Shown here: piece by piece, positions 1 to 48,204 of the stretch
How positions within the stretch are numbered: the stretch's first letter is position 1
Layout of the letters: the number at the start of each line of letters is the position of its first letter
From: Candidatus Bathyarchaeota archaeon RBG_13_38_9
Lineage (GTDB): Archaea > Thermoproteota > Bathyarchaeia > 40CM-2-53-6 > RBG-13-38-9
Assembly: GCA_001775955.1 (NCBI GenBank)
Contig: MEZD01000016.1
Span: 838 to 49,041 of the forward strand
Direction of reading: 5' to 3'
Length of the DNA stretch: 48,204 nucleotides
Position numbers and translations under genes: made by a program
Notes under the pieces: model-generated
The model's input: only the letters and a program-made list of their open reading frames with translations
What the model was told of the DNA's origin: nothing
The model's database searches: none

Positions 1-936
1 ATTTATTGAACTATTTAATTGATTTACCCATTGTAAACTGCCATTTAATATGAAGCCCCGGTCAAGAGGTAGAAAATTCACATTAACACCAACACCTTTG
101 CCGACAATATAGGTTGTTTGACTTAATGTAGGAGAATATGCGAAACCTGTTGTGGGAAAATACCCTGCTGATCCTTCAAGACGATATTCACCAGCATAAA
201 GTCCTGTGACATTAAAGAAGCCAGTGTTATTATCAACAAATCCTCTACCAATCATTCCTGTATGTACTTCAATTGCGTAAACTATGCCTTTTGTATCGAT
301 GATTATCGGAGTCAGAGGTTGTTCATCTCTAATAAATCCGAAGATATGACTTGGATCCTCTCTCATGCTAACGTGTACCTGAGTAATATTAGTGAGTGTA
401 CTTGGCGAGGAGAAATTAGGTTTGCCGTAATCGGGGGAAGAAATGTCATTATTCCAATCTGGTGTGATATAGACGGTGATGTTGTAAATACCTGATATTT
501 GTGGAGCCCTAAGTCCCTCTAAAAAGACGAATTTCGGAGGTGTGAATGGAAGATATATGGGGGGTTCGACAGTGATATTAGTACAGGTGTATTCTGGAGG
601 TTTTTGTATAGTTATATTGTAAGGGGCATTCTCGTTGTAAGGATAATATTCTGATGTGTCGTTTATTGTATAATAATAGTAGTCACTTGATATGTCTGAC
701 CTAATAAAGTAGGTATCGTTATTTAATTGGCGATTACTCTTTGAAATTACTCCCTCAAGGAATTCTCTGGGTAATTCTATTCTGACTGCAACTCCAGGTT
801 CATCTATACTAATATTGATGTCACCATTGGTTTCAAAGAACATACCCCAACCTTCAGTCGGTTTAAGCTCGGGTTGCCCAACAACTTTAGAAATAGGGAT
901 TGAATTGAGCATAAACGATATTACAAGGACGAGCAT
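1..936 (-). CDS. Secreted, sequon-rich surface protein, partial (3' end lies beyond nt 1)
   Basis: The minus-strand frame is open from 1017 down to nt 1; I checked every in-frame triplet. It is missing from the ORF track only because its stop is outside the window. Start is ATG at 936, or in-frame TTG at 969, which gives a better signal peptide (M)DTNRCVKLVLMLVLVISFMLNSIPISKVVGQP. Many N-x-S/T sequons. GFFNVTGLYAGEYRLEG resembles a carboxypeptidase-regulatory-like beta-sandwich. Confidence 0.7.
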   Translation of the reverse strand, partial: MLVLVISFMLNSIPISKVVGQPELKPTEGWGMFFETNGDINISIDEPGVAVRIELPREFLEGVISKSNRQLNNDTYFIRSDISSDYYYYTINDTSEYYPYNENAPYNITIQKPPEYTCTNITVEPPIYLPFTPPKFVFLEGLRAPQISGIYNITVYITPDWNNDISSPDYGKPNFSSPSTLTNITQVHVSMREDPSHIFGFIRDEQPLTPIIIDTKGIVYAIEVHTGMIGRGFVDNNTGFFNVTGLYAGEYRLEGSAGYFPTTGFAYSPTLSQTTYIVGKGVGVNVNFLPLDRGFILNGSLQWVNQLNSSIN

Positions 937-1088
937 CAGGACTAGTTTAACACATCTATTTGTGTCCAACCTGACCCCGCCTCCAGTAAAGTCTATAGTA
1001 AATTGGCTATTGATTGTCTAAATTACACAGATACTATGAATGGACAGTGTGTCCTAGTCCTATTGATTTTCAAATATGCGGTCGGATA

Positions 1089-1247
1089 TCATCTCCGATG
1101 TTTCTTGATCCAAGTTTTTAAAGCCTCTTCAACGACTGCGGATACCGTTTTGCCGTTTTTGATGGCTTCGATCTTTGCTTCTTTCCATAGATCTGGGTCG
1201 ACCTTTATCGAGGTCGCTTCTCTGAATATTGTTTCTGATCTAGACAT
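1089..1247 (-). CDS. Ribbon-helix-helix (CopG/Arc/MetJ-like) small DNA-binding protein, 52 aa
   Basis: Not in the ORF track (<60 aa). ATG 1247 to TGA 1089 gives MSRSETIFREATSIKVDPDLWKEAKIEAIKNGKTVSAVVEEALKTWIKKHRR. A short beta-strand (SIKVD) followed by two helices is the RHH pattern. The + strand ORF 1003..1263 over it has no recognisable features. Confidence 0.65.
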   Translation of the reverse strand: MSRSETIFREATSIKVDPDLWKEAKIEAIKNGKTVSAVVEEALKTWIKKHRR

Positions 1248-1356
1248 ACTCATTCACATCTAGAAATTCATAATATGGTAGTATTAACATATTGTGTTAA
1301 GGTGGTATATATGACACATAATTACACTTACAATAATAGTGTAATCTAGAAATTTT

Positions 1357-1373
1357 AAAAAAAAAAAGGGGGG
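1357..1373 (-). terminator. Oligo-T terminator of the pilin gene (C6 T11 on the minus strand)
   Basis: The plus strand shows A11 (1357-1367) then G6 (1368-1373), beginning 5 nt after the pilin stop codon (1379-1381). Archaeal intrinsic termination uses oligo-T tracts. An 8-bp inverted repeat attacact/agtgtaat (1321-1345) lies just beyond. Confidence 0.6.
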
Positions 1374-1378
1374 TGAGA

Positions 1379-1810
1379 TTATTGTGCTGAACCGTTGATT
1401 AGTGAGAAAGTGAAAACTCCACCAGTCTTAGTTACGCATTTTGCAGTGTAAGCAACTCCAGATGTATAACTACCCGAAGGAGTTACCGTTACTAAAATCA
1501 CAGGTCCTTGCACAGGAAGTGTTGTACCCATGTTCGTTGATGCCATATCTCCTCCTACGTACACTGCGTCTAACTCAACTTCAGAGTTGCCGACGTTTCT
1601 CATGTACAAATTGATTACACCACTAGTAGCGTTCCAGGAATAAGCGTCAACAATGACTTGTTCTCTTGTCTGACCTCCTCCACCAGTAGTCAGTGTACCA
1701 ATCAATCCCATGCTCCACACGTAGACTAGGATAGCGGCTGCAACAGCGATAGCAATCATAAGTAGAACAGCAATAACTGGTGAGACACCCTTCTCGTTAT
1801 TATTCTTCAT
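1379..1810 (-). CDS. Type IV pilin-like protein (probable major pilin), class-III signal peptide
   Basis: ORF 1379..1864. Preferred start is ATG 1810, with GGGGGTGA 9-10 nt upstream. The N-terminus MKNNNEKG|VSPVIAVLLMIAIAVAAAILVYVW matches the archaeal prepilin cleavage motif ([KR]G|[VA][ST]P + hydrophobic helix). The body is small and Gly/Thr/Val-rich. Confidence 0.8.
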   Translation of the reverse strand: MKNNNEKGVSPVIAVLLMIAIAVAAAILVYVWSMGLIGTLTTGGGGQTREQVIVDAYSWNATSGVINLYMRNVGNSEVELDAVYVGGDMASTNMGTTLPVQGPVILVTVTPSGSYTSGVAYTAKCVTKTGGVFTFSLINGSAQ

Positions 1811-1864
1811 ATGTTTATTCACCCCCATTTTACTCGTTTGTTTTTTTCGGAAACACAGGACCAT

Positions 1865-2236
1865 TGTTTATTCATTTTATTTAAGATCCTATTTTTCCTA
1901 TGCAATAATGGTAGTTTAATTATGATATTTAATATCGGTGTAACGAATAAATGATTAAAATAGTTACAGAATTAATCCTATAATATATTATAATATTATT
2001 ATTAATTACAAAGATGTTACAATATTAATTAATAATAAAATAACTATGAAGCACCTATGTATTTTATTATGCGTATTAGATGTTATAATAGGTGATACAT
2101 AGATGAAACATGTATGCTATGTAACATAATAAATAATAATAAAAAATAATTAAAATTTTAATAATTAACTATAATTCCAAAAGAAATATACCACAACCAT
2201 TATAGGTAATTCAACAAGATGATACTTTGAATATTA
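1865..2236. promoter_or_regulatory. Extremely AT-rich divergent promoter region between the two pilin genes
   Basis: About 370 bp with no ORF lie between the minus-strand pilin gene and the plus-strand pilus operon. There are many TATA-like runs (tataatat, ttataata, aataataat). Exact TATA/BRE positions cannot be fixed by eye. Confidence 0.45.
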
Positions 2237-2737
2237 ATGCACAAATTAAAATCATTTAGAAATAAGAAAGCTGTTAGTACAGTAATTGCTACATTACTAA
2301 TGATTAATGTCGCTGTTGTTTCAGGAGTTTTAGTTTACACTTGGACTCAGGGAGTGCTAGGCGAGTATACTTCTGGAGCAACATCATATTTTCATGATAG
2401 AGGAGAGACTATGCGTGAAAAAATCGCGATGGAAAATTTAAGGTATGAAAATACTACAAATTACAAATTGAACATAACAATAAGGAATACAGGAACCAAA
2501 GATGTTTGGATAGCAGCTATTTATGTTAATGGGACAGATATAATTTCTGGAGTTAATGCTACTTGGGATGGGAATCAAACAGTTTCACCTGTTGACGGGA
2601 AATATCATCTACTTGTAGCTCATGCTCTGACTTTCGCTTTTTCGGATCCAGGATACAATCAAGATGACATCATGCACGTCACCGTTGTTACATCTGAAGG
2701 ATGTAAAATTTCAGAATATTGGAAGGCGACTTGGTAA
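2237..2737 (+). CDS. Pilin-like protein with class-III signal peptide
   Basis: MHKLKSFRNKKA|VSTVIATLLMINVAVVSGVLVYTW shows a prepilin-type cleavage site plus a hydrophobic N-terminal helix. First gene of the operon. Confidence 0.75.
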   Translation: MHKLKSFRNKKAVSTVIATLLMINVAVVSGVLVYTWTQGVLGEYTSGATSYFHDRGETMREKIAMENLRYENTTNYKLNITIRNTGTKDVWIAAIYVNGTDIISGVNATWDGNQTVSPVDGKYHLLVAHALTFAFSDPGYNQDDIMHVTVVTSEGCKISEYWKATW

Positions 2738-2738
2738 A

Positions 2739-3770
2739 ATGAAGAAACAAAAAATCTCAAAGATATTATTCAAAGGCAGGAAAGGTGTAAGCGGAGCAAT
2801 CAGTGGCATATTTGTGATCTTAATTTGTTTTCTTGCGATAGGTGCAATATTCGTTTTCGCAATAAGTCAGGACAGATACAATCAAGTTGTAAATGAAAGG
2901 AATCGCATAGAATGGGAAATTCAAAATGAAAAATTCACAATTACGCATGCTCAAAGAAATGATAATGGCACTTTGAATGCAACTATATTCAATTTCGGTG
3001 GTATGACAGCTCATTTTGTTGACATATGGGTGACAATGAAAAACGGAACAAGCAATGAATCCTTGCAGAAATTATACAAAGTTAATTATTACATAAATCC
3101 AGCTGCAGAACTATCTGAAATTGGAGCTCAAAATGTAACTCTACTACCAAGTGGCCAAGAAGTTTCATGCATCAACCTTACAGAACCAGTCGTTGCAAAC
3201 ATAAACTATACAATAAAGGTAGTTTCTGAAAGAGGAAATGTAGCGAGTTACCTGTTAGAATATGTTTCACCTGATGAGGAAAGTGAAGGACCACCGGTAG
3301 CATTCTCTTTTGGCTCGATGGAAATCAATTGGGTAAACCCTAACAGTGAACCTGACTGGCATCCAGCATTTATAGAAAAAGGCAGTTTAGACTCACATGT
3401 CAGAGTAAATGAAGATCTATATTTCCGAGCGAAATTCACTAATGTTTGGAATGAACCGCTAAACATCTCACAAGGCAGTATTTTATTCCAAATATGTGCA
3501 GCACCAAGTAACCTCAAAGTGTTTAGTTTTGGTGGTCTGAAATACGCTGGACCGCAAATATGGGAGCCAGGTGTAGAAGTTACAATGGTATACAAATGTG
3601 ATTCTTGTACCTGGTCTAATGTTAATGAACTCGATGCATTATTTCCAGGTGGCGTTAATAAAGTTCCTTTTCTAGGTAGTGCAGCTTTTACTTCAGACAA
3701 AGAACCACAAGTGGATGACTACTTTTCATCAGCGATACTAATGGATGGACTACTCGTTTACAAAAACTAG
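2739..3770 (+). CDS. Large pilin-like / pilus accessory protein with class-III-like signal peptide
   Basis: The track ORF starts at 2664 but overlaps the upstream gene. ATG 2739 lies 1 nt after the upstream TAA. MKKQKISKILFKGRKG|VSGAISGIFVILICFLAIGAIFVF has a basic n-region, G at -1 and a TM helix. The body is sequon-rich and presumably extracellular. Confidence 0.7.
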   Translation: MKKQKISKILFKGRKGVSGAISGIFVILICFLAIGAIFVFAISQDRYNQVVNERNRIEWEIQNEKFTITHAQRNDNGTLNATIFNFGGMTAHFVDIWVTMKNGTSNESLQKLYKVNYYINPAAELSEIGAQNVTLLPSGQEVSCINLTEPVVANINYTIKVVSERGNVASYLLEYVSPDEESEGPPVAFSFGSMEINWVNPNSEPDWHPAFIEKGSLDSHVRVNEDLYFRAKFTNVWNEPLNISQGSILFQICAAPSNLKVFSFGGLKYAGPQIWEPGVEVTMVYKCDSCTWSNVNELDALFPGGVNKVPFLGSAAFTSDKEPQVDDYFSSAILMDGLLVYKN

Positions 3771-3830
3771 TTGATTCTTAGAACGAAATATGATGGCTTA
3801 AAATAATTCGGGGAAATTGAGGAAATCAAT

Positions 3831-5567
3831 TTGGAAGATTCAAAAATTAAATCCTTTTTAAATTTTAAAATCTCAAAAGATCAAATCAAAAAATTAAATA
3901 TTAACAAAGAATTATTTCAAAAACTGAAATCATCTTTTGAATTTCCAAACAGAGGAAAAAATAATTTAGTTAATGCTAAAATTGACAATACAACCATTTT
4001 CGCAAACGTTGATCTCACCGAATCTTCAAAGACTGAAACAACTGAAGATACTACTGTAGTTGCATCAAGACTGATAAAAGATGGGGTAGCTCCATCATTC
4101 AAAGAGATATACCCACTCAAACCACCTCATGTGTTTGCGGCCATATCAACAGATCCAGAAACACTCAGTTCAAGGTATCACGTATTAGAACCAATATTGA
4201 TACCAGAGGAAAAAATAGCTCTTGAAAAGATCAAATCAATAATGTTCGAAATAATAGATGTAAATCTAAATTCAATTGGAACAAGGGAAAAAGCAGAAGA
4301 ATGGCTAAGAGATTATGTAAAAAAAATAGTCATAGGATATAAAATAGAAATTGGAGAAGGATCACTAGATAAAATAGAATATTACTTAGCAAGAGATCTC
4401 ATAAATTATGGAAAGATAGACGCGTTAATGCACGATCATATGATAGAAGACATCTCATGTGACGGTCCACAAGTACCCCTCTACATTTGGCATAGGAAAT
4501 ATGAGTCCCTACCAACCAACGTCATATTCGAAAATGCTGATGAACTTGATCCATTTACGGTTAGACTAGCATACCTCTCAGGGAAACACATAAGCATAGC
4601 AAATCCCATGCTCGACGCAAGCCTAACAGATGGAAGCCGAATACAACTAACCTATGCTAAAGAAGTCACCAGAAAAGGTAGTACATTTACTATCAGAAGA
4701 TTTAGAGCAGATCCTCTAACCGTAACAGACCTAATAGATTTTAATACATTTAATTCACTCATGGCTGCTTGGTTCTGGCTCATTATAGAGAGAAAAGCAA
4801 ACATACTAATTGGAGGCGGAACAGCCTCAGGCAAAACAACATGCTTAAACTCCCTTTGTGCATTTATCCCAACATACGACAAGATTGTAACCATTGAAGA
4901 TACAGCAGAGATGAATCTACCAAACGAAAACTGGATCTCATCTATAGCAAGAATAGGATTCGGCTCAAGTGGAACTGCCGATATCAATCTCTTTGATTTG
5001 TTAAAAGCTGCAATGAGACAGAGACCTGACTATGTGATTGTAGGTGAGGTAAGAGGCAACGAGGCTTTCACTCTTTTCCAAGCTATGGCAACAGGCCACG
5101 GAGGATTATCAAGCATCCATTGTGATTCTATATCATCAGCACTAAACAGGTTAGAATCTGAACCAATGAATATCCCAAGAACTTTACTAACAATTCTGGA
5201 TGCGGTTGTTCTTCAATCTAAAGTTAGACTTGCTGACCGTGTCACCAGACGAATAAAAAGCATAGTAGAGATTGTAGAGATGGATCCAGTCTCAAAAGAA
5301 ATAATCACAAATGAAGTCTTCAGATGGGATCCAAAAACTGATATCTTCGAATATTCAGGCAAAAGTATCCTCTTAGATAGAATAATGAAAGATTTCGGCC
5401 TCGGTAAGGATTACCTCTCAAAGGAACTAGAAAGACGAAGCAAACTTCTGGAATATATGCTCCACCACAAGATCAGGAAAGTCGACAAAGTTGGAAAAAT
5501 TATCAGCGATTACTATGCGGATCCTGAAGGAGTTAGTGAAAGGGTTAATCTGAGGTCAACAGGATGA
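3831..5567 (+). CDS. Type IV pilus/archaellum assembly ATPase (FlaI/PilB/GspE, T2SSE family)
   Basis: Walker A GGGTASGKTT, Asp/Walker B region RQRPDYVIVGEVRG, His box ATGHGGLSSIH. TTG start in the track. Long low-complexity N-terminus. Confidence 0.9.
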   Translation: MEDSKIKSFLNFKISKDQIKKLNINKELFQKLKSSFEFPNRGKNNLVNAKIDNTTIFANVDLTESSKTETTEDTTVVASRLIKDGVAPSFKEIYPLKPPHVFAAISTDPETLSSRYHVLEPILIPEEKIALEKIKSIMFEIIDVNLNSIGTREKAEEWLRDYVKKIVIGYKIEIGEGSLDKIEYYLARDLINYGKIDALMHDHMIEDISCDGPQVPLYIWHRKYESLPTNVIFENADELDPFTVRLAYLSGKHISIANPMLDASLTDGSRIQLTYAKEVTRKGSTFTIRRFRADPLTVTDLIDFNTFNSLMAAWFWLIIERKANILIGGGTASGKTTCLNSLCAFIPTYDKIVTIEDTAEMNLPNENWISSIARIGFGSSGTADINLFDLLKAAMRQRPDYVIVGEVRGNEAFTLFQAMATGHGGLSSIHCDSISSALNRLESEPMNIPRTLLTILDAVVLQSKVRLADRVTRRIKSIVEIVEMDPVSKEIITNEVFRWDPKTDIFEYSGKSILLDRIMKDFGLGKDYLSKELERRSKLLEYMLHHKIRKVDKVGKIISDYYADPEGVSERVNLRSTG

Positions 5568-6475
5568 TAAATAAGAAAGTCAATTATGATTTCATCGAAT
5601 TCCTTTCATTAGCACCATACCGACTTCTAGGAGAAAAAATCAAAAAATTTTCTGGAATATTCGCAGGATTACAGAATCAATTGATGAGAGCCGATATCAA
5701 AGTTGCACACGAAGCATATGTTGCCATGATATTATTCTTCACCAGTCTAGGAGGAATATCAATCTTTGCGATAACAATCCTTGCAAGCATAATTTCTGGA
5801 GCCACAATAATAACTGCAGTACTAGCTTCATCCATAATGGGATTAATAGGAACTACAATAATATTCATCACATTATTTTCCTACCCTTCAATGCAAGTTG
5901 GCAATAGAAAAAGAATCCTAGAGGAAGAGCTTCCATACGTCGCAAGTCACATGGCAGTTCTATCAAAAGCAAACATGCCACCTGAAAGAATTTTCAGATC
6001 AATCACAAAAGTTGAAGCTGCGGGCATGAAAAGCATAGCAGCAGAAGAAGCAAGAAACATCATCAGAGATGTCAATTTTCTCGGCTATGACATAATCTCT
6101 GCAATGGAGCGACGAGTAAGATACGCCCCTTCACCGAAATTCGTTGATTATTTAGATGGATTCATATCTGTTAGTCGAACAGGAGGAAGTCTAACATCAT
6201 ATTTTATGGCAACCGCCAAAGCACTCATGGATTCCTCTAGAATCGCTGCGAGACAACTGCTTGATACTCTAGGAGGAATTGCTGAAGCTTACATTTCTAT
6301 GATGGTAGTTTTTCCACTACTTGTCATAGTAATGTTATCAATTATGGGAATGATAGGTGGGAATCTTGGTGGATTTGGCATATTATTCCTCATGCAGCTT
6401 ATGACATACTTGGCTATTCCAGCATTAGCATTAATTCTTCTATTATTGTTAGATTCAATCATGCCCCCAAGGTGA
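5564..6475 (+). CDS. Pilus platform membrane protein, first half (single T2SSF domain; FlaJ/TadB-like)
   Basis: Polytopic protein with a cytoplasmic T2SSF-like segment (LPYVASHMAVLSKANMPPERIFRSI...GYDIISAMERR). ATGA overlap with the ATPase gene. Confidence 0.8.
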   Translation: MINKKVNYDFIEFLSLAPYRLLGEKIKKFSGIFAGLQNQLMRADIKVAHEAYVAMILFFTSLGGISIFAITILASIISGATIITAVLASSIMGLIGTTIIFITLFSYPSMQVGNRKRILEEELPYVASHMAVLSKANMPPERIFRSITKVEAAGMKSIAAEEARNIIRDVNFLGYDIISAMERRVRYAPSPKFVDYLDGFISVSRTGGSLTSYFMATAKALMDSSRIAARQLLDTLGGIAEAYISMMVVFPLLVIVMLSIMGMIGGNLGGFGILFLMQLMTYLAIPALALILLLLLDSIMPPR

Positions 6476-7341
6476 CCCACATGCTAATGATGAGAGTTTC
6501 TAAGAGAGACAAGAAGTTAGTCAGCATAATCGCTGTAGCTCTAGGATTAACTCAAATTGTGACATTGCTCATAAATGAGTTATTTTTACAAGCTGACATC
6601 ATATTCAACACTGATCAACTAGTTTTTCTAGCACTCATTCTAGCACTATTCCCTCCAGCAATCATAAACCTTCTTGACATGCGATGGAGGATCAGTGTTG
6701 ATAAGAATATACCAGAATTTCTCAGAGAACTTTCAGAAGCTGGAAGAACGGGTGTCACACTTACTAGAGCTCTAGATTTGGCTTCAAAACGAAGATATGG
6801 TCCTTTATCATCTGAGCTTAAGCGAATCGTAAATAAATTATCATGGGGCGGAAATTTCACAGAGTCATTAAAAAATTTTGGAGAGAGAGTCGAAACAAAA
6901 CTTTCCAAAAGAACTTCGATTCTTTTGACTGAAATAAATCATTCGGGAGGAGACATAAAAGACGTTCTTGATACGGTAAGCAGACACATTAGAGAACTAC
7001 AAACAATAGAAGAAGAAAGAAGAAGCCAGCTCAGAACATACGTAGCAATTGTGTATATAGCCTTCTTCATCTTCATTTTTATAGACTACATTCTACTCAA
7101 AACATTCTTTGCAAAAATTGAATCCCTAAAAGAATCCCTAAGTGATGTAGGTGGTATGTTTCTTATGCAGGAACTTAGTTATGAAAATATTAAGACAATA
7201 ATGTTCCACATGGCAATAATGCAGGGACTTTTCGGAGGATTAATAGCTGGTAAAATGGGTGAAGGAGCTCTAGGTGCAGGTCTAAAACACTCATTGATTC
7301 TAATGATCATCGCATTCTTGATGTTTCTTTTCATAATGTAA
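6472..7341 (+). CDS. Pilus platform membrane protein, second half (single T2SSF domain; FlaJ/TadC-like)
   Basis: IPEFLRELSEAGRTGVTLTRALDLAS...LKNFGERV...SGGDIKDVLDTVSRHI is a T2SSF pattern flanked by TM helices. GTG 6472 overlaps the upstream TGA; an alternative ATG lies at 6481. Confidence 0.8.
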   Translation: MTHMLMMRVSKRDKKLVSIIAVALGLTQIVTLLINELFLQADIIFNTDQLVFLALILALFPPAIINLLDMRWRISVDKNIPEFLRELSEAGRTGVTLTRALDLASKRRYGPLSSELKRIVNKLSWGGNFTESLKNFGERVETKLSKRTSILLTEINHSGGDIKDVLDTVSRHIRELQTIEEERRSQLRTYVAIVYIAFFIFIFIDYILLKTFFAKIESLKESLSDVGGMFLMQELSYENIKTIMFHMAIMQGLFGGLIAGKMGEGALGAGLKHSLILMIIAFLMFLFIM

Positions 7342-7354
7342 AGGTGAAATTAAA

Positions 7355-8836
7355 ATGAACGGTAAAAAAACTATGATGGCTGAGAAATCAATTCTAGGAA
7401 TTGTAGATTATGATCCAGAATCATCTAATCTATCATCCAATCAATGTGATATCTCCATCTCTTATGATATTGATCTGAAAAGAGGAGTTTTCATCAAAAT
7501 TGGTAATGGACAATCATACTACATCGCTCAAGTTGTTGATGGACCATATTTCACGAAAGGTAGTATCAAATCAAGATACATAACAGAACTTGTTTCATTA
7601 ATAGAAAATGGGGTAGCAAAAGTAGTTCTAACTCGTCCAGCTCCAGGAACAAGTATCGAACCTATCAAAAGCGACATTGTTCAAAAATTCCTAGGAATTT
7701 CAGGAAATATGAGCATGGGGCACATCCTAACTGACGACAGTGTTGACGTTCTCATGGACACAGCAACGTTGAGTAGACATGTTGGAGTCTTCGGTACAAC
7801 TGGAAGTGGAAAATCAAATACTATACAGGTACTGATGGAAGAAGCATGCAACCGAGGATTCTCTATAATGATCTTCGACGTAGAAGGAGAATATGTAGAA
7901 ATGGATAAGCCCACAGACAGACTCCTAGATATATTAGCAAAGTTCGATCTAAAACCTACTGGAGCAAAAGATCTGGATGTATATGTACCTTATCCATGTG
8001 ACTGTAAAAGAGAAGATGCAACACGATTCGGGATCAGTTTCAAGGATGTAGACAAAGATGTCTTCTCAGAAGTTTCTGGCCTCAATAGAATGGAGCAACT
8101 CTATTTCCAAGATTTAATTGATAAGGTTAGGGCAGTAACCCCAGACTCAAAACCAGTGACACTAGAAGCAGTGATTAATCGTCTTATAACAAGATTGAAA
8201 GGCCAAACCGATCGTCCCACTATGCCTCCATTCATAGCAGAAGCACATACAACTCTATTTTCTAAATTGCGTCTCATGTCAGAGCAGAAAATAGTTGATG
8301 TGGATATCCCAATTATAAACATGGATAAGGTCATCCAACCTGGACGAGTATCTGTTATAGATGTGAGTGATGCATCTGATTATATCAGAAATGTTGTGAT
8401 GGCTGAATTACTTCATAATGCTTTCAAGTATAAGATTGCTCATCCAGAATCACCACCTTTACTAGCAGTCCTAGAAGAAGCTCATGCTTTCATAAGCAAA
8501 GAAAAAAGAGATCGAATGCTAGCTACTTTAATGTTAATTATCGAAGTGGCTAGACGAGGCAGGAAAAGAGGGCTATGTCTAGGAATAGTAACTCAACAGC
8601 CAGCGCACCTTCCATCAGAACTTTTGGAATTGTGTAACACCAGAGTAATTCACAGAATGAGCTCAGTCACCAATATCAACTGTCTAAAAGAATCTACTGG
8701 AAATGTCCCTGAAGGAATGTGGAATACTATACCATCATTAGGAGTAGGAGAGAGTATACTTTCTTCACATAAGTACACTAGGGCACTCGCGATACAAGTG
8801 AGACCATCAGTCTCAAAGAGAATATCAACAGATTAG
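7355..8836 (+). CDS. HerA/FtsK-class P-loop ATPase (DUF87/HerA-like)
   Basis: HAS-barrel-like N-terminus (GQSYYIAQVVDGPY), Walker A HVGVFGTTGSGKSNT, FDVEGEY, Walker B LLAVLEEAHAF, arginine-rich RRGRKRGLCLGIVTQQP. GGTGA motif 8 nt upstream of the ATG. Confidence 0.85.
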   Translation: MNGKKTMMAEKSILGIVDYDPESSNLSSNQCDISISYDIDLKRGVFIKIGNGQSYYIAQVVDGPYFTKGSIKSRYITELVSLIENGVAKVVLTRPAPGTSIEPIKSDIVQKFLGISGNMSMGHILTDDSVDVLMDTATLSRHVGVFGTTGSGKSNTIQVLMEEACNRGFSIMIFDVEGEYVEMDKPTDRLLDILAKFDLKPTGAKDLDVYVPYPCDCKREDATRFGISFKDVDKDVFSEVSGLNRMEQLYFQDLIDKVRAVTPDSKPVTLEAVINRLITRLKGQTDRPTMPPFIAEAHTTLFSKLRLMSEQKIVDVDIPIINMDKVIQPGRVSVIDVSDASDYIRNVVMAELLHNAFKYKIAHPESPPLLAVLEEAHAFISKEKRDRMLATLMLIIEVARRGRKRGLCLGIVTQQPAHLPSELLELCNTRVIHRMSSVTNINCLKESTGNVPEGMWNTIPSLGVGESILSSHKYTRALAIQVRPSVSKRISTD

Positions 8837-8848
8837 AGGAATGAATTA

Positions 8849-10411
8849 ATGCACAAAATTAATTCTATCAATATAGGCAAGAGTCTACTACTATTATTCG
8901 TGGTAATGATGATGTTATTTCCAGTATGTCTAGCACAAGATGAAGTTGAAGACATAGAAATAACAGATGAAATTGAGGATGAGAGAATTGTTATCACTGA
9001 ACTATATGTAGATGGTGAAGATGAAATGATTGTAAGTGACCGAGCATTAATACTAACAGGAAATATCACAGTAATGAATGCAAGTGAACTAATGATAACT
9101 AGTTCAGATATTCAACTCTCTATTAGAGGCGAAAGAAGTTACAATGTCTCAATTCTTGATGAAGGAAATATGATAATCAGTAACTCTACACTAAACACAC
9201 TATCAAACGCTTCCTTAGTTAAACTATTAGATAACGGCCAATTAAAAGTGATAAACTCAAACTTAACAGATTTCAAATCACTCTCCACATCAAGCAACTC
9301 AACTCTAATTGTTCAGGGAAGTCGAGTCAATATCAACAAGATCATTTGCACAGGCAAGAACATCTCATTCACTGAAAGTAGTATGCCACACGGTGACCTA
9401 AACGTAACAGTAACAGAAGTTAATCTAGAAGATTTTATAGGCGATAATATATTCTTAGATATGAATAATTCAGTACTAAAAAGTATTCAATGCAACCTAC
9501 TTAAAATCAGAACTGTTGACTCAGTATATTTAAACGAATCAAAGATCAAAAACTGTGAGATCGAATCTAAAAATGAGACATTTGTTGTAGACTCAACATT
9601 TGAGTCTCTTACATTGAACTCTTCAGGTATAGCAATTAACGTTTCAACATCAGAAGGAGGAGCACGAGCTGGAGGGGCCATCAGAGCTGCTGAAAATTCT
9701 ACTACTAAAATTCTGCGATATTGGTATTTGACATTGAATGTTACAGAAATGGCTGGATTGGGTATACCTGCCAAGATTACTGTGGAAGATTATTTTGGAA
9801 ATACGATTCTAGAAGGTAAATCAGATGTTTATGGTCTATATACGGAGCCAATTATAGCCGAGATCATAAACAGCACAAAAACAGTTTTCGTTGGCAACTA
9901 CAAAGTTAAGGCTACATATGCTAATGTTACAACAAAATATACTCCAATAGTACTGGATAGAAACGTAGATATCGATTTACAATTTAAAAGTCCCATACCT
10001 CTAGAAACATCAACAAAATTGATGGTGCCCCCAGATGCAGTTATGGTTGATGAATCAGTAAAAATCGAAGGATGGATCGTAAAAGAATTACCGGAAGAAG
10101 ATATAGAAATTGTTGCGTCTGGCCCTGGCAATTCCAGTTTTACATTGATCTGTAAGACAGATGAGAATGGTGTATTCGAAAAAGAGTTCAGCCTAAATAC
10201 TGAGGGTCAATGGACTGTTTATGCTGATTGGATCGGTGGAGCAAGTTACGGACAAAGATTTACTAAAAGTCAAGCATTTATGCTGACTGTTCAGCCCAGA
10301 CCATCATTGATGATTCTACTGATTCAAGCTCTTCCAATAGCGGTTGTTGTAATAGGCATATTAACAACCATAACATTTCTGGCTTTGGGACGCTCCAAGT
10401 CTAAGGTTTAA
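8849..10411 (+). CDS. Secreted, C-terminally membrane-anchored beta-helix/Ig-like surface protein
   Basis: Signal peptide MHKINSINIGKSLLLLFVVMMMLFPVCLA|QDE, then an acidic stretch. Repetitive N-x-S/T-rich segments look beta-helix-like (NSTLNTLSNASL.., NSNLTDFKSL.., NSVLKSIQCNL..). Two Ig/CarboxypepD_reg-like segments follow. C-terminal TM helix plus basic tail (ALPIAVVVIGILTTITFLALGRSKSKV). Confidence 0.7.
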   Translation: MHKINSINIGKSLLLLFVVMMMLFPVCLAQDEVEDIEITDEIEDERIVITELYVDGEDEMIVSDRALILTGNITVMNASELMITSSDIQLSIRGERSYNVSILDEGNMIISNSTLNTLSNASLVKLLDNGQLKVINSNLTDFKSLSTSSNSTLIVQGSRVNINKIICTGKNISFTESSMPHGDLNVTVTEVNLEDFIGDNIFLDMNNSVLKSIQCNLLKIRTVDSVYLNESKIKNCEIESKNETFVVDSTFESLTLNSSGIAINVSTSEGGARAGGAIRAAENSTTKILRYWYLTLNVTEMAGLGIPAKITVEDYFGNTILEGKSDVYGLYTEPIIAEIINSTKTVFVGNYKVKATYANVTTKYTPIVLDRNVDIDLQFKSPIPLETSTKLMVPPDAVMVDESVKIEGWIVKELPEEDIEIVASGPGNSSFTLICKTDENGVFEKEFSLNTEGQWTVYADWIGGASYGQRFTKSQAFMLTVQPRPSLMILLIQALPIAVVVIGILTTITFLALGRSKSKV

Positions 10412-10485
10412 AAAAGGATTTTACTATCAAAATTCAAATATCAATAACGAGATTCATTACAAATCCAATGTGAAGTACTATTTTC

Positions 10486-11709
10486 TTAAAATACAATATA
10501 CGATGGAAGTTGAACAAATAATGACCATACAATAACTGCAATAATATATCCAGCAAGTATTAACTTAGCATAATTTTTCTTTTCAGAATTTATGTAGATT
10601 TTTTCTGTAATATAGACTAGAGATATGAATGCAAATGGTAAACCTGATAATATATACCAAATGAAAGGTTTTCCAGTTGATGTTGTAATTAACAACGATA
10701 TGAATACTAAAGGTACAGGAATCATTTTTTTATTATCTCGAAACAAATAATAAAAAGCAAGAATCGTAGCTGAGAATGATAGAGGCCACGTTAACGGATT
10801 AAACGTACCGATCAAACTTATGCCTTTTTCTACGGGAGAAAAAGAAAGAAACTTACTCACAGTATCAAAATGTATAACAGTAATATCTGAAGGTCCCTCG
10901 ATGCCTAATAGAAAATTTAGCAGTATCCAAAATGGAGGTGGAGCACCCATTCCAATACGCATACTCTGATGAAACCCTAAAATCCTCAATTGAAGGTAGA
11001 TGAAATCAATTATAGTATTTCCTGCAAAAAAGAAAACAGCATATATAGACGAGTAGGTTAGAACTGCAATTACCAGACCTATAGGATATAACTTCAAATT
11101 GCGCCCATTTTTGTTAATTAGATAATATATTGGTGGTATAATTACTAAGAAGAAAGTAATCCATTTACAGGACAGAGCTAATCCTATTGTTATATATAGA
11201 AATAGAAAATTCCATTTTGTCTTATTGGTAATCATTAGTAAAATTGCTAGTGCTGTAAAGAATGTCGCATAGATGTCAAGCATAGAAAAAGATGAAAATT
11301 GAATGTACAGTTTATCCATACTTAATATTAAAATCGGTAATACTGTAAATGGAAAAACATGCAAAATTTTCTTCGAGATCATGTAGACTAAAAAAAGTGT
11401 GAAAACAGAAATAATTAGGCTCAGTAATGCCTGATTCATGAAAATTAACTCTGAAACACCAATAAGATATTTTGCTAGAGGAGGATGTTCAAAATTTATG
11501 GTGTCAGGAGTAATCCCGTTAATATAACGCCAACCAGTTAACGCATAAAGTTTATCATCTGAAAAAATTGATCCTTTGTGAATCGAGGTTGAATATTCTT
11601 CAAGCAATGTCTTTTGCTCAAATTGGACATAGAATACACTATTACATCGGTATATGAAAAAAACAATAATCAATACAAGAATGATCTGCTCTAATTTAGG
11701 AATCCGCAT
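10486..11709 (-). CDS. GT-C fold glycosyltransferase (PMT/ArnT-like, dolichyl-phosphate-sugar dependent)
   Basis: About 11 TM helices. The first-loop motif DDKLYA...INFEHPPLAKYLIG matches the DE...HPPLGK signature of PMT_2/GT39-type enzymes. Confidence 0.65.
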   Translation of the reverse strand: MRIPKLEQIILVLIIVFFIYRCNSVFYVQFEQKTLLEEYSTSIHKGSIFSDDKLYALTGWRYINGITPDTINFEHPPLAKYLIGVSELIFMNQALLSLIISVFTLFLVYMISKKILHVFPFTVLPILILSMDKLYIQFSSFSMLDIYATFFTALAILLMITNKTKWNFLFLYITIGLALSCKWITFFLVIIPPIYYLINKNGRNLKLYPIGLVIAVLTYSSIYAVFFFAGNTIIDFIYLQLRILGFHQSMRIGMGAPPPFWILLNFLLGIEGPSDITVIHFDTVSKFLSFSPVEKGISLIGTFNPLTWPLSFSATILAFYYLFRDNKKMIPVPLVFISLLITTSTGKPFIWYILSGLPFAFISLVYITEKIYINSEKKNYAKLILAGYIIAVIVWSLFVQLPSYIVF

Positions 11710-11760
11710 ATTACATCTACATTAAATAAAATTTCAACTGGAAAATACTATATTTGAATT

Positions 11761-13245
11761 TCAATTTGTTGATTCCAATAGTTTTATGACTTTATCAGTT
11801 ATCTCGTCCATGTTATCTCCCTCAATGAACTGGATATTATTTGCTTTGAGGAAGTCTCTTGCTTCTTGATGAAGTACTGGCGATGCAATCAGTAAACTTG
11901 TTGCTGATATATTATCTGTAAATTTTGCATATGAAGATAGAACCGTTTTTGTATCGACAACTTCTGACGATGCCACCAAATCTAAAGCAACTAATTTGCT
12001 TTTTTTGTTGGCCGTTAATGTGAATTCATGACTGACGCCAGTTTTACCCTTAAGGTAACCTGGAACATCTACTGAATATTGTATTTTTCTAAGTGCGTCA
12101 GCTATTGTAAGCACAATCAATTTTTCTTTAGCTTCAAATCTAACGTCTTGATTTAATGTGAATGAATGAGTATCAAGAAGATCACAATTTTTCAATTGAA
12201 ATTCATTTGAGCAGTCTCTACAAAAATAGGATCTTAGTGGATCGCTGAACAGGCTGCCACATGATTGGCATTCAAAGGAAACGCCAACAGATTTTAGTTC
12301 GAGATCTTCACTGATTTTTTTTCCACATTTTGGACATATAATTCCAGATGGTGTCTGATACTCATTCTGTTTATAGATAGCTCCACAATCAAGATGTTGC
12401 ATCAATCTGTTTATGTTGACTTTGTGAGAATCGCATTCCGGACACTTGCTTCTATTGAAAACCCTTGCTGATTTATGACATTGTGGACAAGCAATTAGCT
12501 TTTCATATAGATCTTCATTTAGTACACCTGATTCAACTAATTCATCTAGAGTGTATTGTATCTTTCTTTGAGAGTATCCCTTTAGATCAGAAAGTACCGG
12601 ATAAGATGGAGTTTCACTTCTCACCATTATTGGTTCGATAATTTCAAGATTTGAATTAATGAATCTCCTTAATATATCCTGAACAATTGGCCTACTGTAT
12701 AATCTATCCCGTAATCCTTTTAGAAGTTCAGGTTTCTTCTTCGCTTCTGACCATAATTGTCTTTTAACATGAAAAATTTCCCCTTCTTCTATGGTTTCTG
12801 TCTCGGCAGGCTCGGGGGCCGATTCTAACTTATCAAGTTTTTCAAGAAGTTTCTCAGTCTGAGGTTCTGGTTTAGTTTCTTCCACTTTCTTAGCCTCCTT
12901 TATACGTTTGACATGGAAACTATCAAGAATCATCATAAAACCTGCGACAAGAAAAAAAATGTCCAAATAACCCCATGAATACATTTTAGTACTAAACAAT
13001 TTGTTTACTAAAGCTAATGCTATACAAGCAGTTCCAGCCGCTATTAAAAATTCATTCATTTCTTTTATCGCGCCATAGATCCCAGCTCCAATCGCAGCAA
13101 AAAAACCAAATGTGAGGATTAATGAATAAATAAAGCCTGGATCACCAGGATTCCAAGAAAAGCCGCTCCCACCAAGATAGGTTACTCCACTAACAATAAT
13201 AGCAACTAATAGAATAATGATGCCGGCTAAACCTATCTGGCGCAA
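11761..13245 (-). CDS. Membrane-tethered wHTH + triple zinc-ribbon protein with C-terminal alpha/beta domain (possibly TackOD1-like)
   Basis: Four N-terminal TM helices and an E/K/P-rich linker. TrmB-like wHTH (YSQRKIQYTLDELVESGVLNEDLYEKLIACPQC). CxxC pairs: CPQC..CPEC, CPKC..CQSC, CRDC. The C-terminal roughly 120 aa form an alpha/beta region. Confidence 0.6.
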   Translation of the reverse strand: MRQIGLAGIIILLVAIIVSGVTYLGGSGFSWNPGDPGFIYSLILTFGFFAAIGAGIYGAIKEMNEFLIAAGTACIALALVNKLFSTKMYSWGYLDIFFLVAGFMMILDSFHVKRIKEAKKVEETKPEPQTEKLLEKLDKLESAPEPAETETIEEGEIFHVKRQLWSEAKKKPELLKGLRDRLYSRPIVQDILRRFINSNLEIIEPIMVRSETPSYPVLSDLKGYSQRKIQYTLDELVESGVLNEDLYEKLIACPQCHKSARVFNRSKCPECDSHKVNINRLMQHLDCGAIYKQNEYQTPSGIICPKCGKKISEDLELKSVGVSFECQSCGSLFSDPLRSYFCRDCSNEFQLKNCDLLDTHSFTLNQDVRFEAKEKLIVLTIADALRKIQYSVDVPGYLKGKTGVSHEFTLTANKKSKLVALDLVASSEVVDTKTVLSSYAKFTDNISATSLLIASPVLHQEARDFLKANNIQFIEGDNMDEITDKVIKLLESTN

Positions 13246-13440
13246 ATCTAGTTTACCTCCCTACTTTTCTTACGGCTCTACCATATAATTATTCGTACAA
13301 TGCAAGTCACATACAATTAGATAGATTTGTATGTATCATAGATACATAACCTACAGAATCATGAGCGTATAAAATTAGAACAGTTTTTATAATCCTACAT
13401 TCAATTCAGCTCCAAGATCATTAGAATAATCGGGATAAAA

Positions 13441-13878
13441 ATGGGAAAGACTTCAAACGGAATCTTCGCTGCAAGAAAACTCAAGCGTATACGACAGAAG
13501 CTTAGATGGAAATATAAACCATATAAACGAAGAATGCTCGGTCTAGACTACAAATCCGACCCTCTTCAAGGATCTCCCCAAGCTAAGGCCATAGTCCTTG
13601 AGAAAGTAGGAATCGAATGTCGTCAACCAAACAGTGCCGTTAGGAAGGCGGTTAGAGTCCAACTGATAAAGAATGGGAAAGTAATAACAGCATTCACACC
13701 AGGAGACGGTGCATTAAACTTCATAGACGAACACGATGAAGTCCATTTATGTGGCTTAGGTGGTCCAGAAGGCAAAGCAATGGGTGATATACCTGGCATA
13801 AGATGGCAAGTATTCAAGGTCAATAATGTGTCTCTCAAAGCATTACTTTCAGGAAAGAAAGAGAAGCCAAGACGTTAG
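13441..13878 (+). CDS. rps12: 30S ribosomal protein uS12 (archaeal S12)
   Basis: [72 protein letters not shown] is the canonical archaeal S12 sequence. TATA-like tttttataa sits about 50 nt upstream. Confidence 0.95.
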
Positions 13879-13889
13879 TAGAAACGAAC

Positions 13890-13896
13890 TTTTTTT
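13890..13896 (+). terminator. T7 tract downstream of rps12
   Basis: ttttttt begins 12 nt after the TAG stop at 13876-13878. Confidence 0.4.
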
Positions 13897-13974
13897 AATT
13901 AATTCTTGCACAGAAATTAGAATGGAAAAATTCATTTAATTGATGGCACTTCGCCTTATTTGTAAATATAGACT

Positions 13975-14095
13975 GCCGGGGTTGCCTAGAGATTCTAAAA
14001 GAATCGGGAAACCAGGTAAGGCGTCGGCTTGCTATCTTTAAGCAGAAAGCCGATGACCCTTGCGGGTCTCGTGGGTTCAAATCCCACCCCCGGCG
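13975..14095 (+). tRNA. tRNA-Ser (anticodon GCU) with two inserts (D-loop and canonical 37/38 intron)
   Basis: Acceptor GCCGGGG/CCCCGGC plus discriminator G. T-arm GTGGG-TTCAAAT-CCCAC. Anticodon stem TCGGC/GCCGA with loop TT-GCT-A interrupted by about 13 nt (tctttaagcagaa). Long variable arm GACCC-TTGC-GGGTC. About 22 extra nt with hairpin gattc-taaaa-gaatc sit inside the D-loop. CCA is not encoded. Confidence 0.8.
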
Positions 14096-14310
14096 CTGAA
14101 CCTGTAAATCAATGCATCACACAATAATTTTGATTAATGTTATAGTACATTTCTTGGCAAAGATAATTGTGAAATCAAATAGGATAAGTATTAGAATAAT
14201 TAATTCCTCTACAATTTGAGTTCAGTTAAAGTAGAAAAAAAATCATAAACATAGTATCAAATAAGATACTATTCGCTTCAAGGTTATGTGACGGCATGGT
14301 GGAGACATAG

Positions 14311-17007
14311 ATGGAACAAAAGCAATGGCACTCAATGTCTATTGATGAAGTATCTAAAGATCTTAGAGCAAGCAATGAAGGGTTAACTAGTCAAGAAGCG
14401 GAACGCAGACTAGTAGAGTTTGGTCCTAACGAACTCAAGGCAGAGAAACAAGTCTCTCCACTACAGATATTTTTTGGACAATTCAAAAGTATCTTAATCA
14501 TAATCTTAATCTTTGCAACAATATTCTCCGCTGTCCTAGGAGAAATTATCGACGCAATTATTATCCTTGCTATTGTAGTAGCATCAGCTGGACTAGGCTT
14601 TTTCCAAGAGTATCGGGCGGAAAAGGCTCTTGAAGCTTTGAAGAAAATGCTATCTCCAACAATCACTGTAATAAGAGATGGAAAAGACAGCAGGATTTCT
14701 TCAAGTAAAATAGTTCCTGGTGATGTGATCGTTCTTGAAGCAGGAGATAAAATACCTGCTGACGCCAAAATATTCGAGATAGCAAATCTGAATGTTGATG
14801 AGTCTTCTCTTACTGGTGAATCTGTTCCAGTAAGAAAAAATCTTGATCCATTACCTGTTGAAACTTATCTGGCTGACAGGAAAAACATGGTATTCTCTGG
14901 CACTATTGTAACCTATGGTAGAGCAAAGGTGTTTGTAACTGCTACAGGAATGAAAACAGAATTTGGTCAGATTGCCAAAGAAGTTACTGCAACCACTAAA
15001 GAAAAGACACCATTAGAAATTAGAACTGAATCGATTGGTAAATGGTTAGGTCTACTATGTTTAGGCGTATGTCTAATAATTGTTTCATTTGGCATACTTA
15101 GAGAATATCTGATATCTGGATTTGTTCAGACTGAATTTATAATTGGACTAGTTATGTTTGGAATAGCTCTCGCAGTAGCAGCTGTTCCCGAGGCATTGCC
15201 AGCCATTGTGACTGGAACACTTGCAATAGGTATGAATGAGATGGCTAAAAGAAATGCTTTGGTTAGAAGAATGCCTGCAGTTGAGACTCTTGGTTCAACT
15301 ACAGTAATATGTTCTGATAAGACTGGAACCCTAACTAAAGGAGAAATGACAGTAAGGCGACTGTATCTAAATGATCAAGTGATAGATTTGACTGGAGTAG
15401 GTTACGACCCTCATGGTGAACTAAAAATTGCAGATAATACTATTAATCCCAATCAAAAGATCTTTTCACTTTGGGCTATGGCATCAATATTATGTAATGA
15501 TGCAAGTCTAGAGAAGACTAGAGAAGGCGACAATTGGCATATTATTGGTGATCCAACTGAGGGAGCATTAATTGTCGCTGCTAAGAAAGCTGGATTCGAA
15601 CAGGACGAGTATCGAAAAAAACATCCTCGAATAAGTGAATTGCCATTCAGCTCTGAAAGGAAGCGGATGAGCACTGTGCATCAAAGTACAGAAGGAAAGA
15701 AAATGGTTTTCACAAAGGGCGCTCCAGAAATAATCTTGGAAAGATGCTCACATATTCATGAACATGATACAGTTCAAGAGATGTCATTATCTAAGAAGAG
15801 GCAAATTTATGAGATTAATGAGAAAATGGCTACTGATGCACTACGAGTATTAGCAGTGGCGTATCAAGAGATTGCAGAGTCTATAAATGATTACAATGAA
15901 GAAACTCTTGAATCTGATCTAATATTTGTGGGTCTAATAGGAATGATAGATCCACCACGACCAGAAGCAATAATTGCTGTAAAATCGGCGAAGCAAGTCG
16001 GTATAAAAATTATTATGATAACAGGCGATCACAAACTCACAGCTATTGCGATAGCGATCGAGATGGGAATCTATGAAGATGGCAATATCGCTATGACAGG
16101 TGATGAGCTAGAAAAGATCAGTGATGAAGAACTAGAGAGTATGGTTACTATTGTTACGGTATATGCTAGAGTCTCTCCTTTACATAAATTGAAAATTGTC
16201 AAAGCTTGGAAGAGAAGGGGAGATATCGTAGCTATGACGGGTGATGGAGTCAATGATGCTCCCGCTGTCAAGAATGCGGATATAGGAATAGCTATGGGTA
16301 TTACGGGAACTGAAGTAACTAAAGAAGCTTCTGATATGATACTTGCAGATGATAACTTTGCAACTATTGTCAAAGCAATTGAAGAAGGAAGAAAAATTCT
16401 CGATAATATAAAACAGTATCTGACCTATCTGCTTGAAAGCAATTTTGTTGAGTTGATTGTGATTGGGGGCGGCGTCATTGTTGGTTTACCCCTACCGCTT
16501 CTTCCAGCACAGATTTTATGGTTAAATTTAGTCACTGATGGCGCACCAGCTCTTGCCCTAGGAGTCAGTCCACCAAGTCCAGATGTTATGACAAGGCCTC
16601 CAAGAGATCCTAAAGAATCAATATTCTCAAAGGAAGTTAAAGCCATGTTAACAACAATCACATTAATTCATTCACCTTTACTACTCTATATTTTCATAAG
16701 CTCCTTAGGGGAAGGTTTGAATCAGGCTAGAACAGCACTATTCATAGTCTTTGTCTTTTTCGAACTGAAAGTTGCGCTAAATTGTCGTTCTCTTAAATAC
16801 TCTATTTTTAAGGTTAAACCTCATAAAATGTTGGTGTTGGCTGTAATTGTTTCGGCTCTATCGACAATAGTCCTGTTTTCAATGCCTTATCTAAGATATG
16901 CATTCGGACTGCAAATACCAACATTCATTGATATTCTATGGGCCGTACTACTAGCAATATTTACTTTAATTCTAATCGAGCTTGTGAAAGTATGGATAAG
17001 ACATTGA
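14311..17007 (+). CDS. Cation-transporting P-type ATPase (type IIA, Ca2+-ATPase-like)
   Basis: [13 protein letters not shown] phosphorylation motif, [16 protein letters not shown] hinge, 10-TM layout, 898 aa. Confidence 0.9.
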
Positions 17008-17093
17008 CAGATAATATACAACAACATATCGAAACATGATTTCAGAGGTGAAAGTAAATTACGCTAGCCCCAAAGGCGCATTCACAGAAAGAT

Positions 17094-18182
17094 GTGAAAG
17101 CCACTCTAGCATTAGAAGACGGTACAGTTGTTGAAGGATCAGGCTTCGGAGCAGAAGGTCTTACTCAGGGCGAGCTAGTCTTCAATACCAGTATGACAGG
17201 ATATGTTGAAGCATTAACGGATCCGAGCTATGCTGGACAAATATTGATGATGACCTATCCGCTCATAGGTAATTACGGTGTCTGCAGCGAAGATTATGAG
17301 AGCGACAGAATACAAGCCAACGGTTTAGTTATCAAAAGTCTATGCAGAAAACCAAGTAATTGGAGAAGCAAAAAAAACCTCGACCAATTTCTTAGAGAAT
17401 TTAACATTCCCGGAATTGAAGGCATCGATACTAGAATGCTCACCCTGAAAGCTAGGAATCATGGGACTATGAAGGCTACGTTAGCTGTATTCAAAAACAA
17501 AGATATGCCAAGCAAGGATGAACTTATTGAGAGAACCAAAAAACAACAACATATTTCAGATATTGATCTCGTGGACAAGGTTTGTGTTAGAAAACCAAAA
17601 TTTGTAGATGCTAAAGGCAAGTATCACGCAGTCATAATAGACTGTGGAGTGAAAAATAGCATAATAAAACAACTTACTCTAAGAGGAGTGGATCTACATG
17701 TTGTACCATATGACTTTCCCACAGATAAAATAATGAATTATGAGCCAGATGCTGTATTCATATCAAATGGCCCAGGTGATCCCGCAAGGGTCACTCAAAC
17801 GATTCAAACAATTAAGAATCTTATTGGTGAAGTACCTGTTGCAGGCATCTGTCTAGGTTTACAACTCACAAGCCTTGCTATGGGCGCTAAGACTTTCAAG
17901 TTGAAGTTTGGTCACAGGGGGGCAAATCAACCTGTTAAGGATTTTGATACTGGAAGAGTGTTCATATCAACTCAAAATCATGGATTTGCAGTTGATGTCA
18001 CATCATTGAAAGAAACGGGTCTAGAGATGACACAAAAAAATCTTAACGATGGAACAGTTGAAGGTATACAAAGTAGAGAGTCAACTCTATTCGCTGTTCA
18101 ATACCATCCTGAAGCTGGTCCTGGACCACATGATACCTACTTTTTCTTTGATAGATTTATACAGATGCTGGAGCATCGTTAA
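17094..18182 (+). CDS. carA: Carbamoyl-phosphate synthase small (glutaminase) subunit
   Basis: [41 protein letters not shown] (catalytic Cys), [15 protein letters not shown] start. Immediately precedes carB. Confidence 0.93.
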
Positions 18183-18184
18183 GC

Positions 18185-21100
18185 TTGCCTAAAAGAAAGG
18201 ATATTAAAAAGATACTTCTGATAGGCTCTGGCCCCATAATTATTGGACAAGCAGCGGAGTTTGACTATTCAGGAAGCCAAGCTTGCAAGGCTCTAAGAGA
18301 AGAAGGTTACACAGTAGTTTTAGTAAATTCCAACCCAGCAACAATAATGACTGATCCAGAGATAGCTGATAGAACGTATATAGAACCGTTAACTCCTGAG
18401 ATACTTGAAAGGATTATAGATATTGAGAGGCCAGACACCCTTCTTCCCACTATAGGTGGTCAAACAGGACTAAATCTTGCCACCATACTCGCTGAAAACG
18501 GCGTGCTTGACAAGTATAAAGTTGAACTAATCGGCGCAAAACTTGAGGCTATAAAGAAAGCAGAGGATAGGGAACTTTTCAGAAATTCCATGACTAGAAT
18601 CGGTCTAGAGGTTCCAAAAAGTAGAATCATCAAGACAGTCGAAGACGTATCAGATGTAGCGAATGAGCTTGGATATCCACTTGTGATTAGACCATCTTTT
18701 ACTTTAGGTGGGACAGGTGGAGGAATTGCTCACAACATCAAGGAACTTGGAAAGATAGTCAAACAGGGATTAGACATGAGCTTGATAAAACAAGTGTTAA
18801 TCGAAGAGGGCCTCATTGGATGGAAGGAATACGAGCTTGAAGTAATGAGAGATCTAGCTGACAATGTTGTAATTGTGTGTCCAGTCGAGAACATGGATCC
18901 AATGGGTATCCATACAGGCGATAGCATAACCGTGGCTCCAGCTCAAACTCTAACAGATCTTGAGTATCAAAAGCTCAGGGACGCATCAATTAAAATAATG
19001 AGAGAAATCGGTGTCGAGACTGGTGGTAGCAATATACAATTTGCAGTAAATCCACGTAACGGAAGAATAATGGTTATAGAGATGAATCCGAGAGTATCAA
19101 GATCATCAGCTCTCGCCTCAAAGGCAACAGGATTCCCAATAGCCAAGATAGCTGCAAAACTGGCCATAGGATATACACTGGATGAGATTCCAAATGATAT
19201 TACTAAGGAGACTCAAGCCTGTTTTGAACCAACAATTGATTATGTAGTTGTGAAAATCCCTCGTTTCGCCTTTGACAAGTTTCCCACTGGCGACAATACT
19301 TTGACCACTCAAATGAAAAGTGTAGGAGAGGTTATGGCAATAGGAAGAACCTTTGAAGAATCATTGCAGAAAGCTATCCGTTCTCTTGAGATAGGAAGAG
19401 CAGGCTTAGGATCAGATAGTAAAGATTTAGATCCATCAAAAGAGGAGATAATTCAAAAACTTAGAGCAAACGATCATGAAAGAATATTCTACATACGATA
19501 TGCAATAAAAAAAGGAATCATGATCAATAAGATATCCAAATTAACTAACATTGATCCATGGTTCATTCATAAAATAAAGAATATTGTAAATATAGAAGAA
19601 AAAGTCAAGAAGTATAAAATTGATACAATACCCGATCATCTTCTTAAAGAGGCAAAGACTCTAGGTTTTTCAGATACCCAGCTAGCATTTTTACTTAAAT
19701 CAAGAGAGGACGAAATTAGACAAAAAAGAAAATCAAAGATTATATCTCCAGTCTACAAGATGGTTGACACATGTGCAGGAGAATTCGAAGCGAAAACACC
19801 CTACTACTATTCTACTTATGAAGAAAAAAACGAGGGTGCACCTACAGAAAAAAAGAAAATAATCATACTGGGTTCTGGTCCGAATAGGATAGGGCAAGGA
19901 ATTGAGTTTGATTATTGTTGTGTTCATAGCGTATTTTCTTTAAATGATGAAAATTACGAGACAGTAATGGTAAACAGTAATCCTGAGACTGTATCAACTG
20001 ATTATGATACGTCAGATAGACTATACTTTGAGCCGATAACATATGAAGATGTTCTAAATATCGTAGAGAATGAGAGACCCGAAGGAATAGTTGTACAGTT
20101 TGGAGGCCAGACACCTCTAAACATATCCAAAAAGTTGGCTCATGATGTTCCAATACTAGGGACTAAACCTGATGCTATTGATAAAGCAGAAAATAGGGAG
20201 AGATTTGCTAAATTACTGAATGATTTAGGTATTCCACAACCAGAGAATGGAATAGCGTATAATATTGAGGAAGCTATTAGTGTAACTAGAAAACTTGGAT
20301 ACCCAGTTCTGATTAGGCCCTCGTATGTTCTAGGGGGCCGAGCTATGGATATCATATATGACGACGATGCGTTAAAGGAGTATATCGCTGAAGCAATAGA
20401 AGTCTCACCTAAAAATCCAATTCTTATAGACAAATTCATCGAAGATGCATTGGAGGTCGAGGTTGATGCTCTTTGTGATGGTGAAGATGTAGTTATAGCA
20501 GGAATAATGGAACATATCGAAGAGGCGGGGGTTCACTCAGGTGATTCTGCATGTGTGCTTCCCCCAATTAGTCTTGATAGTAGAGTAATTGATAAAGTAA
20601 AGAATTATACAAGAAAGATCGCATTAACATTAGGAGTCGTTGGTCTAATAAATATACAATATGCAGTTAAAGATAATGTAGTTTATGTTTTAGAAGCAAA
20701 TCCAAGAGCCTCAAGGACTGTTCCATTTGTAAGTAAAGCTAGTGGACTTCCACTTGCAAAGGTTGCTGCAAAGCTGATGGTAGGTCGAAAGTTTAGGGAG
20801 CTAAATATTAAGGAAAAACTTGAATTAAAACATGTAGCTGTGAAGGAAGCGGTTTTCCCATTTTCTAAGTTACCTGGCGTTGACCCGATCTTGTCTCCGG
20901 AGATGAAATCAACAGGTGAAGTCATGGGGATTGATTATAATTTTGGATTAGCCTATTATAAAGCAGAACTTGCGGCTGGCATGAGACTTCCAGTTACTGG
21001 TACAGCCTTCTTAAGTGTTAAAGATAGGGACAAAGCTAAGTCAGTAGATGTAGCCAAAGGCCTAACAGAATTGGGTTTTTCAATACTTGCAACTAAGGGT

Positions 21101-21397
21101 ACTGCAGAATATCTGAGAAATTTTGGTATTGAGACAAAGACCTTGCTTAAGACCACGGAGGGTAGGCCAAACATTGTAGATTTCATAATCAATAAGGAGG
21201 TTGATCTAATAATTAACACTCCAAGAGGAAAAGGACCAAGAAAAGACGGTTATGAGATAAGACGAGCTGCAATAGAACATAATGTTCCATATATTACTAC
21301 TATTCCAGCGGCATTTGCTGCCGTGAAAGCTGGAAAAGCATTAAGAAAAGGTACTATGACAATGAAACCTATCCAAGAATATCATTCAGAAAGATAG
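18185..21397 (+). CDS. carB: Carbamoyl-phosphate synthase large subunit
   Basis: 1070 aa with duplicated ATP-grasp halves ([24 protein letters not shown] / [23 protein letters not shown]). MGS-like C-terminus. TTG start 3 nt after the carA stop. Confidence 0.95.
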
Positions 21398-21725
21398 AAG
21401 CTTATTCTTTGATCTCAAGAATTTTATTGGTATCATATTTTTTCTAATAAGAAAATATAAAACCAAAATGTGTATAAGAAGAGAAATTTCTAAAACTTTT
21501 AGATAAACTTGAAAAACACAATTCTGGAACATATTTCTAAACTCCCTTAAGTCCATTCCAGAAGAACAAATAAATTCAAGGAATCATCGTACGATTTTTT
21601 ACAGCATCATAAATCCGATAAAGATTTTACAGAACATTTAAGCCACAATAGATATCAGATGATAATCTTCTCATTTTGGAGGATAGCTAACTGTTTATAT
21701 CAGAAATCAAATTTTTTAAAGTAGA

Positions 21726-22766
21726 ATGACAGAGATCTACAAGGTCAATCCTCAAAAGCCAGAGAAGGTAATACTCAGAAAGGCAGCTGACATAATAAAA
21801 AAGAGTCGGCTTGTGGCTTTTCCCACTGAGACTGTTTATGGATTAGGAGCAGATGCTCTTAATTCTAATGCTGTAAAAAAAATTTTTTTTGCTAAGGAAA
21901 GGCCGATGGATAATCCTCTTATTGTACACATTGCTGACAAAGATGATATCTACACTCTTGCAAAAAATATTCCTAAAGAAGCGGACAACCTTATTAACAA
22001 ATTCTTTCCTGGGCCTCTTACTATTGTATTAGAGAAAAAACCGATAGTACCGGATGAAACAACTGCTAGACTTGCTACAGTAGCAATAAGAATGCCTGAA
22101 AATAGGATCGCCATCGATCTAATACAAGCGTCTCAGACACCAATAGCAGCTCCTTCAGCGAATAGAGCTGGAAGACCAAGCCCTACTAGAGCTGAGCATG
22201 TTTTTCAAGACCTGAAGGAGAAAGTCGATTTGATCATAGATGGAGGACCTACCAAATTGGGATTAGAATCAACAGTAGTAGATCTTACTGTCGAAACTCC
22301 ACAGATACTTCGCCCTGGGGCTGTCACCCTAGAGATGCTTAGACCTGAACTAAAAAAAGTTGAACTTCACCCATCCATCTTAGGAAATCACACTGACTTA
22401 GAATCTAGTCCAAAATCACCTGGAATGAAATATAGGCATTACGCACCGAAGACAAAACTAATGGTTATTGTAGGGGACAGAGAAAACATTCATTTCAAGA
22501 TTGAAGAGTTGATACATGACCTGCACATGAAAAAAATGAAAGTAGGTATAGCGTCAGTATCTGAGAGAAAATATCCAGCTGATCACATAGAGAACCTTGG
22601 ATATTCAAAGAATGAAATTGCAAAAAATCTTTTTGATATTCTAAGAAGATTTGATGAATTGAACCTAGATCTAATAATAGCTGAAGGTGTTGATGAAGAA
22701 GGAATCGGTCTTGCGATAATGAATAGACTTCAGAAAGCCTCGGGATACGCAGTAATCAGGGTTTAG
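21726..22766 (+). CDS. sua5: Threonylcarbamoyl-AMP synthase (Sua5/TsaC; YrdC + Sua5 domains)
   Basis: VAFPTETVYGLGADALN, PSANRAGRPSPT, and a C-terminal Sua5 domain. Confidence 0.9.
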   Translation: MTEIYKVNPQKPEKVILRKAADIIKKSRLVAFPTETVYGLGADALNSNAVKKIFFAKERPMDNPLIVHIADKDDIYTLAKNIPKEADNLINKFFPGPLTIVLEKKPIVPDETTARLATVAIRMPENRIAIDLIQASQTPIAAPSANRAGRPSPTRAEHVFQDLKEKVDLIIDGGPTKLGLESTVVDLTVETPQILRPGAVTLEMLRPELKKVELHPSILGNHTDLESSPKSPGMKYRHYAPKTKLMVIVGDRENIHFKIEELIHDLHMKKMKVGIASVSERKYPADHIENLGYSKNEIAKNLFDILRRFDELNLDLIIAEGVDEEGIGLAIMNRLQKASGYAVIRV

Positions 22767-22802
22767 AATTTTACAAGACTTAAATTACTAGTAATAGAAG
22801 TT

Positions 22803-23723
22803 TTATTTTTCTTCTGTTTTTAATTCATCTATAACTTGATCAACACTCATTAGTTGAAGATCATTTAACTTACTTTGACCTGTAAGAACTTCGTACGCTC
22901 CAACACATCGAGTTGAAATCTGTTCGATGAGTAAAGTTGGAAGATTTGGAGGAGTTCCATCACCCATGTATCCTCTCCTTATTAGGAAATCCCTAAGGAA
23001 TTCTTTATCCAAAGAGTAACCTTCTTGTTTTTTACCTATCTCATATTTTTCTTTTGACCATAGACGTGCAGAATCATGTGTTGGTGGTTCATCAATCTGG
23101 ATAAGTTCATCTCCAACTCTTCCAAATTCGAGTTTGAAATCTGGAATGATTAATCCCTTTTGAGAAGCTTCTGAAGTATAGAATTCGTAAAGTCTGAACG
23201 TAGCTTCCTCTAGAGCTATCCATTCATCTCTTGAAACTAGATCTCTCTCTATAGCTTCATTTTTGGATAGTTCAAGGTCATGACCAACATCACTCTTTGT
23301 AGTAGGAGTGAGTATAATTTCAGGAAGTTTTTCAGCTAATCGTAATCCGTTCGGTAGATTTACTCCACTTATTACGTGCTTGCCTTTTGAATAATTTCTC
23401 CAAGCTGAACCATATAAGAAGCTCCTAGCTACAAATTCAATGTCTATTCTATCTGCTTTCATGACTCTAATGCTTCTATCATCCTTTTTTTCAATGAAAT
23501 GATTGGGAAATATGGGTTGGGTCTTTTCAAACCAATGAGCAGATAAATTGTTTAATGCGGATCCTTTTTTGGGTATACCATTAGGAAAAACAACATCAAA
23601 AGCTGAAATTCTATCTGTAGATACAATTAGGAGAGAATCTAATAAATCATACAAGTCACGTACCTTTCCTCTCCTATAGACAGGAAAAGAATAATCCGAT
23701 TTGATCATCACATCACTATTCAT
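22803..23723 (-). CDS. purC: SAICAR synthetase
   Basis: YRRGKVRDLYD..LLIVSTDRISAFD, and LIIPDFKLEFG. Confidence 0.9.
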   Translation of the reverse strand: MNSDVMIKSDYSFPVYRRGKVRDLYDLLDSLLIVSTDRISAFDVVFPNGIPKKGSALNNLSAHWFEKTQPIFPNHFIEKKDDRSIRVMKADRIDIEFVARSFLYGSAWRNYSKGKHVISGVNLPNGLRLAEKLPEIILTPTTKSDVGHDLELSKNEAIERDLVSRDEWIALEEATFRLYEFYTSEASQKGLIIPDFKLEFGRVGDELIQIDEPPTHDSARLWSKEKYEIGKKQEGYSLDKEFLRDFLIRRGYMGDGTPPNLPTLLIEQISTRCVGAYEVLTGQSKLNDLQLMSVDQVIDELKTEEK

Positions 23724-23812
23724 TTATACCATCTGAGTTCCTGAAACTTAGTTCTAGACTTAAATAAAGATGTAAGGTCTACATATCAGCTGGTCAAAGA
23801 GAATAGGATTGA

Positions 23813-24916
23813 TTAACCTTCAAGGGTTTTCTGATGAGTTTCTTCACTAAGATTTGATGCTCTAATACCTACTAGACGTATTTTCCTATCTGATCCAAGA
23901 AATGGACTAAGTAACATCATTGAAGTATTTTTCATAATTTCAGTATTTGAAGTGGGAAATGATAATGTTTTAGAATGAGTGTGAGTTTCGAAATTTTCAT
24001 ATCGAATTTTAACAGTAATAGTTCTAAATGAGAAACCATTCTCTTTAGTTTCTAAAGCAACTTCCTCACATAATTTTTTGACGATGAATCTTATTTTATT
24101 AAGATCCAAAGTATCTTGATCAAATGTATATTCTCTACTGAAGGATTTTGGTATCCATTCTTCAATTATCTCTGATTCATCTATTCCATGTGCCATACGA
24201 TGAAATTCTTCTCCCCAAACTCCAAAAATGTCTTTAAGTTTTTTAATATCATAAGATGCCAAATCGTCTATCGTTTTTATTCCTATAGAATTCAGACGTT
24301 GCTTGGTCTTACTACCTATCCCACCTAATTTTTCTACATTCAAAAGAGCAAGAAATTTTCTTACCTTATCTTCAGAGACAATTGTTAATCCATTCGGTTT
24401 CCTGTGATCGCTGGCTATCTTTGCTACCAATTTATTTGGGCCTATTCCAATAGAACATGTTAGACTCTCTCTATCCACAATTATGGATTTGATTGTTTTT
24501 GCTAATGTTTTGGCTTCTTTCAAAGAAGCTACTTTATGACTAATATCGAGGAATGCTTCGTCTATACTTACCTGCTCTAATCTATCTGCAAATGACTTTA
24601 GAATATTGATTATTCTTTTTGAGATTTCTTCATATAATGACATATTTACTGGCAAATAGATTGCTTCAGGGCATAACTTCCAAGCGTGTGATATTGGCAT
24701 AGCAGAATGAATACCAAATTTTCTAGCCTCATAGTTGCATGTACTTACGACTCCTCGACCTTTTCCTTGTTTTGGATCAGCTCCAACTATTATTGGTCTA
24801 CCTTTTAATTCTGGATGATTTACCTCTTCTACTGAGGCGAAAAATGCATCGAGGTCGATATGTAATATGACTCTATGCGATGTCTGATTACGATCATTTC
24901 CAGTTTTAGTGAGCAT
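23813..24916 (-). CDS. dinB: Y-family DNA polymerase IV (Dpo4/DinB)
   Basis: ILHIDLDAFFASVEE, SIDEAFLDI, GIGPNKLVAKIASD. Confidence 0.92.
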   Translation of the reverse strand: MLTKTGNDRNQTSHRVILHIDLDAFFASVEEVNHPELKGRPIIVGADPKQGKGRGVVSTCNYEARKFGIHSAMPISHAWKLCPEAIYLPVNMSLYEEISKRIINILKSFADRLEQVSIDEAFLDISHKVASLKEAKTLAKTIKSIIVDRESLTCSIGIGPNKLVAKIASDHRKPNGLTIVSEDKVRKFLALLNVEKLGGIGSKTKQRLNSIGIKTIDDLASYDIKKLKDIFGVWGEEFHRMAHGIDESEIIEEWIPKSFSREYTFDQDTLDLNKIRFIVKKLCEEVALETKENGFSFRTITVKIRYENFETHTHSKTLSFPTSNTEIMKNTSMMLLSPFLGSDRKIRLVGIRASNLSEETHQKTLEG

Positions 24917-25054
24917 ATTAGTCCATCAATAAATTGATCTACAACTTTTTTCAGGTTTAGACATTGCCGAAACTCCAGTCTTTACTAGTTGCTGCTGTTT
25001 CAAGATTATTCTATTATTTTACAAAAAACTAGCCTTTTACACGATGAGATTGCC

Positions 25055-26248
25055 TCATTTATCTTTGAGTATCTCTATACCTGGTAGGACTTTACCTCCA
25101 ATATATTCAAGTGAGGCACCACCACCTGTTGAGATATGACTTACCTCAGATTTATTTGCTATAATCTTTCGTAAAGCAGACACTGAATCGCCACCTCCGA
25201 CAATCGTCTCGGCTCCACGTAATCGAGCTAAAATGGTAGCTATTACTATGTCCATGGTTCCATGAGAAAATTCTCTTATCTCAAATAGACCCATAGGGCC
25301 GTTCCAGAATACTGTACCATTAGTAGATGATATAATAGACATGTAGTTTTGTGAGGTTTTTGGGCCTATGTCAAAACCTATCATATCAGATGGAATCTCG
25401 TTACCAACAAGTTGAATAGAATTTCGCTCATCAATATTCGAAGCAACAAAATGGTCTTCTGGAAGTATAATTTTCTCTTCCTTCTCAAGAATTTTAGCTG
25501 CCCAAGAGATGTAATCATCTTCGACAGGAGATTTACCTACGGAATATCCTTTTGAAGCAAGAAAAGTGTAAGCTATCGCGCCTCCAACAAGTACTTTCTC
25601 AGCTTTATCAATAAGTCTTTTCACAGCATCTATTTTATCACGTATTTTTGCGCCTCCAATAACTAAAACGAATGGGTGTTCCGGCTCATCTCTTATCTTC
25701 ATGAGATATTTCAATTCTTTCTGCAGTTGAAGACCTGCTAGTCTATATTGTAATAGGGTTGGGACGCCATAAACTGATGCATGTTTTCTATGTGAAACAC
25801 TAAAGGCATCATTAACAAATATCTCTGCATACGAGGCTAAAGATTGAGCGAATTTTTCATCATTTTTTTCTTCTTCAGAATGAAAGCGTAGATTTTCAAG
25901 AAGCAAGATTTCGCCATTCTGTAATTTTTGAATTTTATTTTCAACCTTGGACCCAATACAATCGTCAATCCAATCAACTTTTTTTTCTGGAAGAAGAGAT
26001 TTTAATCGACTAATTACTGGTTTTAATGACAAATATGATTCAGGTTTTCCTTTAGGTCTTCCTAGATGTGATATGATGATTATTTTTGCTCCTCGTCTTG
26101 AAAGGTATTCTAATGTATGAATTGTACTTCTTATTCGGAAATCGTCGTCGACTTCTCCGTTGCTAATGGGAACATTAAAATCGACTCTGACTAACACTTT
26201 TTTTCCTTTATAGAAATCATCTGGAAAGTCTGTTATTGAGGTTTTCAA
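25055..26248 (-). CDS. pgk: Phosphoglycerate kinase
   Basis: KVLVRVDFNVP, LENLRFH, NGPMGLFE, STGGGASLEY. TTG start. Confidence 0.93.
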   Translation of the reverse strand: MKTSITDFPDDFYKGKKVLVRVDFNVPISNGEVDDDFRIRSTIHTLEYLSRRGAKIIIISHLGRPKGKPESYLSLKPVISRLKSLLPEKKVDWIDDCIGSKVENKIQKLQNGEILLLENLRFHSEEEKNDEKFAQSLASYAEIFVNDAFSVSHRKHASVYGVPTLLQYRLAGLQLQKELKYLMKIRDEPEHPFVLVIGGAKIRDKIDAVKRLIDKAEKVLVGGAIAYTFLASKGYSVGKSPVEDDYISWAAKILEKEEKIILPEDHFVASNIDERNSIQLVGNEIPSDMIGFDIGPKTSQNYMSIISSTNGTVFWNGPMGLFEIREFSHGTMDIVIATILARLRGAETIVGGGDSVSALRKIIANKSEVSHISTGGGASLEYIGGKVLPGIEILKDK

Positions 26249-26398
26249 CTTTGAACATCCTATCTAATTCGCATTTTTCCCTTAGAAGTCAGTGATTTTT
26301 ATTTTAATCAATTCTGGCTCAATCAATAATTATTTTACATTTTATGGAAGATCGATAAATTAGATTGATTCAATTGATCACAAATAATTGATTTTTCT

Positions 26399-26551
26399 TC
26401 AATCAACATATTTGCTTGGATCATTTTCGAAAGTTTCTTTACAATTTGGGGAACAGAAGAAGTATGTTTTCCCTTGATATTGACTGGTTAGTTTGCATGT
26501 TTTTTCATCAACGGTCATGCCACATATTAGATCCTTAGCCAAATCAGTCAC
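26399..26551 (-). CDS. YHS/TRASH-type metal-binding mini-protein, 50 aa
   Basis: Not in the ORF track. GTG 26551 to TGA 26399 gives (M)TDLAKDLICGMTVDEKTCKLTSQYQGKTYFFCSPNCKETFENDPSKYVD. This is the CxM-V-D..Y.GKTYYFCS..C...F...P..Y signature of YHS domains. Confidence 0.65.
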   Translation of the reverse strand: MTDLAKDLICGMTVDEKTCKLTSQYQGKTYFFCSPNCKETFENDPSKYVD

Positions 26552-26577
26552 AACAGATTGTCTATTGTCAATTTACT

Positions 26578-27696
26578 TTATAGATTTAGCTCTGTCTTTG
26601 CTTTGATAACTTGTAATATATCGCTGTGGGTTACTATTCCCAGAAGATCTCCATCGACTACTACCAAGATCTGACCTACATCATGTTTTGACATTTTCAT
26701 TAAAGCATCAATTGCTTCTCTATCTGGTCTTACCATTACAATCTTCTCGCTCGGTCTGGTAATATCTTTCACAGAAGTTATTTTCCAATGATCTTTTGGA
26801 ATCTGTTTTGCATCTTGTATAGATGCTAAACCTAGAATTTTTCCGTCTTTCAATACGGGATATACTTCATGTCTATATTGAAGCAGATATTCATTTACGA
26901 AATGGTCTATACTTATGTCGGGTTCAAGAGTTTTGACATCTTTTGTCATTATGTCTTCTATTGAGATTCCTAAAAGTGCCTTGTTGATCAGAGTATGTCT
27001 TAGGCTTGATTCTGCGCCGTTCTTAAGGAAGAATCCTATGAAGACAAGCCAAATCCCTGTCGGCCATAAACCCACAAAGGTTAGTAGTATACCAATGGCA
27101 ATCATAAGATAAGCTAACCAGACGCCAATTCTAGCTGCAATTTTTGTTGCGCCAACTAAGTCTTTTCTCCATAACCATAACGATGCTCGTAATATTCTAC
27201 CACCGTCCATTGGAAAGCCCGGCAGAAGGTTAAATCCAGCAAGAAATGTGTTTATCCAAAATCCATATTCAAGAGGAGCATTAATTTGGGGTGGCATCTG
27301 AAGGCTTGAAGTAGAATAGTATGCGATGCCAAATATAGCTGCTAGTAGTAAGCTTGAAACAGGACCTGCCGCAGCCATTTTCAATTCAACATTGGGGTCT
27401 TGAGGTTCCTCAGTCATTTCGGAGACTCCTCCGAAGAAGAATAATGTGATTCTAGCTATCGGTAGACCATATTTTCGAGCTACTATTGAATGACATAATT
27501 CGTGAAAGAGAACAGATGCAAAGAGCATAATTGTAGCTATTAATCCTATTATCCAGTATGTTATTGCGGATAGACCTGGATAGTTGAAAGGCATGTATCC
27601 TGTAGATAGTATCAGAAGAATCAAAATGAAGATGAAGATCCAGCTATAGTGAATTGCTATTTGAAAGCCTGCAAGATGTCCAATTCGGTAAGACAA
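26578..27696 (-). CDS. Site-2 protease family (M50) zinc metalloprotease with C-terminal CBS pair
   Basis: HELCHS (HExxH) in a TM helix, NLLPGFPMDGGR motif, two CBS-like repeats at the C-terminus. Confidence 0.88.
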   Translation of the reverse strand: MSYRIGHLAGFQIAIHYSWIFIFILILLILSTGYMPFNYPGLSAITYWIIGLIATIMLFASVLFHELCHSIVARKYGLPIARITLFFFGGVSEMTEEPQDPNVELKMAAAGPVSSLLLAAIFGIAYYSTSSLQMPPQINAPLEYGFWINTFLAGFNLLPGFPMDGGRILRASLWLWRKDLVGATKIAARIGVWLAYLMIAIGILLTFVGLWPTGIWLVFIGFFLKNGAESSLRHTLINKALLGISIEDIMTKDVKTLEPDISIDHFVNEYLLQYRHEVYPVLKDGKILGLASIQDAKQIPKDHWKITSVKDITRPSEKIVMVRPDREAIDALMKMSKHDVGQILVVVDGDLLGIVTHSDILQVIKAKTELNL

Positions 27697-27810
27697 GAAT
27701 ATCCCTTATCCAGACTTTATAGTAAAGGTAAGTAATCTTCTAAATTCATTTCCTTAGGTTACCGATAGTATCTTTATTCTGAATAATATGCATCTAGACT
27801 TGATTTAGAT

Positions 27811-28032
27811 CTAAGGCATAACTACTTCGAAGTCTTCTCCTTTGTATATTACTTGCATCAATACGTAAAGGAAGTCTTCTTTACTAGGAACTGCGAGGCC
27901 CTTTTCAACAATTCCTTCATAGACTTCGTGTGGCTTTAATTCGGCGTGTGAAATAGGTATTATTACTGGCGCATTATCTTCGTCTTCGATGTATATCTCA
28001 GTATTCCGTCTTACTACCCGAAGTTTCGACAT
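27811..28032 (-). CDS. Hypothetical small protein (73 aa)
   Basis: Clean ORF with ATG and coding-like composition. No motif recognised. Confidence 0.5.
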   Translation of the reverse strand: MSKLRVVRRNTEIYIEDEDNAPVIIPISHAELKPHEVYEGIVEKGLAVPSKEDFLYVLMQVIYKGEDFEVVMP

Positions 28033-28150
28033 TGTTCTCCTACTTGAACTCCACTTAATTTAACGAGTATAATAATATAGAGTTCCCTATCAACTTTCTT
28101 AATTTAGATATTATGTGAATCAATAGGATTACAATAAATTAGGTAGTGTA

Positions 28151-28243
28151 TGGTAGCCCGGGGGAGATTCGAACTCCCGTCTACGGGTCCAAAGCCCGCT
28201 ATGCTTGAACGGTTAATCTCTTTGTCCACTACACTACCGGGCT
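28151..28243 (-). tRNA. tRNA-Gln (anticodon UUG) with about 17-nt insert in the D-loop; CCA encoded
   Basis: Minus-strand read: AGCCCGG-TA-GTGT-AGTGGAC[aaagagattaaccgttc]AA-GCAT-A-GCGGG-CTTTGGA-CCCGT-AGAC-GGGAG-TTCGAAT-CTCCC-CCGGGCT-A-CCA. There is no insert in the anticodon loop. Confidence 0.8.
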
Positions 28244-28368
28244 ATATTCCTTACATATCTATAGTTAGATATTTTCATATTTACAAGATGGGGTTTTGTT
28301 TTTGTTAAGTTCTTCCATTAAATAAAATTATAGTTTATTTTTAGCTATTTTTCAGAGGCAATCAAGTT

Positions 28369-28644
28369 TCAATTATTTTCTAGATTGAAAGGTTTTCCTT
28401 GTGTTTTCACTTTTTCAGGAAGTTTTTCGATCCATTTCTTGAGGAATTTCAAATCTTCATCTTTTGATCTAAGATTATCTGGTAGCATGTGTGGTATCTC
28501 ATCAATTATCGGGTAGAATCGGTTGCATTCAGAACACGTTATTATTCCCTCTACAACTTCGCTTTTCTCATCAAACACGTGAAGGTCGAGTGGATGATGT
28601 TTGTCTATTGGGCATGCAAGTATTTCCATCAATTTTCTTTTCAA
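28369..28644 (-). CDS. Trm112-like zinc-ribbon protein (methyltransferase activator, DUF343)
   Basis: MEILACPIDKHHPL...ITCSECNRFYPIIDEIPHMLPD matches the Trm112p pattern. Confidence 0.75.
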   Translation of the reverse strand: MKRKLMEILACPIDKHHPLDLHVFDEKSEVVEGIITCSECNRFYPIIDEIPHMLPDNLRSKDEDLKFLKKWIEKLPEKVKTQGKPFNLENN

Positions 28645-28686
28645 GTTGTATAACCTATCTTAGATAATTTTCTTAATAGTAGGTAG

Positions 28687-30057
28687 TTATTTTGTCCAGA
28701 CGCCTCTTCCGACGCCTCTGTAGATCATTCCGGTTTTTTCTATCTCTTTTGGTTTTAGGATTCCAGCTGCATCAACCACAACGCATCCTTTTGCAGAAAG
28801 GGAGGCAAGTTTCAATGAGTTTAGTTCTTTGAATTCGTCGTGTCCTACAGTTAATATTATACATTCTGCGTCTTTCAAGACAGTTTCAATAGTTGCTTCA
28901 GATTCATAACCCATCGTTTTTATTTCTGCAAATATGAATTTTGGATCATATACTTTGACTTTACTTCCTCTTCTTTTGAGAGCTTCAATTAATTCTATTG
29001 TCGGTGAATAACGTGTTTCCTTGACATTAGCTCGGTATGAGATACCAAGGATTGTAACTTTTGCTCTGGTAAGAGATCGTCCTACTTGTCGTAATCCTGA
29101 GGCGGCAAGCCTTGCGACGTGTTTGGGCATTTCATCATTGATTTTTCTTGCATCTTTGATGAGTTTGAGTTTCAATCCAACAGATTGTGCTTCAGTCTGT
29201 AGCATATAGGGATAAAGTGGTAGGCAATGGCCTCCAACTCCTATTCCTGGGCGATGTAAGTGTGAGTATGGTTGAGTGTTTGCTGCTCTCATAGCCTCGT
29301 AATAATCTATTTCTGCTCTTTCACAATATAGAGCTAGTTCGTTTGCTAATGCTATATTGAGATCTCTGTAGATAGTCTCAAATAGTTTGGATGCTTCAGC
29401 TGTTTTTAAATTGCTTGTCTTGATGATGCCTGATTTTACTATTGTACTAAGAACTGCTGAGGCAGCCTTTAGGCTGGCGTCATCAAATCCACCGACTATT
29501 TTCTTGTATTCTTGGATGTCCTGTAGGGCTCTTCCAGACATTGCTCTAATAGGACTGTAAGCAAGTCCAAAGTCTTCTCCTGTGATAAGGCCTGAATGTT
29601 TCTCTAGGATGGGTTTTACGATTTTCTCAACTACGTTCGGAGCCACGGTACTCATGAGTATTACTAATGCTCCAGGGATCAAACCTTTGCTCAATTCTTT
29701 GCAGGCGGATTCGAGAATAGAGTAGTCTGCTTGTTTTTGATTATCTACTAAGGTTGGGACAGTAATTATTATTACTTCACTACCTGAAGCGGCATTTTCG
29801 ACATTATTCAGAGATTTTAGTTTACCTGAGCTAACGTGTTTAGCTATTAGTTGGCCGAGTTTGGGTTCTTCGAATGGAGATTCTCCTCTGTTTAACTTAT
29901 CTACTAGTTTTTGGTTTTTGTCTGCACCAAGCACTTTCGCTCCGGCCTCTGCGAAGAGGCAGGCCAGAGGGAGACCCATCCATCCGAGTCCGATAACAGC
30001 AACGGTAATATTTCCACAGGCAAGTTTTTTTGGAATCATGTCAGGTTTGAGTTTCAT
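28687..30057 (-). CDS. Nucleotide-sugar 6-dehydrogenase (UDP-glucose/UDP-ManNAc dehydrogenase family)
   Basis: Rossmann VAVIGLGWMGLPLACLFAEAG, catalytic-Cys region GIGVGGHCLPLYPY, C-terminal UDP-binding domain. Substrate not assignable by eye. Confidence 0.85.
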   Translation of the reverse strand: MKLKPDMIPKKLACGNITVAVIGLGWMGLPLACLFAEAGAKVLGADKNQKLVDKLNRGESPFEEPKLGQLIAKHVSSGKLKSLNNVENAASGSEVIIITVPTLVDNQKQADYSILESACKELSKGLIPGALVILMSTVAPNVVEKIVKPILEKHSGLITGEDFGLAYSPIRAMSGRALQDIQEYKKIVGGFDDASLKAASAVLSTIVKSGIIKTSNLKTAEASKLFETIYRDLNIALANELALYCERAEIDYYEAMRAANTQPYSHLHRPGIGVGGHCLPLYPYMLQTEAQSVGLKLKLIKDARKINDEMPKHVARLAASGLRQVGRSLTRAKVTILGISYRANVKETRYSPTIELIEALKRRGSKVKVYDPKFIFAEIKTMGYESEATIETVLKDAECIILTVGHDEFKELNSLKLASLSAKGCVVVDAAGILKPKEIEKTGMIYRGVGRGVWTK

Positions 30058-30268
30058 TATAGTCAGTGTTTTTCACCATTTATAGATAATCATGATTTGT
30101 TGAGATCTTGTTCTATTATATTATTAAGCCGTAATTATACTCAAAATTATGAGTATTTAATGAATTTGACAGGATATATGATAATAGATTTGGCTTATTT
30201 GGAGAAAGTATCATATTTGAATCGAATTAGATCGTTGAAGTATTGGAAAGTTTGCGTGGGCTTCTGAC

Positions 30269-31321
30269 TTGAAGATACTTGTAGATATGCTTACTCCAAA
30301 GCAAGCACTCTTTCTTGGAGAACTGTCTAACAGAATAGAAGAGAAAGGACATGAGGTAGTTAGGGTTACAAGGAGATTCCATGAGACTCTCTATCTTTTA
30401 CGATTGAAGAAGATTAAAGCTAGGATTATTGGAACTTATCGACTAAATTTAGAGGGTAAGTTACATGAGAGTCTGAAAAGAACATCCAGACTTGCACGTT
30501 TAATGAAAAATCTAAATGTAGAATTGGTTTTAGCTTATCCTTCGGTCGAGGCCGCAAGGGCAGCCTATGGGCTATCAATTCCATATTATTGTGTTAGTGA
30601 CTCTCCACATGCAGAGGCTGTTTCTAGGTTAACGGTTCCTTTAGCGAGCAGACTTTTTTCTCCAGCAATTATTCCCAAAGAAGACTGGATCAGATATGGT
30701 ATATCAAAGTCAAAGATAATTCAATACAATGCTTTGGATCCTTACGTTTGGATAAAAAACTTGAAAAAGGATCCTAAAATTATCCGTAGGTTAGGTCTGG
30801 ATCCAAAAGATAAGTTAATCATATTAAGACTTGAAGAATCATTTGCAGCATATCTCTTGAATAAGGAAGGTGACTGGAGGAATCTAGCTTCAAGGATTCT
30901 TGATGAATTATTAAAAAAATGTGGAGAAGCCAGAATAGTTGTTCTTCCACGATATAACCATCATTACAAGTTATTGAAAGAATTTAAAGGAAAAGTAATT
31001 GTGCCAAAGACCATGATCTATGGCCCCGCTCTCTTAGCATTTTCTTCAGTATTCATAGGTGGTGGAGGTACTATGACTGCCGAAGCGGCTTTAATGGGTG
31101 TTCCAACACTATCATATTTCCCGTCTGGACCGACATATGTGGAGTCTTACCTTCAAGGGATAGGTCTGCTAACTCGTAATATGGATCCAAAATCAATATC
31201 TCAGCAGACATTACGTTGGATTGATGATGATGGTTATAGAAAAAAATGTCAAAAGAAGGCTCAAGAATTATTAGATAATATGGAAGATCCTTTGCAAGTA
31301 ATTCTTGAGAATATTAACTGA
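30269..31321 (+). CDS. DUF354-family protein (GT-B/epimerase-like fold, glycan biosynthesis context)
   Basis: MKILVDMLTPKQALFLGELSNRIEEKGHEV matches the DUF354 N-terminus. C-terminal GGGGTMTAEAALMGVP is a GT-B-type motif. Divergent from the sugar dehydrogenase gene. Confidence 0.65.
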   Translation: MKILVDMLTPKQALFLGELSNRIEEKGHEVVRVTRRFHETLYLLRLKKIKARIIGTYRLNLEGKLHESLKRTSRLARLMKNLNVELVLAYPSVEAARAAYGLSIPYYCVSDSPHAEAVSRLTVPLASRLFSPAIIPKEDWIRYGISKSKIIQYNALDPYVWIKNLKKDPKIIRRLGLDPKDKLIILRLEESFAAYLLNKEGDWRNLASRILDELLKKCGEARIVVLPRYNHHYKLLKEFKGKVIVPKTMIYGPALLAFSSVFIGGGGTMTAEAALMGVPTLSYFPSGPTYVESYLQGIGLLTRNMDPKSISQQTLRWIDDDGYRKKCQKKAQELLDNMEDPLQVILENIN

Positions 31322-31346
31322 TTGTTAAAAACGATCTTTGTTAGTT

Positions 31347-31380
31347 AAAAAAAGTGATTTAAAAAAAGTAATGAAAAAAA
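31347..31380 (-). terminator. Triple T7 terminator (three A7 runs on the + strand)
   Basis: A7 at 31347-53, 31361-67 and 31374-80 (aaaaaaagtgatt / aaaaaaagtaatg / aaaaaaagatgg), 35-70 nt downstream of the stop of the minus-strand gene 31415..31618. Confidence 0.5.
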
Positions 31381-31414
31381 GATGGAATGTTGAATCAACA
31401 GGGCTCAGCAAGTC

Positions 31415-31618
31415 TTAACTATGTCTTGATTTCACTGCACCTACAATAACACCTGATACCAATCCAGCCAAGAAAAGTACTGCTGCAGTTTGTACAGGTT
31501 TCCTGTTCATCACATCTTTAAGCTGGCCCCTATATTCATTGGCAGTTTTGTTAGCATATTCTAATTTGTTATGAAGCTCTGAGATTATGGTTTTATTTTC
31601 CTTTGTTTTCATTGTCAA
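31415..31618 (-). CDS. Small tail-anchored membrane protein (coiled-coil + C-terminal TM; ElaB/YqjD/DUF883-like)
   Basis: 67 aa: helical polar N-part, then NRKPVQTAAVLFLAGLVSGVIVGAVKSRHS (TM plus basic end). Confidence 0.55.
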   Translation of the reverse strand: MTMKTKENKTIISELHNKLEYANKTANEYRGQLKDVMNRKPVQTAAVLFLAGLVSGVIVGAVKSRHS

Positions 31619-32110
31619 AAAAACCGCACCTCCTTTCTAATTATTTGTTTAGAATAGGGAGATTTTATTGTTTCAATGAAACTCAACAATTAATTGATGT
31701 TCGAGCTCGAAAATAGTCGACATGGAACATGGGAATATGAGTATGTTTTTGTCAGATCTCAAATCTAATTTATAGCGTGCTCTTTTGAGCGATAAAAGAT
31801 GATAATTTTTTTTGAAATCTAATGTATCATTGATGTATCAATAATTCCACATCATGCTGACCAGAAAATATTTTTATTCAGATGAACCGAAATCTATTCA
31901 ACTTGACTTATAGTCAGGCTTATAGTTATCTCTAATAATGTTAATTATACATTATACTTAAGCACATATAATAGTAAAATATTAATTCATTCAAAATAAG
32001 GTCTTCCGGAACGTTTTAGATGAGATTTCAGCTTATTTGACCCTCCACCTCGGCAGTTTTCCTGAGACAAAAATGAGGTTTTGATCTCTTAGTTGACATC
32101 AAAAATTATG

Positions 32111-32258
32111 GTGGTGCGGGGAGAGGGATTTGAACCCTCGAACCCCTGCGGGACAGGAGTTCTGCTATGATATCAATTTACAGATGATACACAACCTCAG
32201 TCCTGCGCCTTCAAACCTCGGTTCAACCGAGTTCTTTGACCTGGCTTGGCAACCCCCG
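32111..32258 (-). tRNA. tRNA-Leu (anticodon GAG) with two inserts (D-arm and 37/38 intron); CCA encoded
   Basis: Minus-strand read: GCGGGGG-TT-GCC-AAGCCAGGTCAAAG[aactcggttgaaccgaggtttga]A-GGC-G-CAGGA-CT-GAG-G[about 35 nt]-TCCTG, a long variable arm, GAGGG-TTCAAAT-CCCTC-TCCCCGC-A-CCA. Confidence 0.8.
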
Positions 32259-32296
32259 CTTTCCAGATCAAGTCAATAAGACTATTTTATAACGCT

Positions 32297-33043
32297 TTAT
32301 GAATCCAAAGAACGAGGCTCAATAAGTGAGGGGAAAGCTCTATAGCATGCCTTCAGAATGGGTGGTCCAAAAATAAGCAAGAAAGGCATCTGATTTGTAA
32401 ATGTCCACGTGAACCAGATAACAGCTGCAGTAAACGATAACTTATGACCAAGGTTCAGTGGGAGAATGAAAAATTGGCTAAACAACCAGACACCTACACC
32501 TACTATCGCGCTTCCCAAAGCATTTCCAACTATTGAAGCAACTGTAAACCAGCGCCAACGAGCCCAAAACTTAACCAATGCGATGACCAAAATAATACTA
32601 ATCAACGTGAAACTTATCAGAATAGCAATAGCTTCAAAAGTAAATTCAGAACTCAAAAACAATCGCATTACGAACATTGCAAGAATAATTAAGCAACTCG
32701 CGATCAATCCCATGTTTACTACTGATATTTTAGGCCTAGTTCGTCCAAATTCCCCAATAATATAAAACATAACAAAATTTGCTGGAACCCCTACAGCAAG
32801 GCTCAACAGCATATTTCCATGGATAATAATGTCACTTATGAAGATGCCAATCGCAGCACCAACACCACCAACCATTCCTCCAAAAAGGGCTGCAAATACT
32901 GCTGGAACCACAACAGCTGGCCCCCAAAAACGAACAATACCAACTATTGGAGCAAATATTCCAAGAAATGTCATGTAACCAAATACTGCATAAAGAGTTG
33001 CATTCAGAGCTGCCATCACTACCTGTTGACTTTTCAGAGTCAT
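32297..33043 (-). CDS. Polytopic membrane protein (Gly-rich helices; ECF S-component/vitamin-transporter-like, uncertain)
   Basis: 248 aa, 6-7 TM helices, FGGMVGGVGAAIGIFISD. The nested opposite- and same-strand ORFs in the track are low-complexity shadows. Confidence 0.6.
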   Translation of the reverse strand: MTLKSQQVVMAALNATLYAVFGYMTFLGIFAPIVGIVRFWGPAVVVPAVFAALFGGMVGGVGAAIGIFISDIIIHGNMLLSLAVGVPANFVMFYIIGEFGRTRPKISVVNMGLIASCLIILAMFVMRLFLSSEFTFEAIAILISFTLISIILVIALVKFWARWRWFTVASIVGNALGSAIVGVGVWLFSQFFILPLNLGHKLSFTAAVIWFTWTFTNQMPFLLIFGPPILKACYRAFPSLIEPRSLDS

Positions 33044-33134
33044 AAAGCATCAACTAATAAAACGTGTGTTAAGATGATGAATAAATTAAGATACTTAACT
33101 ATTCCTCGATAAAAAAGGAAAAATCAAAGAAATG

Positions 33135-33650
33135 TCAAAGGTAAGGTAATACTGTCTGAGGATATTTTCTTAATAACAGCCTATTCAATTCACTATTTAA
33201 TTTACAATCAAGCTCTCGATGTTTGTCCGAGAGTAGGTTTAGTGGATTCTCAGTACTCATAATAGGACCTTGAAGAATCAAAGGACTTGTTATATCACTT
33301 GAAGAGACAGGTTTTGACTTCATTATTCCAAGTAGGAAATCTCTAGGTGATTTCTCTTTCTTAGTTAAGTCGATAAGTCCCTTTATTTGTCTCTGATTTA
33401 GTGGCCGTAATCCAAATTCTTGTGGCACCGCACTTTTCAGAGAATCTAATTGATCAACTAATTTGACACCAAGTCCAACATACTTGTAAGGGTTAATCAT
33501 TTCTTCTTTCAAAACCCAAACATTGTAACCATTTGATATCAGGGTTTGGCTGAATTTTCGGTTATCTCGGCCGACAAAGACATTCCAACCTTTAGGATTC
33601 GAGTCATATGATCTAGCGATTTCTCGCTTCAATTTCTCTGCAGGCTGCAC
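33135..33650 (-). CDS. Hypothetical protein (171 aa)
   Basis: Clean ORF with GTG start. No recognised motif. Confidence 0.5.
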   Translation of the reverse strand: MQPAEKLKREIARSYDSNPKGWNVFVGRDNRKFSQTLISNGYNVWVLKEEMINPYKYVGLGVKLVDQLDSLKSAVPQEFGLRPLNQRQIKGLIDLTKKEKSPRDFLLGIMKSKPVSSSDITSPLILQGPIMSTENPLNLLSDKHRELDCKLNSELNRLLLRKYPQTVLPYL

Positions 33651-33808
33651 ATCATTCTTTATTATCTATTCCCACCTATCATTATCGCTAGTTCTTGAAT
33701 AATGAATAATATTAATCTTTCAAGACAAGATTTGTGTCTATACTAGTTGAGAGAACCTAATATCTAGACGATAATATTCAATACCATTGTCGAGAGGTAA
33801 ATAATGTA

Positions 33809-34894
33809 TTGAAAATATTAGCCTTAGATATTGGTTCGGGAACAGAAGATATCCTACTTTATGATGATCAAAAAGAGCTGGAAAACTGTATAAAGATAGT
33901 GCTCCCCAGTCCAGCTACGGTCTACTCAAAAAAGGTCAAATTTTACACAAAATCTCGATCAAACCTTTTCATAAAGGGTGAGACCATTGGTGGAGGAAGC
34001 TTCTCTGAAGCTCTCAAAAGTCATCTCGACGAAGGACTAAAAGTTATTCTTACAAAAGATGTAGCATATTCTATCAGAAACAAACTAGAAGAAGTTGAAA
34101 CTCAAGGTTTTCAAATAATAGATGAAGAAAAACCTCCGGTAGATTTTTCCGGCGAGACGCTTGAAACAAGAGAAATAAACATAAACATAATTCAAAAATT
34201 CTTAAACGAATTCGAAGAGAATCTCTCAAACATAGATATTGTAGCTATAGCTGTTCAGGATCATGGAACACCAAAACAAGAAATTAGTAATAGAAAATTC
34301 AGATTAGATCAAATTAAAAGAAGATTAAAATATTTTCCAAAGCTGGAGAGCCTTGCCTATGAAGAAGATGAATTACCCAATCATTTCATAAGAATGACCT
34401 CAGCGATTAGATCATCTAATTCTCAAATTCCAGAAGCTAAAACTATAGTAATGGATACTTCTATGGCAGCTATCTTGGGATGTCTGGAAGATCAAAAAGT
34501 AAGTAAAGCAACCACAATCTTATCAGCCAATATCGGAAATGAACATTTCACAGCATCAATAATTTCAGAAGGAAATGTACTAGCTCTTTTAGAACATCAC
34601 ACAAGTCTCATGACACCACCTAAGATTGAGTCATTGATGAAAGATTTTATCAAAGGAGAAGTTAGCAATGATTCTATCTTCGAAGATGGTGGTCATGGGG
34701 CATTCTATACACTAACACCTAAAAAAATACCAGACATCGATATCATAATTATTACGGGTCCAAATAGAACTAAAATAACGAAGACTAACATTCAAGCTCA
34801 TTTTGCAGCTCCTGGAGGAGATATGATGATGACGGGACCAATAGGTTTGATAAAAGCAGCAAAATACAAGGTAAAAGAAGAGGATGATGATTAA
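33809..34894 (+). CDS. ASKHA-fold (actin/sugar-kinase-like) protein, DUF1786-like
   Basis: The N-terminal ILALDIGSGTEDILLYD phosphate-1 motif is typical of ASKHA ATPases. TTG start. Confidence 0.55.
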   Translation: MKILALDIGSGTEDILLYDDQKELENCIKIVLPSPATVYSKKVKFYTKSRSNLFIKGETIGGGSFSEALKSHLDEGLKVILTKDVAYSIRNKLEEVETQGFQIIDEEKPPVDFSGETLETREININIIQKFLNEFEENLSNIDIVAIAVQDHGTPKQEISNRKFRLDQIKRRLKYFPKLESLAYEEDELPNHFIRMTSAIRSSNSQIPEAKTIVMDTSMAAILGCLEDQKVSKATTILSANIGNEHFTASIISEGNVLALLEHHTSLMTPPKIESLMKDFIKGEVSNDSIFEDGGHGAFYTLTPKKIPDIDIIIITGPNRTKITKTNIQAHFAAPGGDMMMTGPIGLIKAAKYKVKEEDDD

Positions 34895-34995
34895 AGCAGC
34901 ATACACCTGACTTATAATATTGGCAAATTAAAGTGACAAATTGAGATGCGCTTAAATGAGAGTTGTATCAACTACTTGAGCGCTGAGTGAAGAAA

Positions 34996-35349
34996 ATGAG
35001 TGAGAATTCCGATTCAAGCATGGACAACTCAGGTTCACCTCTCAAGATTACTGATTCAGACTTTGACCAAGCTACTGCCGATTATCCTAGGCTCGTCATT
35101 GATTGCTGGGCTCCATGGTGTGGTCCATGCAGAACCATAGCTCCAATAATAGATGACCTTGCCAAAGCATATTCGGGAAAAGTAATATTTGGTAAAGTCA
35201 ATGTCGATGATAATCCAAGAGTTGCACAGAAATTCGGAATAATGAGTATTCCGACATTGTTATTCATCAAAGAAGGAGAAATCATAGAGAATCTCGTTGG
35301 GGTTGTCCCAAGGAAGACAATAGAAGATAATATTCAGAAACTTATCTAG
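34996..35349 (+). CDS. trxA: Thioredoxin
   Basis: WAPWCGPCR active site and PTLLFIKEGE. The track ORF begins at GTG 34987; ATG 34996 is preferred. Confidence 0.92.
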   Translation: MSENSDSSMDNSGSPLKITDSDFDQATADYPRLVIDCWAPWCGPCRTIAPIIDDLAKAYSGKVIFGKVNVDDNPRVAQKFGIMSIPTLLFIKEGEIIENLVGVVPRKTIEDNIQKLI

Positions 35350-35406
35350 ACATTACTGACAATATATGGATAAGAGTCAAATATAGTCAGGAAATGGTCT
35401 GGATCC

Positions 35407-36234
35407 TTGCCTAACATAAAAGATTCCAATGTTCAGAGTTCCACAAAGGATCGTGAACTACTACGTCGTCTTGGAATGTCGGAGCTTGAATGCTCAATCT
35501 ATCTAAATCTTCTAGAAAAACCAAACGGGGAATCTATAGACAAAGTAATCACAAGCTCTGGACCGTCACCTCAAGAAGTGGAAGTTGCCATTAAGAATCT
35601 AGTTGATAAAGACTCTATATCTGTGAAGAGCAATAGGATTGAGGCCAACGCACCACGAGATTTCCTATCAAATATACTACACGAAACAACTCTTAGCCTT
35701 GACTCTGAGCTGAAACAGGTAAAAGAAACAATTCGCCAACTTGAGCTATCTTTGGATCCCTCATATTGGGAAAAAAGAACAGGTCTTAGACCCGAGGATA
35801 TAATTCTTCCAGTAAGAGACCTCGAATCAATGGAAGAACATACCGTAAAAATGATATCAGACGCCAAAAATTACATCTACATTTTTGCAGAAAAATTTGA
35901 CTGGTATGAAAACATCATTCGACAAATGAGTGAGGCAATTGACCGAGGAGTCAAAGCAAGGATACTGATGTTAGTTAAGGACAAGTATACGGTCAAAAGA
36001 GCAAAAGAATTGAAAGAGCTAAATGTGGAGGTACGTCACTGTGCTGAAGAGTGGTATCCTGTTAGAGGAACATTGATTGATGATAGAACACTCGTTTTCC
36101 TAATATGGGCTACAAGAAAGACCGATGTTGAACGACCGATATATTATAGGCCACACTATACGGAGAATGTAGGTTTGATAAGAATATTCAAGGACGCTTT
36201 CCAAAAACGTTGGGAAGAAGCTAAAACACTCTAA
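35407..36234 (+). CDS. TrmB-family transcriptional regulator (wHTH + TrmB C-terminal/PLD-like domain)
   Basis: LGMSELECSIYLNLLEKPNGESIDKV...VEVAIKNLVDKDSISV is the wHTH. The C-terminal AKNYIYIFAEKF...GVKARILM is as in TrmB C-domains. Confidence 0.75.
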   Translation: MPNIKDSNVQSSTKDRELLRRLGMSELECSIYLNLLEKPNGESIDKVITSSGPSPQEVEVAIKNLVDKDSISVKSNRIEANAPRDFLSNILHETTLSLDSELKQVKETIRQLELSLDPSYWEKRTGLRPEDIILPVRDLESMEEHTVKMISDAKNYIYIFAEKFDWYENIIRQMSEAIDRGVKARILMLVKDKYTVKRAKELKELNVEVRHCAEEWYPVRGTLIDDRTLVFLIWATRKTDVERPIYYRPHYTENVGLIRIFKDAFQKRWEEAKTL

Positions 36235-36686
36235 CTTTTAATTTTCCATATTTGTGGTTTCAAACCCAACTCGATGAATTTATTCCATAAATGTCGTTGG
36301 GCAATATTCTCTCTTAGATTCAACATTATAAGATGTGAAAGACAAGAACAATCAGAAGAACCAAAATCTTTGGTTCCAACAAAGGCAAATTCATAATTAC
36401 AAATTTTTTTTACTAGGTTGCATTCTTGAGCATTTCTTGATTCAGAAAATATGGCTGCCTTGAGCTTAACTTTTGGATCTTTAAGAATATAATCAATGTG
36501 CCAGTGCATTTTTTTATGATCACTATAATGTCTAGAGAGTCTACCTTCAATTGAAGATGAGTGTGATCCGAGTGCTGACCCAACATATGCATACCTACCA
36601 GGTCCTAACTTTATTAGCCCAAGAGCTCCAACTTCCATCTGAACACCATCTTCCACGGAGATTAAAAGAACGTAGACTCCTCTCAA
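36231..36686 (-). CDS. DUF123 / GIY-YIG (Uri) superfamily nuclease-like protein
   Basis: GVYVLLI...GRYAYVGSALG...RLSRHYSDHKKMHWHIDYIL is the diagnostic DUF123 pattern. Its stop codon overlaps the stop of the convergent TrmB gene. Confidence 0.8.
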   Translation of the reverse strand: MRGVYVLLISVEDGVQMEVGALGLIKLGPGRYAYVGSALGSHSSSIEGRLSRHYSDHKKMHWHIDYILKDPKVKLKAAIFSESRNAQECNLVKKICNYEFAFVGTKDFGSSDCSCLSHLIMLNLRENIAQRHLWNKFIELGLKPQIWKIKS

Positions 36687-36785
36687 AACTAATCACATCA
36701 TTTCTGATTTTATATAGAAAATAATATCTCATGGAACCTAAAGATGCATGTCTAGATATTTCATCATAGATTCGATACCTAGGAG

Positions 36786-37892
36786 TTGAGTCAAATTAAA
36801 GGATTGATTCTTGCAGGCGGTTTCGGGACTCGTCTAAGGCCTCTATCCTGTTCCCGTCCAAAGCTTTTGTTCCCAATTGCGGGAAGAACAATGATCGAAT
36901 GGATACTTTCAGGCCTATCTGAAAATGGAGTTAATATGGCAATTCTAGCTACCAACCATATGTCAGATGCTGTTAGAAAGCATCTTGGTAGAAAATTTGA
37001 CGGAGTCAAATTATCTTACTCGTTAGAGTATGAACCACTTGGAACGGGTGGAGCGATAAAAAAAGCAGAAAAATTCTTCAAAAAAAATGAAGATTTTATC
37101 GTTTTCAATGGTGACATAATCTCCTTTCCACCTATCAGAGAGATCCTTAACAAACACGTTTCAAACAAAGCGATAACTACCATAATGCTTCATAAAGTCA
37201 AAGACCCAACACATTTTGGAGTTGTTGAACTCGAAAAGTCAACGAGGATCTTGAACTTCATTGAGAAGCCCTCTTTAGAAAACGCACCAAGTATGTGGAT
37301 CAATGCGGGTGTCTATATTATGAATACTAAAACATTTGACTACATAGTTCCGAATAAAAAGATCAGCATCGAAAGAGATGTTTTTCCAAAAATAGCATCA
37401 TCTGGAAAGCTTTTCGGTCATAAGTATAGAGGTGAATGGTTTGATATTGGGAGATTCAACGAATATAGAAAAGCCAACTCAACAATTTTATCTAGAATAT
37501 CCAAAAGCAAACCAATGATATTCAAGGGCACCAAAATTAATGAAAGTGCAGATTTAATTCCTCCTCTAAGCTTAGGCTCAGACTCTATTATAAGATCGAA
37601 TGTAATTATCGGTCCAAATGTCTCAATTGGAAAACATGTTGTAATAGGCGAACAGAGTAAAATATCAAATTCGATATTATTTGATCATGTTATAATCGGA
37701 AGGAATTCAAATGTTAGAGGAGCTGTCATCGGAGAGGGAGTAGTTATCGGCAATCGAGTTAGGATCCAGAAAGATTGTGTTATAGGTGACCAAGTTTATA
37801 TCAGCGATAATGTTGCACTCAAAAATAACATACAGATATGTCCCCATAAAGAAATCAAATCAAATTTAGACAATGAGGGAGTCGTCGTTTGA
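36786..37892 (+). CDS. Sugar-1-phosphate nucleotidyltransferase with C-terminal left-handed beta-helix (GlmU/RmlA-like)
   Basis: GLILAGGFGTRLRPLS signature. C-terminal hexapeptide repeats (IIGPNVSIGKHVVIGEQSKI...). TTG start. Confidence 0.85.
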   Translation: MSQIKGLILAGGFGTRLRPLSCSRPKLLFPIAGRTMIEWILSGLSENGVNMAILATNHMSDAVRKHLGRKFDGVKLSYSLEYEPLGTGGAIKKAEKFFKKNEDFIVFNGDIISFPPIREILNKHVSNKAITTIMLHKVKDPTHFGVVELEKSTRILNFIEKPSLENAPSMWINAGVYIMNTKTFDYIVPNKKISIERDVFPKIASSGKLFGHKYRGEWFDIGRFNEYRKANSTILSRISKSKPMIFKGTKINESADLIPPLSLGSDSIIRSNVIIGPNVSIGKHVVIGEQSKISNSILFDHVIIGRNSNVRGAVIGEGVVIGNRVRIQKDCVIGDQVYISDNVALKNNIQICPHKEIKSNLDNEGVVV

Positions 37893-39286
37893 AGGCAAAA
37901 TCAGCAAGAAAACTTTTTGGTACAAATGGTGTGAGAGGAATTCTCAATAAAGATTTGACTCCCCAAATGGTGTTAGATCTTAGCGAATCCATAGGAACAT
38001 TTTTCGGTCGAACGATAGACAGCTCCAAGATCCTTTTGGGTTGGGATGGTAGAACAAGCAGTCCAATGCTTGCAGATATTGTTGCATCTGGATTAGTAAA
38101 TGCTGGTTGCAAAGTATATCAAGCAGGTATGGCTCCGACACCTGCAATACAGTTTCTAACAAAAATCCAAAGTCTTAATGGAGGTGTTATGGTAACAGCG
38201 AGTCACAATCCTCCAGAATATAATGGAATAAAAGTAATTGATAAAGACGGAGTCGAGATATCTCCTAAGGACGAACTTATAATAGAAAATATTTACTCCA
38301 AGAAAAAATATGAAAGAAAAGATTGGAATCATTTAGGAGAAAAATTATCTATTCAAGACGGTCTTGATACATATAGAGAAGCAATAAGACAGAAGGTCGA
38401 TGAAGAAAAAATCAGTAAATCGAAGCTCAAGATAGTTGTTGATCCAGCAAATGGAGTAGGATCATTAGTTACACCATACTTATGCAGAGAATTAGGATGC
38501 GAAATTATAACAATCAACGCAAATATTGATGGCAATTTTCCTGGAAGACTACCAGAACCTACTCCGGCAAATCTTGAATCTTTATGCAAAGCTGTCAAGG
38601 TAAGTCAAGCTGATCTTGGAGTAGCTCATGATGGGGATGCGGACAGGGCAATATTCGTTGATGAGAAGGGACAGATTCAATGGGGAGACAAAAGCTTCGC
38701 GTTAATAGTTGAACATTTTCTGAGAAATAATCCGGGAGAAGAAATTGTGACGCCAGTTAGTTCATCGCAGATGATAGAGATAATTGCCTTAAGAAATGGT
38801 GGAAAGGTTATCTGGACTCCTGTGGGCTCACCTTATGTTTCCAGAACTATGATCAATAAAAAAGCAAAACTTGGTGGAGAAGAGAATGGTGGAATATTTT
38901 ATGGACCTCACATTCCAGTCAGAGATGGTGCAATGGCGACTGCATTAATGCTCGAAATAATGGCATTATCTGGACAGAAACTATCACAACTCATAGAAAA
39001 ACTTCCAAGATACTTTAATATCAAAGAAAAGGTTCCTTGCCCGGTAAATCTAAAATCAAAAATTCTAAAAAAACTTGAATCAAATGTTAAGGCCACAAAG
39101 ATAGAAACTATCGATGGCTTGAAAATCTGGCAAAAGGACGGAAGCTGGATACTTGTAAGACCAAGCGGAACAGAACCATTATATCGAATTTTCGCAGAAG
39201 CAGAAACTCAAGAGAAAGTAGAAGCCCTAGCATTAAGATACAAGAAACTCATTACCAGAATCATAAAGAATATTCGGCGAAAATGA
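37889..39286 (+). CDS. Phosphohexose mutase (phosphoglucosamine/phosphomannomutase family)
   Basis: TASHNPPEYNGIK (active-site Ser), GVAHDGDADR metal loop, GEENGG, RPSGTEP. Overlaps the upstream stop. Confidence 0.9.
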   Translation: MKAKSARKLFGTNGVRGILNKDLTPQMVLDLSESIGTFFGRTIDSSKILLGWDGRTSSPMLADIVASGLVNAGCKVYQAGMAPTPAIQFLTKIQSLNGGVMVTASHNPPEYNGIKVIDKDGVEISPKDELIIENIYSKKKYERKDWNHLGEKLSIQDGLDTYREAIRQKVDEEKISKSKLKIVVDPANGVGSLVTPYLCRELGCEIITINANIDGNFPGRLPEPTPANLESLCKAVKVSQADLGVAHDGDADRAIFVDEKGQIQWGDKSFALIVEHFLRNNPGEEIVTPVSSSQMIEIIALRNGGKVIWTPVGSPYVSRTMINKKAKLGGEENGGIFYGPHIPVRDGAMATALMLEIMALSGQKLSQLIEKLPRYFNIKEKVPCPVNLKSKILKKLESNVKATKIETIDGLKIWQKDGSWILVRPSGTEPLYRIFAEAETQEKVEALALRYKKLITRIIKNIRRK

Positions 39287-39287
39287 C

Positions 39288-40283
39288 TTGCTTGAAACAA
39301 TACTTCCAATGGTAATAACGATATTAATTGGTTTCATTACCACTGTTTTACTTATACCACCAGTATCAAAATTCATGTTTAAACATGGAATAATCGGAAT
39401 TGACGTGCATAAGTTAGATAGACCAAAAATTCCAGAATTGTGTGGCATAACTATCGTTTTAGGAGTTACAGTCTCAGGAATAATTTTCAGTTTTTTTTAT
39501 CCAGAACAGAATATGTGGATTTTAGCGTTCATATCTTCTACGCTTATAGCTGCTATTGTAGGCATCCTTGATAGAATTACCAAAATAGGACCAAGATTAA
39601 AACCCGTCTTAGTAGCCTTAGGTGCGATTCCGATCATATTTCTCGCTGTTTACAATCCCTATCCTGAATTTCCTTTTATTGGGGTGACAAGACTCACCAT
39701 AATTTATCCTCTTCTTATTCCTATCGCGCTAGCAGTCACAGCAAATTCTGTCAACATGCTTGATGTATTCAATGGCTCGATGACAGGAACATGTTCGATA
39801 GCTATTCTTGGAATGATAATTTGTATGCTTATGATGGGTCGAGTAGATGCGGCTGCATTAGCTGCTGGCCTCTTGGGAAGTTTACTTGCATTTCATATCT
39901 TTAACAAATATCCAGCAAAAATTTTCGCGGGTGACGTAGGTAGTCTATTCATTGGAGCATCAATAGGAGTCTTAGCTATTTATGGTAGGATAGAAGTAGC
40001 AGCTATTACGGCTATGATGCCTCATATAATGAATGCATTCTATGGATTGGCAACTGTTGGAAGATTATATGAAAGAAAAGAGATATCGAACAGACCTATC
40101 AGAGTTCTGGAAGATGGAAGGCTTGACGTTAATAAAGATAGTAAAGCACCAATCACATTGGCTCGAATGATCTTGGCACAAAGACCTTTGAAGGAATTTG
40201 AAGTAACTCGTCGCATGTTCATTCTTTCGGCAGTATCGGCGATTTTAGCTGTTTTTACACAGTTACTGATAATTTGGTGTTAG
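39288..40283 (+). CDS. aglH: Glycosyltransferase family 4: UDP-GlcNAc:dolichyl-phosphate GlcNAc-1-P transferase (AglH/WecA/MraY-like)
   Basis: Polytopic. NSVNMLDVFNG and IFAGDVGSLFIG motifs. TTG 39288 or ATG 39309. Confidence 0.8.
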   Translation: MLETILPMVITILIGFITTVLLIPPVSKFMFKHGIIGIDVHKLDRPKIPELCGITIVLGVTVSGIIFSFFYPEQNMWILAFISSTLIAAIVGILDRITKIGPRLKPVLVALGAIPIIFLAVYNPYPEFPFIGVTRLTIIYPLLIPIALAVTANSVNMLDVFNGSMTGTCSIAILGMIICMLMMGRVDAAALAAGLLGSLLAFHIFNKYPAKIFAGDVGSLFIGASIGVLAIYGRIEVAAITAMMPHIMNAFYGLATVGRLYERKEISNRPIRVLEDGRLDVNKDSKAPITLARMILAQRPLKEFEVTRRMFILSAVSAILAVFTQLLIIWC

Positions 40284-40529
40284 ATGTTGCGAACAATATT
40301 TGGATTGATTATCATAATATTCTTTGTTTGGCTCACTATGTTAATAGGATTAGTAGTGATTTTTGCATCTTTACCACTACTCATTCTTACTCTTTCTGAG
40401 ACAATCGGGAGATTCTTTGAGAGCATTGTAGTGACTAGTATTGCATCTGTTATGGTTCTCATTTGGCTCGTAATCTGGAAAGAATTAGCGTTCAGATATT
40501 TTTCTAGAATGATAGCTGAAAGGCAATAA
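40284..40529 (+). CDS. Small 3-TM membrane protein (81 aa), translationally adjacent to aglH
   Basis: Its ATG immediately follows the aglH TAG. Three hydrophobic helices; no motif recognised. Confidence 0.5.
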   Translation: MLRTIFGLIIIIFFVWLTMLIGLVVIFASLPLLILTLSETIGRFFESIVVTSIASVMVLIWLVIWKELAFRYFSRMIAERQ

Positions 40530-40956
40530 ATCTGGAAATCTTAAGCTATTTCGTGTTTTCACGTTCTAAACTTCTGTATGACTTTATAGTGTAAACGATT
40601 ATTGTGAGATAATGCTTCCAAAAGTCAGCTAGCTAATAGATTCTTATGAAAAAGCTTACATATATGTAGCATAGAGATTACATAGTTGTAGCTGTTTTGT
40701 GTCAGAATTAGGTGATAATATGAACCCAGATCTGTTAATAGGGCCTTTCTATTTAGCATTTCAATTCTCTTGCTTCTATGCAGGAATAACAATTCTAAGG
40801 CGTTTAACTCGAACTATTCTGACGAGTTAGATTTAACTAATTTAATTGTTTAAAGCTGTCCAGAAATCGTATTCATTTTACTTATTGTTCTAGTATCGGA
40901 ACAGTCCATTATTGTTATATGTTCTAAACATATTATTCTACTCTGTTGAACAGTAT

Positions 40957-42084
40957 ATGAATGTAGATTTGAAGAGTGATTCTGCAGTTCAGCGTTGGCT
41001 TTCTAATTATTCTGAGGAGAATAGGAGGGCTAAGCTGGCTCTCTTTTCTGGATTTTATGGTTATTTGCAGGGGTTGGAACGGTTTAAGGATTTGAGTCCT
41101 AGTGAGCTGGTTGATTTTCAGAAAAAGGCTTTGGCGAATGGTGATGGGTTTGAGTTGCTTGATGCTTTGCAGGATCATATTAAGGGTTTGAGGGGGACTT
41201 ATAGTTCTCTTGTTACACGTTACAGCATAATCAAGGTTTTTTTCAAAAAGAATCGTGCAGCTTTGCCTGATGATGATTTTAAGATTAATCCTAACCGTGA
41301 GCCTATTGCTGGACGTTTAACTATTGATCATATTAGGAATCTTATATCGAATGCTTCTGGTCCGATGAGACCTTTCTATCTGACGTTGTGGATGGGTTTG
41401 ATTGATTGTGAAAGGTTTAGAATATTTAATGAGAAATGTGGAGGTACACTTGCTAAACATTTGAAAGAGCATGGTGTTGATGAGCCTTTCATGTTTGAAT
41501 ATTCTGGGCGTAAACAAACTAGGGGTAAAACTAGATTCTATACCTTTCTTGGTAGAGATGCTCTATCTGCATGGAAGGAATATTTTGAGTTAAGACGTGG
41601 TTATCCTAAAGATGGTGAGCCTCTTCTTATTGATCGGTTTGGCAATAAGATGGCGAAGGAGTCTTTGCGTATGGGTCACATGAGGTTGCTTGAGAGATTA
41701 CATTTTATTGATCGTGGTGGAGACAAGTCAACAAGGTATGGTTACAATTTGCATGAGTTTAGAGATGTTTCGAGGACTCTTCTACATTTGCAGGGTAAGG
41801 GGGATGGTTTGGATATGGAGTGTGTAGAATTTTGGCTAGGACACACTACAGATCCTAATCATTATGATAAATTCTATCTAGACAAAAATTATGTTCGGGA
41901 ACAATATAGACTCGCCGAGAAACATCTCAACATAATCTCAGGAACACAATTAGTTCCGACGCAAGATACTAAACAAATTGTTGAAGAAATAATTAAGAAT
42001 CCTGAAGCCTGTAAAATATTATCAGAAGCTTTAGGTGACCTTGTCGGCGCTAGACTAGCGCCAATAGAACAGAGAAAGGACTAG
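40957..42084 (+). CDS. Tyrosine recombinase / integrase
   Basis: C-terminal catalytic pattern: ..CERFRIF.. (Arg I region), NLHEFRDVSRT (HxxR), FWLGHT (His/Trp), HYDKFY (Tyr nucleophile region). The track ORF starts at TTG 40912; ATG 40957 is preferred. The coding strand is conspicuously G+T-rich and C-poor compared with its neighbours. Confidence 0.8.
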   Translation: MNVDLKSDSAVQRWLSNYSEENRRAKLALFSGFYGYLQGLERFKDLSPSELVDFQKKALANGDGFELLDALQDHIKGLRGTYSSLVTRYSIIKVFFKKNRAALPDDDFKINPNREPIAGRLTIDHIRNLISNASGPMRPFYLTLWMGLIDCERFRIFNEKCGGTLAKHLKEHGVDEPFMFEYSGRKQTRGKTRFYTFLGRDALSAWKEYFELRRGYPKDGEPLLIDRFGNKMAKESLRMGHMRLLERLHFIDRGGDKSTRYGYNLHEFRDVSRTLLHLQGKGDGLDMECVEFWLGHTTDPNHYDKFYLDKNYVREQYRLAEKHLNIISGTQLVPTQDTKQIVEEIIKNPEACKILSEALGDLVGARLAPIEQRKD

Positions 42085-42165
42085 CATAATTTTGGATGCT
42101 CTCACCAGATAAGGCACACCACATATTTATCAAACACTTTGTTATGGCATAATTGAGGACTGATA

Positions 42166-42603
42166 ATGATTAGAGATCAGCTAATTGGTACGTGGAAGCT
42201 CATCAGCGCATGCTCTATTCGACAGTCAGATGGAGAGGTGCAGTATCCTTTTAGCAAGCAGCCTGTTGGCCAGATTATTTACGATTCTGCTGGGAACATG
42301 TCCGTGATAATCATGCGTCCTGAACGCCCGAAATCCTCCATTAATGATAAATCTCAAGCTACAAATGAAGAGATCAAATCAGCCTTTGATGGATTCGAAG
42401 CATATTTTGGTACATACGAGATAGATGAAGAGAAAAAAATTGTAAGTCATCATATAGTTGGAAGTTTATTTCCCAATTGGGAAGGAATGACTCAGACACG
42501 GTTTGCAGAGTTTTCTGGGAACCAGTTGACACTTAAAACGCCACCAATCCCTTATGGTGGTGCAACGATTACCGGTACATTGGTTTGGGAGCGTAAATCT
42601 TAA
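42166..42603 (+). CDS. Lipocalin-like domain protein (Lipocalin_5/PF13924-type)
   Basis: LIGTWKLIS...DGEVQYPF...GQIIYDSAGNMSVIIMRPERP...YFGTYEIDEEKKIVSHHIVGSLFPNWEGMTQTRFAEFSGNQLTLKT matches the family consensus closely. Confidence 0.8.
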   Translation: MIRDQLIGTWKLISACSIRQSDGEVQYPFSKQPVGQIIYDSAGNMSVIIMRPERPKSSINDKSQATNEEIKSAFDGFEAYFGTYEIDEEKKIVSHHIVGSLFPNWEGMTQTRFAEFSGNQLTLKTPPIPYGGATITGTLVWERKS

Positions 42604-42631
42604 AGATCACATTACAAAGCTATTGTAGTTT

Positions 42632-42727
42632 CTAATTATCATTATATTCATAGAAACCCTTACCACTTCTTCTTCCGAGATCTCCCTTCAATACTATCTT
42701 TCTAAGCAGCAGTATCAATAATCTACA
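42632..42727 (-). pseudogene. 3'-terminal remnant of a 3-hydroxyacyl-/3-hydroxybutyryl-CoA dehydrogenase gene
   Basis: The minus-strand frame bounded by TAA (42728-30) and TAG (42632-34) reads CRLLILLLRKIVLKGDLGRRSGKGFYEYNDN*. ..LLRKMV..G.LGRK[ST]GKGFY.Y followed by a stop is the characteristic C-terminus of 3HCDH-family enzymes. There is no start codon and no upstream body. Confidence 0.55.
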
Positions 42728-42876
42728 TTATCAAGAGACGTAAAGATTAGAAGTTAGAAGATCCGGTCATTGAAGTCACGCTTTCATGTTCGAATCATCA
42801 GATTTTTGGCACACAAGAGTCCACATCAATATATCATAGCAAAATCATATACTATGAGAGCTTCACCAATTGGTGA

Positions 42877-43383
42877 ATGACTATGGCGACAGAACCAGAG
42901 TCCGAACCTAACCATATGCCAGACTATTTGATTGCGCACTACGAGGAGATTGGTAAAGAATGCCTTTTTCTAGATAGATTAATTTGGGAAATTCCTTCAT
43001 TGGCTTTAGCCATAATTGTTGGCATTATAACAGTGGCGTATTATTACGTTTCGACTCTTCTTATCCGAATGATTCTCTTACTCATCGGAATATTTTGGTA
43101 CTTTACCATCATAGTCGCTACCGAGAAACACATGCTCTTCGTATGGAATCGTAAAGAAAGGTTAATGCTTATTGAGGATCGCTACTTTAAAATTCCAGAC
43201 CTGCCAAACGTCCAGAGATTCGGGGAAAGCAAATGGTACAATGGCTCGACTCAGCATTGGAAACAGCTTAAAGGAATTCAAAAACTAAGAGCACATGATT
43301 TTCTCAAGACTGCACTTTATGTAACATTCATCGTGTTATTATTTCTAGAAGCCCACAACATCTACTTGCTTTATACGAATTAG
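42877..43383 (+). CDS. Hypothetical membrane protein (2 central TM helices + C-terminal TM)
   Basis: 168 aa. GGTGA lies directly before ATG 42877 (a second ATG at 42883 has better spacing). TM helices IPSLALAIIVGIITVAYYYV, ILLLIGIFWYFTIIVAT, ALYVTFIVLLFLEA. Confidence 0.6.
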   Translation: MTMATEPESEPNHMPDYLIAHYEEIGKECLFLDRLIWEIPSLALAIIVGIITVAYYYVSTLLIRMILLLIGIFWYFTIIVATEKHMLFVWNRKERLMLIEDRYFKIPDLPNVQRFGESKWYNGSTQHWKQLKGIQKLRAHDFLKTALYVTFIVLLFLEAHNIYLLYTN

Positions 43384-43426
43384 TTGATGACAAGTTAGTT
43401 AAATCTTGAAGTCGTAACTCTAGTCT

Positions 43427-43915
43427 ATGATGGTGCCTAGACTAGCAATATATATTGACGGTGCGAATATTGACACGCCTGCAAGGGGGGCTTCAATCCG
43501 CATTAATTACACTCGATTTTATACTTATTTGGTCGATAAACGTAATGTGATTTTGGCAAATTACTATGATAGTAAGACCAACCACCCAGGCAAGAAAGCT
43601 TTCTATGGAAAGGTAAAAGCAGCAGGATTTAAGGTAATTCTAGGTCCAATGGTTAAATATGGAAAGCAGAAAGAAATCGATGTTCAAATTGCGGTTGATA
43701 TGGTGAGCGATGCCTACGAAAATAAATTTGATATTGCCGTACTCGGCTCAGGAGATGGAGATATGGCTCCTGCGGTTAGAAAATTAATTTCGATGAAAAA
43801 GGATGTGGAAGTAGTTTCATTCAATGATCCGAGTGGGAAGCAGTTCGCATGGTCACTGAAAACATGTGCGACTCGCATAAGAGACCTTACTTATGACATT
43901 AATAAGATCATATAA
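43427..43915 (+). CDS. NYN-domain (LabA/DUF88-like) predicted ribonuclease
   Basis: LAIYIDGANID (first Asp), KEIDVQIAVDM, AVLGSGDGDMAPAV give the acidic-residue pattern of NYN/PIN-like nucleases. Confidence 0.75.
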   Translation: MMVPRLAIYIDGANIDTPARGASIRINYTRFYTYLVDKRNVILANYYDSKTNHPGKKAFYGKVKAAGFKVILGPMVKYGKQKEIDVQIAVDMVSDAYENKFDIAVLGSGDGDMAPAVRKLISMKKDVEVVSFNDPSGKQFAWSLKTCATRIRDLTYDINKII

Positions 43916-43961
43916 AATTGGAAAAAGTTTTTAGGCATCGTAATTAAATACTATAATTAAA

Positions 43962-44032
43962 GTTTGATGGCAGGCGTCAGTGCCTCGGTGTCGTATGACA
44001 CTCTGATGGGCTCAGCCCATCTGCCACCAAAC
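43962..44032. other. GC-rich, tRNA-sized (71 nt) multi-helix element in a convergent intergenic gap
   Basis: 12-bp closing stem GTTTGATGGCAG (43962-73) / CTGCCACCAAAC (44021-32) with one A-C mismatch. Internal hairpins GTGTC-GTAT-GACAC (43988-44001) and ATGGG-CTCAG-CCCAT (44006-20). It stands out as a GC island in AT-rich spacer. Confidence 0.35.
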
Positions 44033-44154
44033 CCAAATTTTGCATTCTCATATATTTTCTCGCTTCATTTTGAGTTAGTTTTTAGCACGCACTCAGTGAT
44101 AGTGTTTGAGAGAGTCAAAGATAAAACCATATTTTAGAATAAGTTTGTATTTAC

Positions 44155-47088
44155 CTATCCTGAGGCTACGGGTGAAGGATCTATTTCATTCAGGTCTGCA
44201 AAGTCATTCCCATTACTATCAGTCCACCTAAACACATAGAAAGAATCCGTATAACTGCTAATATCTGGATAAATCACGAATTTGAAGAATTTTCCGCCAG
44301 CGAATGTTCCTTTCCACTCGTAACCATAAACAATGAAGATACTATTACCAGAACTGTCTTTAAAAGCCTCTACAACAAACATGTCATTACCGGTTTCTAA
44401 TTCTGAGAAAGTCATAGCCGTGTCATCAAGACGTGTTCCATTAGCTAGATGCCAGTACAATACCCCTCCAGCGTTATTGAAATATAATGGGGCAATACGG
44501 TTTTTCTCATAGTAATTAACTGGAGCATTCACGACAGGTCCACCAAAAAGTACAACAGTCTCATTACTCAATTTCAATGAGCCGTCACTTGAATCAACAA
44601 TAGAGGAATTAGTGTCTGTAACTTCATACTGTCTATTACTGCACATTCCGACAATATATCCTGCAGCAGTCCAATCACTTAACATAGCATATTTTACTCC
44701 AGGAGGCTTAACACCTTGATAGTCTGGGTAAATGAAATACACAGTGTTCTCATTCGCGTCTATGACATCTGATGCAATATCCGATATGACAAAGGTTTCC
44801 CATGGATTCATCAAAGGATAGTTATCTTTGTTGTTCCCATCAATAATGTATGGAGTATCTCCTATACCATCACTGCCAAGTAAATTCTGGTTAACTCCCT
44901 TATTTAGATCTACACCAGTGTAGTTGCTCCAATAATTTCCGCCGGAAGGATAGCTTTGATTCCAAATATTCATAGAGTCGCTGACATATGTCTGATTTGT
45001 ATTGTCTATGAAATTGTTATGATAAATTTTATTGCTATTTGATGATTCTAGGAAAATTCCTACTCCATTAGATGTCACTGTATTTTCAATTATGTTATTA
45101 TTGTCAGAATGCTGGATAAGTAGGCCTACCCATTTTTGTAATCCAATGTAATTTCTCTGTATAATATTGTTATTTGCAGTAGCAAGAGTTATGCCGTGAC
45201 CATAATCTTCAAACTGATGGCCCATAACAATAAAATTATCTGTTACAACATTTCCTGAACTTACAGCAATTGATATGCCTGCATCCGCATTATTATCAAT
45301 GGTATTATTTTTTACAAGATTGTTGCCTGCATATTCAATTCTAATACCATAGAAGCTATTGTTTGCTATTAAATTGTCTTTGATTGTAAGGTAAGTGCAA
45401 TTATCGATATAGAATCCATTCGCATTACTCCATGTTACTGAACTGTTAAAAATTTCTATCCCATTACATCTTACTATATGGAATCCGTTTCTATTATCTG
45501 TCAAATTGACTTTGTTTACAATCGAGTTGTTAGAGAATGCCAGCAATATGCCTTCATAATTATTTGTAATATTTAATCCTGTAACTGTAATATTTTTGGA
45601 ATTTACTATTCCAAGATAACCCAAATCAGGATGACTTACGCTGTTAACAGTTAGATCTGTTTGGTTGACTAGATAGTAGATGGAATTTCCGTTTATTTTG
45701 TTAGATGTATCTATGTCATGAAGAAAATCCGATAAAGACCTTCCATTGATAGAAAGATCAAACTTGCTATTATTGATATTATTATTTCTCAGAGTTAGAT
45801 TGCTTGAATAGTATAAACTAATACCTGTTCGATGATTTTTTATCGTATTATTTAGAATCATAATATTATTAGCACGATTGACTGATATACCTCCAGACAT
45901 TACAGAACTGCTTTGAATAGTAAATTGACTTATTGATGCATTATCTCCTATTGATACTACTGTACCTTCGTTTAATCCAGTAATAATTGTTGTATCTCTT
46001 TCTTCCCCAATCAATGAAATAGCTTTGTCTATCCGAATTAATTCATTATAGATTCCTGAGCGGACAAAAATCATGTCACCATCCCAAGCATAATAAATAG
46101 CTTCTTGAATTGTCGAAAAATCATCTGGAACAATGATCAGTTCATGAGCCGTTGGTTGCCAATCTGGTTCTGCATCATAAGAACCAACATTTGCCGTCAA
46201 TTGAGTAACATTTGATCCATCGGCATTCATAGAATATATTTCATAATCTCCATCAACAGTACTCACATATGAAATTCTTTTACCGTCAGGAGACCAAGCA
46301 GGCCAGTGATTACGTTTTCCATCAAACGTTATTTGTGTTTGATTTGCGCCATCAGGTTCCATGAGATATATGTCACCATTTGGGTCCCAATCTCTTACAA
46401 AAGCAATCTTAGATCCGTCTGGAGACCAATCAGGCCAAATGTCAGAGACTACATTATTAGTTAATTGAGTTATACTTATCCCATTAACATCCATAACAAA
46501 GATTTCATGATCACCATCGTAACCATAAAATACAATCTTATCGCCAAGAGGAGACCATGAAGGCTTTCCGTCAGCACTTGATGTGTTATTAGTTAATTGT
46601 TTAACTTTTGTTCCATCAGTATCCATAACATATATTTCATAATCCCCATCTCGGTTGCTGCTAAAGACGATTCTATCACCCCATGGCGACCAATCAGGTT
46701 CACGATCATTTGCAGAATTGAATGTTAATTGTGTTTTACCAGTTCCATCAGGATTCATTATCCATATTTCTTCATCCCCTTCTGGATTGCCACCATCAAT
46801 ATTTCTAGTACTTACGAAGGCTATTTTGGATCCATTTTTAGACCAAGCCGGATTAGCATCATAAACATCATCATCGGTCAGTTTAGTAATGTTTGAACCA
46901 TCAGGATTCATAGTATAGATTTCATAATCAGGTGTTGGATCACCATCTTGCCCCATGTATACAATTTTACCTTTAGCTCCAGGAAAAGCGCCTGAAACTT
47001 CCCCTATATTCAATGCTAGGATGCAAACAAAAATGATAGAAACTGATATGCCCACTTTCAAAAGGTTGCTCTTATCGGCATGGAACAA
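44155..47088 (-). CDS. Large secreted surface protein: TolB-like PD40 beta-propeller + right-handed parallel beta-helix (NosD/PbH1-like) + C-terminal domain
   Basis: Signal-like N-terminus (TTG start). At least 5 PD40 repeats (D..P.WSPDG..IAF.S..DGDYEIY). PbH1-type repeats (NNIMILNNTIKNHRTGISLYYSSN.., NNLVKNNTIDNNADAGISI.., NKIYHNNFIDN). Confidence 0.85.
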   Translation of the reverse strand: MFHADKSNLLKVGISVSIIFVCILALNIGEVSGAFPGAKGKIVYMGQDGDPTPDYEIYTMNPDGSNITKLTDDDVYDANPAWSKNGSKIAFVSTRNIDGGNPEGDEEIWIMNPDGTGKTQLTFNSANDREPDWSPWGDRIVFSSNRDGDYEIYVMDTDGTKVKQLTNNTSSADGKPSWSPLGDKIVFYGYDGDHEIFVMDVNGISITQLTNNVVSDIWPDWSPDGSKIAFVRDWDPNGDIYLMEPDGANQTQITFDGKRNHWPAWSPDGKRISYVSTVDGDYEIYSMNADGSNVTQLTANVGSYDAEPDWQPTAHELIIVPDDFSTIQEAIYYAWDGDMIFVRSGIYNELIRIDKAISLIGEERDTTIITGLNEGTVVSIGDNASISQFTIQSSSVMSGGISVNRANNIMILNNTIKNHRTGISLYYSSNLTLRNNNINNSKFDLSINGRSLSDFLHDIDTSNKINGNSIYYLVNQTDLTVNSVSHPDLGYLGIVNSKNITVTGLNITNNYEGILLAFSNNSIVNKVNLTDNRNGFHIVRCNGIEIFNSSVTWSNANGFYIDNCTYLTIKDNLIANNSFYGIRIEYAGNNLVKNNTIDNNADAGISIAVSSGNVVTDNFIVMGHQFEDYGHGITLATANNNIIQRNYIGLQKWVGLLIQHSDNNNIIENTVTSNGVGIFLESSNSNKIYHNNFIDNTNQTYVSDSMNIWNQSYPSGGNYWSNYTGVDLNKGVNQNLLGSDGIGDTPYIIDGNNKDNYPLMNPWETFVISDIASDVIDANENTVYFIYPDYQGVKPPGVKYAMLSDWTAAGYIVGMCSNRQYEVTDTNSSIVDSSDGSLKLSNETVVLFGGPVVNAPVNYYEKNRIAPLYFNNAGGVLYWHLANGTRLDDTAMTFSELETGNDMFVVEAFKDSSGNSIFIVYGYEWKGTFAGGKFFKFVIYPDISSYTDSFYVFRWTDSNGNDFADLNEIDPSPVASG

Positions 47089-47260
47089 GAATTATCTTTT
47101 AGTGTGTATATAATCCTCCTATTCAAATTTTCCATATTCATACTTTATTCTTCAACAAGTTGTTCTTTTGATTTGAATTGTTGTTTAACAAGTTTCTACA
47201 AATAGGGGGTACGGATTCGATTTATTGGAGTGTATTTAAAGGACTTTTAGATCACAGGTA

Positions 47261-47581
47261 CTAGTTTTTAGATTCATCGAGATAGGTGATTCCTCGAGGG
47301 GAAGAGTCGTAATCTGTATTGCACCATTGACGCAGCTCCATCAACGTCTTAATTAATCCATTCAAAGCACCCAACGCCCTAGCATCCAACGGATTCGTTT
47401 TCCAGAAACATTCAATCACATAACAGAGGAAATTGTCGAATCCTTTAGCAGACCTCAAATCAGCATTCTTCATCCAGGGTAACGGTTGACGTTGAGGACT
47501 CCCAGTACCAGACCTAGAACCTCCATGATTATTTTTACACTTGATATTCTGTGGTGCAGAAGATTTTATTCTAGAATTCAA
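47261..47581 (-). CDS. Hypothetical protein (106 aa)
   Basis: The TTG start lies 3 nt after the upstream stop (an internal ATG gives MKNADLRS...). Basic, Gly/Ser-rich N-terminus. No motif recognised. Confidence 0.45.
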   Translation of the reverse strand: MNSRIKSSAPQNIKCKNNHGGSRSGTGSPQRQPLPWMKNADLRSAKGFDNFLCYVIECFWKTNPLDARALGALNGLIKTLMELRQWCNTDYDSSPRGITYLDESKN

Positions 47582-47584
47582 TAT

Positions 47585-48204
<620 letters not shown>

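Follow-up and report, generated by a model that had tools for sequence, protein, structure and literature searches.

A HerA-family ATPase is encoded within the motor operon of a type IV pilus (TFF) gene cluster on the chromosome of a Bathyarchaeia archaeon. This operon comprises four genes, for a FlaI-type ATPase, two half-size FlaJ/TadC proteins and the HerA-family ATPase, compared with the usual two or three. The DNA analysed (hereafter the window) is a stretch of 48,204 nt from Candidatus Bathyarchaeota archaeon RBG_13_38_9 (assembly GCA_001775955.1, contig MEZD01000016.1, positions 838 to 49,041 of the forward strand), with coordinates counted from its first letter; the source organism is an uncultured Bathyarchaeia archaeon. 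The cluster spans approximately positions 1-13245 (Table 1).

Table 1. Features of the pilus neighbourhood in window coordinates.
Feature	Position	Strand	Basis
Large secreted surface protein, N-terminal ~306 codons of ~900 aa	1..918	-	cut at window start; signal peptide in translation
Short divergent pilin, 161 aa from first ATG	1379..1864	-	class III signal peptide ...NNNEKG/VSPVIAVLLMIAIAV
Intergenic region, 372 nt	1865..2236	.	AT-rich, divergent; sequence read directly
Pilin-like protein, 166 aa	2237..2737	+	class III signal peptide, N-terminus RNKKA/VSTVIATLLMINVAVV
Larger pilin-like protein, 343 aa	2739..3770	+	class III signal peptide (judged by eye), N-terminus KGRKG/VSGAISGIFVILICFLAIG
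FlaI/PilB-family secretion ATPase, 578 aa	3831..5567	+	TTG start, GAGGA motif upstream; T2SSE 3e-37, PilB3_C
Platform first half (FlaJ/TadC N-half), 303 aa	5564..6475	+	T2SSF 2e-12; ATGA overlap with FlaI stop
Platform second half (FlaJ/TadC C-half), 289 aa	6472..7341	+	T2SSF 5e-21; GTGA overlap with preceding stop
Soluble HerA-family ATPase, 493 aa	7355..8836	+	DUF87/HerA central domain 7e-25; AGGTGA upstream
Membrane-anchored surface glycoprotein, 520 aa	8849..10411	+	AlphaFold2 model, Foldseek, sequon count
Polytopic PMT/ArnT-like glycosyltransferase, 407 aa	10486..11709	-	Pfam PMT 1.5e-6; ~10 hydrophobic segments
Membrane-anchored TackOD1 protein, 494 aa	11761..13245	-	Pfam TackOD1 4e-24, 85.6 bits, cut-off 32

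Organization of the pilus locus

Reading of the ORFs and their junctions reveals seven tightly packed genes in one direction at 2237-10411 (+), encoding two class-III-signal pilins, a FlaI/T2SSE ATPase, two T2SSF platform halves, a HerA-fold ATPase that is soluble, and a surface glycoprotein anchored in the membrane. The first-pass annotation had described the same packed unit, and re-reading returned all of its ORFs, gaps and overlaps. The TAA stop of the first pilin gene (2735-2737) lies 1 nt from the ATG of the second (2739), the FlaI gene overlaps the first platform gene through ATGA (5564-5567), and the two platform genes overlap through GTGA (6472-6475). A 13-nt gap with AGGTGA precedes the HerA-like ATG at 7355, and a 12-nt gap with GAGGA precedes the ATG of the 520-aa protein at 8849. 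While this seven-gene core stands, its limits were drawn too narrowly, as conserved members continue on the opposite strand on both sides: the edge-cut surface protein (1-918), a divergent UpsA-like pilin (1379-1864), a PMT-like glycosyltransferase (10486-11709) and a TackOD1 zinc-ribbon protein (11761-13245). The intergenic region at 1865-2236 is presumed to be the promoter region for both pilin-led transcription units. The surroundings in the window are housekeeping genes (rpS12, carAB, PGK), and not a mobile-element or defence-island context.

The first five genes are indeed an archaeal type IV filament core, with two class-III-signal proteins, T2SSE plus PilB3_C, and T2SSF twice. The FlaI-type ATPase shows 55-93% identity to Bathyarchaeia homologues; with the archaellum FlaI model it reaches 412 bits, short of the equivalog cut-off of 550. 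The first platform half, which has hydrophobic segments, corresponds to ArlJ model positions 6-236, and the second to ArlJ 260-542 and UpsF 261-445. The 166-aa pilin matches the archaellin/type IV pilin N-terminal domain (TIGR02537, 26.2 bits, cut-off 20), with weak ArlF and UpsA matches and one N-terminal hydrophobic segment. The 343-aa protein, with a weak UpsA match and homologues in related loci L002, L004, L015 and L018, is likely a minor pilin or tip protein. The divergently encoded pilin (TIGR02537, 44 bits, cut-off 20; UpsA, 3e-14) is 69% identical to the products of two tandem pilin genes in L001 and is probably the major pilin.

Three further genes would add surface functions. The product of 1-918 is 52% identical over 309 aa to a 908-aa protein of L001 (tblastn); relatives of this ~900-aa protein are CarboxypepD_reg/PEGA-like, and it is found beside pilus genes also in L001, L002, L004, L008, L015, L017, L019, L028 and L029. 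The glycosyltransferase gene keeps its position in L001, L002 and L009-L011 (47-79% identity). For the 520-aa protein the family search gave no match. Its AlphaFold2 model (pLDDT 85) presents a signal-peptide helix, predicted to be of Sec type, then an N-terminal half made up entirely of beta strands and two Ig-like sandwiches, and it ends in a C-terminal transmembrane helix; the protein carries 19 NxS/T sequons. It had been labelled a beta-helix protein: the strand pattern would suit a beta-solenoid-like N-terminal domain, but Foldseek returned Ig-like/CARDB-type matches only. The family is narrow (27 clusters), and the gene adjoins that of the ATPase in 12 window-type loci, is displaced in L014 and L018, and is absent from L089 and L092. 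Its signal peptide and C-terminal anchor were correctly recognized; this least conserved partner is in keeping with the adhesins or S-layer-like proteins that archaeal pilus loci are known to encode.

A HerA-family ATPase linked to the pilus motor

The ATPase is built of an N-terminal beta-barrel followed by a RecA-like core with a helical insert, and its Walker A, Walker B, arginine finger and ARRGRKRG motif are all intact. Residues R141/H142, G147-S154, E374/E375/H377 and R400-G406 are invariant across 32 orthologues. The AlphaFold2 model (pLDDT 90.3) finds its best Foldseek match in Sulfolobus HerA (4d2i; E 1e-30, TM 0.67-0.72), and full-length matches at E 1e-30 to 1e-22 comprise S. solfataricus HerA, the T. 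kodakarensis HerA-NurA-DNA complex and Sir2/DUF4297-HerA complexes. A sequence search of the PDB also returns 4d2i (3.7e-24), spanning the Walker A and Walker B regions. The earlier assignment of this DUF87 protein to the HerA type is thus upheld. A hydrophobic-segment scan identified no transmembrane segment; there is no obvious membrane-binding segment and no VirB4-like N-domain.

Comparison with named families places the protein outside each of them. It scores 109.7 and 87.6 bits against HerA-NurA repair models with cut-offs of 800 and 970, and 92.6 (CedD) and 27.4 bits against Ced models with cut-offs of 600 and 700; true CedD proteins score 657-743 bits with the CedD model. There is no meaningful VirB4 model match, and the anti-phage HerA models score far under their equivalog cut-offs of 800-970 bits, with no partner identified by PADLOC.

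Conservation was assessed in 35 loci carrying an orthologue at 39% identity or above, many of them interrelated, so that the counts are not independent events. The second platform gene lies directly upstream on the same strand in all 18 window-type loci that have upstream DNA, and the FlaJ-to-ATPase order persists over ATPase identities from 88% to 49%. In six relatives' loci with called genes, the two genes overlap by 1 nt at the closest and lie 13 nt apart at the widest (alignment-edge distances, 14-187 nt). In 14 distant-type loci the ATPase heads a HerA-like/KaiC-like/TackOD1 module, with the KaiC-like gene 34-72 nt downstream in 13 and FlaI/FlaJ 4-9 kb away in 12. Linkage to the pilus motor, for which the first-pass annotation had proposed a synteny check, therefore holds across relatives, and the FlaI-FlaJ-FlaJ-HerA-like order is conserved throughout the lineage. 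Such an arrangement is far beyond chance, since it recurs in dozens of related contigs with ATPase identities as low as 49%. Among five long contigs anchored on FlaI, and picked without regard to the ATPase, four contain it. In two of these, L089 and L092, the operon consists only of FlaI-FlaJ-FlaJ-HerA-like, and neither pilin nor adhesin genes lie near it, which ties the ATPase to the motor module. As to a promoter of its own at 7342-7354, the 13-nt junction leaves no room for one, and the junction is short in relatives too. The HerA-like gene appears to be translationally coupled to the platform gene.

These observations bear on whether the gene has no functional tie to the pilus and is a HerA paralogue of the repair or anti-phage kind, captured by chance. 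Its best-scoring named families are the generic models for repair and anti-phage HerA (~110 bits), and the outlying relatives in L022 and L027 sit in unrelated contexts. Against capture stand the shortfall from the equivalog cut-offs, the lack of a PADLOC partner, and the FlaJ-to-ATPase order with its short gaps. In addition, no NurA, Mre11, Rad50, Sir2 or DUF4297 was found in annotated relatives' loci or in the scanned parts of the window. Grouping with HerA-NurA repair paralogues is likewise not seen, with scores far below the cut-offs and no NurA in 13 relatives' loci with gene and Pfam calls. Chance capture, already disfavoured, is thus very improbable.

Possible roles at the pilus base

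A role in DNA handling is plausible, if tentative, by analogy with characterised HerA-clade ATPases, which work on DNA; it is almost equally probable that the ATPase serves pilus dynamics or regulation. In the DNA-handling model, the ATPase would form a hexameric ring docked onto FlaI/FlaJ, on the cytoplasmic side of the pilus base, and would thread DNA, as every characterised HerA-clade motor does, thereby coupling the pilus to DNA uptake or exchange. The TackOD1 protein would be a nucleic-acid-binding partner kept at the membrane, and the pilins, the 520-aa and ~900-aa surface proteins and the glycosyltransferase would provide the extracellular filament and adhesin part. If so, the HerA-pilus pairing may mark a pilus-coupled DNA-handling machine. 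In Sulfolobales, CedB and CedD act alongside Ups pili and are required to import DNA (PMC11868833), and natural transformation of Methanococcus needs type IV pili, with the archaeal DNA transporter unknown (PMC10133366).

The TackOD1 protein starts with four transmembrane helices, followed by a linker, a wHTH-like region and five CxxC zinc ribbons; its C-terminal domain has a restriction-endonuclease-like fold. The zinc-ribbon cysteines are invariant in an alignment of 21 sequences, among which the C-terminal domain matches Mrr_cat in 13 and NA-iREase1 in 5. These nucleic-acid-type domains speak for DNA handling. The canonical (D/E)xK lysine is missing and the endonuclease-like domain is probably non-catalytic, which counts against that role, as do the ATPase's lack of a transmembrane segment and the absence from the window and related loci of a recognisable membrane DNA channel (ComEC, CedA/VirB6 or TctA-like). 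TackOD1 also occurs in loci without the ATPase and may simply be a regulator.

Alternatively, and somewhat less probably, the ring would be a second motor or checkpoint of the pilus that handles no DNA: it could drive retraction or disassembly, dislocate pilins in the manner of VirB4, or switch FlaI activity as a FlaH-like modulator. VirB4, of a HerA sister clade, illustrates that such ATPases can energise pilus biogenesis and not only pump DNA. The position inside the assembly-motor operon after the platform genes, even without nearby pilins or adhesins (L089, L092), agrees with such a motor, and distant orthologues adjoin a KaiC-like ATPase, of the family of archaellum FlaH. Some archaeal pili retract, although archaeal pilus clusters encode no PilT-type retraction ATPase (PMC11178815), and type IV secretion pairs a VirB11-family ATPase (the FlaI family) with VirB4 (classification, PMC4858521). 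However, the ATPase has no meaningful VirB4 match, its distant KaiC-like neighbour scores nearer KaiC than ArlH, and the recurrent TackOD1 partner has nucleic-acid-type domains. L090, a related pilus locus with TackOD1, has no ATPase, which argues that pili of this type can do without it. We know of no characterised ATPase of HerA architecture (HAS-barrel plus RecA) that acts on pilins, and this also weighs against a second motor.

A regulatory function is unlikely. The HerA-like ATPase and TackOD1, with the KaiC-like protein where present, would be a cytoplasmic module regulating pilus gene expression or activity, and TackOD1 a (membrane-tethered) DNA-binding regulator comparable to membrane-bound ArnR. 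TackOD1 is a described response-regulator output domain (PMC5847659), noted as zinc-ribbon arCOG06883 in thaumarchaeal pilus loci (PMC4858521), and the thaumarchaeal loci listed in the supplement of that paper lack the ATPase; KaiC-family ATPases are listed among potential pilus regulators (PMC4858521). The wHTH-like region and zinc ribbons fit such a role, and no neighbour is more constant than TackOD1, which occurs in 5/5 FlaI-anchored loci versus 4/5 for the ATPase. It lies within 900 nt of the ATPase in all 14 distant-type loci, and no more than 6 kb away in 9 of 19 window-type loci, most others being short contigs; none was found in L004, L015, L018 and L019, although their DNA continues downstream for ~6 kb or more. 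As a regulator, however, a catalytically intact HerA ring of full length would be unusual and costly. Moreover, the window-type ATPase is coupled, apparently translationally, to the platform genes, while TackOD1 is on the opposite strand 3 kb off, and the 48-kb window has no KaiC-like gene. Where present, the KaiC-like neighbour suits signalling as well as recombination.

Comparison with known systems

HerA-NurA is a DNA-end resection machine. Its HerA (S. solfataricus 4d2i; T. kodakarensis 9x1m) shares with the window ATPase fold, size, catalytic motifs and solubility at 16-18% identity in structural alignments, whereas the window ATPase has no NurA, Mre11 or Rad50 neighbours and is encoded in a pilus operon.

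The Ced system (PMC11868833) resembles the locus in its HerA-clade ATPase core, the shared GRK motif and the association of archaeal pili with DNA transfer. CedD is the second-best named model for the window ATPase, but identity to CedB/CedD is 21% and in the ATPase core only. About half of CedB/CedD proteins have a transmembrane or membrane-binding segment, which the window ATPase lacks, and the locus has no CedA/CedE channel or CedA1 pilus genes. In Sulfolobales ced and ups are separate loci, while here the ATPase lies within the pilus operon. The earlier suggestion of fused Ups and Ced functions did not survive, since the ATPase is not a CedB/CedD orthologue, has no transmembrane segment, and is accompanied by no CedA/VirB6-like channel or VirB2-like pilin that could be recognised at the locus.

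Type IV secretion and conjugation systems likewise combine a VirB11/FlaI-family ATPase with an FtsK-HerA superfamily ATPase (VirB4) in one machine. The window ATPase has no significant VirB4 match, however; its pilins and platform are of the type IV pilus type (class III signal peptide, TadC) and not VirB2/VirB6, and its context is chromosomal housekeeping rather than a mobile element. The archaellum also encodes a second cytoplasmic P-loop ATPase with FlaI/FlaJ, and the distant loci have a KaiC-like gene as well; ArlH/FlaH belongs to the KaiC/RecA fold family, whereas the window ATPase is HerA, and the window locus has no ArlF, ArlG, ArlX or ArlCDE genes and a FlaI below the archaellum cut-off. 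The view that archaeal pilus loci use a KaiC/RecA-like FlaH or no second ATPase needs nuance, as distant orthologues of the HerA-like ATPase adjoin a KaiC-like ATPase too.

We found no paper describing a HerA-type ATPase linked to an archaeal type IV pilus operon, or cataloguing this architecture as a subtype, aside from unremarked rows for HerA (arCOG00280) in the supplementary neighbourhood table of the 2016 census by Makarova, Koonin and Albers (PMC4858521). By gene content, and not as a FlaI clade assignment, the locus closely resembles the TACK clade 4 pili, especially subsystem 4A (PMC4858521; Sivabalasarma and Albers 2026, bioRxiv 10.64898/2026.04.22.720090), which have been reported from Bathyarchaeota. 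In both, a FlaI-family ATPase is accompanied by two platform genes, pilins of the FlaG/FlaF/PilA type and an adhesin or S-layer-like protein at the surface, and the reported neighbours are alike, namely the zinc-ribbon arCOG06883 (TackOD1) protein and KaiC-like ATPases. The clade 4 and 4A papers do not describe a HerA-family ATPase as a component, whereas the motor operon of the window locus includes one as a conserved member.

Gene content and extent of the pilus locus

Profile searches bear out the gene identities that the first-pass annotation had proposed for the pilus core and for its DUF87/HerA protein. Every junction it described is present. The first two genes are 1 nt apart (2738), the FlaI gene and the first platform gene share ATGA at 5564-5567, and the two platform genes share GTGA at 6472-6475; spacers of 13 nt, bearing AGGTGA, and of 12 nt, bearing GAGGA, precede 7355 and 8849 respectively. 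The unit of seven co-directional genes is real; its boundaries had been drawn too narrowly, as comparison with related contigs places conserved members on both sides. On one side lies a divergent pilin with 69% identity to two tandem pilins of the related locus L001, and on the other a glycosyltransferase and a TackOD1 protein, whose positions are the same in L001, L002 and L009-L011.

Genes of the pilus locus and two further features of the window
Coordinates	Strand	Feature	Evidence or remark
1-918	-	~900-aa secreted protein, N-terminal part	truncated by window edge
1379-1864	-	divergent pilin, 161 aa	passes TIGR02537; UpsA match 3e-14
2237-2737	+	pilin-like protein	TIGR02537 above cut-off
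2739-3770	+	pilin-like protein	class III signal motif seen by inspection
3831-5567	+	T2SSE/FlaI-family ATPase (FlaI)	PF00437
5564-6475	+	T2SSF platform protein, N-half of ArlJ/UpsF (FlaJ-a)	PF00482
6472-7341	+	T2SSF platform protein, C-half of ArlJ/UpsF (FlaJ-b)	PF00482
7355-8836	+	HerA-like ATPase	DUF87/HerA central domain, 7e-25
8849-10411	+	520-aa protein	no family match
10486-11709	-	PMT-like polytopic glycosyltransferase	conserved position in relatives
11761-13245	-	TackOD1 protein, 494 aa	Pfam 4e-24
28151-28243	-	93-nt tRNA-like gene	ARAGORN; anticodon not called
44155-47088	-	977-aa protein	PD40/beta-propeller and NosD/right-handed beta-helix repeats

The components of a type IV filament are recognized at family thresholds. 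FlaI matches PF00437 at 3e-37 (128.6 bits, cut-off 24.9), one PF00482 domain is found in each of the two adjacent platform genes (47.5 and 75.5 bits, cut-off 25.2), and class III signal subunits are represented by the two proteins that exceed the TIGR02537 cut-off. The filament is not an archaellum: FlaI reaches 412 bits against a cut-off of 550 and ArlF 27.6 against 110, and the window holds no ArlH or KaiC-like gene. Queried by tblastn with the L002 A24 peptidase, the 48-kb window yielded no class III signal peptidase (PibD/FlaK, Peptidase_A24). The gene for this peptidase is often located away from the pilus locus, and an A24 peptidase gene adjoins the related loci L002, L091 and L093.

Past 13245 the window continues with rpS12, a P-type ATPase, carAB, Sua5, SAICAR synthetase, DinB, PGK and other housekeeping genes. 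The G+C content is low (33-39%), and named homologues carry Bathyarchaeia annotation. A mobile element or ICE was rejected on three grounds: the uniform composition, the ribosomal and biosynthetic genes on either side of the locus, and the fact that no integrase or conjugation genes were seen. The locus is chromosomal DNA, neither mobile element nor defence island. Elsewhere in the window, the tRNA-like gene is possibly an intron-containing archaeal tRNA; at its gathering thresholds Rfam matched nothing in the window. The 977-aa protein, unlinked to the pilus cluster, is probably a large surface protein as well.

Fold, family and conserved position of the HerA-like ATPase

The AlphaFold2 model of the 493-aa HerA-like ATPase, built from 32 orthologues (mean pLDDT 90.3), has an N-terminal beta-barrel that leads into a RecA-like core containing a helical insert. 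Over its full length Foldseek matches the model to Sulfolobus solfataricus HerA (PDB code 4d2i, E 1e-30, TM 0.67-0.72); further matches, at 14-20% identity, are the Thermococcus kodakarensis HerA-NurA-DNA complex, Deinococcus radiodurans HerA, and the Sir2-HerA and DUF4297-HerA defence complexes. The HAS-barrel and RecA-like fold of HerA is therefore present together with Walker A, Walker B and an arginine finger. H142, Walker A (G147-S154), Walker B (E374/E375/H377) and an ARRGRKRG motif (R400-G406) are invariant across the 32 orthologues, and the arginine finger R141 is nearly so. With catalytic motifs so preserved on a HerA fold, the protein can reasonably be taken for an active ring ATPase.

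By profile score, this ATPase is an orthologue of no named family. It falls far below the models of repair HerA (HerA_Thermprot, 109.7 bits, cut-off 800; helicase_HerA, 87.6 bits, cut-off 970). The operon partner of HerA is NurA, usually alongside Mre11/Rad50; no Pfam match to NurA, Mre11 or Rad50 was obtained among the window proteins scanned, nor among the called genes of the 13 relatives' loci with gene and Pfam calls. A repair HerA was rejected on the scores and on these missing partners. The anti-phage model HerA_antiphage gave 70.7 bits against 800. In the search for a Sir2/DUF4297-type defence partner, PADLOC returned generic HerA matches only (at most 110 bits) and none for the neighbours, and the context is one of housekeeping genes. 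A VirB4/T4SS ATPase was likewise rejected: TIGR00929 (VirB4_CagE) had no match at E <= 0.1, and the best score, for VirB4_plasma, was 32 bits against 590.

The suggestion that Ups and Ced functions are fused in this locus fails on each point at which Ced membership was assessed. The ATPase scores 92.6 bits with the CedD model (cut-off 600) and 27.4 bits with CedB (cut-off 700), while the Sulfolobales proteins of L035 and L050, which the same genome scan had found and which serve as positive controls, clear that CedD cut-off with 657 and 743 bits. Identity to these Sulfolobales CedD proteins by BLASTP is 21-24%, within the ATPase core alone. The Ced ATPases have a transmembrane anchor or a VirB4-like N-domain, whereas the HerA-like ATPase is without hydrophobic segment and its N-terminal domain is modeled as a beta-barrel. 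No CedA (VirB6-like) channel or CedA1 pilin was recognized among the neighbours, as judged from the absence of any hit and not from a CedA-specific profile. The family itself is compact: of 1.84 billion cluster representatives searched, just 58 match at E <= 1e-30, and no more than two full-length ones score above 400 bits.

The linkage of the HerA-like gene to the pilus genes was followed through 35 orthologue loci (identity of 39% or more across 250 aa or more), collected from metagenome look-ups, a species-representative genome scan and FlaI-anchored look-ups, with the window proteins mapped by tblastn. Many of these loci are closely related, and the counts measure conservation across the lineage rather than independent acquisitions. 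Nineteen loci are of the window type, with ATPases 49-88% identical and the order FlaI, FlaJ-a, FlaJ-b, HerA-like. The distant type comprises 14 loci with ATPases 41-43% identical, in which the ATPase comes first in a HerA-like/KaiC-like (PF06745)/TackOD1 module that is often preceded by a second TackOD1 paralogue (tight in L005-L008, L020-L031, L091 and L093; for example L006 10001-13304). Persistence of the association with FlaI-FlaJ across relatives had been set beforehand as the key test, and it was passed. In all 18 window-type loci with upstream sequence, FlaJ-b lies directly upstream on the same strand, and in the six loci with gene calls the spacing between called genes ranges from an overlap of 1 nt to 13 nt. 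In 12 of the 14 distant-type loci, FlaI, FlaJ-a, FlaJ-b and pilin genes are found 4-9 kb off, within 10 kb, on the same or the opposite strand. Three tandem paralogues of ~400 aa, each with a class III signal peptide, likewise lie 4-9 kb from the module.

The reverse approach, in which five long contigs were picked only for a FlaI homologue (58-64% identity), recovered the ATPase in four and TackOD1 in all five; the one contig without the ATPase, L090, has pilus genes and TackOD1 and no HerA-like gene within 10 kb. In L089 and L092 a bare FlaI-FlaJ-FlaJ-HerA-like operon sits amid metabolic genes with no pilins or adhesins near, which ties the ATPase to the motor module and not to the filament or adhesin set. 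In these two contigs an actin-family gene (PF00022, crenactin-like) is found ~300 nt past the flanking TackOD1 (L089 19503-20777, L092 19474-20748).

Two outliers, L022 and L027, carry an ATPase orthologue unlinked to pilus genes, a point in favour of a gene unrelated to the pilus that was captured into the operon; set against the synteny across the other loci, such a capture is very improbable. In L027 (1694-4974), from an unclassified Guaymas archaeon, the orthologue is 39% identical and a 588-aa all-coiled-coil protein starts 3 nt later. The linkage between the HerA-like ATPase and the pilus genes is real, and the interpretation in the first-pass annotation holds in part. A catalytically intact, soluble HerA-fold ATPase is the fourth gene of the motor operon, in an arrangement conserved across Bathyarchaeia.

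Orthologues were also met under unrelated phylum labels, in L023 (Methylomirabilota), P0111 (Dormibacteraeota) and L026 (Methanocellales). These contigs share the gene content of the Bathyarchaeia loci, so mis-binning is the suggested cause, with transfer a possibility for L026. In the Nitrososphaerales loci L060 (9839-17537) and L062 (1287-11639), a different HerA-like protein of 624-642 aa, with an N-terminal ATPase core and no barrel match, is encoded upstream of FlaI and a fused FlaJ, at a distance of 1.5-4 kb that in L062 includes an inserted TnpB/Cas12f-like gene. An extension to Nitrososphaerales was not counted as support, because the two loci are just a pair of syntenic relatives and other Nitrososphaerales HerA-like genes are unlinked.

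Partner proteins of the ATPase

The 520-aa protein usually comes directly after the ATPase, but is displaced in two loci (L014, L018) and missing from two others (L089, L092). Its model (pLDDT 85) comprises a Sec signal peptide, a short acidic linker, an all-beta N-terminal half, two Ig-like sandwiches and a C-terminal transmembrane helix. The beta-helix label once given to it holds in part: the short regular strands modeled in the N-terminal half are as in a beta-solenoid, but Foldseek matches the Ig-like sandwiches only. With 19 N-glycosylation sequons and a narrow family (27 clusters), the protein fits with the adhesin or S-layer-like proteins of TACK pilus loci (PMC4858521).

Association with TackOD1 recurs throughout the comparison, joined in the distant relatives by the KaiC-like ATPase, which by score is nearer to KaiC-domain models than to ArlH. 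The TackOD1 protein of the window reaches 85.6 bits, where the Pfam gathering score is 32. Alignment of 21 homologues displays a wHTH-like stretch, five invariant CxxC pairs and a C-terminal domain of ~140 aa; four N-terminal transmembrane helices occur only in the window-type orthologues. When Galperin et al. (2018) named TackOD1, the zinc-ribbon part alone was described. Scanned alone, the C-terminal domain (window 11761-12189 (-), with homologues in L001-L032) matches Mrr_cat in 13 of the 21 homologues (best 3e-5) and "NACHT-associated inactive restriction endonuclease 1" (NA-iREase1) in 5; a PDB profile search gave nothing significant for it. These matches suggest that TackOD1 proteins end in a restriction-endonuclease-like domain. 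Invariant positions are G400, F408, K441 and P456; the first acidic residue survives in just one paralogue group, and the canonical (D/E)xK lysine is missing. An active nuclease was rejected on these grounds, and the absence of the lysine argues that the domain is probably a non-catalytic REase fold.

Possible roles and comparison with known systems

We infer ring formation by the HerA-like ATPase, its docking at the pilus base and its substrate from the foregoing. To our knowledge, every characterised ATPase with HerA architecture acts on DNA. For this reason, and because the constant partner TackOD1 has nucleic-acid-type domains, DNA is the substrate that we favour, with rather less than even confidence. 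It is favoured also because the closest pilus-related precedent is CedB/CedD, required for DNA import beside Ups pili (PMC11868833), and because archaeal type IV pili are needed for natural transformation while the DNA transporter is not known and no ComEC homologue has been found (PMC10133366). Against DNA, the locus offers no channel candidate and the ATPase is without membrane anchor, the REase-like domain appears inactive, and signalling would suit TackOD1 and KaiC-like proteins just as well. The last point would favour a purely regulatory module, a distinctly unlikely reading; were the ATPase a regulator only, the result would still be a useful though modest correction to models of type IV pilus loci.

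The main rival, less likely than not and somewhat behind DNA, is that the ATPase acts in pilus dynamics, be it in retraction, in dislocation of pilins or as a FlaH-like switch. Type IV secretion systems pair VirB11 with VirB4, a point in its favour. The alternative matters because archaeal type IV pilus clusters are without PilT (PMC11178815). DNA nevertheless being the substrate we prefer, one can picture, tentatively and with no great confidence, a hybrid machine in which the base of a type IV pilus carries stacked rings of FlaI (VirB11 family) and of an ATPase of the HerA/VirB4 superfamily. This second ring would serve an archaeal competence or DNA-exchange pilus as its long-sought cytoplasmic DNA translocase, and the membrane-tethered TackOD1, with its zinc ribbon and endonuclease fold, would receive or process the DNA.

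Bathyarchaeia are a sediment lineage abundant worldwide. Two questions on archaeal pili stand open: what moves DNA through the membrane in transformation or pilus-dependent exchange (PMC10133366), and how pili retract or switch without a PilT-type ATPase (PMC11178815). A conserved second ring ATPase in the pilus motor operon is a concrete candidate for both, its HerA fold pointing towards DNA and its operon position towards the motor, and the locus therefore merits experimental follow-up.

The architecture does not appear to be catalogued as a type IV pilus subtype: our search, which did not extend to the 2017 KaiC-hub paper (PMC5717392), found no literature on a HerA-type ATPase as member of such an operon or on a link between the two. 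Makarova, Koonin & Albers 2016 (PMC4858521) noted arCOG06883 zinc-ribbon proteins and KaiC-like ATPases in type IV pilus loci without discussing HerA, which they list as "HerA helicase arCOG00280" in supplementary neighbourhood rows only, for example in a similar adjacency to FlaI in Cenarchaeum symbiosum. The census of Sivabalasarma & Albers 2026 makes no mention of HerA and otherwise matches the rest of the locus. The two platform genes, ATPase, pilins, adhesin-like protein and lineage agree with the published description of subsystem 4A (Makarova 2016; Sivabalasarma & Albers 2026), and the accessory set of TACK-type pili would be enlarged by the HerA-like ATPase, TackOD1 and, sometimes, the KaiC-like ATPase.
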